Source: an uncultured bacterium (lineage in GTDB: Bacteria; Omnitrophota; Omnitrophia; Omnitrophales; CAZLUT01). From it: a DNA stretch of 64,000 bases. The notes below the pieces were generated by a model. It was not told the origin of the DNA. It searched no databases and saw only the letters and a list, made by a program, of their open reading frames with translations. The DNA is taken from positions 1,172 through 65,171 of the forward strand of contig CAZLUT010000002.1 of the NCBI GenBank assembly GCA_964562805.1, written 5' to 3'. This document shows, one piece after another, positions 1 to 64,000 of this stretch; positions within the stretch are counted from its first letter, which is position 1; each line of letters opens with the position of its first letter. Made by a program: the position numbers and the translations under genes.

Positions 1-2
1 CC

Positions 3-374
3 AGTGAAGATGCCGGAACAACTACTTGGACATGTGAAGAGGACCCTGTGCTTTCAGGGCCTTGCCCCAATGTTTCCGACACGGATTGGGAATGGACATG
101 CACAGATGATACCTGTACTTGTGACTGGGCCGGAAACATTGACTGCACCTGGACTTTAGATCCGGCTAGCTATAGTGATGCGGAGAGTGCGGCAAGCGAT
201 ATCTGCACAGCAAGTAATAGCAGTACTGATCCAATATTGGAATGTGAACTAGATTGTGAGGAGTTTATCGATAAGGATGGTGCCGTTAGCACCAATTGTA
301 GCAATCAGCCGAGCTTTTCGGGGCCGGGTTCTATAGCGGATTCGCAATGTGACAGCAGCATGGAGCCAGTCTAG
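3..374 (+). CDS. C-terminal fragment of an acidic Cys/Thr/Asp/Trp-rich secreted protein (5' end lies upstream of the window)
   Basis: Open frame 3 runs from window position 3 with no stop until 374. The translation has many Cys, Asp, Thr and Trp residues and no recognisable catalytic motif. Confidence 0.35.
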   Translation, partial: SEDAGTTTWTCEEDPVLSGPCPNVSDTDWEWTCTDDTCTCDWAGNIDCTWTLDPASYSDAESAASDICTASNSSTDPILECELDCEEFIDKDGAVSTNCSNQPSFSGPGSIADSQCDSSMEPV

Positions 375-412
375 CCTTGATTTAGCGGAAACTGCGGGAC
401 ATTAAAATCGTT

Positions 413-2395
413 CTAGTTATCGTAATAGCTTTTAATGATCTTGCGTAGATTTCTATTTTTAATACCTTCAATTATACGGCGCGGGATTCGCATTTTTTTC
501 TCCTTTTGAATATAAGGAAGAATTTCTTGAATCTCCTCATCAGACGGCCGCCACAACTTATCCTTTTCATCCATCAGAGTTAATTGTGCCAAAACAAGAT
601 CACGCAACACATACTTATTTAGAGGAGAAGCCGAATGAGCCTTCTTCAAATAACGAATAGAAGTTTCGATAAAGATTTGACCGTTGCTCCTTAGTCTGCT
701 GTTTCTAAAATAAGCCTTTCCAATTTTTCGGTAAGTATGGCTTGTTTGAGATAAGTCCAGTATTTTTTGGGCTGAGGCATTAGCAGTCTGAATGGAAATA
801 TTTTTATTGCGCATCTCCTTTGAAAAATTTTTTAACAATAAATTGACACTTGAATCCATATCAAAAAATAAAATATTTTCATTCAAGTTTATTCGCTGAC
901 TGAAAAAATCCCGAAAAACACGTTTTGCGGTCGTAAAAAGCCCAAAAGTCACAATAAAAAAGAGAAGCAAAAAGCTTAAGATGCGCCCTGCAGAAAAATA
1001 AGATAAGCAGCGCGCCTCGGAGGATTTATCTTTGGGTAAGAGTATATGAGTCAGCGAAAAAAAAGAAGCCGCCAAGCCCAGAAAAACAAACATGTGGGGA
1101 GGGGATTTTAAAGCAAAGGTTATCGCACTGTGCAATCCTGCGGTTAACATTCCCCCTAGAACACCCAGCAAAAGAACCCAGCTGTCTAGAGAAATTTCCT
1201 TTCTATTCTTTGTGAGAAAAAAAAGGCGCTTCAAAGCTATCCCTATCGGGACAATAAGCAGGAAAAAGAAACCCAAGAAGCCTGTTTCAAAAAGAAGCTC
1301 AAGATAATCGTTGTGAGCATGGGTAATCCGGGGTCCTGACTTAATTAAAGCTGTTTGATATGCCGGATAAACAGCATAAAAAGTACAGATTCCTGTTCCC
1401 AAAAAAGGACGTTCTTTGATTACGTCTATACTGTCTAAAATAATCGAAGGTCTAAAAAAAAGACGAGCTTCTTCAAATTTACCTTGAGCGGCGCTTAAAG
1501 TATCGAAATAAGAAACGTTTATGCGATTTAAAAAGACGTTTTTCCCAATTAAGTGGGACATGCCGCCAAAAAGGCAGGCTAGAAACAAAAGCGTTACGAT
1601 CAAAATAATTACGGTTTTTTTTGTCTTATTTTTTATCAAAAAAAGGTAAATTAAAGTTATTAAAAGGATCATAATGCCAGCCGAAGCAATAGCCCCTTTT
1701 GAATTTAACCAAACGAGTGCCGCTCCAATAATAATAGTGCCTGCGGTTCCTAAAATAAGAAAGTTTACCGAAAAACGACCCAAAGACCTTCTCTGACTTT
1801 TAAGAGTTATGATAGTTATTAAATTGTGAAGCATTGAAATAAAAGCAAAAGGGAAAATAAGATTCAAGAGAAAGCTGAAATGATTTGGATTGATAAAAAA
1901 TTTAAGATTCTCAATTTTTGGAATGACAGCTATTTTTTGAAAAAAGGCATAAATGGCTGCGGCAGCGATTAGAACGAAAACCCCGTTCATGAAATGATAA
2001 ATATTTTTTTCAGACCTTAATACGTCAAACAAAAGAAAAAAAATAAAAATATTTACCAGCACATAAGGTAGTCGCAGGTAAGTATTATAAGGTACCAAAG
2101 AGGCAAGAGCGCTTAAAAAGCCAATCTTTGAAGCAGCCAGCTGTAAAACGCAGAGGCACAAAAAAATGGCGAGTGAAGTCGAAAGAAAAGGCTCCTTTCG
2201 CGCGGCTTGGTGGAAGGATTTAGTAAAAAAATATCCCAATACCCAAACAAGAAGCAACGTAAGCGCTAAAAAATAAATGAGCAAAGCGTCTCTCGATAAT
2301 ATACCCCAAGAAGAAAGGAGGCTGAAGGTTAAAAGAGGGAAGAAGCCTGCCCAAAGAAGGGTGTAATTAAAACCAGATTTTAAATTAATTTTCAC
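413..2395 (-). CDS. O-antigen ligase/Wzy_C-family polytopic membrane protein (WaaL or Wzy-like) with a C-terminal soluble extension
   Basis: 660 aa with more than 10 hydrophobic helices. It carries the Wzy_C-type motif HAHNDYLELLFETGFLGFFF. The C-terminal roughly 200 aa are hydrophilic. Confidence 0.65.
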   Translation of the reverse strand: MKINLKSGFNYTLLWAGFFPLLTFSLLSSWGILSRDALLIYFLALTLLLVWVLGYFFTKSFHQAARKEPFLSTSLAIFLCLCVLQLAASKIGFLSALASLVPYNTYLRLPYVLVNIFIFFLLFDVLRSEKNIYHFMNGVFVLIAAAAIYAFFQKIAVIPKIENLKFFINPNHFSFLLNLIFPFAFISMLHNLITIITLKSQRRSLGRFSVNFLILGTAGTIIIGAALVWLNSKGAIASAGIMILLITLIYLFLIKNKTKKTVIILIVTLLFLACLFGGMSHLIGKNVFLNRINVSYFDTLSAAQGKFEEARLFFRPSIILDSIDVIKERPFLGTGICTFYAVYPAYQTALIKSGPRITHAHNDYLELLFETGFLGFFFLLIVPIGIALKRLFFLTKNRKEISLDSWVLLLGVLGGMLTAGLHSAITFALKSPPHMFVFLGLAASFFSLTHILLPKDKSSEARCLSYFSAGRILSFLLLFFIVTFGLFTTAKRVFRDFFSQRINLNENILFFDMDSSVNLLLKNFSKEMRNKNISIQTANASAQKILDLSQTSHTYRKIGKAYFRNSRLRSNGQIFIETSIRYLKKAHSASPLNKYVLRDLVLAQLTLMDEKDKLWRPSDEEIQEILPYIQKEKKMRIPRRIIEGIKNRNLRKIIKSYYDN

Positions 2396-2400
2396 AAAAA

Positions 2401-3765
2401 CTAATTTTGATCTAAGACAAAACTGCTGCCTTTTTGACGTTTCGATTTGTTTTTAACGGAACTGATGCGGTTTGTAATTTCACCATAGGAATCAAAGGGT
2501 TTTTCTTCATCGGAAAGAGCCGAAAGGGAAATGGACATGAGAGGAAATTTGGCAAGTTTTTCCCCCTTATCTTCGCCGCCCATTCCTTCAGCCCGTCTTT
2601 CCTTGCCCATAACGTAGCCTTTTGCCCGATCCTCTTTTGAATAGAGCTCTTTCGATTTTTTATCAAATTCGAGAATAAAATGTTCGGAGATTGGTTTGAC
2701 TGTTTTTACTGTCGAGAGAAGAACAAAGTCATCACCACCCTCATGACCCAGAAAATCATCAGCTCCGCCATATTTTTCCACGGCCACCTTAAGAAGTTCC
2801 GCCGTCATCTTAATCGCGATATCACCTGCGCCGATACCATAAGTGTCATTAAAAACTTTGAAATTATCAAGATCCAAATGAACGACAACAAATGTTTTTT
2901 TACTTTGAATTCTTTTTTCGATCTCTTCCCGAATCAGATAATTACCCGGCAATTTTGTTAAGGGGTTAGCATTTTCGGCGATATCTTTCATGCGAGAAAG
3001 TTCTTGAGTCATATCGTTAAAGGTGAGGCTCAATTCTTCTATTTCATCATTGGTCCTAATCCTCACCTGAAGCTTCAGATCGCCCGCAGCAACTTTTTTA
3101 CTTGCCTCATTAAGAGTTAGAATAGGTTTTACAATTTTTCGAGACAAGGCCAAAGTGTGCGTGATCGAAAGAAAAATAATGAGTACCGCCGTGATTATTA
3201 CGGGCACATAAACAGCCTTAAGAGCTTCCTTAAGATTTCCTAAATCATAAGCAGTTTTTAAAACATAAGCGACCTGACGGTCAGCCGTGAGGAGAATCAG
3301 AGTCTCGACGGTGCGGGCCCCCTGGTTGATGAAGGGATATGACCAGGAATCAATCGCATCGAGATCAAAGATATTCTGAATCCTCTCAAAATCGAGGAGA
3401 GAAAGAGGAGGGGGCGCCTGCCCTGCGCTCGAGGCCTCAGCAATAATTTTTCCACTTCGGTCCGCAATATAAATTTCACTTGATGCCTCGGATTCAGTCA
3501 GTTTATTAATGGCCTGCTGGAAATTTTGGATTAATTCTTTTTTGCTCTTTCCTTCATTGATTGCCTGATCAAGCGTGAGCTGCAGATTCTGGTGAATAAT
3601 GACTGACGAAAGTTTGGACCGATATAAATTTTGGTCAGTCGCATTTTGAAGTTGGTTATAAACTTGAATAGCCGTAAAAGACGCGATAATAACCAGCGCA
3701 AAAAGAACCATTAAGTTTATGAGACGAAAATTTAGAGACGAAGTAACGTGATCTTTTTTTCTCAT
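2401..3765 (-). CDS. Membrane-anchored sensor with a periplasmic domain, HAMP and a GGDEF-like domain (GGDDF variant); putative diguanylate cyclase
   Basis: N-terminal TM helix, roughly 150-aa periplasmic region, second TM and a HAMP-like segment. The GGDEF-fold motifs DPLTKLPGNYL, LDLDNFKVFNDTYGIGAGD and HEGGDDFVLL are present. The gene sits 6 bp from the upstream minus-strand gene. Confidence 0.7.
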   Translation of the reverse strand: MRKKDHVTSSLNFRLINLMVLFALVIIASFTAIQVYNQLQNATDQNLYRSKLSSVIIHQNLQLTLDQAINEGKSKKELIQNFQQAINKLTESEASSEIYIADRSGKIIAEASSAGQAPPPLSLLDFERIQNIFDLDAIDSWSYPFINQGARTVETLILLTADRQVAYVLKTAYDLGNLKEALKAVYVPVIITAVLIIFLSITHTLALSRKIVKPILTLNEASKKVAAGDLKLQVRIRTNDEIEELSLTFNDMTQELSRMKDIAENANPLTKLPGNYLIREEIEKRIQSKKTFVVVHLDLDNFKVFNDTYGIGAGDIAIKMTAELLKVAVEKYGGADDFLGHEGGDDFVLLSTVKTVKPISEHFILEFDKKSKELYSKEDRAKGYVMGKERRAEGMGGEDKGEKLAKFPLMSISLSALSDEEKPFDSYGEITNRISSVKNKSKRQKGSSFVLDQN

Positions 3766-3797
3766 TTTAGCAGTTAAACTCTTTCTAATCGGCTGAT

Positions 3798-3813
3798 ATT
3801 ATATTAATATAAT
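3798..3813. promoter_or_regulatory. Perfect 16-nt AT palindrome ATTATATTAATATAAT in a divergent promoter region
   Basis: Read directly from the 115-bp divergent intergenic region between the GGDEF sensor gene and the TPR gene. Confidence 0.25.
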
Positions 3814-3880
3814 CATCGGTAGTTTACTGTGTAAGTTGTAGGTATTTCAAGAATTACCTTAACAATTAAGGAGAAAAAAG

Positions 3881-5830
3881 ATGAAAGTTCGAACTCAAAA
3901 ATTAGCAAGAAACATCTTACAGCCTGTTTTTATTCTCCTTATTTTAGTGGCTTTTTTCGTTTCTTATAATGTTTACTTAGTTGACAATTCGATCGAAACT
4001 TTAAAGTTTTCATTGGAAGAAACCGCGACCGCTCAAAGCCCTATTGCTGCTGAAGGCGTCAGTCTCCTCCTTAGCAATGCTTTGATTTCTGAAACACCTC
4101 AAAAGATAGCTGATTTTAAAACCTTTAATATTTTGGATTTTGCCGCTTCCGTCGCGGGTGAAGCAGATTCCACCAGGCAGCTTAAGAGCGCCGGGTTTGC
4201 GATCGAAGAAGTTTTAGCTGAAAAAGAAAAGAAAAGATTTGTTGTGTTGAGGTGGCTTGATACTGCTAATCGTTATGTGCAGCGATTTTTTTATGCTGTA
4301 AAACAATTTTTTTCGTCCCTTTTCAAAAAGAAACAAACGAAGCCAATCGCCATTGTGAAGCCGGAATTAATGAGGGAAGCCAAGGTTCTTGAGAAAAAAG
4401 GCGACTTTGAGGGTGCTAAAACCGCGTATGAAGAGTTTTTGTTATTAAATGAGAGTGTTGAAGGTATTAGTTTTATGCAGACAAGACTTGCTTTTATTTT
4501 CATGAAATTGGGCAATTATGCTCAGGCAAATGATCTTCTTTCAAAAATTTTAGATTCAGCAGCTAATAAAACAGAAGTTAGAATCGCGGAAAATTTAAAA
4601 GACCAAATTAAAAGAATGGAATCTTTAGCTGGAAAAAGAAATCAGCTCGAAGAAGAAATAAAAACAATAACCAAGGTTGAAGATTTGCAGGAAGCTTATT
4701 TTGAAGTGGGCCGAATGAATACAGAGTTGTATGATTTAAAGAAAGCTCAAGAGGCTTTTAAAAAGACGATTGATCTTGCTCCGGATTCTGAGATTGCCCA
4801 GACAGCGCGTTTTAATCTTGGTTTTGCCTATAAGGTGGCCAATAACATTAAAGCAAGCGAAGAAGTGTTTTTAAAGCTGAGTAAGGGACCGGTTCCGAAC
4901 GTTTTACAGGTAGCCAGCTCGATACAGGTTGCGAGCGTTAAAAAAATAGCAAAGAAGTTCCGAGAAGCCGCTCAAATTTTGGAAACAGTCTCTGCTGAAG
5001 CTGAAGATGTTGTTACCGCGGCGATAGCTCAGTTTGAGGCCGGGTACGTCTATTTGTTCAATTTGAATGATGTGAAAAAAGCCCAGGAGGCTTTTGACCG
5101 TGTTAGCGAGCTTCAAGCCAGGAACCCTAATATGCGACTTCTTGATACCGGTCATGTAGGGGGCGTGGGCCAGTCTGCTTTGAGGGAATATGCGTTTGTT
5201 ATGTTTGAAAAAGGCGACTTCGAAAAAGCAAAAGACGCGTTTGAAACTATTTTGAAAACAGATGAAGATGATTCGTGGTCTTATGCCGGGCTAGGCATGA
5301 TCTATCTTTTAGAAGGAGAGCGGAAAAAAGGGTATGAGATGGCGAACAGGGCCTATACGATCAATCCCGATTACTATACAAGTTCCGCCCTTGCCTATGT
5401 TGAGGAAAAAATAGGCGACCCGGAAAGGGCTATTCAGCTTAATAAAAAATCCATTAAGCTGAATTCGGATTACCTTTATCCTTATTACAATCTCGGTCAT
5501 GTTTATATTGCCGAAAAGAAGTTTAAAGCAGCGGCCGACATACTAAAAAAGGGGAGAAACCTTTCAATTAAGCTGGGGCTCAATTTCCCGCTACTTCCCA
5601 ATAATCTCGGGCTCAGTTACTACCATTTGGGAGAAAACGAAAAAGCCATAGAGATGTTTAACGAAGCTATTAAGTTTGCCCCTACTCTGGCGGACGCGTG
5701 GTATAACCGGGCTCTGACTTATGAAAAAATGGGAGATAAAGATAAATATCTGCGTGACATCAGAGTGGTTTATCGTTTAAACCCAAAATACAAAGATATT
5801 GAGGAAAGAGTTCACAAAAAAGCAGCGTGA
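3881..5830 (+). CDS. TPR-repeat protein with an N-terminal signal-anchor helix
   Basis: AAGGAG ribosome-binding site upstream and an N-terminal hydrophobic helix. Multiple 34-residue TPR-like repeats occur, for example AYFEVGRMNTELYDLKKAQEAFKKTIDLAPD and AWYNRALTYEKMGDKDKYLRDIRVVYRLNPKY. Confidence 0.7.
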   Translation: MKVRTQKLARNILQPVFILLILVAFFVSYNVYLVDNSIETLKFSLEETATAQSPIAAEGVSLLLSNALISETPQKIADFKTFNILDFAASVAGEADSTRQLKSAGFAIEEVLAEKEKKRFVVLRWLDTANRYVQRFFYAVKQFFSSLFKKKQTKPIAIVKPELMREAKVLEKKGDFEGAKTAYEEFLLLNESVEGISFMQTRLAFIFMKLGNYAQANDLLSKILDSAANKTEVRIAENLKDQIKRMESLAGKRNQLEEEIKTITKVEDLQEAYFEVGRMNTELYDLKKAQEAFKKTIDLAPDSEIAQTARFNLGFAYKVANNIKASEEVFLKLSKGPVPNVLQVASSIQVASVKKIAKKFREAAQILETVSAEAEDVVTAAIAQFEAGYVYLFNLNDVKKAQEAFDRVSELQARNPNMRLLDTGHVGGVGQSALREYAFVMFEKGDFEKAKDAFETILKTDEDDSWSYAGLGMIYLLEGERKKGYEMANRAYTINPDYYTSSALAYVEEKIGDPERAIQLNKKSIKLNSDYLYPYYNLGHVYIAEKKFKAAADILKKGRNLSIKLGLNFPLLPNNLGLSYYHLGENEKAIEMFNEAIKFAPTLADAWYNRALTYEKMGDKDKYLRDIRVVYRLNPKYKDIEERVHKKAA

Positions 5831-5907
5831 TGTTTACAAATTACCCAACGTCAAAAATTAACTTATTATACTAAAAATAAGTTTGTCAAAAGCCGTTAAT
5901 TCAAACA

Positions 5908-7434
5908 ATGAGACCATTTAAAGATCTAACAGGTATTTTTTGTCTGCTTGTGATTATGTCACTTCTATTTCTTTCTATTCCAAAAAACTCTTTTGCCGGC
6001 GAAGATTTTGATAAATGGGAATTCTCGCGGCTCGCGGCTCTCCATAGCGAGATTGTCCGGGAAGCCGATGCTAAAGCGGCAGAAGCCAAGGAAGCCAAGG
6101 CTAAAGAGGCGAAAGAAAAAGAGGGTCTGCCAAAGGTGTCAGGAGAAGATGCGGCTAAACCAGCGGAGAAGGGCGCCATTCAGGTTAAAGATAGTCAACT
6201 TGACAGGTCCAAGGAGTCTTATTTGGACGAGTTCAAAATAGTAACCAAAAAGAAAAGCTTATTGGAACGGTTGAGCTGGGGCCTTAATTCCTCGATGAAT
6301 TATGATAGCAATGTTTTTAACGAAAAAAAAGGAAGCTCTGATTTGTATTATAAGGCAGGAGCAACCATTGGTATTAACGGTACTGATTTATACAAAGGGT
6401 TAGGATTTCGGCTTAGCTACAACGCGACTTGGAAGCAGTATTTTAAATTTTCCCGCTTAAATCGGCTGAATAATAATATCCTGTTGTCAGTACCAGGAAC
6501 AAATATGCCGCTTAGAATCGGAAAAAAATTGACAGTTACTCTTATACTAGGCATTAACACTAATGCGAGCAATAGCTCCACCAGCCGGAATAATAACTTT
6601 TACACACCTCAATTGAATGTTGAGACAGGGATTCTGGCCGAGTATCTTTTGAGCAAAAAATTTTCAACTACTTTTAAGTGGTCCGGAAGATTTAGACAAA
6701 CTAAGGGCAGAGCCGAGAGCTCTCAGGGGACAGTGGGGATAACTCCCGACGAAAAGGATTATATAATTCAATATCACGATTTTACTCACAGAATACTATA
6801 CCATTTAACTCCTAAAACCTCTGTTTTTGGTGGTTTTGGCTACGGATTTACCAAAAGCAGTGATTCTAGCTCCACTAGCCAAGACACCTTTTATCTCCGG
6901 CCAACGGGCGGCATTATGGGGAGACTGACTCCTAAATCTACTATCAATTTGGCCGCAGGTTGGACAATGCGAAAATTTAAGCTGAACAACAGAACAAGAA
7001 ACAGTTTTTACTTGCAGGCTGCTTATATGGTTGCTCTGACTGAAAAATTATCTGCCACCCTTACGGCGGTTAATGATAGCGATGCTTCAATTCTAAGTAA
7101 TGGCGGATTATTTGGCAGCGCCAGCGTCAAAACGGGGCTACAGTATCGGCTAACTAGAAAGGTGGTATGCTCGCTCAGGAGCGGTATTAGGATGACGCAA
7201 CCTCTTGATGATGATGTGGAAGCAAGCGGTAACGCCACTAATACGGCAGCTGTCCGAGAAGATGCGGGGGACCGTAAAGAATATACTTTTGATGTCGATA
7301 CAAGTATCAGGTATAGTGTATTTAGATGGCTTTCGGTTGGAGCGCATTATAGGTTTGAAGCTCGAAAGGCTGACCGGCCGTCTGGCGGATACGTGTCGCA
7401 TTTGGGGACAATAGATGCTAGAATTAGCGCATGA
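5908..7434 (+). CDS. Putative outer-membrane beta-barrel protein associated with polysaccharide export
   Basis: Signal peptide ending FAGEDF, then a low-complexity AEAKEAKAKEAKEKE linker. The remainder has alternating hydrophobic/polar beta-strand periodicity and sits directly upstream of the wza and wzc homologues. The C-terminus is not aromatic, which is unusual for a barrel. Confidence 0.4.
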   Translation: MRPFKDLTGIFCLLVIMSLLFLSIPKNSFAGEDFDKWEFSRLAALHSEIVREADAKAAEAKEAKAKEAKEKEGLPKVSGEDAAKPAEKGAIQVKDSQLDRSKESYLDEFKIVTKKKSLLERLSWGLNSSMNYDSNVFNEKKGSSDLYYKAGATIGINGTDLYKGLGFRLSYNATWKQYFKFSRLNRLNNNILLSVPGTNMPLRIGKKLTVTLILGINTNASNSSTSRNNNFYTPQLNVETGILAEYLLSKKFSTTFKWSGRFRQTKGRAESSQGTVGITPDEKDYIIQYHDFTHRILYHLTPKTSVFGGFGYGFTKSSDSSSTSQDTFYLRPTGGIMGRLTPKSTINLAAGWTMRKFKLNNRTRNSFYLQAAYMVALTEKLSATLTAVNDSDASILSNGGLFGSASVKTGLQYRLTRKVVCSLRSGIRMTQPLDDDVEASGNATNTAAVREDAGDRKEYTFDVDTSIRYSVFRWLSVGAHYRFEARKADRPSGGYVSHLGTIDARISA

Positions 7435-8141
7435 GGTTTGCTTTGGTTAAAAAAACATTAAAAGTTAACGGATTAATGTCTTTGTTGCTGCTCATGGCGC
7501 TGGCGTTCGCTGTATCAATCTCAGCCCAAATAGATTCTAAAAAGAATGATGCCGATTTATTAAAAACCGGCGAAGAACCCGCCGATTTATCCGAGGAAAA
7601 TTTTTTGGAAATAGATCTCGATATTCAGCCAACTGACGTTCTTGTGGTTGATGTTCATGGTGAATCTAACCTTTCAAAAACAGTAGAGGTTGACAAAAAA
7701 GGCTTTATTAATTATCCGCTTATTGGGCAGGTTAAGGTCGAAGGTTTATCAAAAGAAGAAGCGGAGGATCGGATTCATGCGTTATTTGAGAAAGACTATT
7801 TAGTAAATCCGCTGATCGCAGTCGATAAGGTGGTAAGGCAGAAGGAGGAAGAAGAAGAAGAACCTGCTGATATGTCAACTTATATTATCTTGGGCGAAGT
7901 GAAAAAACCCGGAACATATGAATTTGATCCAGAAGAAGGTAAAATGACTCTTTTAAAAGCTATCTCGATTGCAGGTGGTTTTTCACCTATTGCGAATAAA
8001 GGTAAAATAAAAATGCTTCGTCGTGACGGAGTGGAGACAGAGGCCTTCATTATTAACTTTAAAGACATTGTTAAGGGCGAGCGTCCGGATGAAGAGCTGC
8101 AGAATGAGGATTTGATTGTAGTAGCAGAAAGTTTACTGTAA
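7431..8141 (+). CDS. Polysaccharide export protein (Wza/Poly_export plus SLBB domain, short form)
   Basis: Signal peptide. Poly_export-like motif PLIGQVKVEGLSKEEAEDRI...YLVNP and SLBB-like segment YIILGEVKKPGTYEF...LLKAISIAGGF. ATGA overlap with the upstream gene. Confidence 0.75.
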   Translation: MRFALVKKTLKVNGLMSLLLLMALAFAVSISAQIDSKKNDADLLKTGEEPADLSEENFLEIDLDIQPTDVLVVDVHGESNLSKTVEVDKKGFINYPLIGQVKVEGLSKEEAEDRIHALFEKDYLVNPLIAVDKVVRQKEEEEEEPADMSTYIILGEVKKPGTYEFDPEEGKMTLLKAISIAGGFSPIANKGKIKMLRRDGVETEAFIINFKDIVKGERPDEELQNEDLIVVAESLL

Positions 8142-9974
8142 ATGGGACTAGAGAATATGAGCTACACAGAAGAACAGCATTCCTTAAATATAAAAGAAAT
8201 GTTTTTTGTTTTCTGGCAGCGGAAGTGGTTAATTTTAAATGTTGTAATAATCGCGCTTACCCTTGCTGCAATCTATGCTTATCGTTTACCCGACACATAC
8301 ACGGCTTCAGCAGAGGTTCTTTTGGAAGAAGCGCAGTCCCCCGTTACTAAATCGGACACAGAGGATGTGGCTCATTTGAAGTTTTCTGGGAGGTACCAGG
8401 GATTACATGAAAAACTTCTTGTAAGTCATCCTGTTTTAACAGAGGTTGTTGAGCAGCTAAATCTCCAAAATAAATTTGCTCAATTGTTTAGCGAACAGAC
8501 AGGAAGAACTTTAAAACCGTTGAGCCTTGAGGCTGCTATTCAAAAATTAAAGCAAATGGTAGAAGTAGAATATTCGAAATTGGTCTATATTGTTAGCGCG
8601 ACTACAACTGATCCCTTTTTAGCGGCCACTATCGCCAATACTTTGGTGAAAGTTTATATTAAGCAGTACTTGGAGGGGAGATTGTATTTGTCGAAAGAAG
8701 TGATGGAGCTCTTCCCTGAACAGGCTCAAAGCTTAAAGCGGCATACAGTATCGGAGCAGCTCAAAGACCTTTCAAGAGATGAATTAATTTCAAAATTACC
8801 AACTGTGCAAGCAGACCCATCAGTTAAGGCTTTAGAGCAAAAAAAATATCATCTGGAAAATGAAATAAATAAATTTTCCCAGCGGTACAAAGATAAACAT
8901 CCTAAAATGATTGAGCTAAGAGCCAGCTTGAAATTTCTTAACGAAAGGCTTGAAGCCAGAAAAGGGAGTATCGCTAATAGCTTGAGGGAGAAAATTGTAA
9001 CTAAATTTCAGGCAACAAATGTTAAGGTACTTCGCGAGGCAACAATTCCCAAAGCGCCATCCGGTCCGGATCGAACGCGAGTTATTGTTATAGCCGGTCT
9101 CATAGCTTTGGGCGGGGTCTTGGGGCTGGTATTCTTTCTGAACACGTTGGACGAAAGTGTTAACAGTCAGGATGATATCGAGCGGTTTATCAGGCTTCCT
9201 TTTTTGGGATCGGTACACAAAATTAAGAAAGAAAAATCGCAAGAAAAAAGAACTCTTTACGTGCTTTATGAGCCTATGTCCGAAATAGCTGAAAGCTTTA
9301 AACATTTGAGAATTAATATCAATTTTGCGACGGCACCCGAGCATCGCAGAACTTTGATGGTGACCAGTTCAGTGCCTCAAGAGGGAAAGAGTTTTGTTGC
9401 GGTTAACATGGCCGTTTCAAAAGCTCAAGATGAAAAGAAGGTGCTTTTGGTTGATGCTGACTTAAGACGGCCTAAAATCCATAAATTATTTTCACTGGAA
9501 AACAAGGTTGGGCTAAGTAACGTTTTAACAACCAGCACCCCTTACGAGTCGGTTATTAATAAAACACCACTGCAGTACCTTGATGTTATTACAAGCGGTC
9601 CCGTTTCACCAAATCCGCCCGAAATTTTCAGCTCTCAAGCTATGAAGGATTTCCTAAAAAAAATAGAGGGGAAATATGAGACGATTATTTTTGACACCCC
9701 GCCTGCTTACGGCCTTCCCGATGCTTTGGTTTTGGGGAATCTTATTGATTCTGTTATCTACGTTATTCAAGCTCATAAGACCTCCTATAAACTAATTCGA
9801 AAAACCAAGAATCATTTGATTGATAAAGGGGTAAGAATCGTGGGTACTATTTTAAACTCGCTGGAATCTTCAAAAGATAAATCCTACTATTACGATTACC
9901 AATCATATGGTTATACATACTTCCAAAAAAAAGATAGATCCAAAATCAAAGAAAATCCAACCACATCTAAATAA
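8142..9974 (+). CDS. Wzc-like polysaccharide co-polymerase/tyrosine autokinase (Wzz domain plus BY-kinase)
   Basis: N-terminal TM, Wzz-like periplasmic domain with coiled coil, second TM. C-terminal P-loop SSVPQEGKS, Walker A' VLLVDADLRRP and a Tyr cluster YYYDYQSYGYTYF. Confidence 0.8.
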   Translation: MGLENMSYTEEQHSLNIKEMFFVFWQRKWLILNVVIIALTLAAIYAYRLPDTYTASAEVLLEEAQSPVTKSDTEDVAHLKFSGRYQGLHEKLLVSHPVLTEVVEQLNLQNKFAQLFSEQTGRTLKPLSLEAAIQKLKQMVEVEYSKLVYIVSATTTDPFLAATIANTLVKVYIKQYLEGRLYLSKEVMELFPEQAQSLKRHTVSEQLKDLSRDELISKLPTVQADPSVKALEQKKYHLENEINKFSQRYKDKHPKMIELRASLKFLNERLEARKGSIANSLREKIVTKFQATNVKVLREATIPKAPSGPDRTRVIVIAGLIALGGVLGLVFFLNTLDESVNSQDDIERFIRLPFLGSVHKIKKEKSQEKRTLYVLYEPMSEIAESFKHLRININFATAPEHRRTLMVTSSVPQEGKSFVAVNMAVSKAQDEKKVLLVDADLRRPKIHKLFSLENKVGLSNVLTTSTPYESVINKTPLQYLDVITSGPVSPNPPEIFSSQAMKDFLKKIEGKYETIIFDTPPAYGLPDALVLGNLIDSVIYVIQAHKTSYKLIRKTKNHLIDKGVRIVGTILNSLESSKDKSYYYDYQSYGYTYFQKKDRSKIKENPTTSK

Positions 9975-10089
9975 CCGTTATTTTTTGTATAAATGAGCGT
10001 GTTTTCTTAAAAAGTTTTGTCTGTTTTTAAAAAAAATTATAATCCGTCGCAAAAAAGTTAGTCTGAGTTGATCGAAGGAGGTCTCATTT

Positions 10090-11619
10090 ATGTTTAAGGT
10101 TGCATCACATAAAAATACTGCTCAATTATCCGGGCTAATCATCGTTGGACTTTTCGAAGGGGAGAGTATCCTTCAGTCGCCTGATCGAGCTTTAAAAAAC
10201 CTTTCAGGGTTTCTTTCACAAGTTGTTCGCGAAGAAAAATTTCGGGGTGAATTTAAAAAGACCCTCTTTTTTTACCACAAATTAGGCCAGAAAGTCATTC
10301 AAGTTTTAGTGATGGGCCTTGGGCCTCAATCTCGATTTAAAAAAGAGAATTTTCGCGAAGTGCTTGCGCTGGCTGCCCGGATCGTGAAAGAAAAAAGCGC
10401 AACAAATTTTCAGGTATTCTTAAAGTCTTTTCTCCCAAAAACTCTTTCTTACAGTGAGGCGGGAGAAGCGGCTGCAGAGGCTATTGATTTAGCTCTTTAT
10501 TCCTTTAAGGGTTACCAAAAAATAAAGGTAAAGGTTAAAAAGGGAAGCTCGAGTTTTTCCAACAAGGTAACATTTATTATTCCTGTGTCATCATATGCCA
10601 AAGAAGTGAAAGCGGGAATTGGCAGGGGATTAGCCCTTTCAAGCGGGGTTAAAATAGCCCGGGATCTCATTAATGAACCCGGTAATAAAATGAACCCTCA
10701 GATTTTTTCCACCCAAACAAAAAAGCTTGGGGAAGCCTCTGGTTTCAAAGTTAAGGTTCTTGAGAAGAGTGATCTTATCCGGGAAAAAATGGGCGCTCTC
10801 TTGGCTGTGGGACAAGGCAGCTCTATTCCACCGCGGCTTTTGGTCTTGACCTATGGAGGTCAGAAAAAAGGTGCTCCTATCTGTTTTGTGGGAAAAGGCG
10901 TTACTTTTGATGCTGGCGGCATCTCCCTTAAGCCTTCAAAAGGTATGGATAAGATGAAGTATGATATGGCTGGAGGTGCGGCGGTGGTCGGAATTATGGC
11001 CTCTGCAGCCAAATTAAAACTTCCTGAAAGGCTTATTGGGATCATTCCGTTGGTTGAGAATATGCCCGGAGGCAGCGCTGTGAAACCGGGGGATGTGGTA
11101 ACATCAGCTTCCGGATTAACTATTGAAGTAACCAATACTGATGCTGAAGGCAGAATGATCCTAGCTGATGCACTTCACTATGCTAAAAAGTTCAAGCCAA
11201 AGGCGGTTTATGACTTAGCCACTTTGACAGGAGCTGTGATTGTTGCTCTTGGTTCCAGGTGTATGGCGGCTCTTGGAGATTCCAAGCTTATTGAGACTCT
11301 GAAGGAGGCCGGGAGTACGGTTAATGAGAGGGTATGGGAACTCCCTATGTTTAAGGAGTACGGGGAAGACATTAGAAGCGAGGTGGCTGACCTTCAAAAC
11401 GTTGGACAGGGCGAAGCTGGGACCATTATTGGGGCTAAATTTCTAGAAAAATTTGTTAATAAGGCTTATCCTTGGGTTCATTTGGATATAGCAGGAATGG
11501 CCTGGGCTGAAAAGAGCGTTCCCAGTTATTGTTCAAAAAAAGGCGCCAGGGGAATCGGTGTTAGGCTTTTGATAGAAGTATTGAGGAGACAAAATGGCAA
11601 AAAAGAAAAAAGCAACTAA
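10090..11619 (+). CDS. pepA: Leucyl aminopeptidase (M17 family)
   Basis: M17 signature [25 protein letters not shown], and a GGAGG ribosome-binding site upstream. Confidence 0.85.
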
Positions 11620-12181
11620 ATTAACTCAAAAAAAATCAATCGCCCCTCATATTAAAAGCGTTTTGGAGCTGATAGGTGAGGATCCAAAACGGCATGGCCT
11701 CGAGAAAACTCCTATGCGTGTTGAGGAGTCATTTAAATTTTTGACAAGCGGTTACCGCCATAGCGTTAACGAAGTGCTGAATGACGCGATTTTTAACGAA
11801 AATTATGATGAGATGGTGGTTATTCGTGATATCGAAATTTTTAGTCTTTGCGAGCATCATCTTTTGCCCTTTTATGGAAAATGCCATGTTGCTTATATTC
11901 CGGATGGCAAGGTAGTGGGTTTAAGTAAAATTCCGCGCCTTGTAGATATGTTTGCAAGACGTCTTCAGGTCCAAGAGAGACTGACGACCCAGATTGCGGA
12001 TTGTCTTATGGAAAAACTAACTCCTAAGGGAGTTGCAGTCGTTATTGAAGCCTCTCATCTTTGTATGATTATGAGAGGAGTTGAAAAACAGAACTCCGTT
12101 TGTGTTACGAGCTCAATGCAAGGTGTCTTCAGGGAAGATGAAAGAACGAGACGCGAATTTTTGAGTTTGATACATAAATAG
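11594..12181 (+). CDS. folE: GTP cyclohydrolase I
   Basis: Motifs [28 protein letters not shown] and QVQERLT. Size 195 aa. Confidence 0.9.
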
Positions 12182-12210
12182 CAAGATCTGAAATAGGGAA
12201 TGTAGTAAAT

Positions 12211-12594
12211 ATGGATAATCCAACTAATAAGCGATCAAACGTCCGAATGCTATTTCAAAATCAACTCGAATTTAAAATTTGTTCAATCAATCTCGTCTCA
12301 GAGCTTCATTTGGCAAGTTCGCGAAATATATCACAATCAGGGATGTGTTTTCGGGCCGCCTCGGCGCCCCCTTTGGGAAGTATTATTAAAATTCAGACGG
12401 ATCTTGAAACGCTAGCAAAATGTATTCAAATTGAAAACATGCTATTTGAACTAAAAGGGTGTGTTTTAGGAAAAGTTATTTGGGCTTCACCTGCCAAGGA
12501 AGACGCGTCTCTAACAGATGTGGGAGTAGTCTTTATTAAAACCGGCGAAATAGAAGTCCCCGATGTAAAGGAAGCAGTTTCTTTGGTTGCTTAA
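12211..12594 (+). CDS. Stand-alone PilZ-domain protein (putative c-di-GMP receptor)
   Basis: RxxxR motif KRSNVR and (D/N)xSxxG motif NISQSG with typical spacing. Size 127 aa. Confidence 0.55.
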   Translation: MDNPTNKRSNVRMLFQNQLEFKICSINLVSELHLASSRNISQSGMCFRAASAPPLGSIIKIQTDLETLAKCIQIENMLFELKGCVLGKVIWASPAKEDASLTDVGVVFIKTGEIEVPDVKEAVSLVA

Positions 12595-12600
12595 TTTTCA

Positions 12601-13089
12601 ATGGCTAAAAAAATTAAAAAAACCTTACTTTTTATTCTGATACTGTCTCTGCTCCTTATCGGCTCGCCTTTATCCGGATTTTGCCAGCAAGAAGTCGCAG
12701 TGCCCGATCGGTTGGGTGTTGATTCAAATGGTAAGGAGTTTTTTTTAAAAGACAATGTGGGGAAAGATAATTTATATTTGGTATTCTGGGCTACCTGGTG
12801 TCCCTCATGCATTCAAGCTATTCCGTCGCTAGTTGATACCTATAAAAATATTAAAGATGTTAAGTTGGTTGCCATCAATCCCGGTTTCAACGATTCTATT
12901 AAAAACACAAGGAAATATGTCGATCGTTATCAAATACCATATCTGACCCTACATGATGAAACAGGATTAAGTGCGCAGGCTTTCGGTGTTTATGGAATAC
13001 CGACTGCTGTATTAATCAATAAAAAAGGCGAAGTAGTTTATATGGGTTTTCCGCTTCCGGCCGACAGAATTCCTGAACTTCTCGATTGA
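12601..13089 (+). CDS. Periplasmic thiol:disulfide oxidoreductase (TlpA/ResA thioredoxin-like)
   Basis: Signal peptide. WATWCPSC CxxC active site in a thioredoxin fold context. Confidence 0.75.
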   Translation: MAKKIKKTLLFILILSLLLIGSPLSGFCQQEVAVPDRLGVDSNGKEFFLKDNVGKDNLYLVFWATWCPSCIQAIPSLVDTYKNIKDVKLVAINPGFNDSIKNTRKYVDRYQIPYLTLHDETGLSAQAFGVYGIPTAVLINKKGEVVYMGFPLPADRIPELLD

Positions 13090-13125
13090 AACATTTGATT
13101 TTTTCTTCTTATTAAGGCTACCATA

Positions 13126-15570
13126 ATGGCCAATATGACAAGCAAAGCTTCCCGACAATCTTTAAAAGAAGTTTTTTGGATTTCCGTAGGCCTGGCTGCC
13201 TTGCTCCTATTTTGGTTTTGGGATTTATTTACCCTGAAATTTGGATTCATTTCAGGCGATCACAAGGTTCAGCATTATCCCTGGATGTCCTATTTATATT
13301 CAGAACTTCACCAGGGAAGATTTCCTCTCTGGACTGATTTAATCGGCTGCGGATTCCCAATATTTGCTGAAGGCCAGATCGCGGCACTCTATCCGATCAA
13401 CCTTATTATTTATGGATTACTGCCTATCTCGTTTGAGGCTGCCTACAACTATTCCACAATACTTCACTATTGGATAGGTGGGATATTTTTCTACATATTT
13501 TGCCGACATATCTTAATTTCCCGTTTTGGCAGCTTTATTGCAACCACAATTTATCTTTTTGGTTCCACTCAGGGCGGGTATTTTTATAACATGAATTCCC
13601 AGAAGACCTGCATTTGGTTTCCTCTTGTTTTATTTCTAATGGAACGGGCTCTAAAGACTCGGAATCTAATTTATCTCTTATGGATAGGCGTTATTTTTGG
13701 CATTCAGATAAATGCCGGCTATCTACAAATCGCTTTTTACTGTTTAGTTTTTTCCTTCCTCTATTATTTTTTTAGATTGGTATTTTTTGAAAAAGACGAA
13801 GGGAGCTGGGGAAAGCGATTTTTTATTTTTATAAAACATTCACTTCTTATGGGTGTTATTGGTATTTTGATTGGACTGCCTCAAATATTGGCTACAGGGG
13901 AATTGAGCCAATTTTCAAGCCGGGTGAATTTACCGGAGAGTTTTGCGTATGTCGGGTCCCTGCCCCCGCAAGGCATCTTAACGCTTCTATTTCCATTTTT
14001 GGATCCTTATCTGGGACAAGAAATGTACGTGGGTATTTTCGGTATTTTACTTCTATCTGCGGCGTGGTTTTGGCGCAAAGAGTGGTCCAAACAGCTGTGG
14101 GCTATGTTCTGGTTGGGTCTTTTTGCTTTTCTAATCGCCTTAGGTCAATTCAGCCCTCTTTACGTAGGTATAATCAAGCTAACGCATTTTTACGGGTTCA
14201 GAGTTCCGGCCAAAGTTGTCTATTTTTTAGTTTTTGCATTTGCTGTTTTTTCTGGGTGGGGACTAAGTAAACTGCTTACTTCGCAATCCGAAAAAGAAAC
14301 CAAAAGGGCGATTGTATTTTTTGCCGCGCTGATGCTTATCGGTATGACGGCAGGATTATTTGCCGAAATGATGATTCGTTTTTTTATGCCGGTTATGAAG
14401 CAGACAGGCAGCTGGATTTTAGAGAAATATTATGTGGGCAGTCCCTTACATCCGCATTCTCTCGATCTCTATCTTGATAAATTGGACAGCTATTTAGCCG
14501 GTCTAACTCAAATGGTTTCGGTTCGGGAAAGTTTTTGGATGAAAGTTTGGATCTTTTTGCTGGCCGGCAATTTAGCTATTGGGATACTTTTATTGACAGT
14601 TCCGGCAAGAGTTAAAAAATTTATTCTTATCTTTGGCGTATTGGTGTTGGCTTTGGATCTGTATGGTTATACTTTTGTAAACAATATCAAGCCTGGGTGG
14701 GAAGCGTACGACAGTTATTTGAGCCCGGGTAAGCCATTTTTAAATTATTTAGATCAAGACAGGTCTCAATATAGGGTTTACGAATATTACACTGATTTGT
14801 CACAGGATGATTCTTTTCCGCTAATGTATAACTCAAATATGGACCATGGAATCAGCGACATCGGCGTATACGCGCCTTTTGCTTTATTGGAGCACAGAAA
14901 TTTTTATTTAGGGCTTGGTGCCAGCAACAATTCGCTTGATGTCAGCCTTGCGGCGCCAGAACAGTTCTCATCACTTAAGCCGCTTTTGGATGTTTCAAAT
15001 GTAAAATACCTGATAGGTCAGGAAATACCGAGCAATGCTACCGGTTGGAAAAAGGTGTTGGATTCAGCCGGGTATAGTCTCTATCAAAACAAGGAAGTCC
15101 TTCCTCGTACTTTTTGGCTGCCATTAGGCAATACGGTGGTGGTCCAAGATTTCGACCGGTTTGTCCGCGAAAGCTCCTTTAACCCCTCGCGGGAAATTAT
15201 TTTTGAAAGAGAAGAACTGAAAGGGTTTAATTTTGCGAAAAAAGAGAATAGAGGCAAATCTTATCAAGCGGTGATTCTTAATGAGATAGACTCTCATCAA
15301 ATTCAAATAAAAACTCATTTTCAAGAAAGCGGGTGGCTATTTTTAAGTGATATTTTTTATCCAGGCTGGGAAGCCACTATTGACGGAAAAAAAACCCGAA
15401 TTTTTAAAGCGAATGGTATTTTTAGAACAGTTTTGGTTCCAATGGGGGCGCATACAATGGAATTTGTATATAAACCGTTTTACAAAAAATGGCTAAACCT
15501 TCCTTTTGTTTGTGCAGGGCTTATCTTTTTAATCTCAATAGTTATTGGGCTGAAGCGGATAAAGCGATGA
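13126..15570 (+). CDS. YfhO-family polytopic membrane protein (GT-C-like glycosyltransferase, as for teichoic-acid glycosylation)
   Basis: 814 aa, many TM helices. YfhO-type N-terminal motif GDHKVQHYPWMSYLYSELHQGRFPLWTDLIGCGFPIFAEGQIAALYP. Confidence 0.65.
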   Translation: MANMTSKASRQSLKEVFWISVGLAALLLFWFWDLFTLKFGFISGDHKVQHYPWMSYLYSELHQGRFPLWTDLIGCGFPIFAEGQIAALYPINLIIYGLLPISFEAAYNYSTILHYWIGGIFFYIFCRHILISRFGSFIATTIYLFGSTQGGYFYNMNSQKTCIWFPLVLFLMERALKTRNLIYLLWIGVIFGIQINAGYLQIAFYCLVFSFLYYFFRLVFFEKDEGSWGKRFFIFIKHSLLMGVIGILIGLPQILATGELSQFSSRVNLPESFAYVGSLPPQGILTLLFPFLDPYLGQEMYVGIFGILLLSAAWFWRKEWSKQLWAMFWLGLFAFLIALGQFSPLYVGIIKLTHFYGFRVPAKVVYFLVFAFAVFSGWGLSKLLTSQSEKETKRAIVFFAALMLIGMTAGLFAEMMIRFFMPVMKQTGSWILEKYYVGSPLHPHSLDLYLDKLDSYLAGLTQMVSVRESFWMKVWIFLLAGNLAIGILLLTVPARVKKFILIFGVLVLALDLYGYTFVNNIKPGWEAYDSYLSPGKPFLNYLDQDRSQYRVYEYYTDLSQDDSFPLMYNSNMDHGISDIGVYAPFALLEHRNFYLGLGASNNSLDVSLAAPEQFSSLKPLLDVSNVKYLIGQEIPSNATGWKKVLDSAGYSLYQNKEVLPRTFWLPLGNTVVVQDFDRFVRESSFNPSREIIFEREELKGFNFAKKENRGKSYQAVILNEIDSHQIQIKTHFQESGWLFLSDIFYPGWEATIDGKKTRIFKANGIFRTVLVPMGAHTMEFVYKPFYKKWLNLPFVCAGLIFLISIVIGLKRIKR

Positions 15571-16481
15571 TACCCGAACTTTTAAAGCCCCATTTCAAAC
15601 AAATAAAAATGTGTCCATTGTGCGCTTCCCAAGAATTTAAAAAGACGTTTGAAGTGAAAGGTTTAAAAATTTCTAAGTGCAGTCAGTGTGGTTTTCGCTT
15701 CATGAATCCTTGTTTGAATGACGAAGGGATGGGTCTTTTGTATAAAAATTCAAAGATTCTAATAGAGACAAATCCGGCGCTTGAATCTTATTACGAATAT
15801 GGGGTCGGGAATATGAAAAGTAAAACGTATCAAGATTATGTTAAAGTTTTATCGCTCCTTGAGAGAGTTTATCCGGTCAGCGAAAAACCGAAGCTTTTTG
15901 AAATTGGATATGGATCAGGAGCCTTTTTAAAAGAAGCGCGTGAGAGGGGATGGCAGGTGGACGGCACGGATACAAGCGAGGATAATTTTCGACTGCTAAC
16001 GAATGAAGGTGTAACAGTTCAATTGGGATCATTTGACGATTTTGAGGTTTCGAGCAACAAATACCAGGCAGTCGCCCTCTGGGATGTTATCGAACATACA
16101 ATTAGTCCAAAAGATTTTATCCGAAAAGCTTACGAAATGCTTGTCCCGGGCGGATTGCTTGTGATCGTAACTCCTAATGTTTCAGGACTTTTAAATAAAG
16201 TTTCAGAATTTTTGTATTTTGTATCTTTCAGAAAAATTAAATTTGGAATTAATCAACTATATTGCTTAGAGCATGTTGGCTATTTTAACCAAAAAAACCT
16301 AAAAAAATTGGTAGAAGATGAAGGTTTTTTATTTGAGAAAGCGCTTTTGACTGAAACAGACCTCGAACGGTATCATTTTTCACCAATTGTAAAATTTTGT
16401 CTTAAAATATTTTTTATTGCTGCCCGAATTGTTAGCATGGCTAACCGTATTGTTGTGGTTGCCAAAAAATCTGAAAAATAG
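15567..16481 (+). CDS. Class I SAM-dependent methyltransferase with an N-terminal Cys4 zinc ribbon
   Basis: CPLCAS...CSQCGF ribbon. MTase motif I LFEIGYGSGAFL and motif LWDVIEH. Start chosen at the ATGA overlap with the upstream gene; the track's longer start at 15489 overlaps it by 82 nt. Confidence 0.7.
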   Translation: MIPELLKPHFKQIKMCPLCASQEFKKTFEVKGLKISKCSQCGFRFMNPCLNDEGMGLLYKNSKILIETNPALESYYEYGVGNMKSKTYQDYVKVLSLLERVYPVSEKPKLFEIGYGSGAFLKEARERGWQVDGTDTSEDNFRLLTNEGVTVQLGSFDDFEVSSNKYQAVALWDVIEHTISPKDFIRKAYEMLVPGGLLVIVTPNVSGLLNKVSEFLYFVSFRKIKFGINQLYCLEHVGYFNQKNLKKLVEDEGFLFEKALLTETDLERYHFSPIVKFCLKIFFIAARIVSMANRIVVVAKKSEK

Positions 16482-16544
16482 TCCACAATCGTTTGGTGAT
16501 AGCTATAAATTTAAGTGTCTATAAGGTTTGGATTTGTTTATAAT

Positions 16545-16573
16545 GCCGCTTGCAAAAGCGGCATTTTGATTTT
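16545..16573 (+). terminator. Rho-independent terminator-like hairpin GCCGCTT-GCAA-AAGCGGC followed by ATTTTGATTTT
   Basis: 7-bp GC-rich stem, tetraloop and T-rich tail, located 60 bp downstream of the methyltransferase stop. Confidence 0.5.
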
Positions 16574-16629
16574 AGGCTGCGTTATTTTAAGCATTATTAA
16601 GCTGGAAGTAGTAATCAAGAAAGGTGATC

Positions 16630-17604
16630 ATGAAAAAAAGAGCCCTTATTACAGGTATTACTGGTCAAGACGGTTCATATTTAGCTGAACTTTTGCTCGA
16701 AAAAGGATATGAGGTTCATGGAATTATTAGAAGAGTTGCGCTCGAAGATCCTCAGCACAGATTGTGGCGGCTTCAGCACATATTAAATAAGATTTCTTTG
16801 CATTCAGGCACATTGGAAAATTACGCCGCTTTATTTAAAGTCGTGCAAGCAGTTAAGCCGGACGAAGTGTATCATTTAGGAGCTCAAAGTTATGTTGGGT
16901 ATTCTTTTGATGATGAGTTTTCAACGATCAGCACCAATATCAACGGCACTCATTACATATTATCAGCCGTAAAAGAAATGGCGCCAAAATGTAAATTGTA
17001 TTTTGCAGCCTCCAGCGAAATTTTTGGAAAAGTAAAACAAACTCCGCAAACTGAAGAAACCCCGTTTCACCCGAGGTCTCCTTACGGTATTTCTAAATCG
17101 GCTGGCTTTGAATTAACGCGAAATTATCGTGAGGCTTATGGAGTGTTCGCTTGTAGCGGAATCTTGTTTAACCACGAATCTCCCCGGAGAGGGTTTGAAT
17201 TTGTGACTCGAAAAATTTCAACCGGTGTTGCTGAAATCAAATTGGGATTACGAAAAAAAATTAAATTAGGTAACTTGGAAGCATCGAGAGATTGGGGGCA
17301 TGCAAAAGAGTATGTGAAAGCCATGTGGCAAATGTTGCAACAGAAAGAACCGGACGATTATGTTATTGCGACAGGGGAAACGCATACAGTTAAGCAGTTT
17401 TTGGAGTGTGCGTTTGAACATGTGGGTTTAAATTCTAAGGACCATGTTGAGATTGATCCTGAGTTGATACGGCCAGCCGAAGTTAATCTGCTGTTAGGAG
17501 ACGCTTCGAAAGCTAAGAAGAAGTTGGGGTGGAAGTACGAATGTACTTTTGAAGATTTGGTGAAAGAAATGGTGGATGCTGATATAGCTAGACTGAAAGC
17601 ATAG
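16630..17604 (+). CDS. gmd: GDP-mannose 4,6-dehydratase
   Basis: RALITGITGQDGSYLAELLLEKGYEVHGI N-terminus. Catalytic motifs YxxxK (YGISKSAG) and LFNHESPRRG. ATG at 16630 preferred over GTG at 16624. Confidence 0.85.
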   Translation: MKKRALITGITGQDGSYLAELLLEKGYEVHGIIRRVALEDPQHRLWRLQHILNKISLHSGTLENYAALFKVVQAVKPDEVYHLGAQSYVGYSFDDEFSTISTNINGTHYILSAVKEMAPKCKLYFAASSEIFGKVKQTPQTEETPFHPRSPYGISKSAGFELTRNYREAYGVFACSGILFNHESPRRGFEFVTRKISTGVAEIKLGLRKKIKLGNLEASRDWGHAKEYVKAMWQMLQQKEPDDYVIATGETHTVKQFLECAFEHVGLNSKDHVEIDPELIRPAEVNLLLGDASKAKKKLGWKYECTFEDLVKEMVDADIARLKA

Positions 17605-17619
17605 TATTTTCTTAAATCC

Positions 17620-18378
17620 ATGAAAACGATTCTTATTATTCCGACTTATAATGAACGGAAAAATATTGAAGAACTGCTGAAAACTATCTGGGAGCATACA
17701 AAAGAATGTCCCGTGGAGGTTTTGGTGATTGATAGTGCCTCGCCAGATGGAACCGGTAAATTTTTAGATGAACTTAAAAGTAAAGATAAGAGAGTTCACG
17801 TTCTCCATCAAAGGAAGAAGCTTGGATTAGGACGGGCTTATATTGACGGTTTTCAGTGGGCTATTGGCCGGCGTAACGAATATCAGTATGTTTTTACGAT
17901 GGATGCGGACTTTTCGCATCATCCTCAGTATTTGAAATCTATGATCGAAGCTCTTAAGCAGTACGATTTGGTTATTGGATCCCGTTATGTAAAAGGCGGA
18001 GGTCTTTTGAATTGGCCTATAGTAAGGCGTTTTTTGAGTGCTTTTGCAAATTTTTATGCAAAAACAATCATTCAGCTGCCACTAAATGATGTAACCGCTG
18101 GATTTCATGGTTTTAGAATAGAGTTGCTTTCAAAAGTAATGAATTACGGTATTCAGGCGGATGGATATGCTTTTTTAATGGAACTAAAATTATTTTCTAT
18201 TTTTGAAGGAGCCCGTATCCATGAGCATCCCATTATTTTTAATGATCGTACTGAGGGCGATTCTAAGATTTCCAAACGGGTCATCTTCGAATCTATCTGT
18301 CTTACTTGGTGGCTCGGCCTTAAGCATTTAAACCGGCGTCTATTTCACAAAAAAAGCAAACCAATTAACCGTTCATAA
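17620..18378 (+). CDS. GT2 glycosyltransferase, polyprenol-phosphate sugar synthase-like (DPM1/ArnC-like)
   Basis: ILIIPTYNERKNIEEL, VLVIDSASPDGT and the DAD motif FTMDADFSHHP. Soluble, 252 aa. Confidence 0.75.
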   Translation: MKTILIIPTYNERKNIEELLKTIWEHTKECPVEVLVIDSASPDGTGKFLDELKSKDKRVHVLHQRKKLGLGRAYIDGFQWAIGRRNEYQYVFTMDADFSHHPQYLKSMIEALKQYDLVIGSRYVKGGGLLNWPIVRRFLSAFANFYAKTIIQLPLNDVTAGFHGFRIELLSKVMNYGIQADGYAFLMELKLFSIFEGARIHEHPIIFNDRTEGDSKISKRVIFESICLTWWLGLKHLNRRLFHKKSKPINRS

Positions 18379-19973
18379 TGCATCATTCTGCCATCAGCAA
18401 AACACTTTTGCTTTTGCTATTGGTTCTTATCTTGGCGTTGGGAGTCCAGCTGAGCCAAATCGACCGCCCGCTCACGGGGAATTTTGCTAGCTACCAGACA
18501 GTGTTGGCATCAATTGCGGACAACCTGGTTCGTGAGAACTTTTCGGGATTTTTATTACCTAAAACAAATTTAATTATATTGGGCGGTGAAAGATCATTAC
18601 ATTTAAATCAATATCCATTTCCGTCAGTATTGGCTGCTGCGGGGATGAGGGTTTTTGGTGGAAGTGTAGAAGTGTGGGGTCGCCTTCAGGCGGTACTGTT
18701 CAACTTATTAACCGCGCTACTTATTAGCTTTATTGGACGCCGGTTATTTTCTAAACGAACAGGCCTTGTGGCGGCGATTATTTATTTACTTTCACCCTTT
18801 GCTTTGATTTACGGGCAAAGTTTTATGTCGGAGGCAACCTCTCTTTTCTTTCTGGTTTTTGCTTTTTTTCTATTAATTCCCAGCAAGAATAGCAATTCAA
18901 GTATATTTCGAGCTATTCTATCGGCAATCTTTTTCTCTCTAACTGTTTGCGGCCGTCTCCACTTCATAGTATTTTTGCCGGCCTATCTTTTTTCCTTTTT
19001 TCTATTTGGTGACGAAAAGAAATATTCAAAAGCAATCTTGTATTTAATTTTTTCTTTGGCGGCACCCATCGCTTGGTATTCGCATACTTATTTTGCTGGT
19101 TCGACCGCAATTAATTTGCATACAAGCTTATTTCTTCAGTTGGGCGCATCAGGCGCAAGTAAAATTTCGCTATTGTTGAATCCTAGTTATTATAAGCAAA
19201 TTTTTGATACAGTTTCCGGGACGATGCTAACGCCGTTACTTTTCCCTTTCTTTTTCCTCGGGTTATTCTCTTTTAGGGACGAGAAAAAGCAGATCGGTTT
19301 GATCTTAGCAGTCTTATTTTTTGGATCTTCCATTTTTGTTTTAACTCCTCAGAAGGTAATGGATCATGATTTTTATCTATATGGCCTTTTCCCCTTTATT
19401 GCTCTGTTGGCGGCGCGTGGATTTTCACTTCTTATCGATTTATTTCCCGCTTTTAGAAAAGGAATAGTTATTTTACTCACCGTATTTTTATATTTTGTAA
19501 TTTCAGGACGGTATTTTTTTAATCCCATATTTAAATCAAGCTCTGGTGAAAAGCAGGAAGTTCAAATTGGAAAGTGGATTGAAAACAGCACGCGCTCGGG
19601 AGATAAAGTAGTTATGATTGGGAAAAATGCGCCAATTTTATTTTATTATGCTAAAAGACCTGCGTGGAATGTTTCTTTGGGTGAATCTCAAAGATTACCG
19701 GTTTATTTTGCGGGTAGGCCAGAACAGATTTTTGAAGCAGAAGAATTGAACCAGCTTAACGAGGCGATGCAAGATGATGTGAAATGGCTAGAGTACCTAA
19801 GGGGGCTGGGTGCGACTCATGTTGTTTTGGCGGAAAAAGGCTATTTAGAAAGATTTCCAACATTTAAAAATTACCTTTTAAAAAATCATAGGCAAATACA
19901 ATCAGAACATGCCGGTTTTTATTTTTTTGAGATTCAGAAAAACGAGATTTCTAGAAAAAAAGGTGAGACATAA
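18378..19973 (+). CDS. GT-C family membrane glycosyltransferase (ArnT/PMT-like), putative polyprenol-P-sugar-dependent transferase
   Basis: Roughly 11 TM helices with a C-terminal soluble domain. TAATG stop-start overlap with the upstream GT2. Confidence 0.55.
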   Translation: MHHSAISKTLLLLLLVLILALGVQLSQIDRPLTGNFASYQTVLASIADNLVRENFSGFLLPKTNLIILGGERSLHLNQYPFPSVLAAAGMRVFGGSVEVWGRLQAVLFNLLTALLISFIGRRLFSKRTGLVAAIIYLLSPFALIYGQSFMSEATSLFFLVFAFFLLIPSKNSNSSIFRAILSAIFFSLTVCGRLHFIVFLPAYLFSFFLFGDEKKYSKAILYLIFSLAAPIAWYSHTYFAGSTAINLHTSLFLQLGASGASKISLLLNPSYYKQIFDTVSGTMLTPLLFPFFFLGLFSFRDEKKQIGLILAVLFFGSSIFVLTPQKVMDHDFYLYGLFPFIALLAARGFSLLIDLFPAFRKGIVILLTVFLYFVISGRYFFNPIFKSSSGEKQEVQIGKWIENSTRSGDKVVMIGKNAPILFYYAKRPAWNVSLGESQRLPVYFAGRPEQIFEAEELNQLNEAMQDDVKWLEYLRGLGATHVVLAEKGYLERFPTFKNYLLKNHRQIQSEHAGFYFFEIQKNEISRKKGET

Positions 19974-19975
19974 AA

Positions 19976-21133
19976 GTGAAAAATAATAAGCGTATTCCTT
20001 ATTCTTGCCAATGGATTGATGAAAAAGATATTGAAGCGGTTGTGTCAGTTTTAAAATCAGATTTTATCACTCAAGGACCGAAAGTTGCTGAATTCGAGGA
20101 GAAGTTCGCTAAAAAGGTGGGTTCAAAATATGCCGTGGCTGTTGCGAATGGAACCGCGGGGCTTCATTTGGCGGCTTTGGCGCTTGATTTAAAAGAAGGT
20201 GATGAGGTAATCACGTCTCCTATTTCTTTTTTAGCGACGTCAAACGCGGCTTTTTATGTAGGCGCAAAACCTATTTTTGCAGACATTGATCCAAAGACCC
20301 TTTGCTTAGATGTAAAGCAAGTTAAAAAAAAGATCACTCCAAAAACAAAAGCAATTTTTCCAGTCCATTTTGCGGGCCAACCAGCCGCTTTGGAGGAGTT
20401 GTCTCAATTGTGCAAAAAACACGGTTTGTATATGGTTGAAGATGCCTGCCATGCTTTGGGAGCTCAGTATAAGCAGTCTATGGTTGGAGATTGTCAGTAT
20501 TCAAATATGGCCGTTTTTAGTTTTCATCCCGTTAAACATTTAGCAACAGGCGAGGGGGGAATGGTTACTACCAATAGCGAGAACTTGTATCAAAAGCTTT
20601 GTGATCTGCGGAGCCATGGAATGGTTCGAGATCGTGGAAGATTTGAATTAAATGATGAAGGGCCTTGGTGCTATGAAATGCAGTCTTTGGGGTTTAATTA
20701 TCGAATGACTGATATGCAGGCAGCTTTAGGTGTTTCTCAACTCGAGAAGATTGATATGTTTGTAAGTAAAAGGCGCGAGATTGCAAACCGGTATATCGAG
20801 GCATTTAAAGAATTAAAATTAGTCCGAGTTCCGGAATATATCAATGATACAGTTAATTCCCATCATTTATTTATAATTCAGCTCAATTTAAGAAATCTTA
20901 ATAAAACTCGAGCCGAAATTTTCGAAGCCTTAAAAAGCGAAGGTTTGGGGCTTCAAATTCATTATATTCCAATTCCAAGGCAGCCCTTTTATAAGAAAAA
21001 AGGGTACAACTACAAAGATTATCCGGTTGCTGAATCTTTTTATAAATCAACCATTTCAATACCGCTTTTTCCAAAGATGACCGAAGAAGAAGTGGATTAT
21101 GTTATTTCGATTGTTAAAAAGATTTTAAGCTAA
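19976..21133 (+). CDS. DegT/DnrJ/EryC1/StrS-family PLP sugar aminotransferase; with gmd possibly a GDP-perosamine synthase
   Basis: DFITQGPKVAEFEEKFAKKVGSKYAVAVANGTAGLHLA, FSFHPVKHLATGEGG carrying the PLP lysine, and NYRMTDMQAALG. GTG start. Confidence 0.8.
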   Translation: MKNNKRIPYSCQWIDEKDIEAVVSVLKSDFITQGPKVAEFEEKFAKKVGSKYAVAVANGTAGLHLAALALDLKEGDEVITSPISFLATSNAAFYVGAKPIFADIDPKTLCLDVKQVKKKITPKTKAIFPVHFAGQPAALEELSQLCKKHGLYMVEDACHALGAQYKQSMVGDCQYSNMAVFSFHPVKHLATGEGGMVTTNSENLYQKLCDLRSHGMVRDRGRFELNDEGPWCYEMQSLGFNYRMTDMQAALGVSQLEKIDMFVSKRREIANRYIEAFKELKLVRVPEYINDTVNSHHLFIIQLNLRNLNKTRAEIFEALKSEGLGLQIHYIPIPRQPFYKKKGYNYKDYPVAESFYKSTISIPLFPKMTEEEVDYVISIVKKILS

Positions 21134-21159
21134 AACCCTCAGTTTTTGGATGGTGTTGA

Positions 21160-21231
21160 ATATTATTGACTATTTTTGATTATTGTTGACATTATTTTAT
21201 TAAACACTTAAAATTTCCTGAATTTTAAGTG
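21160..21231 (+). promoter_or_regulatory. Sigma-70-like promoter with repeated TATTWTTGAY boxes and a perfect 11-bp inverted repeat overlapping the -10
   Basis: ATTATTGAC, CTATTTTTGAT and TTGTTGACA boxes. -35 TTGACA at 21185-21190, 17-bp spacer, -10 TAAAAT at 21208-21213. Palindrome CACTTAAAATT-TCCTG-AATTTTAAGTG at 21205-21231. Confidence 0.45.
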
Positions 21232-21350
21232 TTCAGCTGAGACTTTGGTTGTAGAAGAGATTTAAAATTACGATAAAGAATTTTGTTTTATACTATAATC
21301 AAAAGAGTTTTATTTGAGACAAGACTAATATAAAGTTGGGAGAATTTAAG

Positions 21351-22376
21351 ATGGCTGAGTCGAAGATTAATCAGGAAGAAACATCAGGCGGGCGAGTACT
21401 CAACTCGTCAATTCAAGCAGATCCTGATGTCCCTTTCCGGAAAAAATTTGGCCCCAAGTGGGATGAGTATCGACGTAATTGGGCAGCAGCCTCTCGAATG
21501 GAATACCGTCCTGATTTTCCTCTCTTTGTTCGCTTCGAGACTAAATTTCGCTGCAATCTTCACTGTAAAATGTGTGCGCATGGCCACCCGGATCTTGAGA
21601 AGGGGTATTCGTATGACGGTGAGCTTGATTTTGATACTTATTGCCGCTTGATTGATGAGTGTGCTGAGCATGGTTGTCCTTCAATTGGAATGAATCATGC
21701 CAACGAACCGCTTCTAGACAAAGATTTAATCGAGAGAATTAATTATGCGACTAAGCGTGGAATTATGGATATCCATATGAATACCAATGCAATGTTATTA
21801 ACTGCTGAAATGTCAAAAAAGCTTCTTGATACGGGGTTAACCAGACTTTGTTTTAGTGTGGATGCGCTAACTCCCGAGACTTTTAAAAAGATCCGGGTAG
21901 ATGCTGATTATGATCTCGTTATGTCGAATATTGACACTTTTTTAAATTTACGGGCCGAGCGAAGGCAGGATCTTCCGGTGACTCGGGTTAGCCTTGTTTT
22001 ACAGGAAGATAACAAGCACGAAGTAGATGCTTTTCGCGAGCATTGGGTCAAAAAAGTTGAGTATGTAGCGATTCAAAGGTATGTTCCCATAAGCCCATTT
22101 GATCAAGAAGAGGACGATATGCGCGCTCATGCAACGTCTTTTTCACCTAAAGAAGGCGCTCAAAAGTGTTCCTATGCCTGGGAATCTGTGTTTATCCATG
22201 GCGATGGAACTGTTTTGCCGTGTGCGGCACACAGAGCTCGAAAGATTGCCGTGGGCAATATACACAAAAACACAATTCATGAAATTTGGAATTCGCCCTC
22301 GATGGAAGAGTTGCGGATGAAGCATAAAACGGGGAATTTAGAAGGCTTAAAGCTTTGCCCGACATGCATTCAATAA
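21351..22376 (+). CDS. Radical SAM enzyme with a C-terminal SPASM/twitch-like Cys cluster
   Basis: CNLHCKMC (Cx3Cx2C). C-terminal cysteines CSYAWE...GTVLPCAAH...LKLCPTC. ATG at 21351 has a GGGAGA ribosome-binding site; the track starts at a TTG at 21336. Confidence 0.7.
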   Translation: MAESKINQEETSGGRVLNSSIQADPDVPFRKKFGPKWDEYRRNWAAASRMEYRPDFPLFVRFETKFRCNLHCKMCAHGHPDLEKGYSYDGELDFDTYCRLIDECAEHGCPSIGMNHANEPLLDKDLIERINYATKRGIMDIHMNTNAMLLTAEMSKKLLDTGLTRLCFSVDALTPETFKKIRVDADYDLVMSNIDTFLNLRAERRQDLPVTRVSLVLQEDNKHEVDAFREHWVKKVEYVAIQRYVPISPFDQEEDDMRAHATSFSPKEGAQKCSYAWESVFIHGDGTVLPCAAHRARKIAVGNIHKNTIHEIWNSPSMEELRMKHKTGNLEGLKLCPTCIQ

Positions 22377-22399
22377 ATTAACAATAGGATTTAAGTACG

Positions 22400-23716
22400 A
22401 TGTCAAAAAAGAAAAAACTTGTTTATGTTCCGATGGCGGTTGATTTTATTCATCCAGGACATTTGAATATTATTAAGGAGGCAGCCGAACTCGGCGAAGT
22501 AGTAGTAGGTCTTTTTACAGACAAAGCGATTGCTTCTTATAAGAGACTGCCTTTTATGAGTTATGACCAGCGAAAAGAAGTTATTGAAAATGTGAAAGGT
22601 GTTGATCGAGTTGTGACGCAAGAAACACCTGATTATGAAGTGAATCTCAGGAAATATAAACCAGACTACATGGTGCATGGTACGGATTGGAAAAAAGGCC
22701 CTCTCAAAGAAGTTCGAGCTAAAGCGATTGATATTTTGGCTGAATGGGGTGGCGAGATGGTTGAGCCTGAGTACACGAAGGGTATCTCTTCCACAGAAGT
22801 GCATGTGCATCTTCGAACGATTGGTACTACACCGCAATTGCGTTTAGCCAAACTTCGCCGTCTTTTGGAAGTAAAAAACATGGTCCGCGTTATGGAGGCT
22901 CATAATGGTTTGAGTGCTTTAATTGCGGAAAAAGCAGAGATTAAAGATCCCGGCAAGCCAATTGCCGCATTTGATGCAATTTGGTTAAGCAGCTTAACAG
23001 AGTCAACCGCCAAAGGTAGGCCGGATATTGAATTGGTCGACCTTTCTTCCCGATCGAAAACTATTAACGATATTTTTGAAGTCACCGTAAAACCGATGAT
23101 CTTTGACGGTGATACGGGAGGTATTCCGGAGCATTTTATTTATACGGTTCGCACGCTTGAACGTCTAGGGGTTTCGGCTGTGGTGATTGAAGATAAGACA
23201 GGCCTGAAAATGAATTCGCTTTTTGGTACTGATGTGAAACAGACTCAGGATTCTATTGAAGCTTTTTGTAATAAGATTTCGCTCGGAAAGAAAGCCCAAA
23301 TCACACCGGATTTTATGATTATTGCTCGAATCGAAAGCTTGATTCTTCAAAAAGGTATGGAAGACGCCCTCAAGCGAGCAGTAGCTTATATTGAGGCGGG
23401 CGCGGATGGTATTATGATTCATAGCCGATCAAAAACACCTGATGAAGTTTTGGCTTTTTGCGCTGAATACAAAAAATTCAAAAAGAAGGTACCGTTAGTA
23501 GTTATTCCGACAACATATGCCCAAGTTTCTGAAAAAGAATTAATTGACGCTGGAGTTAATGTGGTGATTTATGCCAACCATCTTCTTCGCGCAGCATACC
23601 CGGCAATGGTTAAAACGGCAGAATCTATTTTGCATCATGGCCGTTCAATGGAGGCGTCGAACGATTTTTGTATGCCAGTATCTGAGATGCTGGAGATTCT
23701 AGCTAATAAATACTAA
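22400..23716 (+). CDS. pepM: Fusion of a cytidylyltransferase (TagD-like HxGH) and phosphoenolpyruvate mutase
   Basis: N-terminal FIHPGHLNII...GISSTEVH, a TagD-like CTP-transferase pattern. The C-terminal domain has the isocitrate-lyase/PEP-mutase fold with the PEP-mutase-specific motif EDKTGLKMNS (EDKxxxxxNS). Confidence 0.8.
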   Translation: MSKKKKLVYVPMAVDFIHPGHLNIIKEAAELGEVVVGLFTDKAIASYKRLPFMSYDQRKEVIENVKGVDRVVTQETPDYEVNLRKYKPDYMVHGTDWKKGPLKEVRAKAIDILAEWGGEMVEPEYTKGISSTEVHVHLRTIGTTPQLRLAKLRRLLEVKNMVRVMEAHNGLSALIAEKAEIKDPGKPIAAFDAIWLSSLTESTAKGRPDIELVDLSSRSKTINDIFEVTVKPMIFDGDTGGIPEHFIYTVRTLERLGVSAVVIEDKTGLKMNSLFGTDVKQTQDSIEAFCNKISLGKKAQITPDFMIIARIESLILQKGMEDALKRAVAYIEAGADGIMIHSRSKTPDEVLAFCAEYKKFKKKVPLVVIPTTYAQVSEKELIDAGVNVVIYANHLLRAAYPAMVKTAESILHHGRSMEASNDFCMPVSEMLEILANKY

Positions 23717-23741
23717 CGCACCACCTTGTTAGGAAGTTTTT

Positions 23742-24881
23742 GTGTTAAATTGTGCTGATTTTTTTAGGGTCTTAACTCAAAAAGGCGTTCAATTTTATTG
23801 CGGTGTTCCTGATTCTTTGCTCAAATCCTTTTGTGCTTATTTATCTGACGCACTCCCTGAAGATAAAAATATAATTGCCGTTAATGAAGGAGCTGCGGTT
23901 GCGTTGGCTTCCGGAGTTTATATGGCGACAGGACAACCAGCCGTTGTTTATATGCAGAATTCGGGAGAAGGGAATGCAGCGAATCCTCTTCTCTCGCTTG
24001 CCGATTCCAAAGTATACAGTATCCCTATGTTGCTATTAGTGGGATGGCGTGGAGAGCCTGGAGTGAAGGATGAGCCACAGCATATTAAGCAGGGAGAGGT
24101 TACTTTAGCGCTTTTAGATGCGATGGGTATTCGGTATGAGATACTTCCATCTGATGTAAAATTGGCCGAAGCGGCTATCCAGAGAGCTTTTGAATATATG
24201 AATTTGAAGAAAGCTCCTTATGCCCTAATTATTCGTAAGGACACTTTTGAGCCTTACGCTTCTACTGCGACACGCGCCGAAAATAACTACTCACTTAGCC
24301 GTGAAGATGCGATACAAGAAATTATTCAATTTACAAAAAACATGCAAAATCAGCCCGCTTTTGTATCCACTACCGGAATGACTTCTCGAGAACTTTTTGA
24401 AAACCGAGCCAAGAATAGAGAATCGTTAAGCTCTGATTTTCTTACGGTAGGCTCAATGGGTCACGCATCTTCGATTGCCTTAGGACTTGCATTAAATTTA
24501 CCCAATCGGGATGTTTTTTGTGTTGATGGAGATGGTGCTATGCTGATGCATATGGGGAGCTTAGCGACCATTGGCAGCTCCGGTGTTAAGAATTTTAAAC
24601 ATATCCTGATTAATAACGGAGCACATGACTCCGTAGGCGGTCAGCCTACTTGCGGGTTTAAAGTCAATTTCCGAGAGATTGCCAAGGCTTGTGGTTACAC
24701 CAATACTTGGTTAGCAACGAATAAGGATGAATTAAAAGAATGTTTGAAGCAAATGGTTACAAAAGAAGATTTAGAGCTTTTGGAAATTCGAGTAAAAAAA
24801 GGAGCTAGGAAAGATTTGGGTCGCCCCACTTCCTCGCCAGGAGAGAATAAAATTCAATTTATGGAATATTTAAAAGGTTAA
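23742..24881 (+). CDS. ppd: Phosphonopyruvate decarboxylase (TPP-dependent)
   Basis: N-terminal GVQFYCGVPDSLLKSF. TPP-binding motif GDGAMLMHMGSLATIG...NNGAHDSVGGQ. Size roughly 379 aa, immediately downstream of pepM. GTG start. Confidence 0.8.
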   Translation: MLNCADFFRVLTQKGVQFYCGVPDSLLKSFCAYLSDALPEDKNIIAVNEGAAVALASGVYMATGQPAVVYMQNSGEGNAANPLLSLADSKVYSIPMLLLVGWRGEPGVKDEPQHIKQGEVTLALLDAMGIRYEILPSDVKLAEAAIQRAFEYMNLKKAPYALIIRKDTFEPYASTATRAENNYSLSREDAIQEIIQFTKNMQNQPAFVSTTGMTSRELFENRAKNRESLSSDFLTVGSMGHASSIALGLALNLPNRDVFCVDGDGAMLMHMGSLATIGSSGVKNFKHILINNGAHDSVGGQPTCGFKVNFREIAKACGYTNTWLATNKDELKECLKQMVTKEDLELLEIRVKKGARKDLGRPTSSPGENKIQFMEYLKG

Positions 24882-24886
24882 GATCG

Positions 24887-25603
24887 ATGATAAATGTAAT
24901 TGCTATAGATGGTCCTTCATATGTTGGTAAAAGCACAGTAGCTCGTTCGTTGGCTGCCTTATTGGGTTATGACTTTATTAATACTGGCCATATGTTTCGC
25001 GTGGTCGCACGAGAATGTCTTTTAAGAAATCTTTCTGTAAAGAAGGAAGGTGAGGTTGCAGATCTGGCGCATTGTCTTGATATTCAGTTTGAAAGTAATG
25101 AAAAAGGCAACTCGAGAACTCTGGTTAACGGTGAAGATTTAACCGAAGCTTTAGAGGGGCATGAGATTATGCTTTTAGCTGCCAAAGTGGCTCAGATTGG
25201 AAAGTTGCGGGATATTTTAACTGAGAAGCAGCGCTTGTATGCCGACAAAAAGATGATTGTCATGGAGGGCCGAGACATTGGCTCAATTGTTTTTCCTGAT
25301 GCAAAGTGGAAATTTTTTATTACAGCTTCGATGGAAATTCGTGCTAAGCGAATGTATAAAATTATGAATGAAGCTGAGAAGAAGAATTGCTCTGATTACC
25401 ATACGTTGATTCCAAAGCTAGAAGAGATTGATGAGGCCGACCGCAATCGCAAGATTTCGCCGCTTAGAATCGCCGATGATGCAATTATTTATGATAATTC
25501 TGACAGTCCTAGTGAACATGAAGATTCGTTGATTTTAAAATACTACATTACACACACGGACGAGATTGTTAAAAATACAGAAATTCTGAAGTTTAAAAAA
25601 TAA
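24887..25603 (+). CDS. cmk: Cytidylate kinase
   Basis: IAIDGPSYVGKSTVARSLA P-loop, GRDIGSIVFPDAKWKFFITAS and RDRNRKISPLRIADDA align closely with canonical Cmk. Confidence 0.75.
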   Translation: MINVIAIDGPSYVGKSTVARSLAALLGYDFINTGHMFRVVARECLLRNLSVKKEGEVADLAHCLDIQFESNEKGNSRTLVNGEDLTEALEGHEIMLLAAKVAQIGKLRDILTEKQRLYADKKMIVMEGRDIGSIVFPDAKWKFFITASMEIRAKRMYKIMNEAEKKNCSDYHTLIPKLEEIDEADRNRKISPLRIADDAIIYDNSDSPSEHEDSLILKYYITHTDEIVKNTEILKFKK

Positions 25604-25613
25604 GGAAAGATTC

Positions 25614-26480
25614 ATGGAAACTATTAAAGAGCTTAAAGTGATCTGTCAAACAACAGCGCAAAAAGACATTTCAAATGTTTATATGCGCTATATTTGCCGT
25701 CCGATTTCAATTCGTATCACACGCTTTCTTATTCCAACAGCAGTCACTCCGGACCAAGTTAGCTTTGCGATGATTGTTACGGGTGTTATTGCGAGCCTTA
25801 TATTTTTAATAGCGCATCCTATAAGTTTTTTCCTGGCAGCGCTCCTTCTTCAGTTTTGGTATATTTTAGATTGTGTCGATGGAGAATTGGCTCGTTATCG
25901 CTCCTATTCCAAAAATAAAGAAGTGATCCAGGATAAGGCTACTTTGCCGATAACGGGTGCTTATTGGGATTATCTCAATCATTACATTGTTCACGGGCTT
26001 GTACCGCTTACGATTTCTTACGGATTGTTTCTTAAGACACAAAATTCGTTTTGGATTTTACTCGGATTTGTCACCTCGACTTTCCAAGTGATGTTGCTTG
26101 CTATTCACGATACGCAATGCCGCGCCTATCTAACTAAAATCCGGAAAACACTTCCGACTCATGTATTGAATGTTAAATCGGCGTCGGAAGTGGATGAGGC
26201 TGCGCCAGAAAAAAAGAAAATGAAAGGAATAATGTTTTTGAAGCTGCCATTTGTGACCGTCCATTATCTTTCGACTTATCCTTCGGTGATGAATGTGATA
26301 ACTGTGCTTGCTCTTACGTCGTGCTTAACAGGATTTGGGAGTGATTTTAGAGGTTTCTTTCTTTGGTTTTATGCGTTGGGATCAGGTGTTGTTTTTTTAG
26401 GTTTAGCTTATAAGCTGCTCCATGACCGTGGTCTCGATAAGGAATTTGATAAAGAATTTTATTTAGAAAAACGCACCTAA
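25614..26480 (+). CDS. CDP-alcohol phosphatidyltransferase-family membrane protein
   Basis: Polytopic membrane protein with the DxxDGxxAR start of the CDP-OH phosphotransferase motif (LDCVDGELARYRS). Confidence 0.55.
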   Translation: METIKELKVICQTTAQKDISNVYMRYICRPISIRITRFLIPTAVTPDQVSFAMIVTGVIASLIFLIAHPISFFLAALLLQFWYILDCVDGELARYRSYSKNKEVIQDKATLPITGAYWDYLNHYIVHGLVPLTISYGLFLKTQNSFWILLGFVTSTFQVMLLAIHDTQCRAYLTKIRKTLPTHVLNVKSASEVDEAAPEKKKMKGIMFLKLPFVTVHYLSTYPSVMNVITVLALTSCLTGFGSDFRGFFLWFYALGSGVVFLGLAYKLLHDRGLDKEFDKEFYLEKRT

Positions 26481-26533
26481 GATGAATTTAAAATTTCCGC
26501 CACCATCAAAAAACCAATCTCCTTTTCTTTTGC

Positions 26534-27574
26534 GTGAAAAATAAAAAAATAAAATCAATTAACTGCCTTTTTTTGTTGGATGCTGGTCCAGGAATAGGGA
26601 TGGGACACTTGAGGAGATGTCTTGTTTTGGCCGAAAAGCTGAAGCAAAAAGGTGTTAAAAATATATGTTTTGCAACTAAAACGCCGAATGATATTTCAGT
26701 TTTGGTTGGAGCAAAATTCCCAATTATTCATTTGCCTTCTACTGACAGTCTAAAAAATAGAACCGATCTTTTGCAGTCAAAAATAAAAGATTACCGGACA
26801 AAACTTATTATTGTGGATAGTTACAAGATAGCGGTCAATTCACTTCGAGCGATAGAGAAGAGAATAGCACCTGTAATTGTGTTAGATGATTATTTGCACT
26901 TATCTCATTATCCGGTTTCCGGAATTATTAACTACAACCTTGGCGCTGAAAAGCGTACTTATAAATGTGAGTCAGAAACCAGATTGTTTCTTGGAGCGAA
27001 ATACGCCCTTATTTCCGGAGAATTTATCAAAGAAAAAAAGTCAGCTCGGGTTCAAGGGATAGGGCGTCGGTTATTTGTGTCTTTAGGCGCAAATCCAGCG
27101 GGAAGCTTGCTCAAAAAAACGCTTAAAGCGATTGGGAACATAGAAGAAAATCTGAAGATTTCTTTGGTTTTGAGTCCTTGTTATCCGAATAGAGATAAGT
27201 ATAAAAGCGGCAAGGTTTCTCTGGTTGCTCCGAACGCTATCGCCCGGGCAATGAAGCGGTGCGACTTTGCCTTAAGTGCTGCCGGGGTTACAAGTTATGA
27301 GCTTGTATTTATGAGGATTCCAACGCTATTGTTTGTATTAGCTCGGAACCAAAGCCGAGTTGCAGAAGAAATGCAGCGTTGTGGCGCGGCTAAAAATTTA
27401 GGTTGGTTAAAAACTATTTCAACTAGTAAACTAACAGTTGAAATCAGCAATTTTGTGAATAGTAAAATGAAAGTGGCTGGCAAAAAAGTTACTAAGTTTA
27501 ATAAGATTGACGGTAAGGGTTCAGATCGTCTCGCTAGTTTTATTATTTCTGAATATTTGAGGGGGAAAAAGTGA
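26534..27574 (+). CDS. pseG: PseG-like UDP-sugar hydrolase (GT28-like; pseudaminic acid pathway)
   Basis: IGMGHLRRCLVLAEK matches the PseG/SpsG G-x-G-H-x-x-R motif. By-eye alignment with C. jejuni PseG along the length (LIIVDSYKIA, GAKYALISGEF, FVSLGANP). GTG start. Confidence 0.65.
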   Translation: MKNKKIKSINCLFLLDAGPGIGMGHLRRCLVLAEKLKQKGVKNICFATKTPNDISVLVGAKFPIIHLPSTDSLKNRTDLLQSKIKDYRTKLIIVDSYKIAVNSLRAIEKRIAPVIVLDDYLHLSHYPVSGIINYNLGAEKRTYKCESETRLFLGAKYALISGEFIKEKKSARVQGIGRRLFVSLGANPAGSLLKKTLKAIGNIEENLKISLVLSPCYPNRDKYKSGKVSLVAPNAIARAMKRCDFALSAAGVTSYELVFMRIPTLLFVLARNQSRVAEEMQRCGAAKNLGWLKTISTSKLTVEISNFVNSKMKVAGKKVTKFNKIDGKGSDRLASFIISEYLRGKK

Positions 27575-28305
27575 AGATTGTTGCTACTATCGAAGCGAGG
27601 ATGGGTTCCAGCCGGCTTCCTGGAAAGATTCTTAAAAATATTTTGGATAAGCCGACTCTAGAGCTGCTCGTTGAGCGGGTTAGAAAATCAAAGCACATTG
27701 AGCAGGTGGTTGTAGCCACTACGGTTGATCCGAGTGACAACATCACCGAAGAAAATTGCCGCAAGATCGGTATTGATTGTTTCCGAGGAAGCTCCGAAGA
27801 TGTTTTGAATAGAGTGCTTCAAACAGCCAAAGCATATCAGGCTGATTTAATCGTAGAATTAACAGGCGACTGCCCGCTTTTAGATCCAGAAATTATTGAT
27901 AGTGTTATCGAAAAGTATCTTAGCGGTTCATTTGATTATGTAAGCAATGTTTTGGAAAGAACTTATCCGAGAGGCTTGGATACCCAGGTTTTTTCAACGG
28001 CTGTTTTAGAGAAAGTGTCTCAAATCACTCAGGATCCGGCTGACAGAGAAAACGTTTCGCTTTATATCTATGAAAACCCCGAGCAATTTAAGCTAGGGAA
28101 CGTTAAAGCTTCCTCGGAGCATAACAGGCCGGATTTAAGATTAACCGTTGATACGGTTGAGGATTTTAAATTAATTAGTTCGATCTATAATGAGTTGTAT
28201 CCAAAAAACAAAGACTTTAATTTGTCGGATGTGATTAAGCTTTTAAATCAAAAGCCTGAACTCAGCAAGCTTAACGCGGATGTTCAGCAGAAGAAAGCAA
28301 GATGA
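27571..28305 (+). CDS. pseF: CMP-nonulosonic acid synthetase (acylneuraminate cytidylyltransferase family; PseF/SpsF-like)
   Basis: KIVATIEARMGSSRLPGKILKNI and VVVATT. Size 244 aa. GTG start after a GAGGGGGA ribosome-binding site. Confidence 0.7.
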   Translation: MKIVATIEARMGSSRLPGKILKNILDKPTLELLVERVRKSKHIEQVVVATTVDPSDNITEENCRKIGIDCFRGSSEDVLNRVLQTAKAYQADLIVELTGDCPLLDPEIIDSVIEKYLSGSFDYVSNVLERTYPRGLDTQVFSTAVLEKVSQITQDPADRENVSLYIYENPEQFKLGNVKASSEHNRPDLRLTVDTVEDFKLISSIYNELYPKNKDFNLSDVIKLLNQKPELSKLNADVQQKKAR

Positions 28306-29348
28306 GTGGAGTTGATAAAAAATCAAAAAAACTAAGAGCCGGCATCGTTGGATGCGGTCGAATTGCAAGTACGTTTGATTCGGATCCTAAGCGGAAGAAT
28401 ATTGCTACTCATGCCGGTGCTTATACAGCGTCACCTGGTGTTGACTTGGTAGCGGCATGTGATCTCGATGAGAAAAAAGTGGCAGCCTTTGGCGAGCGCT
28501 GGAAGGTTAAAAATTTATATACCAACTTTAATAAAATGCTTAAAAGTGAGAAGTTGGATATTCTAAGTCTCTGCACTTGGGCTGGATCTCACTTTCAATT
28601 GGCAAAAACTGCGATTAATAGCGGCGTAAAAGCGGTGTTTTGTGAGAAGCCTATAACAGTTTCTTTGAGTGAGGCGGATCAGCTGATTAAATTAGCCAAA
28701 CGCAAAAAAGTTGTATTTGCGGTTAATCACTCGAGGAGATGGGATTCAGGTCTTCAAAAAATAAAGTCTGCGATTAATCAGGGTAAGTTGGGTGAAATTC
28801 GCCAGGTGAGCTGTTATTACACTGCTGGCATTTCAAACACTGGAACTCACTTATTTGACTTATTAAATTTTTTCTTTGGTGATGCGAAACAGGTAATTGG
28901 CGCTGTTAGCAATTTAGTTGATAAAAAGGGTGCTGATCCAACTGTTTCAGGATTAATAGAGTATAAGAGCGGAACGTTGGTTTCTGTTCAGGGATTGAAT
29001 GTGAATGATTATTTAATTTTTGAGATAGATATTTATGGCTCGAAAGGAAGGATTCGCATTTGTAATAGCGGTTTTAAATCTCAGGTCTGGAAAGTTTTGC
29101 CAAGTGATTATTTTTCAGGCTACAAAGAGCTTAAAGAGGTAAAGTCATCTTTCGATTTATCCAAAAAAGAACAGATGAAAAACGCCGTCAAAGATATAAT
29201 GCAATGCATAAAAACAAAAAAGAAACCGTCCTCAAGCGCTAAGGATGGCATGAAAGCACTGGAGCTTATTTGCGCCATGAAGCTCTCATGCAAAAAAGGG
29301 ACCAAAGTAGATTTGCCGCTTAAAAATAGAAATATTACAACGGAGTAA
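28302..29348 (+). CDS. Gfo/Idh/MocA-family NAD(P)-dependent sugar oxidoreductase
   Basis: LRAGIVGCGRIAS Rossmann N-terminus and EKP motif CEKPIT. ATGA overlap with the upstream gene. Confidence 0.75.
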   Translation: MSGVDKKSKKLRAGIVGCGRIASTFDSDPKRKNIATHAGAYTASPGVDLVAACDLDEKKVAAFGERWKVKNLYTNFNKMLKSEKLDILSLCTWAGSHFQLAKTAINSGVKAVFCEKPITVSLSEADQLIKLAKRKKVVFAVNHSRRWDSGLQKIKSAINQGKLGEIRQVSCYYTAGISNTGTHLFDLLNFFFGDAKQVIGAVSNLVDKKGADPTVSGLIEYKSGTLVSVQGLNVNDYLIFEIDIYGSKGRIRICNSGFKSQVWKVLPSDYFSGYKELKEVKSSFDLSKKEQMKNAVKDIMQCIKTKKKPSSSAKDGMKALELICAMKLSCKKGTKVDLPLKNRNITTE

Positions 29349-29351
29349 AAG

Positions 29352-30590
29352 ATGACTGATCCAATCAGAACAAAGCCATTCCCCCAACACCCCACTTTTG
29401 ATGAAGAGGCAAAGCGTGGAGTTCTTGATGTGTTGTCATCGGGCGTGCTTTCCGGATTTGTAGCTAATTCGGGGCCTAATTTTTTAGGTGGTCCGAAAGT
29501 CAAGGAATTAGAAGCAGCTTTCTGCGATTATTTTGGCGTAAAATATGCGATGACCGTTAATTCTGCAACGGCGGGGCTGCACGCTGCGGTTGCTGCGTGT
29601 GGCATTGGGCCGGGGGATGAGGTGATCGTGCCTCCTTATACGATGTCAGCTTCCGCGAGTGCGGTATTGATGCAGAGTGCTGTGCCGCTGTTTGCAGACA
29701 TTCAAGATGATATCTATTGCGTTGATCCAAAATCTATTGAAGAGAGAATTACATCTCGAACCAAAGCTATTATTGTGGTTCATTTATTTGGGCATCCGGC
29801 AGACATGGACTCTATTTCAAAAATCGCCAAAAAACACGGCTTAAAAATTATTGAGGACTGTGCTCAGGCTCCCGGGGTCAAATATAAAAATAAATTTGTC
29901 GGAACCATCGGTGATATTGGAGTTTTTAGCTTCAATCAGCATAAAACTATTACAACGGGTGAAGGCGGCGTTGTTATTACCAACAGTGAAGAAGCTGCTT
30001 TAAAAGTGCGCCTAGTTCGTAATCATGGCGAAGCCGTTTTGGAAAACATGGAAATAAATGATTATTCAAACACTCTCGGCTGGAATTATCGAATGACCGA
30101 GCTGGAGGCGGCCGTTGGCATTACTCAATTTAAGAAGCTCGACACCCTAACGAAACACAAACAAGAGTTGGCGAATGTTCTAAATGAAAAGCTTAAGAAA
30201 TTTGAAGAGTTAAGTTTGCCGGTAGCACTGGATGGATGTAGTCATGGCTATTTTGTATATCCAATGAAGTGGCGCGCATCTAAAACAGGTCTGTCGCGCG
30301 ATCAAATAGTCGAAGCTTTAAATAAGGAGGGAATCCCTTTTGGCAAAGGCTATGTTCGGCCTCTTTATCTTTTGCCGCTTTTTCAAAAGCAGATATGTTT
30401 TGGCAGTAACGGCTGGCCTTTTACATCAATACCTGAGAAGGAGAGGCAGAAATATAAAAAAGGACTTTGTCCTGTTGCTGAGAGGATGTACGAAAAGGAG
30501 CTTATGCTGACAGGTGTTTGTTATTGGCCGGTTACGAAAGAAGATATCATGGATGTTGTAAAGGCATTCGAGAAGATATTAAAAAAATGA
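29352..30590 (+). CDS. pseC: DegT-family PLP aminotransferase, PseC-like (UDP-4-keto-6-deoxy-sugar aminotransferase)
   Basis: FCDYFGVKYAMTVNSATAGLHAA, FSFNQHKTITTGEGG and NYRMTELEAAVG. Confidence 0.75.
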   Translation: MTDPIRTKPFPQHPTFDEEAKRGVLDVLSSGVLSGFVANSGPNFLGGPKVKELEAAFCDYFGVKYAMTVNSATAGLHAAVAACGIGPGDEVIVPPYTMSASASAVLMQSAVPLFADIQDDIYCVDPKSIEERITSRTKAIIVVHLFGHPADMDSISKIAKKHGLKIIEDCAQAPGVKYKNKFVGTIGDIGVFSFNQHKTITTGEGGVVITNSEEAALKVRLVRNHGEAVLENMEINDYSNTLGWNYRMTELEAAVGITQFKKLDTLTKHKQELANVLNEKLKKFEELSLPVALDGCSHGYFVYPMKWRASKTGLSRDQIVEALNKEGIPFGKGYVRPLYLLPLFQKQICFGSNGWPFTSIPEKERQKYKKGLCPVAERMYEKELMLTGVCYWPVTKEDIMDVVKAFEKILKK

Positions 30591-31651
30591 AAAGAAAAAA
30601 ACAGATTAAAATCAATAATAAGCCGATAGGTGATGGGGCACCCGTTTTTGTCATAGCGGAAGCCGGTTCTAATCACAATGGAAGTCTAAGGCAAGCAAAG
30701 AAACTTATTGATATTGCTGCTAAGGCGGGGGCGGACGCAGTTAAGTTTCAGACGTTTTCTGCAGATAAATTGTATTCGAAAAAAACCCCGATGATGAGTT
30801 ATCTCAGAAAAAACAAGCTGGTAAAGAAAAAAGAAACGGTTTGGGATCTTCTAAAAAAACTTGAAATTCCGAGAGTTTGGCATTCCGAATTAGCTAAGTA
30901 TTGCCGTTTAAAAAAAATATTTTTTCTTTCGACTCCATTTGATCTAAAGGCTGTTGATCAATTGGAAGCGGTTAATATGGCTGCTTATAAAATCGCCTCA
31001 TATGAAATAACCCATCTTCCTCTCTTGGAGAAAGTTGCAAAAACAGGGAAGCCGATTATTCTGTCGACCGGCATGGCAGATTTGGATGATATTAGGGTTG
31101 CATTAAAAACTATATATAGAACAGGAAATAAAAAAGTTGTTCTTTTGCATTGCGCTATCAACTACCCACCCAAATTTGAAGATCTTCATTTAAAAGCGAT
31201 GCAGACGATAAGGAACGAATTTAAGGTGCCCGTTGGTTTTTCAGATCATACGATGGGACTGACATCCGATGTTGCTGCTGTTGCTTTAGGGGCATGCGTA
31301 ATTGAAAAACATTATACGATTAGCCGGAAGCTCGAAGGCCCTGACCATTCTTTTTCATTGGAGCCTGACGAATTAAAAAACATGATCCAAGGTATCCGCG
31401 ACACCGAACGTGCTTTGGGCCTACCAATTAAACGAGCGACAAAAGCGGAAAAGGAAATGTATCGTCTTGGCCGGAGAAGTTTGGTTGCGGCCTGCAGCAT
31501 TCCAAAGGGAGCCAAAATATCTCGTAGGATGATCGAAGTAAAAAGACCGGGCTTTGGAATTCCAACCAAAGATATGAATCAAGTTATTGGCCGGCTAGCA
31601 TCTCGGGATATCGAAACAGACGATATTCTTTCGTGGAAGATGATTCGGTAA
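30587..31651 (+). CDS. pseI: Nonulosonic acid synthase (NeuB/PseI family) with a C-terminal SAF domain
   Basis: IGDGAPVFVIAEAGSNHNGSLRQAKKLIDIAAKAGADAVKFQTF. ATGA overlap start at 30587; the track's 30518 start lies inside the upstream gene. Confidence 0.85.
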   Translation: MKRKKQIKINNKPIGDGAPVFVIAEAGSNHNGSLRQAKKLIDIAAKAGADAVKFQTFSADKLYSKKTPMMSYLRKNKLVKKKETVWDLLKKLEIPRVWHSELAKYCRLKKIFFLSTPFDLKAVDQLEAVNMAAYKIASYEITHLPLLEKVAKTGKPIILSTGMADLDDIRVALKTIYRTGNKKVVLLHCAINYPPKFEDLHLKAMQTIRNEFKVPVGFSDHTMGLTSDVAAVALGACVIEKHYTISRKLEGPDHSFSLEPDELKNMIQGIRDTERALGLPIKRATKAEKEMYRLGRRSLVAACSIPKGAKISRRMIEVKRPGFGIPTKDMNQVIGRLASRDIETDDILSWKMIR

Positions 31652-31750
31652 TTTAACCGACGTCTCTTTGTTGCTGTCGGCTGGTTTTTAGGTAACAGAT
31701 TAATCAAAATCATAAATATATTGGTTTTTAAAGATTTATTTTGATAAGAC

Positions 31751-31790
31751 TTGACTATTATTGACAACTATAAGCTATTTTTGATAAGAT
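31751..31790 (+). promoter_or_regulatory. Second copy of the TTGACTATT(A/T)TTGA promoter box pair upstream of the HTH-pseB sub-operon
   Basis: TTGACTATTATTGACAACTATAAGCTATTTTTGATAAGAT. Its first 13 nt match 21166-21178 at 12 of 13 positions, and the CTATTTTTGAT box is shared. Confidence 0.4.
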
Positions 31791-31839
31791 TTATACGGTC
31801 TCAAAAATAACATAAGAGAATATAGAGGGTTAGTATTAT

Positions 31840-32100
31840 ATGGATGAAATCAAAGAAAATGCTGTTTATACGCCAGCAGAAACTCAAAAAATTTTAAAAA
31901 TCAGTGCAAGCACCATGACTCGCCTCATTAAAAAAGGATTGATTCATGCGGCCAAAATAGGGGGGCAATACCGCATTTTAGGTAAAGAAATTTTAAGAGC
32001 GATGTCGCCAAAATTGGAAGATAAAGTAGGAAAAATATACAACAAAGGCCGGCAATGGGTTCATGAAGACGATGATCCAAACAGAAAGGTCAAAAAATGA
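31840..32100 (+). CDS. Small excisionase-family/MerR-like helix-turn-helix DNA-binding protein
   Basis: TPAETQKILKISASTMTRLIKKGLIHAAKIGGQYRI matches the HTH_17/excisionase pattern. Size 86 aa. Its stop overlaps the pseB start as ATGA. Confidence 0.55.
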   Translation: MDEIKENAVYTPAETQKILKISASTMTRLIKKGLIHAAKIGGQYRILGKEILRAMSPKLEDKVGKIYNKGRQWVHEDDDPNRKVKK

Positions 32101-33095
32101 AAGATTTTTTCAAAAATAAGACAATTTTAGTCACGGGCGGCACAGGATCGTTTGGTAAAAAATTCATTAAAATGACTCTCGAAAACTTTTCACCAAAAAA
32201 AGTAATTATTTATTCCAGGGACGAAATGAAACAGTGGGAAATGCAGGATGAGTATAAAGAGTACGATAAAAGAAATGTGCTTAGGTATTTTATAGGCGAT
32301 GTTAGAGACCGAGAGCGTTTAGAGAGGGCATTCCACGGTGTTGATTATGTGGTGCATGCTGCCGCAACTAAAATTGTACCGACAGCAGAATACAATCCAA
32401 TTGAATGCATCAAGACCAACGTCAATGGCGCTATTAACGTGATTGATGCTGCAATTGACCAAAAGGTAAAAAGAGTCGTAGCTCTTAGCACCGACAAGGC
32501 AAGTAATCCTATTAATTTGTATGGTGCTACCAAGTTATGTTCCGATAAATTGTTTGTGGCTGCAAACGCATACACAGGAGACCAAGATACTCGTTTGTCT
32601 GTTGTTAGATATGGGAATGTGATGGGTAGTCGCGGCTCTATCATTCCTTTTTTTAGGTCTATCAAAAGCAAAAATAAGATTCCAATTACAGATATAAGGA
32701 TGACACGATTCATGATCACACTTGAGCAGGGTGTGGAATTGGTTTGGCTGGCGTTGCATGAAGCAATCGGTGGTGAGATCTATGTGCCTAAAATCCCTTC
32801 GATGAAGGTGGTTGATATTGCCAAAGGAATCGCACCAAACGCTGAACACAATATTATAGGGATCCGACCTGGAGAGAAGATACATGAATCGCTGATTAGC
32901 GAAGAAGATGCTCGAAATACTTATGAATATAAGGATTGTTACAAGATCCTGCCGGCTATTTATGATTGGCATGAATGTGCGACTCGAATAGGTGACGGAA
33001 AGAGGTGTGAGGAGGGTTTTTCTTATGCAAGCGGTAACAATTCCAAATGGATGACAAGTGAAGAACTGTCTAACTGGATGGAGAGGGAATATTAA
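32097..33095 (+). CDS. pseB: UDP-GlcNAc 4,6-dehydratase/5-epimerase (PseB/FlaA1/CapD family)
   Basis: KTILVTGGTGSFGKKFIKM, YxxxK (YGATKLCSDK). Size 332 aa. Confidence 0.85.
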   Translation: MKDFFKNKTILVTGGTGSFGKKFIKMTLENFSPKKVIIYSRDEMKQWEMQDEYKEYDKRNVLRYFIGDVRDRERLERAFHGVDYVVHAAATKIVPTAEYNPIECIKTNVNGAINVIDAAIDQKVKRVVALSTDKASNPINLYGATKLCSDKLFVAANAYTGDQDTRLSVVRYGNVMGSRGSIIPFFRSIKSKNKIPITDIRMTRFMITLEQGVELVWLALHEAIGGEIYVPKIPSMKVVDIAKGIAPNAEHNIIGIRPGEKIHESLISEEDARNTYEYKDCYKILPAIYDWHECATRIGDGKRCEEGFSYASGNNSKWMTSEELSNWMEREY

Positions 33096-33558
33096 TAGTA
33101 AAAAAAATTTCACCGTTAGAGTTGCCAGGCAGCCCGATTCAGATTGCTTGTTTGCGTGGCGAAATGATGCCGAGACGATTAGAAATTCACTAACTGGTAA
33201 ATGCGTTACAAGAAAAGAACATGAGAAATGGTTTAAAAATGTTATTAACTCGCCGGAATACAAAATTTTTATTGCGGTCAAACCCAACCATCATCCAATA
33301 GGAGTTGTTCGATACACGATGAAGAAAAAGAAAAATTTTGAAGTACATATCAATTTAAATCCCCGGGAGCGCGGCAAAGGGTGGGGAAGCCGCCTCATTA
33401 AGCGGTGTAACAACCTTTTAAAAAGATCTGCTGCTGGAAGCCGAGTGGTAGCCCAGGTTAAAGAAGATAATTTTCCATCGCAATCAGTTTTTGAAAGGGC
33501 CGGTTACCGGCGTCACTCAAAAACTGGCGGAACGATTACTTACCAGTCAATTCTATAA
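33058..33558 (+). CDS. pseH: GNAT N-acetyltransferase, PseH-like
   Basis: LFAWRNDAETIRNS and EHEKWFKNV align with C. jejuni PseH (IFKWRNHPDINQFM, EHLRFLKKL). GNAT core RERGKGWGSRLI. The start is uncertain because the ATG at 33058 overlaps pseB by 38 nt. Confidence 0.6.
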   Translation: MKNCLTGWRGNINSKKNFTVRVARQPDSDCLFAWRNDAETIRNSLTGKCVTRKEHEKWFKNVINSPEYKIFIAVKPNHHPIGVVRYTMKKKKNFEVHINLNPRERGKGWGSRLIKRCNNLLKRSAAGSRVVAQVKEDNFPSQSVFERAGYRRHSKTGGTITYQSIL

Positions 33559-33566
33559 ATAATGCC

Positions 33567-34118
33567 GTGTTAGTAAAATTTCAATCCTCAAATTTTACTT
33601 TATCGGGCAATAAAATCTGCCTCAATATTTTTTCAGATCAATATATTGCAGCAGATTATGTAAGTTGGTTTAATGATCAAGAAGTTTGTAAATTTAATAG
33701 ACATGGCGAAACTGTTTATACTCTTGAAAAAGCAAAAGAATATTATGAAGGCATCAAAAAATCTGAAAATATTATTGTTTTTGCCATTTGCGACAACAAA
33801 ACGAACAAGCATGTTGGCAATGTTAGCTTAGATATTTCCGGACAAAACAAATCAGGCGATATTGCGATTATTATCGGTAATAAAGATTATTGGGGTAAAG
33901 GTGTGGCAACCGAGGCGTTTGGTTTAGTGATCAATTTTGCGTTCAATAGCCTTAACCTGAACGAAGTGACTGCAGGTATGACAACTAACAACATGGGAAT
34001 GATTGGTGTTGTTGAAAAATTAGGATTTCAAAAAAAAGGTATCTCGAAAGATGCTCTTAAAAAAAAGAACGTTTACATGGACGTCGTCCAATGGGCGATG
34101 AGCAACCCAAAAAATTGA
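33567..34118 (+). CDS. GNAT-family acetyltransferase (RimL-like)
   Basis: IGNKDYWGKGVATEAFGLVINFAFNSLNLNEVTAG is a GNAT motif A/B pattern. Confidence 0.7.
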   Translation: MLVKFQSSNFTLSGNKICLNIFSDQYIAADYVSWFNDQEVCKFNRHGETVYTLEKAKEYYEGIKKSENIIVFAICDNKTNKHVGNVSLDISGQNKSGDIAIIIGNKDYWGKGVATEAFGLVINFAFNSLNLNEVTAGMTTNNMGMIGVVEKLGFQKKGISKDALKKKNVYMDVVQWAMSNPKN

Positions 34119-34178
34119 ACAATTGCTGATGTTGCGGAACAGCTGAAAAAGTTCAAATAAATTAAAAAGGAGAAAAAA

Positions 34179-35312
34179 ATGCGTTATTGTAAAAAGTGTG
34201 TACAGCCTGATACAAGACCTGGAATATATTTTAATAAGGAAGGAATCTGTGGGGCTTGTTTGCACCAAGACGAAGTAAATAGTGGGATTGATTGGAATGC
34301 CCGTGAGCAGGAATTAAAGGAAATCGCAGAGTGGGCTAAGAAAACCACCAAGGCCCCCTACGATTGTGTTATCGGAGTGAGCGGGGGCAAAGACAGTACT
34401 TTTCAAGCCCTCTATGCAAGAGATAGATTAGGATTGAGAGTATTGCTAGTTAATAGCGAGCCCGAAGGTATTAGTGAAATAGGAGCCCATAATATAGAGA
34501 ATCTGATTAATTTAGGATTTGATACAGTTAAAATGCGACCAAATCCGAAAATCATCAAGCAGTTAATGAAGCGGGATTTTTACAAATACCTGAATCCCGT
34601 AAAGATCACAGAGTATTCACTATGGTCTTCTGCTTATATTATTGCTGATAAATTTGAGATACCTTTGATCATTCAGGGAGAGAATCCAGGATTAACCTTA
34701 GGTGTAAGAAATACCGGTGTAGGTACAGACAGTAACGCCCTGAACGCAAACAAGCAGAATACCCTTTCTGAAGACTGGAGATCATACATTAGCGATGAAA
34801 TAAGTGAAAAAGACATGTATTTTTATCATTACGATAGAGAATCCATGAAGAAAAAAGGGATAAGAGGTGTATGGCTTCAGTATTACGCAAGAGAATGGTC
34901 TCCGCCTCATAATGTTGAGTTTTCTATAAAAAACGGATTAACTGTCAGGCAGGATTTTGACCCTAAGGATATCGGTTCTTATATCGGCTATTTTCAGATG
35001 GACTCAGATCTAGTGCAAGTTAACCAGCTTTTAAAATACATAAAATTTGGTTTCGGTCAATGTACGGATCATGCCTGCTATGAGATTAGAATAGGAAAGA
35101 TAACGAGAGAACAGGGAGTAGAGTATGTAAAAAATTATGATGGAAAATGTGCCGACCGCTTTATTCAAACGTTTTGTGATTATCTTGGGATCACGGTGAA
35201 AGAATTTTGGAAGGTGGCTGATTCTTTTCGAGGGGACATGTGGAAGAAGAGTCCTAGCGAAGAATGGTTATTGAGAGATCCGGTATGGGAACAGGAAATA
35301 GCAAACGCATAA
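34179..35312 (+). CDS. pseA: N-acetyl sugar amidotransferase (PseA/WbuX family, PP-loop ATP pyrophosphatase)
   Basis: N-terminal CKKC...CGAC zinc ribbon. PP-loop VIGVSGGKDST. AAGGAG ribosome-binding site upstream. Confidence 0.65.
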   Translation: MRYCKKCVQPDTRPGIYFNKEGICGACLHQDEVNSGIDWNAREQELKEIAEWAKKTTKAPYDCVIGVSGGKDSTFQALYARDRLGLRVLLVNSEPEGISEIGAHNIENLINLGFDTVKMRPNPKIIKQLMKRDFYKYLNPVKITEYSLWSSAYIIADKFEIPLIIQGENPGLTLGVRNTGVGTDSNALNANKQNTLSEDWRSYISDEISEKDMYFYHYDRESMKKKGIRGVWLQYYAREWSPPHNVEFSIKNGLTVRQDFDPKDIGSYIGYFQMDSDLVQVNQLLKYIKFGFGQCTDHACYEIRIGKITREQGVEYVKNYDGKCADRFIQTFCDYLGITVKEFWKVADSFRGDMWKKSPSEEWLLRDPVWEQEIANA

Positions 35313-35382
35313 CCAAGACAAGAAAGAAAACAAAAATTTTTTTTCTTGTTGCAAAATTTAACGAACCATTTTTTGATTATTT

Positions 35383-37260
35383 ATGAGTATATTCTATCTA
35401 GTCGAAGATGATGATGCTTCCCTCGATTATTCGGATGGTACCATTGTCTCGCTGACACCTAAGGCTAACGAGTCTTTACGCCGCCGGGGATTAAAATATA
35501 AAATCATTGAGGATTATTATTCAGAAAAAGAATTATGCGCAAATGAGGTAGATTATTTTGATGCGCAGCTGAAATGGTTTGACGAATTTGATGAATTTTT
35601 AAAGAAAAATATTTCATTTTGTCATAAGTACGATATTGGCCTTGCCGCCGCTCACCATAATCGAATTATTTATCTTGTTGATTCCTTGATCATTCGTGCT
35701 CGGATATTGGAAGAGTTTGTTAAAAATACAAAACCAAGTGAAATACGCATTGTTAGCCTGGGCACTAAGAACGAAGGGGATTTCTCGATTTATAATTTTT
35801 TTAGAAAAGAACGCTGGTCTCTTTTACCTTTGATTAAACTTAATTCTAACGAAAAGATAAAAGGAATATCCGTGCGATGGATGACAAGAGATTTAGCAGA
35901 AACAAAAGCTTTATTTAGTCCTAGCAATAAAACAAGCCCCTTTTCACAATTGGCTAAACCGGTATTTAAAGAATGTATCGCCCCCTTCAAGCGATATTTT
36001 TATTATAAGAAAATCGCTGACCATTTGATTGAAAAGCCGGCCCAATCTTTGCATTCCATTCTTCTTCTTGATGCAGGCTCTGCGGCAATTGATTTTTTGA
36101 TGGGGAAGGTGATTCGTTCAGGAGGTCGCGTATTTTTCAAAGATAATGATGAAATATCTTTGATTAATTCTTTGACAGGGCAAAAGCAGAAGATATCAGA
36201 GGCAAGTAGTCTCGAAACCATGAGTCATGAGGAATGTAAAAAGGCGGCAGATAAATTAGCCGTTTCCGGGCTTTTAGAATGGGTCAATCAATATACAAAT
36301 CTTGATATTACTGCAATTGTTGAACCTTATCTGAGACACTTCATCGAAAGAATAATTCCTAAGATTATCAAAGAAATTAGATATCTGTTGGATTTTTTAA
36401 AGCAAAATTCTGTCGATGCTATAGTCGCAAGAGCTAGCGTGGGAGAAAACTACACGGCAGCGCTGCTAGCAGCTCAGATTTTAAATATTCCTAGGATTTG
36501 TTTTCAGCATAGCGTAGGTCCCCTGGATATGAAAAGCTGGGTAGTTGATGAGCTTAATTTGTTTGATCATAATTTTGCAATCAGTACGCCTTCCAGGCAA
36601 TATTTTGAAAAAGAAGCAGCCCAAAACCCTAAATTTTCATGTAAAATTCGAGAATGCTCAGATAACCTGCTTGCGTTAAAAAAACAGCGCAAACAACCGC
36701 AAAACGCAAAGCCTTGTCTTATTTATTGTCCGTCTAAAGTGCCTTTTGGGATGCGGCATTTTAATACATTATATTATCCGGTGACTTGGTATTTTGAATT
36801 TCAAAAGCAAATACTTACCTTATTATCCAATAATTCCGAGTATGATATTATTTATAAACATTTAGACAGCCAAGAATGGGCCAATCAATCGGTTATCCCG
36901 TGGCTTAAAGAAAAGAATTTTCAAAATATTCAAATTAAAACAGGCCCTTTTAAGCGGTATTTAAATAAGGCCGATCGGGTTTTATTTGATTATCCATCAA
37001 CAGGTTTATTCGAAACGGCAGCTGCTGGGATTCCGGTTTTTTCGCTATGTTATGATTCTGGGAAAATATGGCCGTCAATGCAGGAAGTTTTTGGCCGTTC
37101 CCTCCAGTATTTTAGCGATATTCAAGATGCCTTAGATAAAATCAGCGGATATTTAAAGGATCCAGCAGATCTTTATAAGATCAATCTTCCTTTATCCGAC
37201 TCAAATAATTCAGAATATTTGAGTCGCATTATCGCAAGAAAAAAAGAAGTTTATGTCTAA
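35383..37260 (+). CDS. Large GT-B-fold transferase, TagF-like CDP-alcohol/CMP-sugar-dependent transferase candidate
   Basis: The C-terminal Rossmann half (CLIYCPSKVPFGMRHF...DYPSTGLFETAAAGIPVF) resembles the Glyphos_transf/GT-B C-domain. N-terminal 300 aa of unknown function. Confidence 0.35.
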   Translation: MSIFYLVEDDDASLDYSDGTIVSLTPKANESLRRRGLKYKIIEDYYSEKELCANEVDYFDAQLKWFDEFDEFLKKNISFCHKYDIGLAAAHHNRIIYLVDSLIIRARILEEFVKNTKPSEIRIVSLGTKNEGDFSIYNFFRKERWSLLPLIKLNSNEKIKGISVRWMTRDLAETKALFSPSNKTSPFSQLAKPVFKECIAPFKRYFYYKKIADHLIEKPAQSLHSILLLDAGSAAIDFLMGKVIRSGGRVFFKDNDEISLINSLTGQKQKISEASSLETMSHEECKKAADKLAVSGLLEWVNQYTNLDITAIVEPYLRHFIERIIPKIIKEIRYLLDFLKQNSVDAIVARASVGENYTAALLAAQILNIPRICFQHSVGPLDMKSWVVDELNLFDHNFAISTPSRQYFEKEAAQNPKFSCKIRECSDNLLALKKQRKQPQNAKPCLIYCPSKVPFGMRHFNTLYYPVTWYFEFQKQILTLLSNNSEYDIIYKHLDSQEWANQSVIPWLKEKNFQNIQIKTGPFKRYLNKADRVLFDYPSTGLFETAAAGIPVFSLCYDSGKIWPSMQEVFGRSLQYFSDIQDALDKISGYLKDPADLYKINLPLSDSNNSEYLSRIIARKKEVYV

Positions 37261-38722
37261 AAGAAAAGAGATTTTGAAGCAGGCCGGAGTTTATTCAGGC
37301 GGCTCTGTATTAACGCAATTGATCACTGTGGTTGCCGGTATTTTATGCCGGCGTTTTTTAGGGCCGCTTCAAATGGGTATCTGGTCAACTCTTCAAATTA
37401 TTCTCGACTATTCTAAATATTCGACGCTAGGCGTCATGAATGCTGTCTCCCGTGAAATTCCTTACCATATGGGGAAGGGAGAAGAAGGCGCTGCTGAGAA
37501 GATTAAAAATATTACGTTTACCTTTATTGTTGTCACTTCTATTTTTATTGGCCTATGCTTTGTTGGTTTTGTTTTGTTGACACGCGGATATTTTACGCCG
37601 GAATTGACTTACGGCCTTTTTTTTATTGCCGCGATTATCTTTTTGCAAAGAATTAATAATTTATTTATTTCGCTTCTAAGAAGTTATAAAGAATTTTCTT
37701 TAGCAGCAAAACAAATGGTTTTATCTGCTCTAGTAAATGCGGTCTTGGTAGCTTTTTTGACATATTTTTTTAAAATTTATGGGTTCATGTGCTCTGTGGC
37801 GCTGAGTTTTGTTTTTAATATTGTTTATATACAGCTGCATTACAAATTTCATTTTCGCTGGCAATTCAGCTTGAGGCCGCTTTGGCCCCTTATTAGATTT
37901 GGATTTCCTTTAATGATTATTGGTTTATTAATAACCGTGCTCAGAAGCATTGATAAGATCATGATCGTTAAAATGCTAGGATTTGAAAGTTTGGGTCTTT
38001 ATAGTATCGCGATAATGATTTATGGCTATGCGGGCAGCTTTTCCACATCAATTGCCGTTGTGCTATTTCCTCACTTTCAGGAAAAATTCGGAAAAAGTGA
38101 TAGGCCGGAAGATCTTAAAAATTATCTGTTAAAAGCATCAAAGGCATTCGCCCTATCCATGCCGGTCATTATTGGATTAATTTGGACAGCGGCACCTTTT
38201 TTCGCCGCATGGTTTCTTCCACAGTACATTTCGGGTATTCCGGCAATGAAAAACTTAAGTTTGGCCTTATTTTTTATTGCCCTTACGCAGCCCTATCAAG
38301 ATTTTTTAATTACAACTAAAAAACATTTCTTTTTATTCCCTTTGCTCAGTCTTTCTTCTTTGCTCGCTTTTCTTCTTGATTACGCGGTTATACGTTTGGG
38401 ATATGGAATTACTGGCGTTGCATATATGACAGCCATGGTATTTATGATCAATTTTATAACGACTTATCTTTTAAGTGCCCGTTATATTGCGGATCGGAAG
38501 ACCATTATTGTTTATTTATTGAAATTTTTTGCGTGTTTTGCATATTTAATACTAATTCTTTTTGGTATCAATTCATCAATATCGGTTGAAGCCTTATCCC
38601 TAAAAGAAGCTATTGTAAAAACGGCCGTCTTTTTATTATTATGTTTACCTTATTTCATAGTATTAAACAAAGAGTTTGGACTGATTGCCTTGATTAAAAA
38701 GAAATTTATTGGAGAAAAATAA
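37253..38722 (+). CDS. wzx: Wzx-type oligosaccharide flippase (MOP superfamily, PST family)
   Basis: Roughly 12-14 TM helices. N-terminal pattern KQAGVYSGGSVLTQLITVVAGILCRRFLGP is typical of the polysaccharide biosynthesis protein family. Confidence 0.7.
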   Translation: MSKRKEILKQAGVYSGGSVLTQLITVVAGILCRRFLGPLQMGIWSTLQIILDYSKYSTLGVMNAVSREIPYHMGKGEEGAAEKIKNITFTFIVVTSIFIGLCFVGFVLLTRGYFTPELTYGLFFIAAIIFLQRINNLFISLLRSYKEFSLAAKQMVLSALVNAVLVAFLTYFFKIYGFMCSVALSFVFNIVYIQLHYKFHFRWQFSLRPLWPLIRFGFPLMIIGLLITVLRSIDKIMIVKMLGFESLGLYSIAIMIYGYAGSFSTSIAVVLFPHFQEKFGKSDRPEDLKNYLLKASKAFALSMPVIIGLIWTAAPFFAAWFLPQYISGIPAMKNLSLALFFIALTQPYQDFLITTKKHFFLFPLLSLSSLLAFLLDYAVIRLGYGITGVAYMTAMVFMINFITTYLLSARYIADRKTIIVYLLKFFACFAYLILILFGINSSISVEALSLKEAIVKTAVFLLLCLPYFIVLNKEFGLIALIKKKFIGEK

Positions 38723-39654
38723 TGAATTGTCGAATCGTTGTCTTGAACTATAACGGCGAGCATTATATTAAAAAATGTCTCCCTTCCATCTTGAAAGCGG
38801 CCCAAGGCGCGTCGCACCCGGCTCGAGTAACTGTTTTGGATAATCAGAGCACGGACCGGAGCCTCGAAATTATTCACTCGCAATTTCCGGAAGTTGAAGT
38901 GGATGTGGCGCCCGAAAACAAAGTTTATTGCTCTTATAATGACTATTTCCGAAAAATAGAAGAGCCGATCGTTATTATTCTTAATAATGATATTCGAGTA
39001 GAAGAAGATTTCATCGACCCTTTGCTAAAGGCCTTCGAAGAAGATCCTGGACTTTTTTTAGTCACCCCGAAAACAATGAATTTTGACGGCACCGAATACG
39101 AAGGCGGAATAAGCCAAAGCCGGATCAAATTTGGACTTTTTTGGCATAGCAGCCGGTTTTTGGGATACGAAAGAAAGCTTCATATCCCAAGCTGTACCAT
39201 GGCAGCAGGATTTGGCGCCTTTAACAGAAAAAAGTTATTAGAGCTAGGCGGCTTCGACGATCTTTTTTTACCTGGGCGGTTGGAAGATAATGATGTCTGT
39301 TTTCGCGCCTGGCGGATAGGATGGGAGTGTTATTATGTGCCGCAATCCATCGTCTACCATGTAGGCGGAAAGGCTTTTCATGACAAATTTGGAAAGCGGG
39401 AAACTCTTATTTTAGGACACCGGAATTCTTTTCTTTTTTTCTGGAAAAATATTCGTTCATTTCGGTATTGGTTTGAGCATCTGCTGCTGCTGGGACCAAG
39501 GCTTTCGTTTGCGATTTTAACAGGAAATCGAGAGTTGGCAGTCGGATTTAAAAGAGCTTTACCGCTTCTGAAGGAGGCTTTTAAAAGGAGGCGAGCTACA
39601 GAAAATGAATCCTCAGCAAGAAAAGATAAAGAAATTTTTAAAATGGTTCCTTAA
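38722..39654 (+). CDS. GT2 glycosyltransferase
   Basis: IVVLNYNGEHYIKKCLPSIL, VLDNQSTD and the DxD region NNDIRVEEDF. TAATG overlap with the upstream gene. Confidence 0.75.
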   Translation: MNCRIVVLNYNGEHYIKKCLPSILKAAQGASHPARVTVLDNQSTDRSLEIIHSQFPEVEVDVAPENKVYCSYNDYFRKIEEPIVIILNNDIRVEEDFIDPLLKAFEEDPGLFLVTPKTMNFDGTEYEGGISQSRIKFGLFWHSSRFLGYERKLHIPSCTMAAGFGAFNRKKLLELGGFDDLFLPGRLEDNDVCFRAWRIGWECYYVPQSIVYHVGGKAFHDKFGKRETLILGHRNSFLFFWKNIRSFRYWFEHLLLLGPRLSFAILTGNRELAVGFKRALPLLKEAFKRRRATENESSARKDKEIFKMVP

Positions 39655-39674
39655 TCTTTAGGAAGGTTCTGCAA

Positions 39675-41234
39675 ATGAAAATTATAAAAAACGTTCTTAT
39701 TAATTTAACAGTTGCTGCTGTCAGTATTGTTTTGGTCTTTGGCGGCCTAGAATTTAGCTATAGAACCTTTGCTAGTGAGCGGGTATCCACATATTTTGAT
39801 GAGCAAACCGAAAAAGCCCTAGGGAAACCTGTTCCTAAGAAAGGAAAGGACGAATATCGTATTTTTATATTTGGCGGCTCATCGGCGTATGGATTTCCGG
39901 TTTCAGATCGTTTTTCGATCGCCGCTTGGCTCAGAAAAAGTTTCCCGCATTTGCTCCCCCAAAAAAAGGTAACGGTTATTAATTGTGCTTGGCCAGGGAA
40001 GTCTAGCCATCATGTTTTGGAGGGTGCCCGCACTGTTTTAAAGTATAAGCCGGATTTATTTATTATTTTTGAGGGACATAATGATGTGACCGTAAGCAAC
40101 CGTTTATACCTTGATAATTGGCTTTATTGGCTCAATTTCAGGATATTTTATGCAAGCCATGCTTACCAGTATTTGCATAAGAGACTTAGCCGGATGCGTA
40201 AGAAGCTGGTTTATGGCCGTGCCGGGCATGTCGAAAAGCAGCATCGAGAAGAGGTGATTGCGCAAAAAGTTTACAAAGAAGAAGGGTTTGATGAAGCCGA
40301 GTATGATCGCATCCTAAATCGCTGGGCAAAGAACATGGAGAGTGTCGTTAAGATCGCAGAAAGAAATGCGATCTCGGTTATGTTTTTAAGCATGCCGTCA
40401 AACATCCGCGATATTCCTCCTGCCCAATCGTCTCACCGCTCGGATTTGAGTCCTGCACAGCTTCAAAGTTGGAAACTTTTGTTCAATGAGGGCGGGAAAT
40501 ACGAAAAAGAAGGCAAATGGAAGGAGGCTCTCAAGTCTTTTCAAATGGCAGCAGGCATCGACCCGACTTACGCAGGACTCCAATATTATATGGGGCGTGT
40601 TTATGAGGGAATGGGAAAATATGAGAAGGCGAAGGAACATTATGTTTTAGCGCGTGACTTGGACAGGCTTTCAATCCGATCTAAGACGAAATTGAACAGT
40701 AGAATGAAAGAGATTGTCGATAAAAATAACCTGCCATTTGTCGATGTGGTCGGGATCTTGGAAAAGGTATCGCCTAATGGGATCATTTCAAGTGAATTAA
40801 TTTATGATGATGTCCACCCAACTGTGGTGGCGCAGCAAATGATAACGGACCAGATATTAAGAGAGCTGTGGCAAAAAGGCGAAGTGGATCCTTCGTCCGA
40901 ATGGTATTGGGAAAAATTGAAAGAAGCTAAGCAGGGTGAGGAATGGAAGGTTGATGGCGGAGTTGATGGTTACCGATATGTTCTTCAAGGGCTGTATCTT
41001 TGGGAGCATGATTATTGCAAGGAGGCAATACCGGAACTTAAAAAAAGTCTTGAAAAAATGCCCTCATTTATCGATTCGTACGCATTTTTAGGCGATTGTT
41101 ATATGAGGACAGATAACAAAAAGAAGGCTGCCGAAAGTTTTAATAAGCTCAAATCTGAAAACAAAGAGCACTTCGATAAGCTGATTGAAAAATACCCCCA
41201 GCTTAAAGAAAGCTATTCAAGGTCGATTGATTAA
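39675..41234 (+). CDS. SGNH/GDSL-like hydrolase domain plus C-terminal TPR repeats, signal-anchored
   Basis: N-terminal TM. IFIFGGSSAYGFP is a GDSL-like block I. The DxxH-like DDVHP lies near the C-terminus of the hydrolase domain. TPR-like YMGRVYEGMGKYEKAKEHY. Confidence 0.45.
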   Translation: MKIIKNVLINLTVAAVSIVLVFGGLEFSYRTFASERVSTYFDEQTEKALGKPVPKKGKDEYRIFIFGGSSAYGFPVSDRFSIAAWLRKSFPHLLPQKKVTVINCAWPGKSSHHVLEGARTVLKYKPDLFIIFEGHNDVTVSNRLYLDNWLYWLNFRIFYASHAYQYLHKRLSRMRKKLVYGRAGHVEKQHREEVIAQKVYKEEGFDEAEYDRILNRWAKNMESVVKIAERNAISVMFLSMPSNIRDIPPAQSSHRSDLSPAQLQSWKLLFNEGGKYEKEGKWKEALKSFQMAAGIDPTYAGLQYYMGRVYEGMGKYEKAKEHYVLARDLDRLSIRSKTKLNSRMKEIVDKNNLPFVDVVGILEKVSPNGIISSELIYDDVHPTVVAQQMITDQILRELWQKGEVDPSSEWYWEKLKEAKQGEEWKVDGGVDGYRYVLQGLYLWEHDYCKEAIPELKKSLEKMPSFIDSYAFLGDCYMRTDNKKKAAESFNKLKSENKEHFDKLIEKYPQLKESYSRSID

Positions 41235-41983
41235 TGGCTATTTCGGCTGTCATCATTGCTTGCGATGAAGAAAAAAAGATTGAGGAATGCCTTCGTTCTA
41301 TTGATTGGGTAGATGAAATTATTCTTGTTGATGCTGAAAGTAAAGATAAAACGGCTGAAATAGCAAAGCGATACCGCGCTAAAGTTTACCAGCGGGTATT
41401 TGATAATTTTTCAAATCAAAAAAATTATGGCCTTCGTGAAGCAAAGGGAGACTGGATATTATCGATTGATGCCGATGAAAGAGTAACGCCCGAGCTTCGC
41501 GAGTCTCTCGAATTTATAAATCTTAACGGCTCAGCCTGTAATGGATTTTATTTATTAAGAAAAAACCAGATATTTGGAAAATATTTTTATTTTGGAGGAA
41601 ATGGTCCTGAAAAACTACTTCGTTTTTTTAAGAAAGGAATGGGCTGGTTTGAACGGCCTGTTCATGAAAAGGTAGTTGTGGATGGAAAAATAGGAGAGGT
41701 AAAGGGAGAGCTGCTTCACCTTAGCACCACTTCTTTTACTGATTACAAACGAAAACTTCATTTGTATACAAAATTTGAGGCCGAAAAAATGGCTGAAAAT
41801 AAAATGAACGCAAACTTTTCTGATATTTGGCTGAAGCCAATGGCTCGGTTTTTTTATTTTTATTTAGTTAAATTGGGTTTTTTAGATGGGTTGAAGGGAC
41901 TTTTTTACCAAGCTTTATCTTCTTATTACTTGCATTTGAAATATCAAAAATTAAAAAAGATGCTGAAAGCACAGAAAATATAA
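41234..41983 (+). CDS. GT2 glycosyltransferase (WaaE/KdtX-like)
   Basis: ISAVIIACDEEKKIEECLRSIDWVDEIILVDAESKDKT and SIDADER. TAATG overlap with the upstream gene. Confidence 0.75.
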   Translation: MAISAVIIACDEEKKIEECLRSIDWVDEIILVDAESKDKTAEIAKRYRAKVYQRVFDNFSNQKNYGLREAKGDWILSIDADERVTPELRESLEFINLNGSACNGFYLLRKNQIFGKYFYFGGNGPEKLLRFFKKGMGWFERPVHEKVVVDGKIGEVKGELLHLSTTSFTDYKRKLHLYTKFEAEKMAENKMNANFSDIWLKPMARFFYFYLVKLGFLDGLKGLFYQALSSYYLHLKYQKLKKMLKAQKI

Positions 41984-41985
41984 AT

Positions 41986-43062
41986 ATGAGAATAGGCGTT
42001 GATATTCAAGCAGCAAAAGGAAAGGTTACTGGGTTAGGGGTTTATGCGAAGTGTTTGTCGGAAGCTTTGCCTAGACGAAACAAGGGAAACCATAATGTCA
42101 GCTTTTTGAATGCCAAGCAAGATGGGGACTGGAACACCATTGAAAGGCTCTTTTGGGAAAATTGGACATTACCCAAACTAGCTAAAGAAAATCAGATTGA
42201 TTTGTTACACGTAACTGCTTATGCGCCGCCTTTTCACAAAACGTGCAAGCTGGTAGTGACCGTCCATGATTTGATTGGGATGGCATTTCCTAATCAATTA
42301 GGGTGGCCAAGCCGATTGTATTGGGGGTATTGGCTGCCGCAGGCGGTCAAAAAAGCAGACAGGATCATTGCGGACTCAGAACATACAAAAAAAGACATCA
42401 TAAAATTTCTTAAAATTCCAGCTGGAAAAATCAAAGTTATTTATTTAGCTCCTCCGCAGGGATTTAAAACAATAAGAGATTCATTGAATATAGGAAAAAT
42501 TAAAAGCCGGCTAGGCATTCAAAAAGAATATTTTTTAACAGTTGGGACTTTGGAGCCACGGAAGAATTTTATCAGAGCGTTAAAAGCATTTTCTAGGTTT
42601 AAATCAGAAACTCAAGATAAGAGGTTTCAATTAGTTGTAGCGGGATCTAAGAATTTTGCTCACAGTGCATATTTCGAAGAACATTTTAAACCCTTTATGT
42701 CAGAAGATATTGTTTTCACAGGATATGTGTCGAATGAAGATTTGAATGAGCTTTATTCATCTGCTTGCGCTTTTTTATTTCCGTCTCTTTATGAAGGGTT
42801 CGGATTTCCTGTTTTAGAAGCTTTTTCTTCTGGAACAGCTGTTTTGACATCTCGAGCCACCTCTTTGCCTGAGGTGGCAGGCGAGGCGGCTTTATATGTC
42901 GACCCTTTAAATATAGACGATATTACCAAGGGTATTAAAATTCTTGCCGAAGACGAAACTTTGAGAGAAAAATTAGTCGGTAAAGGGCTGGAAAGAGTTA
43001 AGGAATTTTCATGGGAAAAAACAGCGGATGAAACGATAAAGGTATATGAGGAGTTATCATGA
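41986..43062 (+). CDS. GT4 (GT-B) glycosyltransferase
   Basis: FPSLYEGFGFPVLEAFSSGTAVLTS is the EX7E motif region. Confidence 0.85.
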   Translation: MRIGVDIQAAKGKVTGLGVYAKCLSEALPRRNKGNHNVSFLNAKQDGDWNTIERLFWENWTLPKLAKENQIDLLHVTAYAPPFHKTCKLVVTVHDLIGMAFPNQLGWPSRLYWGYWLPQAVKKADRIIADSEHTKKDIIKFLKIPAGKIKVIYLAPPQGFKTIRDSLNIGKIKSRLGIQKEYFLTVGTLEPRKNFIRALKAFSRFKSETQDKRFQLVVAGSKNFAHSAYFEEHFKPFMSEDIVFTGYVSNEDLNELYSSACAFLFPSLYEGFGFPVLEAFSSGTAVLTSRATSLPEVAGEAALYVDPLNIDDITKGIKILAEDETLREKLVGKGLERVKEFSWEKTADETIKVYEELS

Positions 43063-43754
43063 AATTATCAAATGAAGATCAAGCGGTATTAAAAAACATT
43101 CAATCTGAATATGATCATCTGTTTGAAACTGATCCTATTCGCGACGAAGACAGGGCTTATCAATGGTTTACGAATCAAGTGTTTAAAAATAAACCCGAGG
43201 CGGTTAGCTTATTAGACATCGCCTGCGGAGCGGGATATTTTCTAAAAAATTTGAAAGAAAAATTCGGTTCCGCCTGTTCATTGAATGGAATTGATTTTTC
43301 ATCCAAAGCGCTTGAACTTGCAAAAAACGAATGTCCCGGAGCTTCACTTTACCAGGGGCCGGCCGAAGACCTGCCTTTTGAAAAAGAAGCTTTCGATGCT
43401 GTTACCTGCCTGGGAAGTTTGGAGCATTTTTTTAATGCTGAAGGGGCTTTAAATGAAATGAAGAGGGTATCTAAGCCGGGCGCTCGCGTGTTTATTTTGG
43501 TTCCCAATATTTTTTGGTATAAAGATTTTTTGTCGGTGCTTTTTACAGGTACCCGAAAAACGCGTAATCAGTCTCATGAGACGTTTTTGAGTTTGGGAGA
43601 GTGGAAAGATGTTCTGGTGAAGGGCGGGTTAAAAGTAGTAAAAACTGAAAAATATAACGGTATTGCCAAGGCTAAATGGAAGCAAACGATTAAAGATCTG
43701 GTGATCCCAACTCGATTCTCTTACCATTTTTTATTCGTTTGCACTGTTGATTGA
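43059..43754 (+). CDS. Class I SAM-dependent methyltransferase
   Basis: LLDIACGAGYFLKNL motif I and CLGSLEHF. ATGA overlap with the upstream gene. Confidence 0.7.
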   Translation: MKLSNEDQAVLKNIQSEYDHLFETDPIRDEDRAYQWFTNQVFKNKPEAVSLLDIACGAGYFLKNLKEKFGSACSLNGIDFSSKALELAKNECPGASLYQGPAEDLPFEKEAFDAVTCLGSLEHFFNAEGALNEMKRVSKPGARVFILVPNIFWYKDFLSVLFTGTRKTRNQSHETFLSLGEWKDVLVKGGLKVVKTEKYNGIAKAKWKQTIKDLVIPTRFSYHFLFVCTVD

Positions 43755-43757
43755 AAA

Positions 43758-44288
43758 ATGAAAATCAAGCGTCTTAGCCGTAAAAAAATTGCCAAAGGGT
43801 ATTGTTTTGAAATGGTTACTGATCGTGTGGTGTGGCCAAATAGAAAAGTGTTAAAACGCGACCTGATCATTCATGGCGGTATTAGCGTTATTGTTCCTGT
43901 TGTGGACAAAAAAAATCTGATTTTAATTCGCCAGTTTCGCTACGGAGTGGCTGGTTATATTTGGGAGGCGCCGGCGGGGACTATTGCAAAAAATGAGACG
44001 CCGCTTGCATGTGCCAAGCGCGAAATTTCTGAAGAAATTGGTTATAAAGCAAAAACCTGGAAAAAGCTTGGCCGATGTTTTACATCGCCCGGCTATAACA
44101 CAGAAATCATTCATTGTTTTGCCGCATCCCGCTTAAAAGAGACGCAAACCCAACTTGAGGAAGATGAGGTTTTGAGAGCAGAAATTTTTTCGATGGACGA
44201 AGTGAAGCAAATGATTAATTCTAAAAAAATTCAGGATGCCAAAACCTTACTTGCCCTTTCTTATTTTTTTGCGGGCAAGAATAAATAA
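43758..44288 (+). CDS. Nudix hydrolase
   Basis: Nudix box GTIAKNETPLACAKREISEEIGY (Gx5Ex7REuxEExGu). Confidence 0.75.
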   Translation: MKIKRLSRKKIAKGYCFEMVTDRVVWPNRKVLKRDLIIHGGISVIVPVVDKKNLILIRQFRYGVAGYIWEAPAGTIAKNETPLACAKREISEEIGYKAKTWKKLGRCFTSPGYNTEIIHCFAASRLKETQTQLEEDEVLRAEIFSMDEVKQMINSKKIQDAKTLLALSYFFAGKNK

Positions 44289-44294
44289 GATTAA

Positions 44295-45068
44295 TTACTT
44301 TTTACTTGTCTTAATCAAGAGAATCGTAGCAAATTTTCTTGGGATCACTCTAGCTTCAAGCCAAGCAATCCCCATATAAAAAGCATTAAGGACCTTAAAG
44401 CATCCGGCAAACAAAGGATTAACAGGCTTGTTTTGCGGAGTTTTTTGGAGGGCAGTTATTTTCTTTCTTTTAATTTTTAAATCAAAAATTGTAACGGCAA
44501 GCCACATAGCTATTTTATCCAGAAAGCCAACGACCTTTTTAATCTCGATAGGCTCAAGTTTCGCAGCGTTCAAATTTTGAGTCAACTCATCGAGATTATA
44601 ACGTCGGTAATGCTCAACAAATTTATCGTCCTTGGCATAATAAAATTTCTGATGCGGAATGGTGACAATTAATTTACCGCCTGTTTTTGTGATCCGGCTT
44701 AACTCATTAATGGCTTTTTGGTCATCTTTCAAATGTTCTAAAACTTCTGAGGAAAGAGTATGGCTAAAAGCACCGTCTTTAAAAGGAAGCCGCGCTGCAT
44801 CAGCCGCCACATAAAGTCCTTTTTGATTAATTTTTCTTAAAGCCCTAAGAGCGTTTAATGAAAGATCAGAATACACAATTTTTTCCGTTTTGGTCATGAC
44901 AGGTGACATGCCGGAGCCTATTTCGCCGATTAAGTCGTAGTTTTCATTTTTCAATGAATTTTCAACAGCTCGTTTTCTGAGGCGATAATTGTAAAGATAA
45001 TTTTTGAGCGCGACATAGTTGTCTTCTGTAAAAAAATCATCAAATCGATTATCGTGACCTTGAGTCAT
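44295..45068 (-). CDS. Class I SAM-dependent methyltransferase
   Basis: LIGEIGSGMSP glycine-rich motif I, acidic motif II VYSDLS, and motif LSSEVLEHL. Confidence 0.6.
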   Translation of the reverse strand: MTQGHDNRFDDFFTEDNYVALKNYLYNYRLRKRAVENSLKNENYDLIGEIGSGMSPVMTKTEKIVYSDLSLNALRALRKINQKGLYVAADAARLPFKDGAFSHTLSSEVLEHLKDDQKAINELSRITKTGGKLIVTIPHQKFYYAKDDKFVEHYRRYNLDELTQNLNAAKLEPIEIKKVVGFLDKIAMWLAVTIFDLKIKRKKITALQKTPQNKPVNPLFAGCFKVLNAFYMGIAWLEARVIPRKFATILLIKTSKK

Positions 45069-45081
45069 TAATTTGCAGAAA

Positions 45082-45858
45082 TTAGGAGGTTAAAAAAAGG
45101 CGTTTATTTTGGTCAGTTCTTTTTTCAAAAATGGGGAAGTGACAAAAACCCAGCTTTTCCAGCAAGTACTTAACGCTAGTTCCTAAAACACCCAACCCAT
45201 ACTTGATGGAGCGGCTAAAGTTGATCGAGGAAGCTTCAGGGAAATATTTGGTAGGACAGGAAATTTCACCAATGCGGTAATTAAAAAAAGCTGCCTGAGC
45301 CAAAAATTGATTATCAAAAATGAAGTCGTTGCTATTGGCTTCAAGGGGCAAATTTTCCAAAACACGCCGGTGGAAAGCGCGGTATCCCGTGTGGTATTCA
45401 GATAATTTCTCTCCCAATAATAAGTTTTGCGTCAGGGTTAAGAATCGATTTGCGATATATTTATGAAGGGGCATTCCGCCTCTTAATGTGGTGTTGCCCA
45501 GAATTCGTGATCCTAAAACCACGTCGTAAATGCCGGATGCGATCATGGCAGTCATTGCCGTTATCAATTTAGGGGTATATTGGTAATCAGGATGCATCAT
45601 TACCACAATATCAGCCTCACGTTTAAGGGCTTCCAGGTAGCAGGTTTTTTGATTAGCTCCATAGCCTTTGTTATGAGGGTGAATAACGGTAGTGATCCCA
45701 AGTTTTTTTGCCACTCTTAAAGTTCCATCGCTTGAAGCATCGTCAACCAGAATAATATTGTCTACATAGTCAAAAGGTATTTCCTGATAAGTTGTTTCCA
45801 ATGTTCGCTCAGCATTGTAAGCCGGCATCACAACAATAACTTTTTGCCCTAAAATCAC
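45082..45858 (-). CDS. GT2 glycosyltransferase, polyprenol-phosphate sugar synthase-like
   Basis: [33 protein letters not shown] and DxD MHPDYQY. Confidence 0.75.
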
Positions 45859-47576
45859 ATCGAATACCTTTCGTGCTGAGATCCATGGTAATGAATCGGG
45901 TTTAAAAACTCTTCATATTGAAACTGCTTAGCTTTACGTTTCAACAAGACTCTCTCGCCGTCATCGTAAATTAATTCTAAATCAGAATCTTTTTTAAGCT
46001 TATTAATCTTATCATTAATCCAATTTTTGTCATAAGGATAAGCGTTAACCGAACGGGCAAAGAAGTAGCAATCCGCATTGTTGTAGATCGGGTTATAAGG
46101 ATGCCCCTTTTTTTCATAAGGCCCTGAAAAATACATATTAAATTTTTTATAACCAATATAGGGAAGCAGGTGGCCTTGTGTTGCAACGATTGCCTGAGGA
46201 GGCAATTTTGAAATTTCAGAGATTGTTTTTATTTGAAAAGCATTAATGCTATGGCTAAGAAAATTTCCACCGGAAAGTAAGAGTAGAATAAGGAAAAAGC
46301 CCCGCAAAAAATATTCTTGCCATGAAAATTTATTTAGCCAGTTGGACAAGTTTCTAAGTCCTGATACGAAAGCAAAGAATAGAAAAGGAATGACTACAGC
46401 TGAGTAATGAAAGCGCAAATCAGAAAAATGTCCGTGCTCATCGTTCCACATACAAAAAGGAGGAATAAGTGCGGCCAGCACCATCAAATACCAAGGAGAA
46501 AGGAGAGGTAAGAACAATGTTAATTGAAGCAGTTTTAACTGTGTCTTAATTTTGGCATACGGCCAGAAAAGATTTTCTATTAAAACCCAGGGGTGAGTTA
46601 AATAATAAATTAAAACTTCTTTTGAGTTGGAGCCGACATCTTGGAAATTATTTGTTGAGCCCGCTAAAATGTTACTTCCCGTAAAAGGCAGAAAAATTTG
46701 CGTAAGAAAAAGAGCGTATAGTGTAGAAAGGGCTATAGAGACAAGCCCGAACCTGCGCTTTCCTTTAAAGAAAAGAAAAAATAAGCCGAGAGCCAGCACG
46801 TAAAGCGCAGCATCTTCCTTGACTAGCAGTATCAATATTATTGAGAAAATGTAGCTTTTAAATTTATTGCAAACAAAAAAGTAGAGTGCGGTAAAAATCA
46901 GGAGCGGATAAAAAGCCTCAACCAAAAAATTCATTTCTAATAAGTTTAGAAGATAGCGAAAATTTAAATATAGAAAAGCTATTGCAAGAGGTAGCCAAGT
47001 GTTCGGAAAAATACGGCGGGCGAGCAAAAAAAGAGGCAGTGCTCCCAGCGCCAAAAGAGGGCCGTAGACAACAATTAGAAACAAAGAATTTTTAAATAGG
47101 AGCCAGAACGGAGCGAAAATGTAGAGAACATTGTTTGCGTGATAAAACCAATGGAGCATGCCGGTAAAATTAATCTTACCTTGCCAGAAATAATGCAGCA
47201 TGTAGTCGTAAAAAGAAAATGGAAGGAAATTGATGTTTGCAGTCAAATAAGATGTGATTTGATTCCACAGAAAAAGGATGCTGTAGACGCTTATCAGAAC
47301 AGCAATTCCTTTGTAGCCCCGAGACCATTTTGTGAGATTGGTAAATATAGTGTTAACCCAAATCTTTCGGTTTGGATGAATGAGAACCCCAGCAGTTACT
47401 AGAATGAGAAAAAATTGATAAATTTTCCTTATAGATTTACTGCCAAAAACTTTCGGCAGCCACTCAGGGGCCGGATACCCGGCGATAATCATAATCAGAC
47501 ATAAAACTCCTGTGAATCCTGCTAAAAAGAGTATTGATGTTGAGATGGTTTTTAAGGCAGTATTAGGCTTAATCAT
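45855..47576 (-). CDS. Polytopic membrane protein, GT-C-like (DUF2079-like) putative glycosyltransferase
   Basis: 573 aa, more than 12 TM helices. ATGA overlap with the downstream GT2 on the same strand. Confidence 0.4.
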
Positions 47577-47630
47577 TGGGGAAGTTTATCGAAAATATAT
47601 TAAATATTAAAGATATAAAGATAGGAACAG

Positions 47631-49259
47631 GTGATTTACGGCGAAATAAACGATATAATCCCGGCAAAACGAAAGCGGATACTAATGAAAGAAAATTATT
47701 TAGCCGGATTTGAAGGAAAGATCGCGAAGCTGTTAACACTCCTCGATAGAAACCCCTATTCAAAAACATGCGGGTGTTTTGACCGCAATTTTTGGCACTA
47801 TAAAATAAAAGATTTTCCCTCAGGAATGTCTCAAGAGTTTGCTTTAGCTCTAGCTTTGGTTCATGAACTTAAAGATTCGGCCAACCCTTTTTACAAAAAA
47901 GAAACGCTTGCATCATATGTGGCTTCAGCGATTCAATATGCTCATGTCTCATCACGGAAAGATGGATCTTGTGATGATTATTTCCCTTATGAAAGGGCGT
48001 TAGGGGCAGCCGTCTTTTCTCTTTATGCTCTTACGGAGTCTTATTTGCTTTTAGACTTGGGCAATAAGGACCATATTGATTTTTTTAAATTGCGTGCCAA
48101 ATGGATCATGACAAATGATGAATCGGGACGCCTTTCAAATCATCACGCTATTGCGGCCCTTGCCCTTTATAACGTTTATCTGATCACGAATGATGCTATT
48201 TTTAAGAAAGCGGCCCAGAAAAAGGTAGAGCAAGTTCTCGAGTGGCAAAATGAAGAGGGGTGGTACGAGGAGTATGAGGGCTGTGACCCGGGTTATTTGA
48301 CGGTTTCCATTGATTTTCTTGCGCAATATTACAAAAAAACAGAAGATGCGAAAGTGTTAGCCTCATTAGAAAAGGCTCTAGATTTCTTTTATCAAATCCA
48401 AAATCCTGACGGGACATTGAGCCCGGAGGTCGGATCACGATTCACGGCTATTTTTCATCCTAATGGGTTTGAAATATTAGCCGAAAAATTTGAAAAAGCA
48501 GCCCGGGTGGCTAATTCCTATTTATCTGCCAAGATTGGAAATCGACTGCCTGATATGAGTGATGATTATGTCATAGGGCATATGCTGATATCTGAGCTAA
48601 ATGCTTTTAAGAATTTTAAACGGAGAGATGTCTCTCACCTTAACACTTCATTCGAAACACAAAAGAGTTTGTATTATAAAAAGGCCGGTCTTTTTATTCG
48701 AAGCAATGGAAAAAAATGGGCAATTTTTAATCTTTTAAAAGGAGGATCAGGCAGGATCTATGATGAAGGTAAGCTTGTTTACAGCGATTCGGGCGTGGTA
48801 GCTAAAAAAGGAAAGGGGCTTCTCGTTTCTGCGATGGTGGATCCTGAAGCTATGATACAGATCCGTGAGAATGGTTTTGTCGTGCGTAAACACTTGATGA
48901 TCTATGCGCAAAAATACGCGACGCCACTCATTTTTTTATTATTTCGTCAATTCCTTTTCTTCTTCGGTCCATTTAAGAGGTCAAGCCAACGTTTAAGAAA
49001 GTTTTTACAGAAAAAAATGATCCTTGGCAAAAAACCGGCCGTTGCTTTCTATGAAAGAGGTATTTCTTTTAGCGGAGAAGAGATCGTGATAAAAGATCGA
49101 ATCGAAAAAAGCGAAGGAATTACTAAAGCCTCCTTAAGTCAAAGCCTTGTCCCGCGTTACATTGCTGTTTCTGAATGTTTTGAAATAGAGTCTCTTAACA
49201 GAAAATTTATTCCTTTGGAGGGTAAGGGCGGGATTTTTGAGAAATCTCAGGTCGTTTAA
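47631..49259 (+). CDS. Conserved hypothetical protein, possibly an alpha/alpha-toroid polysaccharide-modifying enzyme; C-terminal hydrophobic segment
   Basis: 542-aa ORF with no stop. Helix-rich repeats (ALALVHELKD, AIAALALYNVYLITND). No motif that I can assign. GTG start uncertain. Confidence 0.3.
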   Translation: MIYGEINDIIPAKRKRILMKENYLAGFEGKIAKLLTLLDRNPYSKTCGCFDRNFWHYKIKDFPSGMSQEFALALALVHELKDSANPFYKKETLASYVASAIQYAHVSSRKDGSCDDYFPYERALGAAVFSLYALTESYLLLDLGNKDHIDFFKLRAKWIMTNDESGRLSNHHAIAALALYNVYLITNDAIFKKAAQKKVEQVLEWQNEEGWYEEYEGCDPGYLTVSIDFLAQYYKKTEDAKVLASLEKALDFFYQIQNPDGTLSPEVGSRFTAIFHPNGFEILAEKFEKAARVANSYLSAKIGNRLPDMSDDYVIGHMLISELNAFKNFKRRDVSHLNTSFETQKSLYYKKAGLFIRSNGKKWAIFNLLKGGSGRIYDEGKLVYSDSGVVAKKGKGLLVSAMVDPEAMIQIRENGFVVRKHLMIYAQKYATPLIFLLFRQFLFFFGPFKRSSQRLRKFLQKKMILGKKPAVAFYERGISFSGEEIVIKDRIEKSEGITKASLSQSLVPRYIAVSECFEIESLNRKFIPLEGKGGIFEKSQVV

Positions 49260-50212
49260 TGAAAAAAAGATTTCTTTCACTTCTTTTAACGCTTTTGATC
49301 TTCTCCCTGATCTTTAAAAGCATCGATCTTAATTCATTCAAAGAAGCTGTAACCCAGATTAATTACCGTTATTTATTACTGGCTTTAAGTTATTTTTTAA
49401 TCTATCCATTTATTGGAATTGAACGTTGGCGTCGCATGGTGACCGCGCGCTACCCTTTTAAATTTAAGGAAGCATTCAAGATTTATTTTATAGGCGAGTC
49501 GCTGAATCTCGCCCTGCCTTCCAAAGCCGGAGATCTTTCTAAGGGGTATTTTCTTAAGAAGGCCGGAGTATCGTCTTTCTCCTATGGCTTAAGCACAGTG
49601 GTTTTTGAAAAGCTTTTGGACTTTTTGTCGCTCGGATTTGCTTTTTTGATCGGGTTGCTGTTTATTCACGGCAGCGGGGAATTTGTCGGAAAGATAATTT
49701 CGATTATTGCGCTTTTTGGCGCGGCTTTTATCTTTTTCTTATTTTTAGACAAAATGAGATTTATTCGAGGCCTTCTTTACAAGTTCAAGTTAAAAAAGAT
49801 ATTAAGATCATTTCGAGACATTATATCTTTCGTTAGGGTCATTAAAAAAAACCATCACCGGGTTTTGTTTTTTTCTCTCATTTTTGTTTCGATCATTTTT
49901 TGGCTGGGGCATTTTTTTCAAATATGGCTGTTTTTTAAAGCCGCCAATATGGACATTACTTTTTTACAGGTTCTTTTTTATGTGCCTATTGCTATTTTTG
50001 TGACCCTCATTCCGATTACGATTGCTGGGATGGGGACCCGGGATGCGATGCTGATTTTTTTACTTCAAGGCTTTATACCACGTGCCACGATTGTTTTGGG
50101 TGGACTTCTTATAACGCTTCGTTATTTTATCCCCGCGGCGTTTGGTTTGCTGTTTATTAAGAATGCGGTCGACTATGTAAAGATCAAAAAACCCAAACGA
50201 ATTAAAAAATGA
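49259..50212 (+). CDS. Flippase-like domain membrane protein (UPF0104/LPG-synthase TM region-like)
   Basis: Roughly 8 TM helices. N-terminal pattern ...NYRYLLLALSYFLIYPFIGIERWRRM. TAATG overlap upstream. Confidence 0.5.
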   Translation: MKKRFLSLLLTLLIFSLIFKSIDLNSFKEAVTQINYRYLLLALSYFLIYPFIGIERWRRMVTARYPFKFKEAFKIYFIGESLNLALPSKAGDLSKGYFLKKAGVSSFSYGLSTVVFEKLLDFLSLGFAFLIGLLFIHGSGEFVGKIISIIALFGAAFIFFLFLDKMRFIRGLLYKFKLKKILRSFRDIISFVRVIKKNHHRVLFFSLIFVSIIFWLGHFFQIWLFFKAANMDITFLQVLFYVPIAIFVTLIPITIAGMGTRDAMLIFLLQGFIPRATIVLGGLLITLRYFIPAAFGLLFIKNAVDYVKIKKPKRIKK

Positions 50213-52053
50213 ATCTAATTAATAATTTTCAGAGCATTCTAATCGCAGCAACTTTTTTACCTATAGTTTATTTTTTGGGCAGTTTATTTTTGCTGAAAAC
50301 CGATTCGCTTTCAATCGAGTGGAAAGGAATCGTACGGCAGGCTATCGGCTTTGGCATTTTGAGTTATCTGATGGTTCTTTTGGGGGTGTTAGGCTATTTA
50401 AAGGCAAGTGTATTTTGGGCTATGTATGGGATACTGCTGCTTTTATCGATTACTAAAATCCGTGGCTGGCTAGATTGGGCGGGAAACATCTGTGGGAGAT
50501 TTTCAGAAGAAACCGGGTGGCTAGGACGCTCAGCGCTTGTGCTGGGCGCAATTTATTTTTTTATTTTGCTCATTGGAACACTTGCTCCCGAAATTGGAAC
50601 CGATGCGCTTTGCTATCATTTAGCGACCCCTAAAGCCTTCCTTTCAGAGGGAAGAATTTTTTATTCCCCCTATGACATCAATTCTATATATCCTTTTTTT
50701 CAGCAGATGCTTTATCTGTTTGGATTTGGTTTAAAAAATGCTGTTTTGGCCAAAATGATTCATTTTGAGATGGGTGTCCTTCTTTTTCTTTCCGTTTTTT
50801 TAATTTTAAAAAGATTCCAAGTCTGCCAGGCATTTTTTTGGGCGCTGCTTTTTATGATAACGCCCGGCATTACCAATCAAATGACAACGGCTTTTACGGA
50901 TATCGCTTTAACGCTTTATGTCTTACTTGGAATATACTTTTTATTTGACGGCGTTGAAACAAACAAGAAGCTCTTTTGTTTTTTGGGCGGGCTTTTCTTC
51001 GGCTTTGCGTTCTCAGTTAAAGCAATAGCAGGAATCTATCTGGCGGGCGCCGCGGCGGCGTGTTTTGTTATTTTGTTTTCAGGGAAAGAAAAAAAATATT
51101 TAAGCGGATTTGCAGCTGGAACATTTCTGGCACTGCTCGCTTTCCTTTTAGCGTGCAGCTTTTGGTATTTGAGAACCTACCTAGTCATAAATAATCCCTT
51201 TTACCCTTATTTTTCAGGCGTTGGGTCTGGCGTTGAATACAACGTTGGAGGACGGGGGATCTCGTTTTTGAATTTTATTTTACTTCCGTGGGATTTAATA
51301 GTTCATGCCACCTCGTTTGGTAATCGAAGCGATCAGATAGGCCCGGTTTTTTCGCTGATCTTACCCTTTGCTATCTGGGCTGGAATTAAGATCAAACAAG
51401 CAAGATATTATTTGAGCATGGTTTTAGTCTCTTTAGTTTTATGGTTTTTGGTGGCAGAACGATCTCGGTTTCTATATCCGGCGCTGCCGCTCTATTTTGT
51501 ATCCGGAATTGCCGGAATAGAGCTTTTTCGGGAAAGATTTTTTAAGGTAGGCACTTTATTAAGGCTCCTGTTTTTTACGGTCCTTTTAGGAGGTGTTGCT
51601 TTGAGCGCTTACCATTACCGTTATCAGATGAAATTGTTTACAAATACGTGGAGCCAGCAGGATTTTAGGCAAAATTTGGAGCGAAGCAAAGTAATCACAG
51701 ATTACATCAATCAGGAACTGTCGGAAAATGTAAAGATTTTAAATGCTGAAGAAATTCATCGGTTTTATTTTGAAAAACCAATCGTGAGAGAAGGTTTGTT
51801 TGCAAAGGAAACGCGCTATCACGAAAAGCATAAAACACCAGGAGAGATAATTAGCTTTTTGAAAGAAAATGGATTTACTCATGTTTTGATTTCAGAGCCG
51901 ATTGGGACTAAAAGAAACCTTGATAACCTTCGTGTTGGGGTGATCCTTAGCAATAAAAAATACGCGAACAAGTATTTTGAAAAAGTATTTGAGGGCGATT
52001 CGCTAAATAAAAAAGATCAGAAACATCACTATATTCTTTACCGGATCGAATAG
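50209..52053 (+). CDS. GT-C family membrane glycosyltransferase (ArnT/PMT-like) with a C-terminal soluble domain
   Basis: Roughly 13 TM helices followed by a 150-aa hydrophilic domain. ATGA overlap. Confidence 0.5.
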   Translation: MNLINNFQSILIAATFLPIVYFLGSLFLLKTDSLSIEWKGIVRQAIGFGILSYLMVLLGVLGYLKASVFWAMYGILLLLSITKIRGWLDWAGNICGRFSEETGWLGRSALVLGAIYFFILLIGTLAPEIGTDALCYHLATPKAFLSEGRIFYSPYDINSIYPFFQQMLYLFGFGLKNAVLAKMIHFEMGVLLFLSVFLILKRFQVCQAFFWALLFMITPGITNQMTTAFTDIALTLYVLLGIYFLFDGVETNKKLFCFLGGLFFGFAFSVKAIAGIYLAGAAAACFVILFSGKEKKYLSGFAAGTFLALLAFLLACSFWYLRTYLVINNPFYPYFSGVGSGVEYNVGGRGISFLNFILLPWDLIVHATSFGNRSDQIGPVFSLILPFAIWAGIKIKQARYYLSMVLVSLVLWFLVAERSRFLYPALPLYFVSGIAGIELFRERFFKVGTLLRLLFFTVLLGGVALSAYHYRYQMKLFTNTWSQQDFRQNLERSKVITDYINQELSENVKILNAEEIHRFYFEKPIVREGLFAKETRYHEKHKTPGEIISFLKENGFTHVLISEPIGTKRNLDNLRVGVILSNKKYANKYFEKVFEGDSLNKKDQKHHYILYRIE

Positions 52054-52072
52054 TCCAGTTATTATACCCGCT

Positions 52073-52981
52073 ATGAAACAAGCAGAAATTATTAAATCAG
52101 ATCTTGATGTTACAGTATTGCTCCCTGCCTTTAATGAGGAGAAGGCGATTGCGGCAGTCATTGATGACATTAATCAAGTTATGGAAAATACTCGCTATCA
52201 ATATGAAATTTTGGTAGTGGATGATTGCTCAAAAGACCGAACAGTTGAAATCTCGCTTGAAAAAGGCGCCCGAGTAGAACAGCATGTAACGAACAAAGGA
52301 AGCGGTGCAGCGCGCAGAACGGGTATTCGCCGCGCTCGGGGCGAAATTATCGTAGTTTTAGATGCGGACGGCACTTATTCGCCGCAAGATATCCCCAAAA
52401 TGCTTGAGATGTTTCCTAAGTATGATCAAGTGAATGGAGCCAGGACTTCCGAAGAAGGTACCTTAAAGATATTGAGAGCGCCAACCAAATGGTTTATTAG
52501 AAAGCTGGCTTGTTATTTATCGAAATCAAATATCCCCGACCTTAATACGGGTCTAAAAGCTTTTAAGCGCAGTATTATGCTGAAATATTTATGGGTAATT
52601 CCTGATGGGTTTTCCTGCGTTACGACAATGACACTTGCTTTTTTGTGTAATGGCTACAACGTAGGATGGGTTGACACCAGATATCATAAACGAATTGGGG
52701 AATCGAAATTTCACCCAATTAAAGACACAGTGAAATATATGATGACAGTTATTCGTTTAATTATTTATTTCAATCCCTTAAGTGTTTTTCTGCCCTTAGG
52801 ATCTATTGTTTTGGCTGTTGGTCTTTTGCGCTGGATTATTGTAAAGGTTACGGGAGGCGAAGGTATTTTTCTTGGCCCTATTATGGTTCTCGCAGCTTTT
52901 GTGATATACGCAATTGGGTTTTTAGCTGACCTGATTGTTGCCCAGGCTAAAAATATCAATTCAGCATCTATCGCTGAATAA
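52073..52981 (+). CDS. GtrB-like GT2 polyprenol-phosphate glycosyltransferase with two C-terminal TM helices
   Basis: VTVLLPAFNEEKAIAAVIDDI, LVVDDCSKDRT and VVLDADGTY. C-terminal helices LSVFLPLGSIVLAVGLL and FLGPIMVLAAFVIYAIGFL. Confidence 0.8.
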   Translation: MKQAEIIKSDLDVTVLLPAFNEEKAIAAVIDDINQVMENTRYQYEILVVDDCSKDRTVEISLEKGARVEQHVTNKGSGAARRTGIRRARGEIIVVLDADGTYSPQDIPKMLEMFPKYDQVNGARTSEEGTLKILRAPTKWFIRKLACYLSKSNIPDLNTGLKAFKRSIMLKYLWVIPDGFSCVTTMTLAFLCNGYNVGWVDTRYHKRIGESKFHPIKDTVKYMMTVIRLIIYFNPLSVFLPLGSIVLAVGLLRWIIVKVTGGEGIFLGPIMVLAAFVIYAIGFLADLIVAQAKNINSASIAE

Positions 52982-52997
52982 TCGGTTTTTTCCCTGT

Positions 52998-53339
52998 ATG
53001 ATTTCTGAAATCCAAGATTTTTGTAAAAAATGTCAAGAGTGCTGTAAGTGGGAAGGTTATGTCTACGTAAGCCAGTTCCGCATCGAAGAAATTTCAAAAT
53101 TTTTAAATATGCCGGCTGATAAAATTATGGATGATCATTGTGAGTTAATAGGAAAACAATTAGTTCTTAAAGGTCATGGTCACGAAGATTGTGTTTTTCT
53201 GGGTAATGGGGGCTGCGCGATTTATCCGGTCCGCCCCATGCAATGCCGAACCTTTCCGGAAGGCTGGAAGGAAGGGAATGGGGCCGAAGATTGCCCCTTG
53301 GTTAAAAAAGGTTTTTTATCTCCGAAAAAGGCCGGATAA
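52998..53339 (+). CDS. YkgJ-family CxxCxxCC zinc/iron-chelating domain protein
   Basis: CKKCQECCKWEG and C-terminal CAIYPVRPMQCRTFP. Internal ATG chosen to avoid overlap with the upstream gene. Confidence 0.6.
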   Translation: MISEIQDFCKKCQECCKWEGYVYVSQFRIEEISKFLNMPADKIMDDHCELIGKQLVLKGHGHEDCVFLGNGGCAIYPVRPMQCRTFPEGWKEGNGAEDCPLVKKGFLSPKKAG

Positions 53340-53341
53340 TT

Positions 53342-53608
53342 TTGGCTAAGGAGAAGCGCTCGGCCAAATATTTTGTTTATATCGTAAAGTGTTCTGATGG
53401 ATCGTTTTACACCGGTTATACAAATAACCTAGAGAATCGCATCAAAGCTCATAATAGCGGGCGAGGAGCAAAATGTTTGCGCGGCAAGCTTCCTATAAAG
53501 CTCGTCTATTCTGAAAAACACAAAACTCTCTCATCTGCTTTAAAGGTTGAGTACCGAATAAAAAAAATGTCACATCAAGAAAAGGCTGAAAAAGCAAAAA
53601 ATATTTAA
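53342..53608 (+). CDS. GIY-YIG domain protein (UPF0213/YhbQ-like)
   Basis: YFVYIVKCSDGSFYTGYTNNLENRIKAHN. Confidence 0.7.
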   Translation: MAKEKRSAKYFVYIVKCSDGSFYTGYTNNLENRIKAHNSGRGAKCLRGKLPIKLVYSEKHKTLSSALKVEYRIKKMSHQEKAEKAKNI

Positions 53609-53656
53609 CGAGCCTTCCGTTGTTTCTCAGGGTTTAATGTGTAGAATAACTGTCTT

Positions 53657-54982
53657 ATGAGTAAGAAAGTTTATATAAGGACCTTTGGTTGTCAGATGAA
53701 TACTTATGATTCTCAGGTGGCACTTGGGTTTTTAAAAGATAGCGGATATGATCTTATCAGTGATGAAAAGCAAGCGGATATTATTTTAATTAATACCTGC
53801 AGTGTTCGTGAGCATGCTGAAGATAGGGTGTATGGCATGCTTCATTCTCTCAAAAGAAATAAGCAGAAAAATAAGAATCTAATTATTGGTGTCTTGGGCT
53901 GCATGGTAGAAGAGCACCGGGAGAAACTTTTTCAAAAATTTCCTTATGTCGATCTTTTGTGCGGCACACGGAATTTAAAAGATCTCCCCAAGTTAATCGA
54001 AGATGTTAAGAAGAAAAAAGAGCAGATCGCGCGTATTAATCAAGAAGGGATAGGAGTTGAATATCTTGAGACAGCGCATCGAGAGTCAAAAATCCATGCA
54101 TTTTTGCCTATCATGACAGGCTGCAACAAAGCATGCACCTATTGCATCGTTCCCATTACACGCGGTCCTGAAGTTTCAGTAGCTAGTTCTGAGATATTAA
54201 AAGAGGCAAATCGTTTAGCGGGTGAAGACTTTAAACACATTACTCTTTTGGGGCAAAATGTTAATTCATACGGCAAAGACAGCATGGAAGAAATGAGTTT
54301 TGCAGAGCTTCTCGGGGAGTTAAATAAAATTAGGGGAATCGAGAAGATTAGTTTTACGACAAGTCATCCGGAAGATGCCACGCCAACACTTTTTGAAGCG
54401 ATCCGAAATCTAGAAAAAGTATCCCGAAGATTTCACTTACCCCTTCAATCCGGATCAGACAAGATTCTTAAAAGAATGAAACGGCTTCACACTATCCGGG
54501 ACTACAAGGAAAAAATTGACTTGCTGAGACGGGAAGTTCCCGATATTAGCATTACGACTGATATTATTTTGGGTTTTCCGGGGGAGAGTGAAGAAGAATA
54601 TCTGGATACCAAAAAAGCATTGGAACAAATTCGTTTTGATGGTGCTTTTATTTTTAAATACTCTGAAAGGCCCGGCACCCCGGCTGCCCGCCTTAAGGAC
54701 GACGTACCTCTAGAAATTAAAAAGAAACGGAACCAAGAGCTGTTGGATCTTCAAAAAGGAATTACAAAAGAAAATAATGCTAGGCGGGTAGGTTGCCGAT
54801 ATAAAGTATTGGTTGAAGAGCCGAGCATGAAAAATCCGGAAGAATTTTTAGGGAGAAGTGTTCAGGATCAGAAAGTGGTTTTTTCAGCCTCGGATTCTAA
54901 AAAGGTTAAAGCAGGGGAAATGGTAATGGCCAAACTAATATCGGTAAGCGGCGATACCTTTAGAGGAGAAATTTGTGAATAG
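53657..54982 (+). CDS. miaB: tRNA methylthiotransferase (MiaB-like radical SAM MTTase with TRAM domain)
   Basis: VYIRTFGCQMNTYDS, radical SAM CNKACTYC, size 441 aa. Confidence 0.75.
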   Translation: MSKKVYIRTFGCQMNTYDSQVALGFLKDSGYDLISDEKQADIILINTCSVREHAEDRVYGMLHSLKRNKQKNKNLIIGVLGCMVEEHREKLFQKFPYVDLLCGTRNLKDLPKLIEDVKKKKEQIARINQEGIGVEYLETAHRESKIHAFLPIMTGCNKACTYCIVPITRGPEVSVASSEILKEANRLAGEDFKHITLLGQNVNSYGKDSMEEMSFAELLGELNKIRGIEKISFTTSHPEDATPTLFEAIRNLEKVSRRFHLPLQSGSDKILKRMKRLHTIRDYKEKIDLLRREVPDISITTDIILGFPGESEEEYLDTKKALEQIRFDGAFIFKYSERPGTPAARLKDDVPLEIKKKRNQELLDLQKGITKENNARRVGCRYKVLVEEPSMKNPEEFLGRSVQDQKVVFSASDSKKVKAGEMVMAKLISVSGDTFRGEICE

Positions 54983-55763
54983 GTTTATATTCTTCTGTGT
55001 TTTGTGGTTTGTGGTTTGTAGTTTTATGACTTCTTGCGCTACAGCACCCAAAAGTACGGTTAACATGGGGGATCCTTCAACTTATGTAAAAGTAAATTTT
55101 CTAAAGGGTAATTATGATGAAGTAATTCGATACAGTCGGACACTCGGTATACTTAATGAAAGAGGTGATCGCTTAAGCATTCTTTATTATGTCGGCGTCA
55201 GTCAATTAGCGAAAAAAGATTTTGAAAATGCCCGCAAAAGCTTCAAACTTTTAAAAGAAAGAGATAAATCGAAAAAGTATCAGGATATATCTGATATTCG
55301 AATCGCTGATTCTTATTTTGTTGACGGAAAATATCATCAGGCCCTGAGGCTTTACGGGCCCCTTATTAGCCGATATCCCACAAGTGATTACTTACCCTAT
55401 ATTTATTACCGTTTGGTGCTGGCGAGTCAAAAGACCGGCAATTTTAAACAGGCAAAGCAATATTATGATGCGCTGCAGAAAAAATATCCTGAAAGTCTGG
55501 AGTCAGTGCGCCTTGAAATGGCCTTGGATCCGATGGATTTAGATGGTTACAGTGTTCAGGTCGGCTCGTTTTCGGATCGCGGGAAGGCCGGGCAAGTTCG
55601 CGTGAAACTTCTCAATCGTGGATACCTTGCTTCGATTCGCGAATCAAAACGGGAGGATGTTACTTATTATCGCGTTCGCATATCTTGCCAAACCCGTTCC
55701 CAAGCAGAGCGAGTGGCTGCCAAGCTTCGATTGGAAGGTTATTCGACGAAGGTCTACCCATGA
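54975..55763 (+). CDS. Lipoprotein with TPR-like (YbgF-like) region and a C-terminal SPOR domain
   Basis: Signal peptide with lipobox-like FMTSC. C-terminal YSVQVGSFSDRGKAGQVRVKLLNRGYLASI...YYRVRIS is SPOR-like. Confidence 0.6.
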   Translation: MNRFIFFCVLWFVVCSFMTSCATAPKSTVNMGDPSTYVKVNFLKGNYDEVIRYSRTLGILNERGDRLSILYYVGVSQLAKKDFENARKSFKLLKERDKSKKYQDISDIRIADSYFVDGKYHQALRLYGPLISRYPTSDYLPYIYYRLVLASQKTGNFKQAKQYYDALQKKYPESLESVRLEMALDPMDLDGYSVQVGSFSDRGKAGQVRVKLLNRGYLASIRESKREDVTYYRVRISCQTRSQAERVAAKLRLEGYSTKVYP

Positions 55764-55764
55764 G

Positions 55765-55781
55765 GCGGCCCAAGGCCGCCA
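55765..55781 (+). terminator. GC hairpin GGCGGCC-CAA-GGCCGCC immediately after a stop codon; no U-tract
   Basis: Perfect 7-bp GC stem 2 nt after the TGA of the TPR-SPOR gene. Confidence 0.3.
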
Positions 55782-55815
55782 GTGGTCAGTGATTGGTGAT
55801 TAGTGGTTAGTAAGG
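55781..55815 (-). repeat. Tandem heptamer array (5 copies, AGTGRTY on plus, which is RAYCACT on minus, the same family as CACTAAC)
   Basis: AGTGGTC AGTGATT GGTGATT AGTGGTT AGTAAGG read directly. Overlaps the predicted nnr start. Confidence 0.5.
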
Positions 55816-56447
55816 CAATCACTCCGGAGAGAATGCGAAAGCTTGATGAGATCAGTATTAAAAAATATGGGATTCCTAGTGTTGTCCTGATGGAGAATGC
55901 GGGTAGGGGCGCAGCACTTCGAATCCTTGGTCTTATTAAGAAAAATCAAAAAATACTAATTATTTGCGGCAGTGGAAATAATGGGGGCGATGGTTTTGTG
56001 GTGGCGAGGCACTTGGCTAATCAAGGAATTAAAGTTGGAGTCATTTTTTTAGGGAACGTTAAAAAACTTACTCCTGACGCTAAAATTAATTACGGAATTA
56101 TTAAGAGAATGAAAATTTCAATTAATACTGCTAAACAACTAAAACCTCTTCTTTTAAAATCCAACTTAATAATTGATGGAATTTTTGGAACCGGTTTGAC
56201 CCGTCCTATTGAAGGTGAATTGGCTGAAGTGGTTGAATCCATAAATCATTCAAAAAAACCGGTTGTGTCACTCGATATTCCCTCAGGTCTTAACGGAAAG
56301 ACGGGGAAAGTGATGGGAAGTGCTATTAAGGCAAAAGAAACCGTGACTTTTGGTGCTCCCAAAACCGGCTTTTACAAAAACGACGGCCCTCGGCATGCCG
56401 GGAAAATTACAATAGTCGATATCTCCATTCCCCAAGCCTTATTCTAG
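55803..56447 (+). CDS. nnrE: NAD(P)H-hydrate epimerase (YjeF N-terminal domain)
   Basis: ICGSGNNGGDGFVVARHL and LDIPSGL. Size 214 aa. GTG start. Confidence 0.8.
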   Translation: MVSKAITPERMRKLDEISIKKYGIPSVVLMENAGRGAALRILGLIKKNQKILIICGSGNNGGDGFVVARHLANQGIKVGVIFLGNVKKLTPDAKINYGIIKRMKISINTAKQLKPLLLKSNLIIDGIFGTGLTRPIEGELAEVVESINHSKKPVVSLDIPSGLNGKTGKVMGSAIKAKETVTFGAPKTGFYKNDGPRHAGKITIVDISIPQALF

Positions 56448-56503
56448 TCTTCTGTCTGATCCTCGTAGATTGAAGACACAGAAGATTCAGGGTAAGAAAG
56501 GAG

Positions 56504-56615
56504 AAGAAATACCACTCAAAACAATTAGCGCACTTTGCGGAGGCGAGGAGATCCTCTGCCATTTTAATGGCAGATAGCTCCGAGCGAAGCGGCGCGTTTT
56601 GAGTGGTATTTCTTC
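56504..56615 (+). other. Structured element with a 20-bp perfect stem (GAAGAAATACCACTCAAAAC / GTTTTGAGTGGTATTTCTTC) and a 72-nt loop with internal hairpins; candidate ncRNA or regulatory element
   Basis: Perfect 20-nt inverted repeat. Inner palindrome CTGCCATTTTAATGGCAG and CGGAG...CTCCG pairing. Located in the 223-bp gap upstream of lipA. Confidence 0.4.
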
Positions 56616-56670
56616 CCCTTCCTCAACTCGATGACACTTCAATACTCTCTCTTGACCTTTTTTATCTCTT

Positions 56671-57564
56671 TTGTTACAAGGAGCTATGAATCAGACCCAA
56701 CCCCGTAAACCAGATTGGTTAAAGCGTCCTTTACCTCAGGGCTCAAGTGAGCCGACCCAGCGTTTAATCCGTAAACTGGGATTAAACACGGTCTGTAAAG
56801 AAGCTGGATGCCCCAATAAACAGGAGTGTTTTTCTAAGCAAACGGCTACTTTTTTAATCGGTGGTAAATTTTGCACAAGAAACTGCAAGTTTTGCTCGGT
56901 GGAATCCGGAAGACCTGAAGAGATTGACCCCGAAGAACCGGAAAAAATAGCAAAAGCCGCAAAAGAAATGAATTTAAAGTATGTTGTTATAACCTCCGTC
57001 ACTCGAGATGATTTAACGGATGGTTTGGCAAATCATTTCCGCGCAACCATTCAAGCAATTCGCTGTCTAACGCCTGAAGTTTCTATCGAAGTGTTAACTC
57101 CGGATTTTAAAGGCCGGAGGGAATTGATCGAAATAGTTTTGAAGGAAATGCCCCAGGTATTTAATCACAACATTGAAACGGTACGGAGACTTACCCCGCT
57201 TATTCGTTCAGAGAGCGATTATAAAAGAAGCCTTTCGGTTTTGAAACTTGCAGCCTCTTATAATCCAAAGATTAAAATTAAAAGCGGCCTAATGGTTGGT
57301 TTGGGGGAAAGATGCGAAGAAATCGTAGAATCATTAGTGGATCTGAAAGAGGCTGGAGTCCAAATGGTTACAATTGGCCAATATTTAAGGCCCCATACCG
57401 GATGTTTGCCTGTTAAAGAGTATCTAGAGCCCCAAAAATTCGCTTTTTATACTAAAAAAGCGAAGGAAATAGGTTTTTTTGCGGTTCGATCTGGACCTTT
57501 TGTTCGAAGTTCCTATAATGCTAAAGAATCCTTCAGCGAAATGTCAACTTCGCCCGGTATTTAG
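56671..57564 (+). CDS. lipA: Lipoyl synthase
   Basis: CKEAGCPNKQEC and radical SAM CTRNCKFC. Motifs SGLMVGLGE and RSSY. An alternative ATG start lies at 56686. Confidence 0.9.
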   Translation: MLQGAMNQTQPRKPDWLKRPLPQGSSEPTQRLIRKLGLNTVCKEAGCPNKQECFSKQTATFLIGGKFCTRNCKFCSVESGRPEEIDPEEPEKIAKAAKEMNLKYVVITSVTRDDLTDGLANHFRATIQAIRCLTPEVSIEVLTPDFKGRRELIEIVLKEMPQVFNHNIETVRRLTPLIRSESDYKRSLSVLKLAASYNPKIKIKSGLMVGLGERCEEIVESLVDLKEAGVQMVTIGQYLRPHTGCLPVKEYLEPQKFAFYTKKAKEIGFFAVRSGPFVRSSYNAKESFSEMSTSPGI

Positions 57565-57647
57565 CCGTTAATTAGTAAACCTGATTAGTATGGGTATATT
57601 AAATATGGATTTTGAGTTAATTTTAATTAAAAAGGAATGTAAAGTCA

Positions 57648-58910
57648 GTGGTTAAGAAAAAGATAAAAAAAAGAAAAAAAGTTAAAACACATCCGCCGCT
57701 TGTTTTGGATCCAAAGCACAGCTTTATCCAGGAAGCTAACCGGATGAAAAGACTCCCGCCCTACCTTTTCACATTAGTAGATGATATTAAAAGGGAAGTG
57801 GTCGCGACTGGCGTTGATGTAGTTGATTTTTCGATGGGGAGCCCTGATCTGGAGCCGCCCCAGCATATTATCGATGCTCTTAAAAATTCGCTTCATAACC
57901 CGGGTGTTCATCGTTACTCAAAATGGGATCACGATGTTGAAAAGAGACTCCGCTCAGCAATTAGTCATTGGTATAAGAGAAAATTTAATGTTTCGCTTAA
58001 TCCGGATACTGAAGTATTGCCTTTACTTGGATCCAAAGAAGGGATTGCTCACCTTTGTTTGGCTTTTATGAATAATGATGACCTGGCACTCGTTCCAAGC
58101 CCGGCTTACCCTGTGCATTTCAATGGAATCATCATGGCAGGGGGTATTCTTTACAATATTCCGACCAATGAAGAAAATAATTGGCTCCCTGATTTGTTTA
58201 GCCTACCCAAAGAAACAGTTCGCCTGAGCAAGCTCCTTTTTTTAAGCTATCCCCACAACCCAACAACGGCTATTTGCGATGAAGAATTTTTTGAAAAAGT
58301 AGTTCATTGGGCAAAGGGTAAAGATATTATCGTAGTCCATGATTTTGCTTATTCTGATTTTGTTTATGGTAAGAAAAAAGTTCCCAGCATGCTTAACATA
58401 AAAGGCGCCAGGGACTTTACGATTGAGATTCATTCTTTGTCCAAGTCTTACAGTATGGCTGGCTGGCGCCTTGGTTTTGCGGTGGGAAACCAGCTTATTT
58501 TAGATAAACTTAAAAAAACCAAAAGCTATTGCGATTTTGGTATTTTTCAGGGAGTTCAGGAAGCTGCTATTGCAGCTCTCAACGGACCGCAAGGCTATGT
58601 TAAAAAAATAGTTGCCATTTATAAAAAGCGCCTTGAGTTTTTTACCAAAGGGCTTCGGGAAATTGGCTGGGATGTTGCGATGCCGAAATCAACTTTCTAT
58701 ATCTGGGCTAAGATACCTTTGAGATATGCCGCACTCACTTCTTTGGAGTTTTGCGAGTTAATGCTCCGCGAGGCGGGAGTAGCCGTCTCACCAGGTACGG
58801 GCTTCGGTGATTTTGGAGAAGGTTACGTGCGTTTTGCTTTAGTTGAGCCCGAAAACAGAATGAAGATAGCTCTGAAAAGAATTAAAGCTCTCTTAGAGAG
58901 AAAGGACTAA
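57648..58910 (+). CDS. Fold-type I (class I/II) aminotransferase, possibly LL-diaminopimelate aminotransferase-like
   Basis: LPPYLF N-terminal motif, GSKEGIAHL, SLSKSYSMAGWRLGF with the PLP lysine, and NPTT. The GTG start gives a Lys-rich extension. ATG at 57744 is an alternative start. Confidence 0.7.
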   Translation: MVKKKIKKRKKVKTHPPLVLDPKHSFIQEANRMKRLPPYLFTLVDDIKREVVATGVDVVDFSMGSPDLEPPQHIIDALKNSLHNPGVHRYSKWDHDVEKRLRSAISHWYKRKFNVSLNPDTEVLPLLGSKEGIAHLCLAFMNNDDLALVPSPAYPVHFNGIIMAGGILYNIPTNEENNWLPDLFSLPKETVRLSKLLFLSYPHNPTTAICDEEFFEKVVHWAKGKDIIVVHDFAYSDFVYGKKKVPSMLNIKGARDFTIEIHSLSKSYSMAGWRLGFAVGNQLILDKLKKTKSYCDFGIFQGVQEAAIAALNGPQGYVKKIVAIYKKRLEFFTKGLREIGWDVAMPKSTFYIWAKIPLRYAALTSLEFCELMLREAGVAVSPGTGFGDFGEGYVRFALVEPENRMKIALKRIKALLERKD

Positions 58911-58931
58911 ACCTTTTAAAAAAGGAGTTTT

Positions 58932-60050
58932 ATGAGGGTCTTTTTTAAGCAAAAGATTTTCTTTTTAACTTTTCTTTTGGTTTTTCTTGGTCTTACAGTA
59001 AGTGCTTTTGCATATCGTGCGCCCGGTCTTCAAACGCATCGCGTTTCACTTAAAGGCGCCGAATATTTTCCGCTCAAAAAAGTAGCAGACCACCATAATT
59101 TTTCGATTGAATGGGACGGATTAACCCAAAAAATCGTTCTCTATAAAGACGGTAAATATTTAAGTTTTATCGTTGGTGAGCCATTTTATCTTATTGGTAA
59201 TCATGTAAACGCTTTGAAATATCCGGCCCAAGTTCGGAGGGGTAAAATATTAATACCCAAACAGCTTGCTTATAACTCGTGGTGGAAAAGACAAGCCTCT
59301 CCGCGCATGTTCCAAGCCACTCTTTCGAAACTTCCATTTCCGAAAGGTCAATTCACTATTTCTAAAATTGTTTTAGATCCCGGCCATGGCGGCAAGGATA
59401 AGGGTGCAAGGGCTTACGGGTTAATGGAAAAAAATATTAATTTACAGATTGCAAAGCGTATCCGTGATAAATTAAGAGCCAACGGCATTCAAGTGCTGAT
59501 GACTCGAGAAACGGATCGTTACGTTTCTTTGCAGGGAAGGTCGAAAATCGCGAATCGGTCCAACGCCGATCTTTTTATAAGTGTTCACGCTAACGCTTCC
59601 GCTAATGCCCGCAGCGCTTCCGGATTTGAAGTTTTTTACCTCTCAGAAGCTTTGAATGATAATGCCCGTGCGGTTCAAATTTTGGAGAATTCATCCATTC
59701 AGTATGATGAAAATGTAATTTTTCCCAATAAAAACACGAAAGACCCGACAGTCTGGGATTTGGTTTTGACTGAAAACCGAAAGGAATCCGCCGAGCTTGC
59801 CAAGATCATAAATAACAAAGTGTGGCGATCCCGCTTAACAAAAGTCAGAGGTGTCAAGACCGCCCGGTTTCATGTTTTGAAATGGACCGATAAACCATCT
59901 ATTTTGATCGAGACAGGATTTTTGACAAATTATAGGGAAGCCAGAAATTTAAAAAATTCCAAATATCAGGATCGCTTGGCAATTCAGATTACAAAGGGAA
60001 TTCTTGAATATAAAGAGCTCTACGAACAGACGAACGGCTTTACGAGATAG
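58932..60050 (+). CDS. N-acetylmuramoyl-L-alanine amidase (Amidase_3, AmiC-like) with an N-terminal targeting domain
   Basis: Signal peptide. IVLDPGHGGKDKGA, DLFISVHANA and GFLTN. Confidence 0.8.
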   Translation: MRVFFKQKIFFLTFLLVFLGLTVSAFAYRAPGLQTHRVSLKGAEYFPLKKVADHHNFSIEWDGLTQKIVLYKDGKYLSFIVGEPFYLIGNHVNALKYPAQVRRGKILIPKQLAYNSWWKRQASPRMFQATLSKLPFPKGQFTISKIVLDPGHGGKDKGARAYGLMEKNINLQIAKRIRDKLRANGIQVLMTRETDRYVSLQGRSKIANRSNADLFISVHANASANARSASGFEVFYLSEALNDNARAVQILENSSIQYDENVIFPNKNTKDPTVWDLVLTENRKESAELAKIINNKVWRSRLTKVRGVKTARFHVLKWTDKPSILIETGFLTNYREARNLKNSKYQDRLAIQITKGILEYKELYEQTNGFTR

Positions 60051-60067
60051 TGAATAGCAAAGCCGAC

Positions 60068-60130
60068 TACTAACCACTAACGACTAACGACCAACGACTA
60101 GTCACTAACGACCAAATACTAAAGACTAAA
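60068..60130 (+). repeat. Nine tandem heptamer repeats, consensus NACTAAC
   Basis: TACTAAC CACTAAC GACTAAC GACCAAC GACTAGT CACTAAC GACCAAA TACTAAA GACTAAA, abutting the murI start. Confidence 0.6.
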
Positions 60131-60135
60131 AATTG

Positions 60136-60951
60136 ATGAGCAAAAAAAGTAAGATCAATTTTTCCATCGGAGTATTTGACTCTGGACTTGGCGGACTTAC
60201 CGTTGCCCGGGCTATTCGACGTTTACTCCCTGCGGAAAATATTTGTTATTTCGGAGATATCGCACGGCTCCCTTACGGTATTAAATCCAAGAAGCAAATT
60301 ATTGAATTCTCCAAGCAAAATACCAATTTTCTTCTCGGAAAAAAAATCAAAGCACTTGTTATCGCGTGTAATTCATCGGCAAGCACCAGCCTGGATGTTC
60401 TCAAAAGAAAGTATTCTCTCCCCATTATTGACGTGATTACACCGGCGGCTCATTTAGCCGCAAGCGTTACTACGAATCACCGGATTGGCATTATTGGAAC
60501 CGCGGCAACTATTGAAAGCAAGAGCTATCAAAAGGAAATTCATCGTCTTAATAGACGAATCCAAATTAAAGAGATGGCATGTCCTCTTTTTGTACCCCTG
60601 GTAGAGGCCGGCTGGCTTGATAACTCGATCACACATCTAATTATAGAAAAATATATAAAGTCACTCTTACGTTCCAAAATTGATACTTTAATTTTAGGCT
60701 GCACCCACTACCCCTTACTGCACCGGGCTATTAAAAGGGTTGCGGGCCCTGGTGTTGCCTTGATTGATTCCGCCCCCTCAACCACAGAAAGGTTAAGAGA
60801 TGTTTTAAAACGAAGAGGTCTTTTAAAAGAGGGTGTGGGATCGCATGGAAGTCTAAAGATTTATGTCTCAGACCTGCCCCGAAATTTTCTGAAAATAGGC
60901 GAAAGATTTCTCGGGCAAAAAATTACTCATATTCGTACCGTTCCTATTTAA
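60136..60951 (+). CDS. murI: Glutamate racemase
   Basis: IGVFDSGLGGLTVARAI, CNSAS and GCTHYPLL. Confidence 0.9.
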   Translation: MSKKSKINFSIGVFDSGLGGLTVARAIRRLLPAENICYFGDIARLPYGIKSKKQIIEFSKQNTNFLLGKKIKALVIACNSSASTSLDVLKRKYSLPIIDVITPAAHLAASVTTNHRIGIIGTAATIESKSYQKEIHRLNRRIQIKEMACPLFVPLVEAGWLDNSITHLIIEKYIKSLLRSKIDTLILGCTHYPLLHRAIKRVAGPGVALIDSAPSTTERLRDVLKRRGLLKEGVGSHGSLKIYVSDLPRNFLKIGERFLGQKITHIRTVPI

Positions 60952-60985
60952 CCACTAACCACTATCCACTAGTCACTAACCACTG
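60951..60985 (+). repeat. Five tandem heptamer repeats ACCACTA (same family, shifted phase), followed by TTATAAT
   Basis: ACCACTA ACCACTA TCCACTA GTCACTA ACCACTG. A TTATAAT -10-like hexamer lies 7 nt upstream of the queD ATG. Confidence 0.55.
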
Positions 60986-60999
60986 TTATAATCCTCCCC

Positions 61000-61371
61000 A
61001 TGTACGAAGTTAGCGTTAAATCAGAAGTAAAATCAGGGCATCAATTGCGTTCCTATGACGGAAAGTGTGAGCGTCTTCACGGACATAACTGGCAAGTAGA
61101 GGTTACGGCAAGTGGCGATACTCTTGATAAATTGGGTGTCATTATTGATTTTCATATTTTAAAAGAAAAATTAGATAGGGTCTTGGCCCCTTTTGATCAT
61201 ACTCGAATGAATTCTGTGCCTCCTTTTGATCAAATAAATCCTTCGGCTGAAAATTTAGCCAATTTTGTATGTGAAAAATTAATGAAAGAGCCCGAAATTT
61301 CAAAAGTTTGCCGGATTAAAAAAGTGGTTGTTGTTGAGGACGAGGGTTTTACAGCTTCTTTTACGCCATAA
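61000..61371 (+). CDS. queD: 6-carboxy-5,6,7,8-tetrahydropterin synthase
   Basis: CERLHGHNWQVEV (CxxxHGH). Size 123 aa. Confidence 0.85.
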   Translation: MYEVSVKSEVKSGHQLRSYDGKCERLHGHNWQVEVTASGDTLDKLGVIIDFHILKEKLDRVLAPFDHTRMNSVPPFDQINPSAENLANFVCEKLMKEPEISKVCRIKKVVVVEDEGFTASFTP

Positions 61372-61378
61372 ATTATCT

Positions 61379-62053
61379 ATGTCAAAAACAGTTATTCTTC
61401 TTTCAGGCGGCTTAGACTCAGCCACCACACTTGCCATTGCAAACGATAACAAACAAAAGCTTTTTGCATTATCATTTGATTACGGCCAGAAGCATTCAAG
61501 AGAGCTTCGAGCCGCTAAAAAAATAGCGGAATATTACGGTGCTAAACATATCACTTTAAAAATTCAATTCCCCTGGAAAGGAAGCGCTCTTCTAGATCCA
61601 AACGTAAAGATTCCCGAAAAGCGCTCCCTTAAAAAAATGAATCAAAAAATCCCCGCAACTTATGTGCCGGCACGCAATACGCTTTTTCTTTCATATGCCT
61701 TGTCGTGGGCGGAGACGATAAGGGCCGAATCAATTTATATAGGGGCTAATGCCTTGGATTACAGCGGCTATCCTGATTGCAGGCCCGGTTTTTTAAAAGC
61801 TATTGAACGGGCATTTACTTTGGGTTCGAAGAAAGGTGTAGAAGGTGCTAAAATCAAAATCAAGGCACCTCTTCTCAAAAAGACAAAAGCCGGAATCGTT
61901 CGGTTAGGGAAAAAATTAAAAGTTCCTTATGGGTTGACCTGGTCATGTTATAAAGGGGGGAAGAGGCCTTGCGGGAAATGCGACAGTTGTCTTTTGAGGG
62001 CAAAAGGTTTTAAAAAAGCACGGGTGAAGGATCCGTTGGTGATTGATGAATAA
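61379..62053 (+). CDS. queC: 7-cyano-7-deazaguanine synthase
   Basis: PP-loop VILLSGGLDS. Zinc cysteines CYKGGKRPCGKCDSC. Internal ATG start chosen. Confidence 0.9.
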   Translation: MSKTVILLSGGLDSATTLAIANDNKQKLFALSFDYGQKHSRELRAAKKIAEYYGAKHITLKIQFPWKGSALLDPNVKIPEKRSLKKMNQKIPATYVPARNTLFLSYALSWAETIRAESIYIGANALDYSGYPDCRPGFLKAIERAFTLGSKKGVEGAKIKIKAPLLKKTKAGIVRLGKKLKVPYGLTWSCYKGGKRPCGKCDSCLLRAKGFKKARVKDPLVIDE

Positions 62054-62747
62054 CATGAAAGCAGAAATAACAGAAATATTTTCGTCACTCCAGGGCGAGG
62101 GGCCTTATGCGGGTGAAAAACAGATTTTTGTTCGATTTAAAAGGTGTAACCTTCGCTGCGCCTATTGCGATGAGCACCGGGAGGAGTTTGAAGAGCTCGC
62201 CCCCACCGAGGTTTTAGAGAGAATTGAAGCTCTCAATATTATGCACGGCCCGCACCGATTCATTAGCTGGACGGGAGGAGAGCCTACCCTTTATTTCCGA
62301 TTTTTAAGAGAAGTCTTGCCGGCCCTCAAACAGAAAGGTTATCAAAATTATTTAGAAACGAACGGGACTTTGCCCGAAGTTTTAGAAGAGCTTCTTCCTA
62401 ATGCTGACGTTGTTGCTATGGATATAAAGCTTCCTAGTATGACTAAGGATAATTATTACTGGGCTGAACATGAAATGTTTTTAAAAAAATCCAGAGCTTC
62501 GAATCTTTTTGCGAAAATTGTCCTGTCAAAAAAAGTGAATTTAAAGGAATTTGATCAAGCTGTTGAAATTCTGAGTAAAACAAGACCTGAAACCTTGCTT
62601 GTGCTGCAACCTTTAAGTTCGGGAGAGGCTGAAATGGTTTCGAGCGAAACCATTAATTTTCTTGAAAAACTCAAAGAACGCGCTTTATTGAAACTATCTC
62701 GTGTTCAGGTAATCAAACGTTTGCACAAAATTTTGGAAATAAAATAG
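62046..62747 (+). CDS. queE: 7-carboxy-7-deazaguanine synthase (radical SAM)
   Basis: EIFSSLQGEGPYAGEKQIFVRFKRCNLRCAYCD. Confidence 0.85.
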   Translation: MNNMKAEITEIFSSLQGEGPYAGEKQIFVRFKRCNLRCAYCDEHREEFEELAPTEVLERIEALNIMHGPHRFISWTGGEPTLYFRFLREVLPALKQKGYQNYLETNGTLPEVLEELLPNADVVAMDIKLPSMTKDNYYWAEHEMFLKKSRASNLFAKIVLSKKVNLKEFDQAVEILSKTRPETLLVLQPLSSGEAEMVSSETINFLEKLKERALLKLSRVQVIKRLHKILEIK

Positions 62748-62765
62748 GCTGAAAAAGGAGTGGTT

Positions 62766-63491
62766 ATGAAACGTGTCGATGGAAGAAAAGCTAACGAAAT
62801 GAGAAAAATTAAGATTCAAAAAGATTATATTAAATATGCTTCAGGATCTTGCCTGATTGAATTCGGTAACACCAAAGTAGTTTGTACCGCTTCTATTGAA
62901 GACGGAGTACCGCGCTTTTTGAGAGGAAAAAATTCAGGATGGATTACAAGCGAATATGGAATGCTTCCGGCCTCATGCGGCAACGGAAGGATTTCTCGGG
63001 AGTCTTCCAAAGGTAAGGTGGGGGGGCGAACTCATGAAATCCAGCGCCTCATCGGAAGATCTTTAAGAACCGTTGTTGATCTTGAAGCGTTGGGTGAGAA
63101 AACAATATGGATTGACGCGGATGTTATTCAAGGTGACGGAGGCACTCGGACAGCTGCTATCACGGGAAGCTTTATTGCTTTAGTAGATGCTCTGAAAAAG
63201 TTAAAAGATAAGGAAGGGCGAGATGAACTTCCGATATTGGATACGGTTGCCGCAATTAGTGTCGGCATTGTAGAGGGTAAACCTGTTTTAGATTTATGTT
63301 ATGAAGAAGACTCTACAGCACATGTTGATATGAATTTTGTGATGACGGGACGCGGAAAAATTATTGAAGCTCAAGGGACAGCGGAGCGCGAACCTTTTAC
63401 AAAGGCAGAGATGGATCGTCTTTATCAGCTCGCATCGAAGGGTGTTAAAGAATTAACTCAGCTTCAGAAAAAACATTTAAAGCTTACGTAA
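62766..63491 (+). CDS. rph: Ribonuclease PH
   Basis: [20 protein letters not shown] and [14 protein letters not shown] at 62766 with an AAGGAG ribosome-binding site. Confidence 0.9.
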
Positions 63492-63493
63492 CC

Positions 63494-64000
63494 GTGAAAT
63501 TATTAATTGCGACCGGTAATCAAAAAAAACTTCGGGAAATTGAAGAAATTTTCTCCGGTCTGCCGCTTGAATATTTAACTCTAAAAGATTTTCCCGATTT
63601 AGAAGAGCCTGAAGAAAATGGCGAGAGCTTCGCTGAAAATGCGCTTTTGAAAGCTCATGGGTACTCAAAGCAGTCAGGTCTTTTAACATTGGCTGAAGAT
63701 TCAGGTATTTGTGTAGATGCTTTGGGCGGCGCTCCTGGAATTTATTCAGCACGTTACGCCGGTTCCACGAAAGACGATAATGATAATATCGAGAAAGTGC
63801 TGGAAGAGATAAAAGAAATTCCGGAAGGCCGTCGCACGGCTCACTATGAAAGTGCCGTTGCTCTTGCCTCCCCGGATGGAAAAGAAGAAGTGGTCTTAGG
63901 AAAAGTAGGAGGGGAACTCCTGCTCAAAAAGCGGGGAACCGGGGGGTTTGGTTACGATCCCATTTTTTACTATCCGCCTTTTAAAGCAACATTCGCTGAA
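63494..64000 (+). CDS. rdgB: Non-canonical purine NTP pyrophosphatase (RdgB/Ham1), 3' end beyond the window
   Basis: KLLIATGNQKKLREI and the FAENALLKA context. Open frame with no stop to the window end. GTG start. Confidence 0.75.
   Translation, partial: MKLLIATGNQKKLREIEEIFSGLPLEYLTLKDFPDLEEPEENGESFAENALLKAHGYSKQSGLLTLAEDSGICVDALGGAPGIYSARYAGSTKDDNDNIEKVLEEIKEIPEGRRTAHYESAVALASPDGKEEVVLGKVGGELLLKKRGTGGFGYDPIFYYPPFKATFAE

Follow-up and report, generated by a model that had tools for sequence, protein, structure and literature searches.

The gene at positions 2401 to 3765 of the minus strand encodes a sensor protein with the motif GGDDF where diguanylate cyclases (DGCs) usually carry GGDEF or GGEEF. 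It raises the question of whether this motif belongs to an active enzyme or to a degenerate receptor, and whether the position of the gene beside glycan export genes reflects a role in their control. A preliminary description of the window (the whole stretch of 64,000 nucleotides analysed here) had left the first point open and had suggested that c-di-GMP controls glycan export.

A membrane sensor with a complete GGDEF fold

The recognition of a diguanylate cyclase homologue with GGDDF at this place was well founded: the gene is a real open reading frame (ORF), running from ATG to TAG, and its 454-residue product matches Pfam and TIGR families above their cut-offs. From the N-terminus, the protein is made of a TM helix, a periplasmic sensor, a second TM helix, a HAMP domain and a GGDEF fold, all encoded on the minus strand. 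The first TM helix (3658–3726, approximately residues 14–36), with the hydrophobic stretch RLINLMVLFALVIIASFTAIQVY, is part of a long helix of the AF2 model (residues 11–70), and F30, Q34 and Q38 in this region are invariant in the family alignment. The second (3148–3213, approximately residues 185–206), with the hydrophobic stretch VPVIITAVLIIFLSITHTLAL, lies inside helix 178–226. Between them, the AF2 model displays an alpha/beta sensor domain of PAS/PDC-like type (3214–3657, approximately residues 37–184), composed of five strands and two helices with a pLDDT of about 90. The top Foldseek match of the full model is the WalK sensor kinase model 9a5d, and a WalK/DgcN-like NCBIfam match to the protein falls below threshold. 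The HAMP domain (2995–3147, residues 207–257; PF00672, 46.7 bits against a cut-off of 25) is found in all 73 aligned family members.

The C-terminal domain (2404–2973, residues 265–454) matches PF00990 over residues 268–355 with 53.8 bits against a cut-off of 23.8, and TIGR00254 is matched with 50.5 bits against 37.4. The Pfam match is confined to profile positions 5–92 of 161, in the N-terminal part. All 73 relatives also match PF00990, likewise weakly and over half of the domain (best E 2e-17). Despite the partial match, the AF2 model (mean pLDDT 88.8) contains the full GGDEF fold, and Foldseek gives TM values of about 0.66–0.73 against the isolated GGDEF domains 6eib, 3ign and 4zvg, in keeping with the earlier claim of an intact fold. 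A Pfam scan detected no fused EAL or HD-GYP domain, so that the protein cannot be sensing GTP allosterically on behalf of such a partner domain.

The same architecture (TM, periplasmic PAS-like domain, TM, HAMP, GGDEF) is known from YfiN/TpbB/DgcN of Pseudomonas and E. coli, which also have in common with our proposal the logic of an envelope signal leading to c-di-GMP and to an exopolysaccharide output. The NCBIfam model for DgcN (NF007423) is among the best full-length matches, at 59.8 bits far below its equivalog cut-off of 325. YfiN has a canonical GGDEF motif, unlike the window protein, and none of the annotated neighbours in the window was recognised as a YfiR- or YfiB-like partner.

The glycan export neighbourhood and its PilZ proteins

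Five nucleotides beyond the stop codon of the GGDDF gene, on the same strand, stands the GTG start of a gene for a Wzy_C membrane protein resembling O-antigen ligases and polymerases (413–2395, minus strand; PF04932, 68.5 bits), the adjoining O-antigen-ligase-like gene of the preliminary description. No terminator is predicted, the two genes are probably co-transcribed, and the Wzy_C gene recurs in homologous clusters. The export genes reported as divergent from the GGDDF gene do lie on the opposite strand, between 3881 and 9974, together with a beta-barrel gene. They encode a membrane-anchored TPR protein (3881–5830, plus strand; TPR families), a putative outer-membrane beta-barrel of BBP2_2-like type (5908–7434, plus strand), a Wza-type polysaccharide export protein (7431–8141, plus strand; Pfam Poly_export and SLBB) and a Wzc-type chain-length determinant and tyrosine autokinase (8142–9974, plus strand; Pfam Wzz and AAA_31, TIGR01007 with 172 bits, above its cut-off). 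The beta-barrel copy in the window has no Pfam match of its own, its syntenic homologues matching PF10082 (BBP2_2). A Poly_export and SLBB protein adjoining a Wzz-domain tyrosine autokinase places the system in the Wza–Wzc (OPX/PCP-2a) type of export, and a Wzx flippase is encoded at 37253–38722. Judged from the neighbouring genes, the surface glycan may carry nonulosonic acid and phosphonate.

Scans for sigma-70 promoters and terminators around the GGDDF gene gave nothing above shuffled background, and neither c-di-GMP riboswitches nor other Rfam families were found in the window. No EAL, HD-GYP or further GGDEF domain occurs among the ORFs of at least 100 amino acids up to 56.4 kb of the window, and a scan of all its ORFs of at least 50 amino acids with a GGDEF HMM and EAL/HD-GYP motifs added no gene to this picture.

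Beyond the Wzc gene, and separated from it by pepA and folE, lies a gene for a stand-alone PilZ-domain protein of 127 amino acids, a candidate c-di-GMP receptor (12211–12594, plus strand). Its Pfam match is borderline (PilZ PF07238, 23.0 bits against a cut-off of 22.5). Its sequence, RSNVR...NISQSG, fits the c-di-GMP motifs RxxxR...[D/N]xSxxG, and R8, R12, N39, S41 and G44 are invariant in five homologues, three of which have a precomputed PilZ match. It is also matched (E 2.7e-6) by an HMM made from the PilZ proteins that lie in the clusters of other Omnitrophota. The AF2 model is of low confidence (pLDDT 55), with the PilZ protein PP4397 as its top, non-significant Foldseek match (E 0.15), and a search of the PDB with the profile of the protein found nothing.

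The gene cluster extends well beyond this genome. TPR, beta-barrel, Wza, Wzc and Wzy genes are conserved partners of the GGDDF gene in Omnitrophota, where 20 loci are well flanked, that is with at least 8 kb on both sides. Wza/Wzc is encoded within 10 kb of the GGDDF gene at 12 of these 20, and a TPR homologue within 3 kb at 13 of them (32 in a count over 60 Omnitrophota loci), in divergent, co-directional or convergent gene orders. Inside 15 of 21 such clusters there are PilZ genes with intact RxxxR and [D/N]xSxxG motifs, encoding a separate small protein that sometimes has a TM tail; at one locus (L047) the PilZ gene is directly upstream of the GGDDF gene. HD-GYP genes are found near the GGDDF gene at three loci (L021, L045 and L062), and none of the loci retrieved has a GGDEF-like ORF besides the family member. 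The link to glycan export that was suggested at the outset is strengthened by this synteny in three gene orders and by the PilZ receptors within the clusters.

PilZ-gated exopolysaccharide systems such as the BcsA cellulose synthase and Alg44 of alginate have a dedicated cyclase and a PilZ domain encoded with their machinery. The Omnitrophota clusters resemble them in bringing a cyclase and PilZ beside polysaccharide genes, and by analogy this suggests that c-di-GMP may gate the Omnitrophota glycan machinery post-translationally. The BcsA and Alg44 systems are synthase-dependent, with PilZ fused to or within the synthase complex, whereas those of Omnitrophota are of the Wzx/Wzy–Wzc–Wza type with a separate PilZ protein. 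A full-text literature search returned no paper describing PilZ inside a Wza–Wzc cluster.

Could the adjacency be incidental, the protein being an active DGC that feeds a general c-di-GMP pool for other processes? We consider this unlikely. Seven of the 20 well-flanked Omnitrophota loci have no Wza/Wzc or PilZ neighbour within 10 kb, none of the 23 loci from other phyla has one, including homologues in Fibrobacterota, Spirochaetota and Sericytochromatia, and the small genomes of Omnitrophota are rich in glycan genes in any case. Yet the association holds at 33–64% protein identity and through the three gene orders, and its spacing is tight, with 5 nucleotides to Wzy_C here and the GGDDF gene, a small TM protein, TPR and PilZ co-directional elsewhere. 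Moreover, the loci "lacking" Wza/Wzc still have TPR, Bac_transf, GT4, Wzy and Wzx genes beside the GGDDF gene. The REC-GGDDF relatives of Clostridia and Deltaproteobacteria were uninformative in their genomic context.

The active site of the GGDDF clade

Nucleotides 2725–2745 (minus strand) translate to HEGGDDF at residues 341–347, as first read, with Asp in place of the second catalytic Glu. In profile-to-PDB alignments and in an hhalign alignment to a PleD sequence validated against the PDB, this motif aligns with RYGGEEF of PleD and with the GGEEF of 6eib, 8c05, SiaD and 3ign, and in the AF2 model GGDDF sits on the beta2–beta3 hairpin, with strands 338–343 and 346–351 flanking G343–D346. 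A misalignment or a different domain family is ruled out, the motif falling exactly on the GGEEF of solved DGCs and PleD and the fold being in agreement. This comparison with verified DGCs, which the preliminary description had named as a check, puts GGDDF inside the catalytic turn.

The other motifs first reported were mostly borne out. The residue before GG is indeed a replacement, H341 substituting R366 of PleD, with E342 at the position of Y367; DxDxFKxxND is present as DLDNFKVFND (residues 298–307), and SISLS at residues 411–415. The reading DxLTxLPN has to be amended, since the translation gives NPLTKLPGN (2941–2967, minus strand; residues 267–275), where Gly-Asn replaces the Asn-Arg of the canonical D-x-LT-G-L-x-N-R. 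It aligns with DPLTGLPNRR of SiaD, and G274 and N275 are both invariant.

Across 195 sequences of 30–60% identity, D298, K303, N306, D307, D315, G343, G344, D345 and D346 are invariant; their PleD equivalents are, in the same order, D327, K332, N335, D336, D344, G368, G369, E370 and E371. The metal-binding Asp (D298 for PleD D327) and the acid at the third motif position (D345 for E370) are therefore kept, as are the guanine-recognition residues N306 and D315 (PleD N335 and D344) in 195 of 195 sequences. H341 and E342 are invariant in the family together with G343 to D346, and R390, K438 and K442 are so in the 195 sequences. The last two sit on helix 427–442 and are equated with the phosphate-binding K442 and R446 on the last helix of PleD by topology alone, the C-terminal half not being alignable to PleD by sequence (hhalign probability 0.3). 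In the genome loci, conservation of the motif is partly built in, these having been retrieved with motif patterns.

The protein has in common with PleD, WspR and the Idiomarina phytochrome DGC the fold and those Mg2+, phosphate and guanine residues that correspond to PleD D327, N335, D344, G368, G369 and the acid at the third motif position. It differs from canonical DGCs by the replacement of Glu371 by Asp, Arg366 by His, Tyr367 by Glu and Arg300 by Asn, by the lack of an RxxD motif and by R390, an additional invariant Arg of the beta-hairpin. Three dimer-interface residues are altered together: the general base (Glu to Asp), Arg366 (to His) and the stacking Arg300, at whose place stands the invariant N275. 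In 94% of diguanylate cyclases this place is taken by an Arg that stacks on guanine across the dimer (PMC6456294).

These changes are shared by many proteins. Among the 120 best homologues, from a search that applied no motif filter, 114 have exactly HEGGDDF, which argues against chance or a one-off change; the GGDDF motif is a clade signature and not decay. The motifs assign the catalytic domain to a large clade that has hardly been studied, characterised by H-x-GGDD-F/Y plus L-P-G-N. More than 996 homologues of the protein were found. H-x-GGDD-F/Y occurs in no fewer than 586 species genomes, spread over several phyla, and also in many REC-GGDEF regulators of Clostridia. A phmmer search against 1.84 billion cluster representatives gave 118 matches with E<=1e-30, and 2417 when the limit was set to E<=1e-10. 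Full-text literature searches with the strings HEGGDD, HIGGDD, IGGDDF and EGGDDF retrieved no relevant paper.

The preliminary description had also called for a check of the RxxD I-site, expected five residues ahead of GG[D/E]EF, which turned out not to be conserved. The window protein reads GADD, with G334 at the Arg position; in 173 Omnitrophota sequences the residues found there are N, G, S, A, D and K, never R, and R is not among the most frequent residues of this position in 22 sequences from other phyla. Without RxxD, a role as an I-site receptor, the degenerate GGDEF type known from PelD and PopA, is unlikely and is rejected here. From the same absence, we propose a GGDDF cyclase that would operate without product feedback.

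We think it less likely again that the GGDDF domain is dead, acting as a sensor-coupled scaffold or nucleotide-binding regulator that signals by contacts with the glycan machinery, with GTP or c-di-GMP held at a remnant active site. In the published view, the Glu of the fourth motif position is the essential general base and the active consensus is [G/A/S]G[D/E]E[F/Y], which the Asp found here does not match; PA3258, a GGDDF-EAL protein, was reported inactive as a cyclase and without cyclase phenotype, and the cross-dimer Arg is missing as well. Against a dead domain stands the absolute conservation, over several phyla, of the mappable metal-, phosphate- and guanine-binding residues and of both acidic residues of the motif, as is typical of enzymes and not of sites under relaxed constraint. 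The protein also has neither the RxxD I-site of known degenerate GGDEF receptors nor a partner enzymatic domain.

Furthermore, there is a precedent for activity. GSU1937 of Geobacter sulfurreducens, a transmembrane HAMP-GGDDF "Hypr" cyclase, made cGAMP and c-di-GMP while its GADDF mutant was dead, the one demonstration of catalysis by a GGDDF domain (PMC8835794). Like the window protein, it combines membrane and HAMP input with GGDDF and has no EAL or HD-GYP domain; it differs in having Ser at the base-reading position, which is Asp in the window protein and in almost the whole clade, and in having no reported link to glycan export. With the mappable substrate and metal residues invariant, RxxD missing and one GGDDF enzyme active, the active variant is favoured over a degenerate receptor.

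Less likely still is an active cyclase that makes chiefly something other than c-di-GMP, the altered dimer interface leading to 3',3'-cGAMP, to another cyclic or linear dinucleotide or to a mixture. The sole characterised active GGDDF enzyme does make cGAMP, replacing the cross-dimer Arg shifts the products of Hypr enzymes towards cGAMP (PMC6456294), and the invariant triple change of H341, D346 and N275 suggests a re-tuned active site. One metagenomic clade member (P0316) agrees with the published description of GSU1937 in combining TM and HAMP segments, the motif HIGGDDF and the Hypr-type Ser for base reading. However, Asp occupies the base-reading position in 173 of 173 Omnitrophota sequences and 22 of 22 from other phyla. 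In two sets of clade members it does so in 119 of 120 and in 134 of 144, and Ser occurs in only 1 of these 144 new representatives. An Asp at this position (PleD D344) drives GTP specificity (PMC6456294), and the co-encoded PilZ receptors have canonical c-di-GMP motifs. A Hypr cGAMP synthase, with Ser or Thr at the position of GacA S348 (PleD D344), is rejected for the window protein, whose base-reading residue is D315.

The palm-2 domain of Cas10/Cmr2 has a homologous palm fold and uses GGDD for nucleotide cyclisation. A weak Pfam match to Cas10-Cmr2_palm2 appears in 2 of 73 family members, but the window protein, unlike Cas10, lacks both a CRISPR context and the remaining domains of Cas10, and its guanine-binding residues and best overall matches are those of GGDEF domains.

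A proposed circuit for surface-glycan export

The best reading of the locus, to which we give a probability of roughly 60%, is an active DGC, free of feedback, that would control glycan export through PilZ. The architecture, the fold, the place of the motif, the conserved residues, the missing I-site, the synteny and the PilZ motifs are established; we infer catalytic activity, c-di-GMP as the product and an action of PilZ on the exporter, and the GGDDF protein probably switches surface-glycan export on or off. In such a circuit, the PAS/PDC-like domain, kept in the periplasm by TM helices on both its sides that cross the inner membrane, would take up an envelope signal, which HAMP would pass on to the C-terminal GGDEF-fold domain. 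The dimer of this domain would condense two GTP into c-di-GMP, with the mappable Mg2+-, phosphate- and guanine-binding residues retained and the three cross-dimer residues swapped together. Small PilZ proteins of the same clusters, in the window that of ORF 12211–12594, would read c-di-GMP and act on Wzx/Wzy, Wzc and Wza, the machinery by which the surface glycan is assembled and exported.

Going further, the clade could form a distinct mechanistic class of GGDEF enzymes, defined by the Asp base, the His and Asn swaps and the lack of product inhibition, with PilZ gating of Wzx/Wzy–Wzc–Wza export in Omnitrophota. Such a class, which we regard as doubtful, may have an altered product or altered kinetics and would concern hundreds of species, for example in Omnitrophota, Clostridia, Fibrobacterota, Spirochaetota and Sericytochromatia.

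If the proposal is true, a local PilZ switch that gates Wzx/Wzy–Wzc–Wza export post-translationally would be a mode of control undescribed for this pathway. Censuses of c-di-GMP enzymes usually score GGDDF as "degenerate/inactive"; if the clade is active, thousands of proteins would be misclassified. In Clostridia this would affect the common REC-GGDEF regulators, and in Omnitrophota the main cyclase linked to the clusters. The requirements for a Glu general base and for a cross-dimer Arg would then need to be revised.

For the uncultivated and ultra-small Omnitrophota, the proposed circuit would run from a sensor in the envelope through the cyclase and its PilZ receptor to the Wza/Wzc exporter. 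A complex surface glycan placed under such control would likely matter for the attachment of these bacteria to a host or prey.

A sensor protein with a complete GGDEF fold

The gene at 2401-3765 (minus strand) is an ATG-to-TAG ORF whose 454-aa product is already annotated as a diguanylate cyclase in database pipelines. Its scores with Pfam HAMP (aa 207-257), Pfam GGDEF (aa 268-355) and TIGR00254 all exceed the curated cut-offs. AlphaFold2, run with the family alignment, modelled the protein at a mean pLDDT of 88.8: two TM helices flank a periplasmic alpha/beta domain (~aa 37-177), and the HAMP domain and a complete GGDEF fold come after the second helix. With this model, Foldseek matched isolated GGDEF domains at TM ~0.7 and returned a WalK model as top match for the sensor-HAMP part. 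A ~10-residue insertion with many glycines and acidic side chains, AEGMGGEDKG (aa 391-400, nt 2566-2595), lies in the beta-hairpin that follows the invariant R390 and is modelled with low pLDDT; this type of insertion is shared by the closest relatives P0004 and P0008 and absent from most family members.

The HEGGDDF signature is the translation of nt 2725-2745. By phmmer and with the profile of the 73-sequence family, GHEGGDDF aligns with the G/R-x-GGEEF of solved diguanylate cyclases (SiaD 7e6g, 8c05, 6eib, 3ign). With hhalign, DLDNFKAFNDKYGIxxGD and dDFlGHEGGDDF align to DIDFFKKINDTFGHDIGD and IDLPCRYGGEEF of the reference cyclase PleD, whose GGDEF-domain query (residues 286-454), checked against the PDB PleD entries, shows one difference to the variant chain 9g86 (355.8 bits). 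The model places G343-D346 on the beta2-beta3 hairpin of the GGDEF fold. From the phmmer and profile, hhalign, AlphaFold2 and Foldseek results, it follows that GGDDF does not lie outside the catalytic turn, and the misalignment with a different domain family that the preliminary description had envisaged as refutation was not found. Its reading of D for the second catalytic E and of H before GG is borne out (D346 and H341 correspond to PleD E371 and R366), as are its DxDxFKxxND and SISLS motifs, present as DLDNFKVFND and SISLS; the N-terminal motif, given there as DxLTxLPN, is in fact NPLTKLPGN.

We read this protein, with a probability of roughly 60%, as a diguanylate cyclase that senses the envelope, lacks feedback and belongs to a divergent clade. 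An envelope signal would lead it to make c-di-GMP without product feedback, and a PilZ protein encoded in the cluster would read this c-di-GMP and modulate assembly and export via Wzx/Wzy, Wzc and Wza. Of this reading, the domain architecture, fold, residue conservation, missing I-site, synteny and PilZ motifs are direct observations, from which enzymatic activity, its product and the target of PilZ are inferred.

Export genes and PilZ proteins around the gene

A Wzy_C (O-antigen-ligase-like) gene starts 5 nt after the GGDDF gene on the same strand, and TPR, beta-barrel, Wza and Wzc genes run divergently from it at 3881-9974, an adjacency correctly noted in the preliminary description. The same divergent layout is found in a close relative (62% identity, L088) and in a 42% relative (L004). 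A tblastn search of the window neighbours against 60 Omnitrophota species loci located a TPR homologue at up to 3 kb from the GGDDF gene in 32 loci and Wza/Wzc at up to 10 kb in 21; for the 20 loci flanked on each side by 8 kb or more, these numbers were 13 and 12. The most frequent layout (15 loci) is a co-directional GGDDF, TPR, Wza, Wzc and Wzy_C, and even in loci scored as negative the GGDDF gene can be adjoined by TPR, Bac_transf, GT4, Wzy and Wzx genes. A cyclase adjoining the exporter only incidentally would affect the regulatory link alone; it would agree with the lack of any Wza/Wzc/TPR link among 23 loci of other phyla, and the recurrence of the association within Omnitrophota makes it rather unlikely.

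The 115-bp divergent GGDDF-TPR intergenic region contains a perfect 16-nt AT palindrome, ATTATATTAATATAAT (3798-3813), overlapping -10 hexamers of promoter-like sequence; either an operator or, the DNA being AT-rich, mere coincidence could explain it.

The candidate reader of c-di-GMP is best seen in the Omnitrophota locus L043, with the gene order GGDDF, small 4-TM protein, TPR, 117-aa PilZ (Pfam, E 5e-11), BBP2_2 beta-barrel, Wza, Wzc and Wzy_C. An HMM of the cluster PilZ detected PilZ in 16 Omnitrophota loci and in 15 of the 21 Wza/Wzc clusters; RxxxR and [D/N]xSxxG are intact in every aligned cluster PilZ, several of which have a C-terminal TM tail. The window encodes a 127-aa PilZ ORF on the exporter strand (12211-12594, +), after Wzc, pepA and folE. 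It scores 23.0 with Pfam PilZ against a gathering score of 22.5, is matched by the cluster-PilZ HMM (E 2.7e-6) and carries RSNVR...NISQSG, residues invariant across its five homologues; its structure model is poor and does not confirm the fold. The order folE, PilZ, thioredoxin, Wzx is kept in the relative L087. In another locus, a 214-aa PilZ protein (L047:9354-9995) is encoded immediately upstream of the GGDDF gene. PilZ and GGDEF domains were previously reported in Omnitrophota (bioRxiv 10.1101/2023.11.21.568195).

Other GGDEF, EAL and HD-GYP genes, whose count was initially proposed for the genome, were sought in the window and its homologous loci. The window yielded no EAL, HD-GYP or additional GGDEF domain and no riboswitch, and 1.25 Mb of fetched loci no second GGDEF-like ORF; HD-GYP genes of the GAF-HD-GYP and HAMP-HD-GYP types lie within a few kb of GGDDF homologues at L021:3593-4816, L045:5416-6834 and L062:16720-17904. 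A GGDEF-EAL protein gene (L063:155-1603) is located within a few kb of a homologue.

The small hydrophobic protein of L043 (~135 aa, L043:1814-2221, +), apparently multi-spanning with four TM segments by inspection, belongs to no Pfam family. Its gene is the next one after GGDDF in 10 or more Omnitrophota loci (L043, L026, L035, L041, L042, L046, L050, L051, L053, L058), preceding PilZ-TM in L035; the window yielded no counterpart. On two unrelated Omnitrophota contigs (L001:11723-19853 and L003:12015-21323), the GGDDF gene adjoins genes for PqqD, several radical-SAM enzymes, a ScmC-like protein, an ABC transporter and NTP_transf_5, a set resembling a maturation cluster for RiPP-type peptides.

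Up to ~53 kb, the window is largely one glycan-biosynthesis region, including GDP-mannose dehydratase, GT2/GT4 glycosyltransferases, DegT aminotransferases, PEP mutase, NeuB and a Wzx flippase. Within it, a PEP mutase carrying a fused cytidylyltransferase domain and then a TPP-dependent enzyme resembling phosphonopyruvate decarboxylase (22400-24881, +) suggest a phosphonate-decorated glycan, e.g. with 2-aminoethylphosphonate. The CTP_transf_3 cytidylyltransferase, GFO/IDH oxidoreductase, DegT aminotransferase, NeuB-family synthase and Polysacc_synt_2 dehydratase genes at 27571-33095 (+) resemble, taken as a set, a pathway to a nonulosonic acid of pseudaminic or legionaminic type.

A widespread clade with a modified active site

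More than 996 homologues of the GGDDF protein were retrieved, the named ones among the best matches all from Candidatus Omnitrophota, and the exact HEGGDDF is present in 114 of the 120 best matches of a search run without motif filter. When one genome of each GTDB species was scanned with two signature peptides, at least 599 matches were obtained, of which at least 586 were confirmed as relatives, and full-length members are found in Fibrobacterota/Chitinivibrionales, Spirochaetota and Sericytochromatia as well. The domain alone of a Sericytochromatia member retrieved 2660 proteins (E<=1e-10), of which the best 120 all carry H-[IV]-GGDD-[FY] and are mostly 310-aa REC-GGDEF response regulators, from Clostridia, Deltaproteobacteria, Elusimicrobiota and Omnitrophota. 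Exhaustive phmmer of the window domain against 1.84 billion cluster representatives gave 2417 matches at E<=1e-10, of which 118 reached E<=1e-30; among 144 listed representatives that were new, H-x-GGDD-[FY] is present in 141, P-G-N in 111 and Asp at the base-reading site in 134. Only these protein searches are used here for motif conservation, because the motif-retrieved loci were fetched through the motif patterns themselves. Judging from the sequences, GGDDF is not a one-off degeneration.

In the family alignment, D298, N306, D315, H341, D345 and D346 (PleD D327, N335, D344, R366, E370 and E371) are invariant, together with K303, D307, E342, G343, G344, R390, K438, K442 and G274-N275. The I-site (RxxD product-inhibition motif), which the preliminary description wished to see checked, is missing: where PleD has R359, the family shows N, G, S, A, D or K, and R in no sequence. 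A weak match to the Cas10/Cmr2 second palm domain (Pfam, E 1e-4) in 2 of the 73 family members fits a GGDD-type catalytic turn common to these homologous palm domains.

In canonical cyclases, the Glu at the fourth position serves as general base and acts across the dimer on the 3'-OH, the N-R motif Arg, conserved in 94% of cyclases, stacks on the guanine of the opposite half-site, and GTP specificity is driven by Asp at the GacA-348 position (PMC6456294). Three changes are invariant in the clade, namely general-base Glu to Asp, stacking Arg to Asn and R366 to His. Because all three are invariant while the substrate-binding residues stay, the pattern is that of an active site re-tuned, not decayed.

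A dead scaffold or regulator in place of a cyclase would account for the lack of the fourth-position Glu and the cross-dimer Arg, by which the motifs of active cyclases are strictly defined, and would resemble the GGDDF-EAL protein PA3258, which showed no cyclase phenotype, unlike Geobacter GSU1937 (PMC8835794). In biosensor assays, the GGDDF domain of GSU1937, a TM/HAMP protein, made both cGAMP and c-di-GMP, and mutation to GADDF abolished activity (PMC8835794); this domain is a direct precedent for activity of such domains. The clade representative P0316 shares TM, HAMP, Ser at the base-reading site and HIGGDDF with GSU1937 as described in its publication. With this precedent and the invariance of the site, we consider loss of activity improbable. 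An active enzyme with a main product other than c-di-GMP, for which the cGAMP of GSU1937 could speak, seems more improbable still with the invariant D315 at the base-reading site.

Three known assignments were rejected for the window protein: Hypr (cGAMP-making) enzyme, having Asp and not Ser at the base-reading site; I-site receptor, lacking RxxD; and DgcN equivalog (59.8 vs 325 bits).

Implications of a proposed feedback-free cyclase

The preferred reading, c-di-GMP made under envelope control and read by PilZ, does not make the arrangement a new kind of system: the protein would work in the manner of YfiN/DgcN-type sensor cyclases and of PilZ-gated exopolysaccharide systems. Open full-text literature returned no paper with the strings HEGGDD, HIGGDD, IGGDDF or EGGDDF, and the searched literature no description of the clade signature, its breadth or the coupling of PilZ with Wza/Wzc in Omnitrophota. 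The recognition of the clade, GGDEF-type domains with H-x-GGDD-F/Y and L-P-G-N, is useful for c-di-GMP censuses and for the biology of Omnitrophota, and is directly testable.

Follow-up and report, generated by a model that had tools for sequence, protein, structure and literature searches.

A polyprenol-phosphate sugar synthase type GT2 paired with a GT-C transferase, and a putative pseC gene, in a surface-glycan island of an Omnitrophota-like bacterium

In the ArnB-ArnC-ArnT system, which places Ara4N on lipid A, a polyprenyl-phosphate sugar synthase of the GT2 family is followed by a GT-C transferase, and the operon includes an aminotransferase gene. A polyprenyl-phosphate glycosyltransferase and a GT-C enzyme are also combined in the three-component periplasmic glycosylation systems (GtrB/GtrA/Gtr*, CsbB/GtcA/YfhO; PMC11127046). 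Other described systems to be compared are the Gmd-Rmd and Gmd-Per routes to GDP-D-rhamnose and GDP-perosamine, the PseB-PseC-PseH-PseG-PseI-PseF pathway and the PPM-dependent GT-Cs. Here we analysed a stretch of 64,000 nt (the window), in which four plus-strand genes, gmd, GT2, GT-C and DegT, form the unit under study.

Layout of the four-gene unit and its surroundings

The preliminary description had listed these four genes, and all four are real ORFs: the coordinates and the Pfam and PDB matches agree, and the domain matches lie well past chance level. The features are as follows.

13126-15570, plus strand: YfhO-like GT-C membrane protein (PF09586, 4.1e-22), recurring upstream of the GT2/GT-C block in relatives
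15489-16481, plus strand: SAM-dependent methyltransferase with an N-terminal Cys-rich ribbon (Methyltransf_23, 1.9e-19), a recurrent block member
16542-16565, plus strand: terminator-like hairpin with a 10-bp stem and T run, 3' of the upstream methyltransferase gene (consensus match only)
16630-17604, plus strand: gmd, GDP-mannose 4,6-dehydratase (Pfam, TIGR01472 and PDB GMD matches)
17620-18378, plus strand: soluble GT2 of polyprenol/dolichol-phosphate mannose synthase type (DPM1/Ppm1-like), 252 aa (PF00535, PfDPMS)
18378-19973, plus strand: GT-C membrane glycosyltransferase, 531 aa (PMT_2, predicted fold)
19976-21133, plus strand: DegT, putative PseC, UDP-4-amino-4,6-dideoxy-N-acetyl-beta-L-altrosamine transaminase (TIGR03588, orthologue context)
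21186-21214, plus strand: sigma-70-like promoter match, 11/12, the top promoter-like site (consensus match only)
21336-26480, plus strand: phosphonate block, between PseC and the other nonulosonic acid genes (domain matches)
26534-31651, plus strand: PseG, CMP-sugar cytidylyltransferase, GFO/IDH oxidoreductase, second DegT and NeuB-type synthase, contiguous with PseC in relatives L028, L034 and L043
32097-34118, plus strand: PseB, an inverting UDP-GlcNAc 4,6-dehydratase making the PseC substrate (TIGR03589), and two GNAT acetyltransferases

Spacing within the unit is 15 bp between gmd and GT2 and 2 bp between GT-C and DegT, and the stop and start codons of GT2 and GT-C overlap in the TAATG reported before (18376-18380), by which the GT-C gene is predicted to be translationally coupled to GT2. 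The four genes are probably co-transcribed. As consensus matches, the hairpin at 16542-16565 and the promoter-like site at 21186-21214 may mark the 5' and 3' boundaries of the unit. The hairpin is the top-scoring terminator-like site in a 14-kb scan and lies just 5' of gmd, and the promoter-like site falls in the 202-bp gap 3' of DegT; the totals of both kinds of site in the scan were not above those of shuffled sequence. The program-called gmd ORF begins at GTG 16624, and ATG 16630, which follows an AGGTGA, is the more likely start.

The phosphonate block encodes a radical SAM/SPASM protein, a cytidylyltransferase-PEP mutase fusion, a phosphonopyruvate decarboxylase, a CMP kinase and a CDP-alcohol-phosphatidyltransferase-like membrane protein. 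The radical SAM/SPASM gene 3' of PseC shares only 24% identity with the one following PseC in Mahella, and orthology is not claimed. Literature searches found no paper on pseudaminic acid in Omnitrophota and only general surveys on phosphonate in this phylum.

We propose that the region consists of two functional units in one probable transcription unit, both part of a large island of surface-glycan genes in an Omnitrophota-like bacterium, and that the four genes do not make up one aminosugar pathway. Our confidence in this explanation, taken as a whole, is moderate; with all four genes packed so tightly, a shared product would fit too.

The DegT aminotransferase and the pseudaminic acid genes

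DegT belongs to PF01041 (9.9e-126). It scores 516.5 bits against the PseC model TIGR03588 (cutoff 423.5), and 309.7 bits against the ArnB model NF008658 (cutoff 631). Comparison with PDB sequences ranked ArnB (247 bits) above H. pylori PseC and perosamine synthase (199 bits each); this ambiguous ranking was not used alone, and curated HMM cutoffs together with gene context decided the assignment. For comparison, 34 related loci were used, almost all of them in metagenome genomes of Omnitrophota type. Orthologues of DegT adjoin PseB or a PseG-CMPt-GFO-DegT2-NeuB cluster in these loci, and homologues with 49-55% identity lie in pse operons, including an orthologue in the flagellin/Maf pse operon of Mahella and another in the pse operon of a second genome. 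Of 24 loci, 9 have PseC; most of these lack gmd, and the other nonulosonic acid genes always directly adjoin PseC. Since DegT passes the TIGR03588 cutoff, the window carries pse genes, the orthologues share this context and the block of L021 is without PseC, DegT is classed as PseC, a UDP-sugar enzyme of the pseudaminic acid pathway and not a partner of GT2 and GT-C.

The other pse genes of the window were assigned in the same way. PseB scores 528.1 bits against TIGR03589 (cutoff 407.75) and PseG 178.7 bits against TIGR03590 (cutoff 153.55), and the match to the PseH model is weak (47 bits, cutoff 93.1). The synthase reaches 338.4 bits with the PseI model (cutoff 340.25) and 412.3 bits with NeuB (cutoff 399.65), and the cytidylyltransferase matches at the CTP_transf_3 level only. 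The second DegT (29352-30590) was rejected as PseC or Per, as no equivalog cutoff is reached and its partner is the GFO-type oxidoreductase, within a CMPt-GFO-DegT2-NeuB unit that is conserved. DegT is the sole PseC candidate for an otherwise complete pse set. In this second unit, PseC would aminate the UDP-4-keto sugar made by PseB (gene at 32097), and PseG, NeuB and the cytidylyltransferase would then finish a CMP-pseudaminic-acid-type sugar.

The preliminary description had proposed that gmd and DegT make GDP-perosamine, which GT2 loads onto polyprenyl phosphate and GT-C transfers in the periplasm in an Arn-like manner. The packing of the four genes as one unit, a genuine gmd, the detectable relatedness of perosamine synthase to DegT (1e-57) and the block of L012, likewise flanked by gmd and a PseC-type gene, are consistent with that route. 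However, DegT scores 93 bits over the equivalog cutoff for PseC, pse operons surround its orthologues, and the pse set of the window has no other PseC candidate. By its PseC classification and the pse-operon setting of its homologues, DegT is unlikely to be an aminotransferase specific for GDP-4-keto-6-deoxymannose. In addition, L021, the closest relative locus, has the order gmd-GT2-MTase-GT-C and no aminotransferase, GT2 orthologues are similar with or without gmd, and the window holds no formyltransferase or deformylase. A perosamine route feeding GT2 and GT-C is therefore very unlikely, and an Arn-like module that includes the aminotransferase does not hold, with DegT far below the ArnB cutoff and no ArnA- or ArnD-like enzyme in the window. 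Among all ORFs of at least 100 aa in the 64 kb, no domains of ArnA (formyltransferase/decarboxylase), ArnD (deformylase) or ArnE/F (flippase) were found. DegT scores as a UDP-sugar PseC, and GT2 is of DPM/PPM-synthase type and kept regardless of gmd or PseC, which is largely what the preliminary description had itself named as speaking against its reading.

The GT2/GT-C pair and the role of gmd

GT2 matches PF00535 (2.3e-33), and a scan of its 252 residues found no hydrophobic or transmembrane segment. Its top solved relative is the P. furiosus DPMS (5mlz, 1.2e-32, residues 1-226), whereas the match to ArnC in the PDB is only 2.5e-5 and the score against the ArnC model NF007986 is 27.8 bits (cutoff 529). 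The protein was thus rejected as an orthologue of ArnC, the membrane-anchored Und-P Ara4FN transferase, and its sequence places it in the DPMS/PPM-synthase type; relatives with 45-59% identity carry the name polyprenol monophosphomannose synthase. Alignment of GT2 to 5mlz revealed that E12, DAD (D95/D97), H100, R122, R136, S140, R210 and K216 are kept. In PfDPMS, R117, R131 and S135 bind the acceptor phosphate, and R202 and K208 belong to the A-loop (PMC5526996). The donor, metal and acceptor-phosphate residues are kept in GT2 and in 16 orthologues, and the conserved R122 takes the place of the PfDPMS residue Arg117, a mannose O6 contact. The guanine-contacting Asp39 of PfDPMS is replaced by Ser39 in the window GT2 and most orthologues (DSASPD), with DDNSPD at this site in L012 and L018. 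The Ser in place of Asp39 counts against our main model and makes a preference of GT2 for GDP-sugars no more than probable.

The lack of the guanine-binding Asp39, together with a PseC or LegC gene just 3' of GT-C in 12 of 24 loci, would fit a UDP-sugar analogue of Arn, in which GT2 would draw off the UDP-4-amino-4,6-dideoxyhexose made by PseB and PseC and load it onto polyprenyl phosphate, for delivery by GT-C. However, the remaining residues and the overall similarity of GT2 are DPMS-like, many loci have the GT2/GT-C pair without an aminotransferase nearby, and PseC always stays with the other nonulosonic acid genes, making this diversion extremely improbable.

GT-C is a multi-pass protein (PMT_2, 1.5e-11) with about 12-13 transmembrane helices and a C-terminal periplasmic alpha/beta domain. 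It has no match in NCBIfam, and its family profile found nothing among PDB sequences at E <0.6 (best E 0.65). As the sequence profile was uninformative, GT-C was judged from a confident structure model (pLDDT 89.3). The model matches ArnT, ALG12, AglB and Pmt4, with ArnT and ALG12 the better matches, and Pmt1/2 only partially (TM 0.33 in Foldseek). The predicted structure thus shows the fold and architecture of ArnT; with only 12-13% identity in the structural alignments and no NCBIfam or PDB sequence match, GT-C was rejected as a member of the ArnT sequence family. The GT-C family comprises about 340 clusters at E <1e-30, is far more divergent than the neighbouring genes and is a separate, largely Omnitrophota subfamily.

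The partnership of a PPM-synthase type GT2 with this GT-C could also serve protein O-mannosylation like that of actinobacterial Ppm1/Pmt, in which GT-C would mannosylate secreted or envelope proteins at Ser/Thr and not a glycan or lipid. Against this, GT-C falls under the cutoff of the PMT model PF02366 (21.3 versus 22.7 bits), no MIR domain was matched in it, the better structural matches are ArnT and ALG12, and the genes around the pair are those of polysaccharide, nonulosonic acid and phosphonate synthesis and of further GT-Cs. Protein O-mannosylation is thus unlikely.

A GT2 orthologue is present in the GT-C block in 22 of 30 loci, typically overlapping GT-C or a few bases apart. GT2 and GT-C form the conserved core of the block, and for this pair the ArnC/ArnT-type logic of the preliminary description stands, in which the product of a polyprenol-phosphate-sugar synthase is the substrate of a GT-C in the periplasm. 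In the first unit of the explanation we favour, the soluble GT2 would charge polyprenyl phosphate with a hexose at the cytoplasmic face, most likely with mannose taken from GDP-mannose. The lipid-linked sugar would then be flipped across the membrane, and the ArnT-fold GT-C would hand it in the periplasm to an envelope acceptor, likely a glycan or glycolipid made by the surrounding genes. Counting against this reading, no dedicated flippase (GtrA, SMR or MATE) was found between 13126 and 21335, and the nearest MOP-type flippase lies at 37253-38722. Family, fold, residue conservation and conserved pairing are shown by the data, and the identity of the sugar, its flipping and the acceptor are inferred; as part of the overall explanation, we hold this reading of the pair to be probable to the same degree.

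The gmd product is a genuine GDP-mannose 4,6-dehydratase, matching GDP_Man_Dehyd (PF16363) at 1.2e-125 and PDB GMDs at 1e-97 to 1e-105 (2z1m, 1.9e-105), with a TIGR01472 score of 409.3 bits, slightly short of the 415 cutoff. A true gmd was found in 3 of the 34 related loci (L012, L021 and L036). PseC accompanies it in L012 only; L021 has none beside its gmd block, and the sequence of L036 ends before the downstream region. In L036, gmd overlaps an Rmd-like reductase gene (2pk3, 2e-46). No reductase partner for gmd (Rmd or Fcl) was found in the 64-kb window, and tblastn with gmd, PseB and the Rmd-like protein of L036 found no second gmd-, fcl- or rmd-like SDR there. Because gmd is rare and overlaps an Rmd-like gene in L036, it is placed as an accessory of the block in few genomes that most likely gives the island a GDP-6-deoxyhexose such as D-rhamnose, although the lack of a reductase partner in the window counts against this; its product would not be routed into perosamine synthesis.

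In gmd-bearing genomes, GT2 might instead load a 6-deoxyhexose derived from GDP-mannose, perhaps D-rhamnose from a bifunctional GMD or an unlinked Rmd, and GT-C would transfer this sugar in place of mannose. GDP-sugars are the donors of the DPMS family, an Omnitrophota relative has the gmd-Rmd-like pair in the same island, and gmd lies directly beside GT2, in two gene orders, in all three loci with both genes (the window, L021 and L012). This adjacency counts against our main model, and gmd and GT2 may be functionally linked. However, gmd is missing from 31 of the 34 loci with the same GT-C family, the GT2s of gmd-bearing loci show no distinct signature, the window is without Rmd or Fcl, the gmd-rmd pair of L036 has no GT2 orthologue alongside, and the mannose-O6-contacting Arg is kept as R122. 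We regard this substitution of the sugar as unlikely. A fuller version for the three islands, in which the hypervariable ArnT-fold GT-C passes the lipid-linked 6-deoxyhexose to a periplasmic glycoconjugate with nonulosonic acid and phosphonate groups, is rather doubtful; if true, it would add to bacteria a so far undescribed route in which a lipid-linked 6-deoxyhexose is the donor, and would do so in a phylum without cultured glycobiology.

To a glycobiologist the locus is an ordinary surface-sugar locus with an expected architecture. The analysis corrects a plausible but wrong pathway inference, since annotation would otherwise turn gmd beside DegT into a perosamine route. A second outcome is the definition, in the uncultured phylum Omnitrophota, of a conserved pair of polyprenol-phosphate-sugar synthase and GT-C, adjoining pseudaminic/legionaminic acid and phosphonate genes and several other GT-C enzymes. 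With it comes a concrete gene set with which the envelope decoration of these very small and possibly host-dependent bacteria could be studied in a heterologous host.

Comparison with known systems

The window shares with ArnB-ArnC-ArnT the succession of a GT2 polyprenyl-phosphate sugar synthase and a GT-C with an ArnT-like fold and C-terminal periplasmic domain, and an aminotransferase gene in the same operon. However, this aminotransferase is a predicted PseC equivalog and not ArnB (310 bits against the 631 cutoff), GT2 is of the soluble DPMS type whereas ArnC is membrane-anchored, GT-C is 12-13% identical to ArnT with no NCBIfam match, and counterparts of ArnA, ArnD and ArnE/F are absent from the window. 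Compared with the Gmd-Rmd and Gmd-Per routes, the window has a genuine GMD and lacks an Rmd, Fcl or Per partner, whereas L036 does have gmd and an Rmd-like reductase.

The PseB-PseC-PseH-PseG-PseI-PseF pathway is matched by PseB, PseC and PseG over equivalog cutoffs, a NeuB-family synthase and a CMP-transferase. In the window, PseC is set apart by the 5-kb phosphonate block and joined to the GT2/GT-C operon, the synthase scores NeuB over PseI, PseH is weakly matched, and a GFO and DegT pair is extra.

GT2 aligns with PfDPMS across the whole catalytic domain with catalytic and phosphate-binding residues kept, as expected for Ppm1/DPM1, and differs in Ser for Asp39, the lack of a transmembrane domain and the lack of a partner subunit. 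The GT-C model fits the Dol-P-Man-dependent ALG12 and Pmt4 among PPM-dependent GT-Cs (actinobacterial enzymes such as Pmt and PimE; eukaryotic ALG and PMT), whereas the protein lies in its own subfamily without a MIR domain. The three-component systems (PMC11127046) differ in that the window pair has no GtrA, SMR or MATE flippase gene next to it and GT2 is without the transmembrane hairpins of GtrB. Shared with them are a polyprenyl-phosphate glycosyltransferase and a GT-C inside a polysaccharide locus, a YfhO-like GT-C just upstream of the pair, and a GT-C far more divergent than its neighbours, like the serotype-specific Gtr*.

Organization of the four-gene unit

Examination of the four genes claimed in the preliminary description revealed that all are present on the + strand with strong family matches, and the TAATG coupling was confirmed as an overlap of the GT2 stop with the GT-C start. 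The other junctions measure 15 bp (gmd-GT2) and 2 bp (GT-C-DegT). Based on these tight junctions, the hairpin before gmd and the 202-bp gap after DegT, the four genes look like a single transcription unit.

Features of the unit and of its surroundings (window positions)
13126-15570, 45082-47576 (- strand) and 50209-52981: other GT-C-type membrane proteins (YfhO-like, DUF2079, second PMT_2)
16542-16565, 5' of gmd: hairpin, 10-bp stem and T run (consensus match only)
16624/16630-17604, + strand: gmd (GDP_Man_Dehyd, 1.2e-125)
17620-18378, + strand: GT2, 252 aa (Glycos_transf_2, 2.3e-33)
18378-19973, + strand: GT-C, 531 aa (PMT_2, 1.5e-11)
19976-21133, + strand: DegT aminotransferase, 385 aa (DegT_DnrJ_EryC1, 9.9e-126)
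21186-21214, in the 202-bp gap after DegT: best promoter-like match (consensus match only)
21336-26480: phosphonate block (radical SAM/SPASM protein, cytidylyltransferase-PEP mutase fusion, phosphonopyruvate decarboxylase, CMP kinase, CDP-alcohol-phosphatidyltransferase-like membrane protein)

The aminotransferase and the nonulosonic acid genes

On the curated TIGR03588 (PseC) model the DegT aminotransferase reaches 516.5 bits, above a cutoff (423.5) that no other gene in the window passes; its score on the ArnB model is 309.7 bits against a cutoff of 631. The window also encodes PseB (528.1 bits, cutoff 407.75), PseG (178.7 bits, cutoff 153.55), a NeuB-family synthase, a CMP-sugar cytidylyltransferase and GNAT acetyltransferases, and the phosphonate block is interposed between PseC and PseG. 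As the PDB sequence ranking (ArnB 247 bits, Caulobacter perosamine synthase 199, H. pylori PseC 199) is ambiguous alone, gene context was taken as an independent test. The Mahella australiensis homologue (52% identity) lies within a flagellin/Maf operon, with two SDR genes 5' of it, one of them PseB-type, and NeuB, CTP_transf_3 and Glyco_tran_28_C further downstream. Likewise, the genes flanking a 54%-identical homologue that carries the JGI name 'perosamine synthetase' encode a PseB-type dehydratase, a cytidylyltransferase, a GNAT and NeuB. Among the related loci carrying a GT-C homologue (L-numbers), DegT orthologues (46-55% identity) directly adjoin PseB in L004, L012 and L014, and a run of PseG, the cytidylyltransferase, a GFO/IDH/MocA oxidoreductase, a second DegT (DegT2) and NeuB in L028, L034 and L043; on re-scoring, those of L012 and L028 both exceeded the PseC cutoff. 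The window aminotransferase is PseC. The proposal that gmd and DegT form a GDP-perosamine route is thus not supported, given the PseC identity and the pseudaminic acid contexts of the orthologues, and the perosamine, or 4-amino-6-deoxyhexose, idea fails the refutation test that the preliminary description itself set.

The nonulosonic acid synthase (30518-31651) passes the NeuB model (412.3 bits, cutoff 399.65) and falls 2 bits short on PseI (338.4 against 340.25). Despite this NeuB-scoring synthase, the PseB, PseC and PseG genes point to a pseudaminic-type pathway. The oxidoreductase (a weak match to UDP-GlcNAc 3-dehydrogenase) and DegT2 occupy 28302-30590, and their unit with the cytidylyltransferase and NeuB is conserved across relatives at 56-73% identity. 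The pair points to a further amino modification, either of the nonulosonic acid itself or of a precursor. At 34179-35312, 3' of the GNATs, lies a WbuX-type N-acetyl sugar amidotransferase (350 bits, cutoff 203), which suggests an acetamidino-modified sugar.

The conserved GT2/GT-C pair and the variable gmd

Window proteins were mapped by BLASTP onto 34 distinct related loci, with loci having enough flank as the denominator. A GT2 orthologue (46-79% identity) lies near GT-C in 22 of 30 loci, mostly overlapping or abutting it; the GT2/GT-C pair is the conserved element of the locus. A true gmd (at least 50% identity; TIGR01472 404-434 bits) is near GT-C in 3/34 loci (L021, L012, L036). A PseC orthologue stands just 3' of GT-C in 9/24, LegB-LegC (legionaminic acid) replaces it in one (L016/L044, 3252-5425), and two (L029, L038) carry a more distant DegT (36% identity) beside cytidylyltransferase, GFO and NeuB homologues. 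Therefore, members of the GT-C family are usually followed by a nonulosonic acid cluster, of the one type or the other. Upstream, two contexts recur and are combined in the window: a YfhO-like or PMT_2 GT-C, methyltransferase(s), GT2 and GT-C; and PEP mutase, phosphonopyruvate decarboxylase, CMP kinase, CDP-alcohol-transferase-like protein, GT2 and GT-C.

Judged by sequence, the gmd product is a genuine GDP-mannose 4,6-dehydratase. No Rmd-, Fcl- or Per-type partner occurs in the 64-kb window, and no manC, formyltransferase or deformylase was found there. The gene directly adjoins GT2 in the window, L021 and L012, in two different orders, an adjacency that may reflect a functional link. In L036, gmd overlaps an SDR gene whose best solved relatives are GDP-4-keto-6-deoxymannose reductases (2pk3, 2e-46; 6x3b). 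This suggests that in these islands the gmd product is usually converted to D-rhamnose and not to perosamine. An improbable alternative is that the variants with gmd make a lipid-linked 6-deoxyhexose donor.

L021, the closest relative and the most informative locus, has the order YfhO, gmd, GT2, methyltransferase, GT-C, rSAM (radical SAM/SPASM protein), PEP mutase, with no aminotransferase between GT-C and rSAM. Its PEP mutase (93% identity), rSAM (91%), gmd (88%) and GT2 (79%) resemble those of the window. Comparison of window 13126-19973 with L021 1-4898 revealed far more divergent GT-C (56%), YfhO-like (44%) and methyltransferase (40%) proteins, the last differing in position, a pattern that resembles replacement of cassettes or diversifying selection among the genes for surface-decoration specificity.

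GT2 residues 1-226 align at 1.2e-32 with the dolichyl-phosphate mannose synthase of Pyrococcus furiosus (PfDPMS, PDB 5mlz) over its catalytic domain, and ArnC and GtrB score only about 1e-5; no transmembrane segment was found in GT2. Its DADxSHHP and GYxFxME forms presumably match eukaryotic type-I DPM1. The annotation polyprenol monophosphomannose synthase is carried by homologues (45-59% identity) from Omnitrophota, Elusimicrobia, Melioribacteraceae and Gemmatimonadales. With PfDPMS residue roles as reported, including Asp39 as guanine contact (PMC5526996), GT2 conserves the DAD motif (D95, D97), H100, E12, R122 (Pf R117), R136 (R131), S140 (S135), R210 (R202) and K216 (K208); at the positions of PfDPMS Asp39, Gln93 and Lys178 it has Ser, Ser and Ala. 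The same motifs are common to 16 GT2 orthologues, whether or not their locus has gmd.

The high-confidence model of GT-C (pLDDT 89.3, pTM 0.90) shows it to be a GT-C enzyme with an ArnT-like overall architecture. Its family comprises 339 clusters at E < 1e-30; close relatives are missing from the protein database, where the best match is 56% identical, and named matches are nearly all Candidatus Omnitrophota MAGs. Membership of the ArnT family was ruled out at 12-13% identity, with no NCBIfam and no PDB sequence match.

The glycan island and comparison with known systems

The 64-kb island encodes Wzy_C, Wza and Wzc-type export proteins together with the pseudaminic acid and CMP-phosphonate pathways. 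No transaminase or Fe-ADH lies beside the window phosphonate block; Fe-ADH is present in L012 and L023. CMP kinase and CDP-OH-transferase genes lie directly 5' of GT2-GT-C in four relatives (L010, L011, L012, L014) and of GT-C itself in L015. The window has three other GT-C-type proteins, and the DUF2079 and second PMT_2 proteins each adjoin further small GT2 genes (two in all), which implies several parallel polyprenol-phosphate-sugar-dependent periplasmic glycosylations. The 7-deazaguanine (queuosine precursor) genes are split between GTP cyclohydrolase I (11594-12181) and QueD/PTPS, QueC and a QueE-like radical SAM (61000-62747). A small PilZ-domain protein (12211-12594) and a HAMP-GGDEF protein (2401-3765, - strand) flank the island and hint at c-di-GMP control of polysaccharide production.

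The analysis shows the families, the fold, the conserved residues and the conserved gene order, and the best-supported reading of GT2 and GT-C is a polyprenyl-phosphate hexose synthase and a periplasmic transferase. GT2 would form the lipid-linked hexose, probably mannose, which after a presumed flipping step would serve the coupled GT-C, and the pair would decorate an envelope acceptor made by the island. Such an arrangement belongs to the class of 'three-component' systems for extracytoplasmic glycosylation (review: PMC11127046); no dedicated flippase gene lies beside the pair here. With DegT being PseC, the aminotransferase and 4-amino-6-deoxyhexose part of the proposed Arn-like logic is lost; the likeness to Arn is confined to the GT2-to-GT-C logic, which stands.

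Follow-up and report, generated by a model that had tools for sequence, protein, structure and literature searches.

The DNA analysed here, a stretch of 64,000 nucleotides referred to below as the window, is part of a 104-kb marine metagenome contig that derives from the Omnitrophota, a widespread phylum whose members are mostly uncultured. Two consecutive operons on its plus strand are the subject of this analysis. Operon 1 (21351-31651), annotated with Pfam and NCBIfam, is a run of tightly packed, co-directional genes for a radical SAM/SPASM protein, a CTP-transferase-PEP mutase fusion, a phosphonopyruvate decarboxylase-like TPP enzyme, a cytidylate kinase-like and a CDP-alcohol transferase-like protein, followed by PseG, a CMP-sugar transferase, an oxidoreductase, a DegT aminotransferase and a NeuB synthase. 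Operon 2 opens with the gene for an 86-aa HTH_17 protein (31840-32100, plus strand; Pfam PF12728, E = 1.6e-12), continues with pseB, which encodes the inverting UDP-GlcNAc 4,6-dehydratase (32097-33095, plus strand; TIGR03589, 528 bits against a cut-off of 408) and whose start overlaps the HTH stop by 4 nt, and goes on to GNAT acetyltransferases. The pseudaminic-acid pathway is thus split, with PseG, PseF-like, PseC-like and NeuB proteins encoded in operon 1 and PseB and GNAT in operon 2, and co-regulation of the two operons therefore makes biological sense.

The gap before the radical SAM gene (site 1) begins at the stop codon of another DegT aminotransferase gene (21133) and is 217 bp long up to the ATG at 21351, the likely start codon, which is served by the ribosome-binding site GGGAGA; the length of 202 bp given in the original prediction is correct only to a TTG codon. 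The promoter proposed there was borne out. Promoter P1 (21186-21214, plus strand) consists of the -35 hexamer TTGACA (21186-21191), a 17-bp spacer and the -10 hexamer TAAAAT (21209-21214), matches the consensus at 11 of 12 positions, and is the top sigma-70-like site in a consensus scan of the 13 kb between 20000 and 33000. Its start is predicted near 21221. A putative alternative promoter overlaps P1 (21166-21195, plus strand; TTGACT, 18 bp and a TG-extended CATTAT, with 9 of 12 matches with the TG in the same scan) and would start near 21202, at the foot of a palindrome that is described below. A possible proximal -10 (TATACTATAAT, 21290-21299, plus strand) lacks a good -35; a weak MAFFT alignment places it beside the -10-like TATACT/TATAAAAT, 50-65 nt upstream of orthologous radical SAM genes. 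Two other readings were set aside. A Bacteroidota-type promoter (TAnnTTTG), prompted by TATTTTTG, was dropped in view of the strong Shine-Dalgarno sites and of the phylum, Omnitrophota, and a known riboswitch or leader was rejected when Rfam returned nothing at gathering thresholds for the whole window and only noise at E <= 1 for the two gaps.

The -35 hexamer of P1 is at the same time the last box of a repeat array. Array 1 (21156-21195, plus strand) is made up of four phased decamers, TTGAATATTA, TTGACTATTT, TTGATTATTG and TTGACATTAT. Array 2 (31741-31790, plus strand) lies in the gap before the HTH gene (site 2) and is made up of TTGATAAGAC, TTGACTATTA, TTGACAACTA, a non-box decamer at 31771, and TTGATAAGAT. 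What the original prediction had described as TATTWTTGAY boxes is this one-directional decamer repeat, written in another register and held in exact 10-bp phase: TTGA recurs at 10-bp steps at 21156, 21166, 21176 and 21186, and again at 31741, 31751, 31761 and 31781. Scored with a position matrix that was trained on relatives only (WTGAC(T/A)A(C/T)TA, about 9 bits), the boxes of array 1 reach 9.1, 10.3, 7.5 and 6.7 bits, and the successive decamers of array 2 reach 4.0, 12.4, 13.7, -7.6 (the non-box decamer) and 5.3 bits.

The claim that the two operons have a non-random cis-element in common was upheld by each count that we made. Runs of at least three phased TTGA tetramers occur at the two sites only, on either strand of the 64 kb, with 0.035 expected from Markov simulations, and at periods of 7-14 other than 10 the 64 kb contain no such run. 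With the relatives-only matrix, a search of both strands of the 64 kb finds arrays of at least three boxes at two places only, 21156-21195 and 31741-31770, while simulations give an expectation of 0.05; array 1 is the sole array in the window with at least three boxes above 4 bits. Tandem Repeats Finder, run independently, reported a repeat of period 10 at 21156-21196, with 4.2 copies and the consensus TTGACTATTA. The shared boxes behave in the same way: TTGACTATTWTTGA is present at 21156, 21166 and 31751 only (three matches in the window against 0.16 expected), and the exact matches of CTATTTTTGAT are those at 21170 and 31775.

At site 2 the array is also built into the promoter. The promoter of the HTH-pseB operon (31761-31790, plus strand) reads TTGACA, 18 bp, TGaTAAGAT; its -35 is a box, its TG-extended -10, TAAGAT, lies inside another box, and it has 10 of 12 matches with the TG in the consensus scan. 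The layout, in which one box provides the -35 and the box 20 bp further on provides the -10, is identical to that of the alternative promoter at site 1, and a -35 and a -10 separated by 16-18 bp, as in sigma-70 promoters, are present at both sites.

To footprint site 1, we fetched 14 orthologous radical SAM loci from peat and wetland metagenomes, with amino-acid identities of 82-92%. Neither the array nor the palindrome is present in these 14 operons, and their upstream regions align poorly with that of the window. A 13-mer common to the window and one of the loci compared, L100 (AAAATTTCCTGAA), and a common TGTTTTATA near the proximal -10 were considered too short to interpret.

The picture differs at the HTH gene. 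We counted boxes within 220 bp upstream of this gene in 71 regions, namely those of 70 relatives and that of the window. At least two phased boxes are present in 59 of the 71, at least three in 43 and at least four in 21; several of the 12 regions that have no gene-adjacent array have one at the start of the operon instead. Three relatives that were fetched later display the same pattern. The contigs of the same strain that were found through exact protein matches (L001-L004) are 99.96-99.99% identical to the window and were discarded as uninformative for comparison. Since the matrix had been trained on phased boxes, an independent test was run with the bare tetramer TGAC. Its density is 16.5 per kb in the upstream regions and 3.2 per kb elsewhere, and it occurs upstream 173 times on the gene strand against 20 times on the opposite strand. 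Spacings of 10, 20 and 30 bp between tetramers were observed 69, 45 and 23 times, whereas any other spacing was observed at most twice. The hexamer TGACTA is found in 44 of 70 upstream regions, with 1.0 expected.

Beyond the regions adjacent to the HTH gene, arrays are rare. A search of both strands of 1.1 Mb of the relatives' loci yielded eight others, all on the gene strand. The seven that were examined lie in gaps that open co-directional runs of genes with the HTH gene further downstream, and the eighth (in L070) abuts the HTH start codon. Unrelated loci (464 kb) contain one weak array. The original prediction had named frequent occurrence of the motif away from promoters as one finding that would count against it; the scan of the 64 kb and of the 1.1 Mb gave no such result. 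Examples are the array of L016 (TTGACTACCA ATGACTACTG ATGACGTCTA TTGACATGTT) and that of L037, in which ten perfect copies of ATGATAACTA stand upstream of the HTH gene. The array, its 10-bp register and its strand bias are retained across genomes of 40-56% GC. Judged by these comparisons of sequence, the decamer array is a conserved cis-element of Omnitrophota glycan operons.

Two further features of the arrays were noted in individual relatives. The number of boxes is 14 in L037 (HTH gene at 9998) and 6 in L027, two loci that have the same HTH core over the 45 residues compared, which suggests that the decamer repeat expands and contracts between close relatives. In L013 and L014 a box is followed, just upstream of the HTH gene, by its inverted copy (ATGACATGTCAT, TGACTAGTCA), so that head-to-head pairs occur too.

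In the relatives, as in the window, the HTH gene invariably stands at the head of sugar-nucleotide operons. Directly after it, 30 loci carry a PseB-like gene, 11 NeuB, 10 an SDR dehydratase and 9 DegT; the remaining loci have a UDP-sugar dehydrogenase, a sulfotransferase or another gene in this place. This following gene often overlaps the HTH stop or begins within a few bases of it. One relative, L173 (8665-10001), carries a 385-aa DegT gene with 64.5% DNA identity to that of the window over 485 bp, followed directly by the array, the HTH gene and pseB. By this comparison, the 10.6-kb phosphonate/pseudaminic-acid block of the window (21134-31839), which is flanked by arrays, represents an insertion or rearrangement specific to the lineage. 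Together with the identity of 82-92% between its radical SAM protein and those of the array-less peat and wetland loci, it suggests that a module was inserted or transferred.

The arrays are closely integrated with predicted promoters in the relatives as well. In 21 of the 42 arrays with at least three boxes, a good -10 follows one TTGAC box at a distance of 16-18 bp. This -35-like box begins with T in 20 of the 21 cases, while the other boxes mostly begin with A; between zero and four boxes lie upstream of it and between zero and three downstream. The box two steps downstream often reads TGATAnnnT and so forms a TG-extended -10, of which site 2 is an example. In L027, L031 and L037, which form one clade, the array begins in the spacer and runs far beyond the start site.

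The core of the box resembles a sigma-70 -35, and part of the signal could be promoter architecture. In its full form this alternative holds that the arrays are intrinsic promoter elements that need no dedicated protein, that is, stacked -35-like hexamers, phased T-tracts, curved DNA or an UP-like element. The core TTGAC is indeed the -35 consensus, some boxes mimic a TG-extended -10, and the arrays of the window are rich in T-tracts. However, most boxes start with A, G or C instead of T, box positions 8-10 (CTA) are conserved though they are not read by sigma-70, and the exact register and strand bias persist over the range of GC content given above. Other promoters in the window, moreover, have no such array. 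We consider an explanation by promoter architecture alone to be improbable.

A second alternative is that the arrays are bound by another regulator, for example a response regulator of the OmpR/PhoB type, and that the HTH gene is merely one of its targets. Regulators of this type use tandem direct repeats of 10-11 bp that overlap the -35, and the arrays described here, which extend from the -35 upstream, resemble that geometry. There are differences. OmpR and PhoB are receiver-domain regulators, and their sites as a rule stand in for a poor -35; the -35 found here is consensus, and the boxes of one clade lie past the start. Those boxes, far downstream of the -10, could not be used by an activator of the OmpR type. 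Of the 71 upstream regions of the HTH gene, 59 carry an array, the rest of the 1.1 Mb has almost none, and no response-regulator gene is conserved beside the arrays among the called neighbours in the relatives. We give this alternative little credence.

These observations direct attention to the HTH protein itself, the candidate regulator named in the original prediction, and its candidacy is strengthened by the comparison of about 70 Omnitrophota genomes, in most of which the decamer array precedes the orthologue of this gene. The protein has 1309 homologues, with identities of 65-99% among the 120 matches listed; few of those 120 are named, and the names given are Omnitrophica or Omnitrophota. 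When one genome per GTDB species was scanned, relatives turned up in 338 species. The best 80 loci encode proteins that are 61-83% identical and belong nearly all to the Omnitrophota, with a few from Auribacterota or loosely labelled bins. The family is compact, forming only 52 clusters (50% identity) at E <= 1e-10. Across it a C-terminal stretch, LSPxLEDKVGKxYNKGRxWxH, is invariant; this tail of about 30 residues has no domain match. It corresponds to residues 53-86 (31996-32097 in the window), is modelled with low confidence, and may have a role in oligomerisation or in binding a partner.

The structure predicted with AF2 is reliable over the core (pLDDT of about 81 at residues 10-55) and poor over the tail. 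In a Foldseek search the top PDB match was BldC bound to DNA (6amk_B; TM 0.81, rmsd 1.5 A), and the core also matched the excisionase Pukovnik Xis (4j2n; TM 0.81). Identity in the structural alignments with BldC is 26-31% over about 49 residues (28% for the best match). A search of PDB sequences with the family profile returned no match at E <= 1 except a spurious one to dynein, and so did not detect homology to BldC. The architecture is nonetheless that of BldC, a single winged HTH with no coiled-coil dimerisation domain and no effector domain, to which the tail of about 30 residues is added. Among protein families, the excisionase model TIGR01764 scores 27.0 bits, below its cut-off of 28.8, and the best NCBIfam match, to MamR (NF040990, E = 2e-11), reaches 44 bits where the cut-off is 100, and the protein therefore does not belong to that family.

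Proteins of the BldC/Xis type assemble head to tail, as cooperative multimers, on direct repeats whose number varies, and they can regulate transcription (PMC5859096, PMC12266134). Excisionases and other recombination directionality factors (RDFs) form filaments on phased direct repeats, and D29 Gp36 and Apl are transcription repressors as well (PMC12266134). The repeat unit of BldC is 9 bp, AATTxxxx(C) (PMC5859096). The Omnitrophota protein resembles BldC of Streptomyces (6amk, 6ama), its best structural match, in that both are small, single-domain winged HTH proteins associated with direct-repeat promoter sites. It differs in its repeat, which is 10 bp long with a TGAC core instead of the 9-bp AATTxxxxC, in its conserved tail of 30 residues, and in its candidate target, a glycan operon, where BldC controls developmental genes. 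With the excisionases and RDFs (lambda and Pukovnik Xis, L5/D29 Gp36, Apl; TIGR01764) it has the fold and the Pfam HTH_17 domain in common, yet it is encoded at the head of a conserved chromosomal operon, where there is no integrase, att site or mobile-element context. MamR of the magnetosome island is likewise a small HTH_17 protein encoded inside a large operon, in a different genomic context. The arrangement also recalls JUMPStart/ops with RfaH and, in the capsule loci of Bacteroides, UpxY/UpxZ, in which a cis-element and the gene for a small regulator head polysaccharide operons; these regulators act on elongation through NusG-like proteins, whereas here a DNA repeat array stands at the promoter and the regulator is a winged HTH protein. 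A search of the literature found nothing on this HTH regulator or its decamer sites.

The likeness to excisionases raises the possibility that the HTH_17 protein is itself an RDF and that the repeats are architectural sites for rearrangement, as in phase variation of a glycan locus. Its score falls just under the excisionase cut-off, Xis proteins bind phased direct repeats, and the number of boxes differs between close relatives that have the same HTH core (6 and 14). We nevertheless regard this as highly improbable. No integrase, invertase or recombinase was found among the scanned ORFs of at least 150 aa in the window or among the called neighbours in the relatives, a result on which a mobile-element reading of the window was also rejected. 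All of the arrays found share the orientation of the HTH gene, so that no inverted state was captured, and the context is a conserved operon head in the chromosomes of hundreds of species.

The HTH_17 protein probably binds the decamer arrays, because array and gene travel together across the phylum and because the predicted fold matches that of proteins that bind direct repeats. A hint in the same direction comes from covariation between wing and box in one clade, a single event, in which the wing sequence is RTGRAG (AAKVG in the others) and boxes of the TGATAA type are used. By its modelled fold and by analogy, we take the system to work as a filament of the BldC/Xis type on direct repeats; the protein does not belong to the BldC family at the level of sequence, nor is it, by context, an excisionase.

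We therefore propose, with moderate confidence, that the HTH_17 protein binds phased decamers built into the sigma-70-type promoters of both operons and regulates them. The sequences show the arrays, how conserved, strictly phased and strand-biased they are, and how closely they are linked to the HTH gene; from this and from the fold predicted for the protein we infer the binding, its cooperativity and the direction of regulation as follows. Monomers with a BldC/Xis-like winged helix would stack head to tail on successive decamers, binding cooperatively. The -35 (TTGACA) is itself one of the boxes, and a second box would serve as the TG-extended -10 at site 2, so that occupancy of the array would govern the access of RNA polymerase. 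The HTH protein would regulate its own operon (HTH-pseB-GNAT and the genes that follow) and, in this genome, also the upstream radical SAM-pepM-ppd-pseG/F/C/I operon, and would thereby couple both halves of the pathway for the pseudaminic-acid and phosphonate glycan. Arrays lie on both sides of the promoter, which is easier to reconcile with a repressor than with an activator, and repression by occlusion would be the more economical reading because the boxes of one clade lie downstream of the -10.

The palindrome at site 1 does not belong to this scheme. The inverted repeat CACTTAAAATT-N5-AATTTTAAGTG noted in the original prediction is perfect and proved to be longer than reported: it extends to arms of 13 nt (21203-21215 and 21221-21233), giving a perfect 13+5+13 palindrome (21203-21233), AACACTTAAAATT-TCCTG-AATTTTAAGTGTT, that spans the -10 of P1 and the predicted start. 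It is the longest perfect spaced inverted repeat detected by an inverted-repeat scan of the window, is single in the window even when three mismatches are allowed, and folds as single-stranded DNA with -10.7 kcal/mol (z = -8.5). Elsewhere it occurs only in the contigs of the same strain. In 68 relatives the palindrome was absent, the longest perfect inverted repeats having arms of at most 9 nt (median 5). Only part of the duplication that had been claimed upstream of the HTH-pseB operon was found, since the boxes recur there and the palindrome does not. The arms are unlike the decamer boxes, and a search with one arm as a half-site returned 15 matches with at most two mismatches, against 8 expected, with no promoter association. 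An intrinsic terminator was rejected because the stem is A/T-rich and no T-run follows it. We conclude that the palindrome is a separate, lineage-specific feature, real and statistically unusual, that lies outside the conserved promoter design.

That the palindrome is the operator of a dimeric repressor specific to the phosphonate/pseudaminic-acid operon is possible, if doubtful; a hairpin at the 5' end of the mRNA, a remnant of rearrangement and chance are the alternatives. The claim of a palindromic repressor operator stands insofar as a perfect inverted repeat with 13-nt arms, the longest in 64 kb, has its centre over the -10 and start of the top-scoring promoter. It does not stand insofar as the repeat is neither conserved nor repeated at related promoters (site 2, the 68 relatives and the orthologous radical SAM operons), and the scanned genes gave no candidate for a cognate dimeric regulator, the only transcription factor nearby being the HTH_17 protein, whose boxes are unrelated to the arms. 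"Operator" remains a guess because the palindrome is unique to site 1. For a hairpin speaks the alternative promoter, whose start would place the palindrome at the 5' end of the transcript, and for a remnant of rearrangement speaks L173, which has no block between DegT and the HTH gene. The significance of the palindrome is lessened by a perfect inverted repeat of 12 nt that lies inside a coding region.

The implication of the arrays is that a decamer of about 9 bits in strict 10-bp arrays and a highly conserved protein of about 85 aa form a candidate protein-site pair. The pair is tied to operons for sugars of the pseudaminic and legionaminic type, here also with phosphonate decoration, and of all cell-surface molecules such glycans are the likeliest to influence host attachment and recognition by phages. 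If the proposal is true, it extends head-to-tail stacking of the BldC/Xis type from development and recombination to the control of glycan operons. The sites, with 2-14 repeats, offer a natural series for studies of cooperative filament formation, and the matrix is ready for use in the annotation of such promoters in metagenome-assembled genomes.

A broader reading, which we offer as speculation and hold to be rather unlikely, is that the pair constitutes a hitherto undescribed switch for surface-glycan operons throughout the Omnitrophota and Auribacterota, in which a filament of the HTH protein and sigma-70 would compete for the same bases. The boxes themselves would be built from -35-like and extended -10-like sequence, expression would be tuned as the repeat expands or contracts (3-14 copies between close relatives), and the tail would link the filament with the pathway, conceivably by way of PseB, the product of the gene that overlaps the HTH stop in the window, or of a nucleotide-sugar product.

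Other features of the window were recorded in passing. Tandem repeats of the heptamers ACTAACG/CCACTAA at 60069-60129 (8.7 copies) and 60949-60984 (5.1 copies) precede an ORF at 60133-60951 and a QueD-like ORF near 61001, and the second run ends directly at TGTTATAAT; these runs may be another promoter element built from repeats. Between genes for YjeF_N and lipoyl-synthase-like proteins, a long and very stable hairpin at 56490-56630 is closed by the perfect 20-nt inverted repeat GAAGAAATACCACTCAAAAC ... GTTTTGAGTGGTATTTCTTC, folds as RNA with -70 kcal/mol (z = -7.4) and has no Rfam match. The stretches at 52982-53656 and 12182-12600, which appear intergenic in a list of ORFs of at least 150 aa, are not truly so, as each contains a shorter coding sequence; that near 53400-53620 looks, by eye, like a small protein of the GIY-YIG type.
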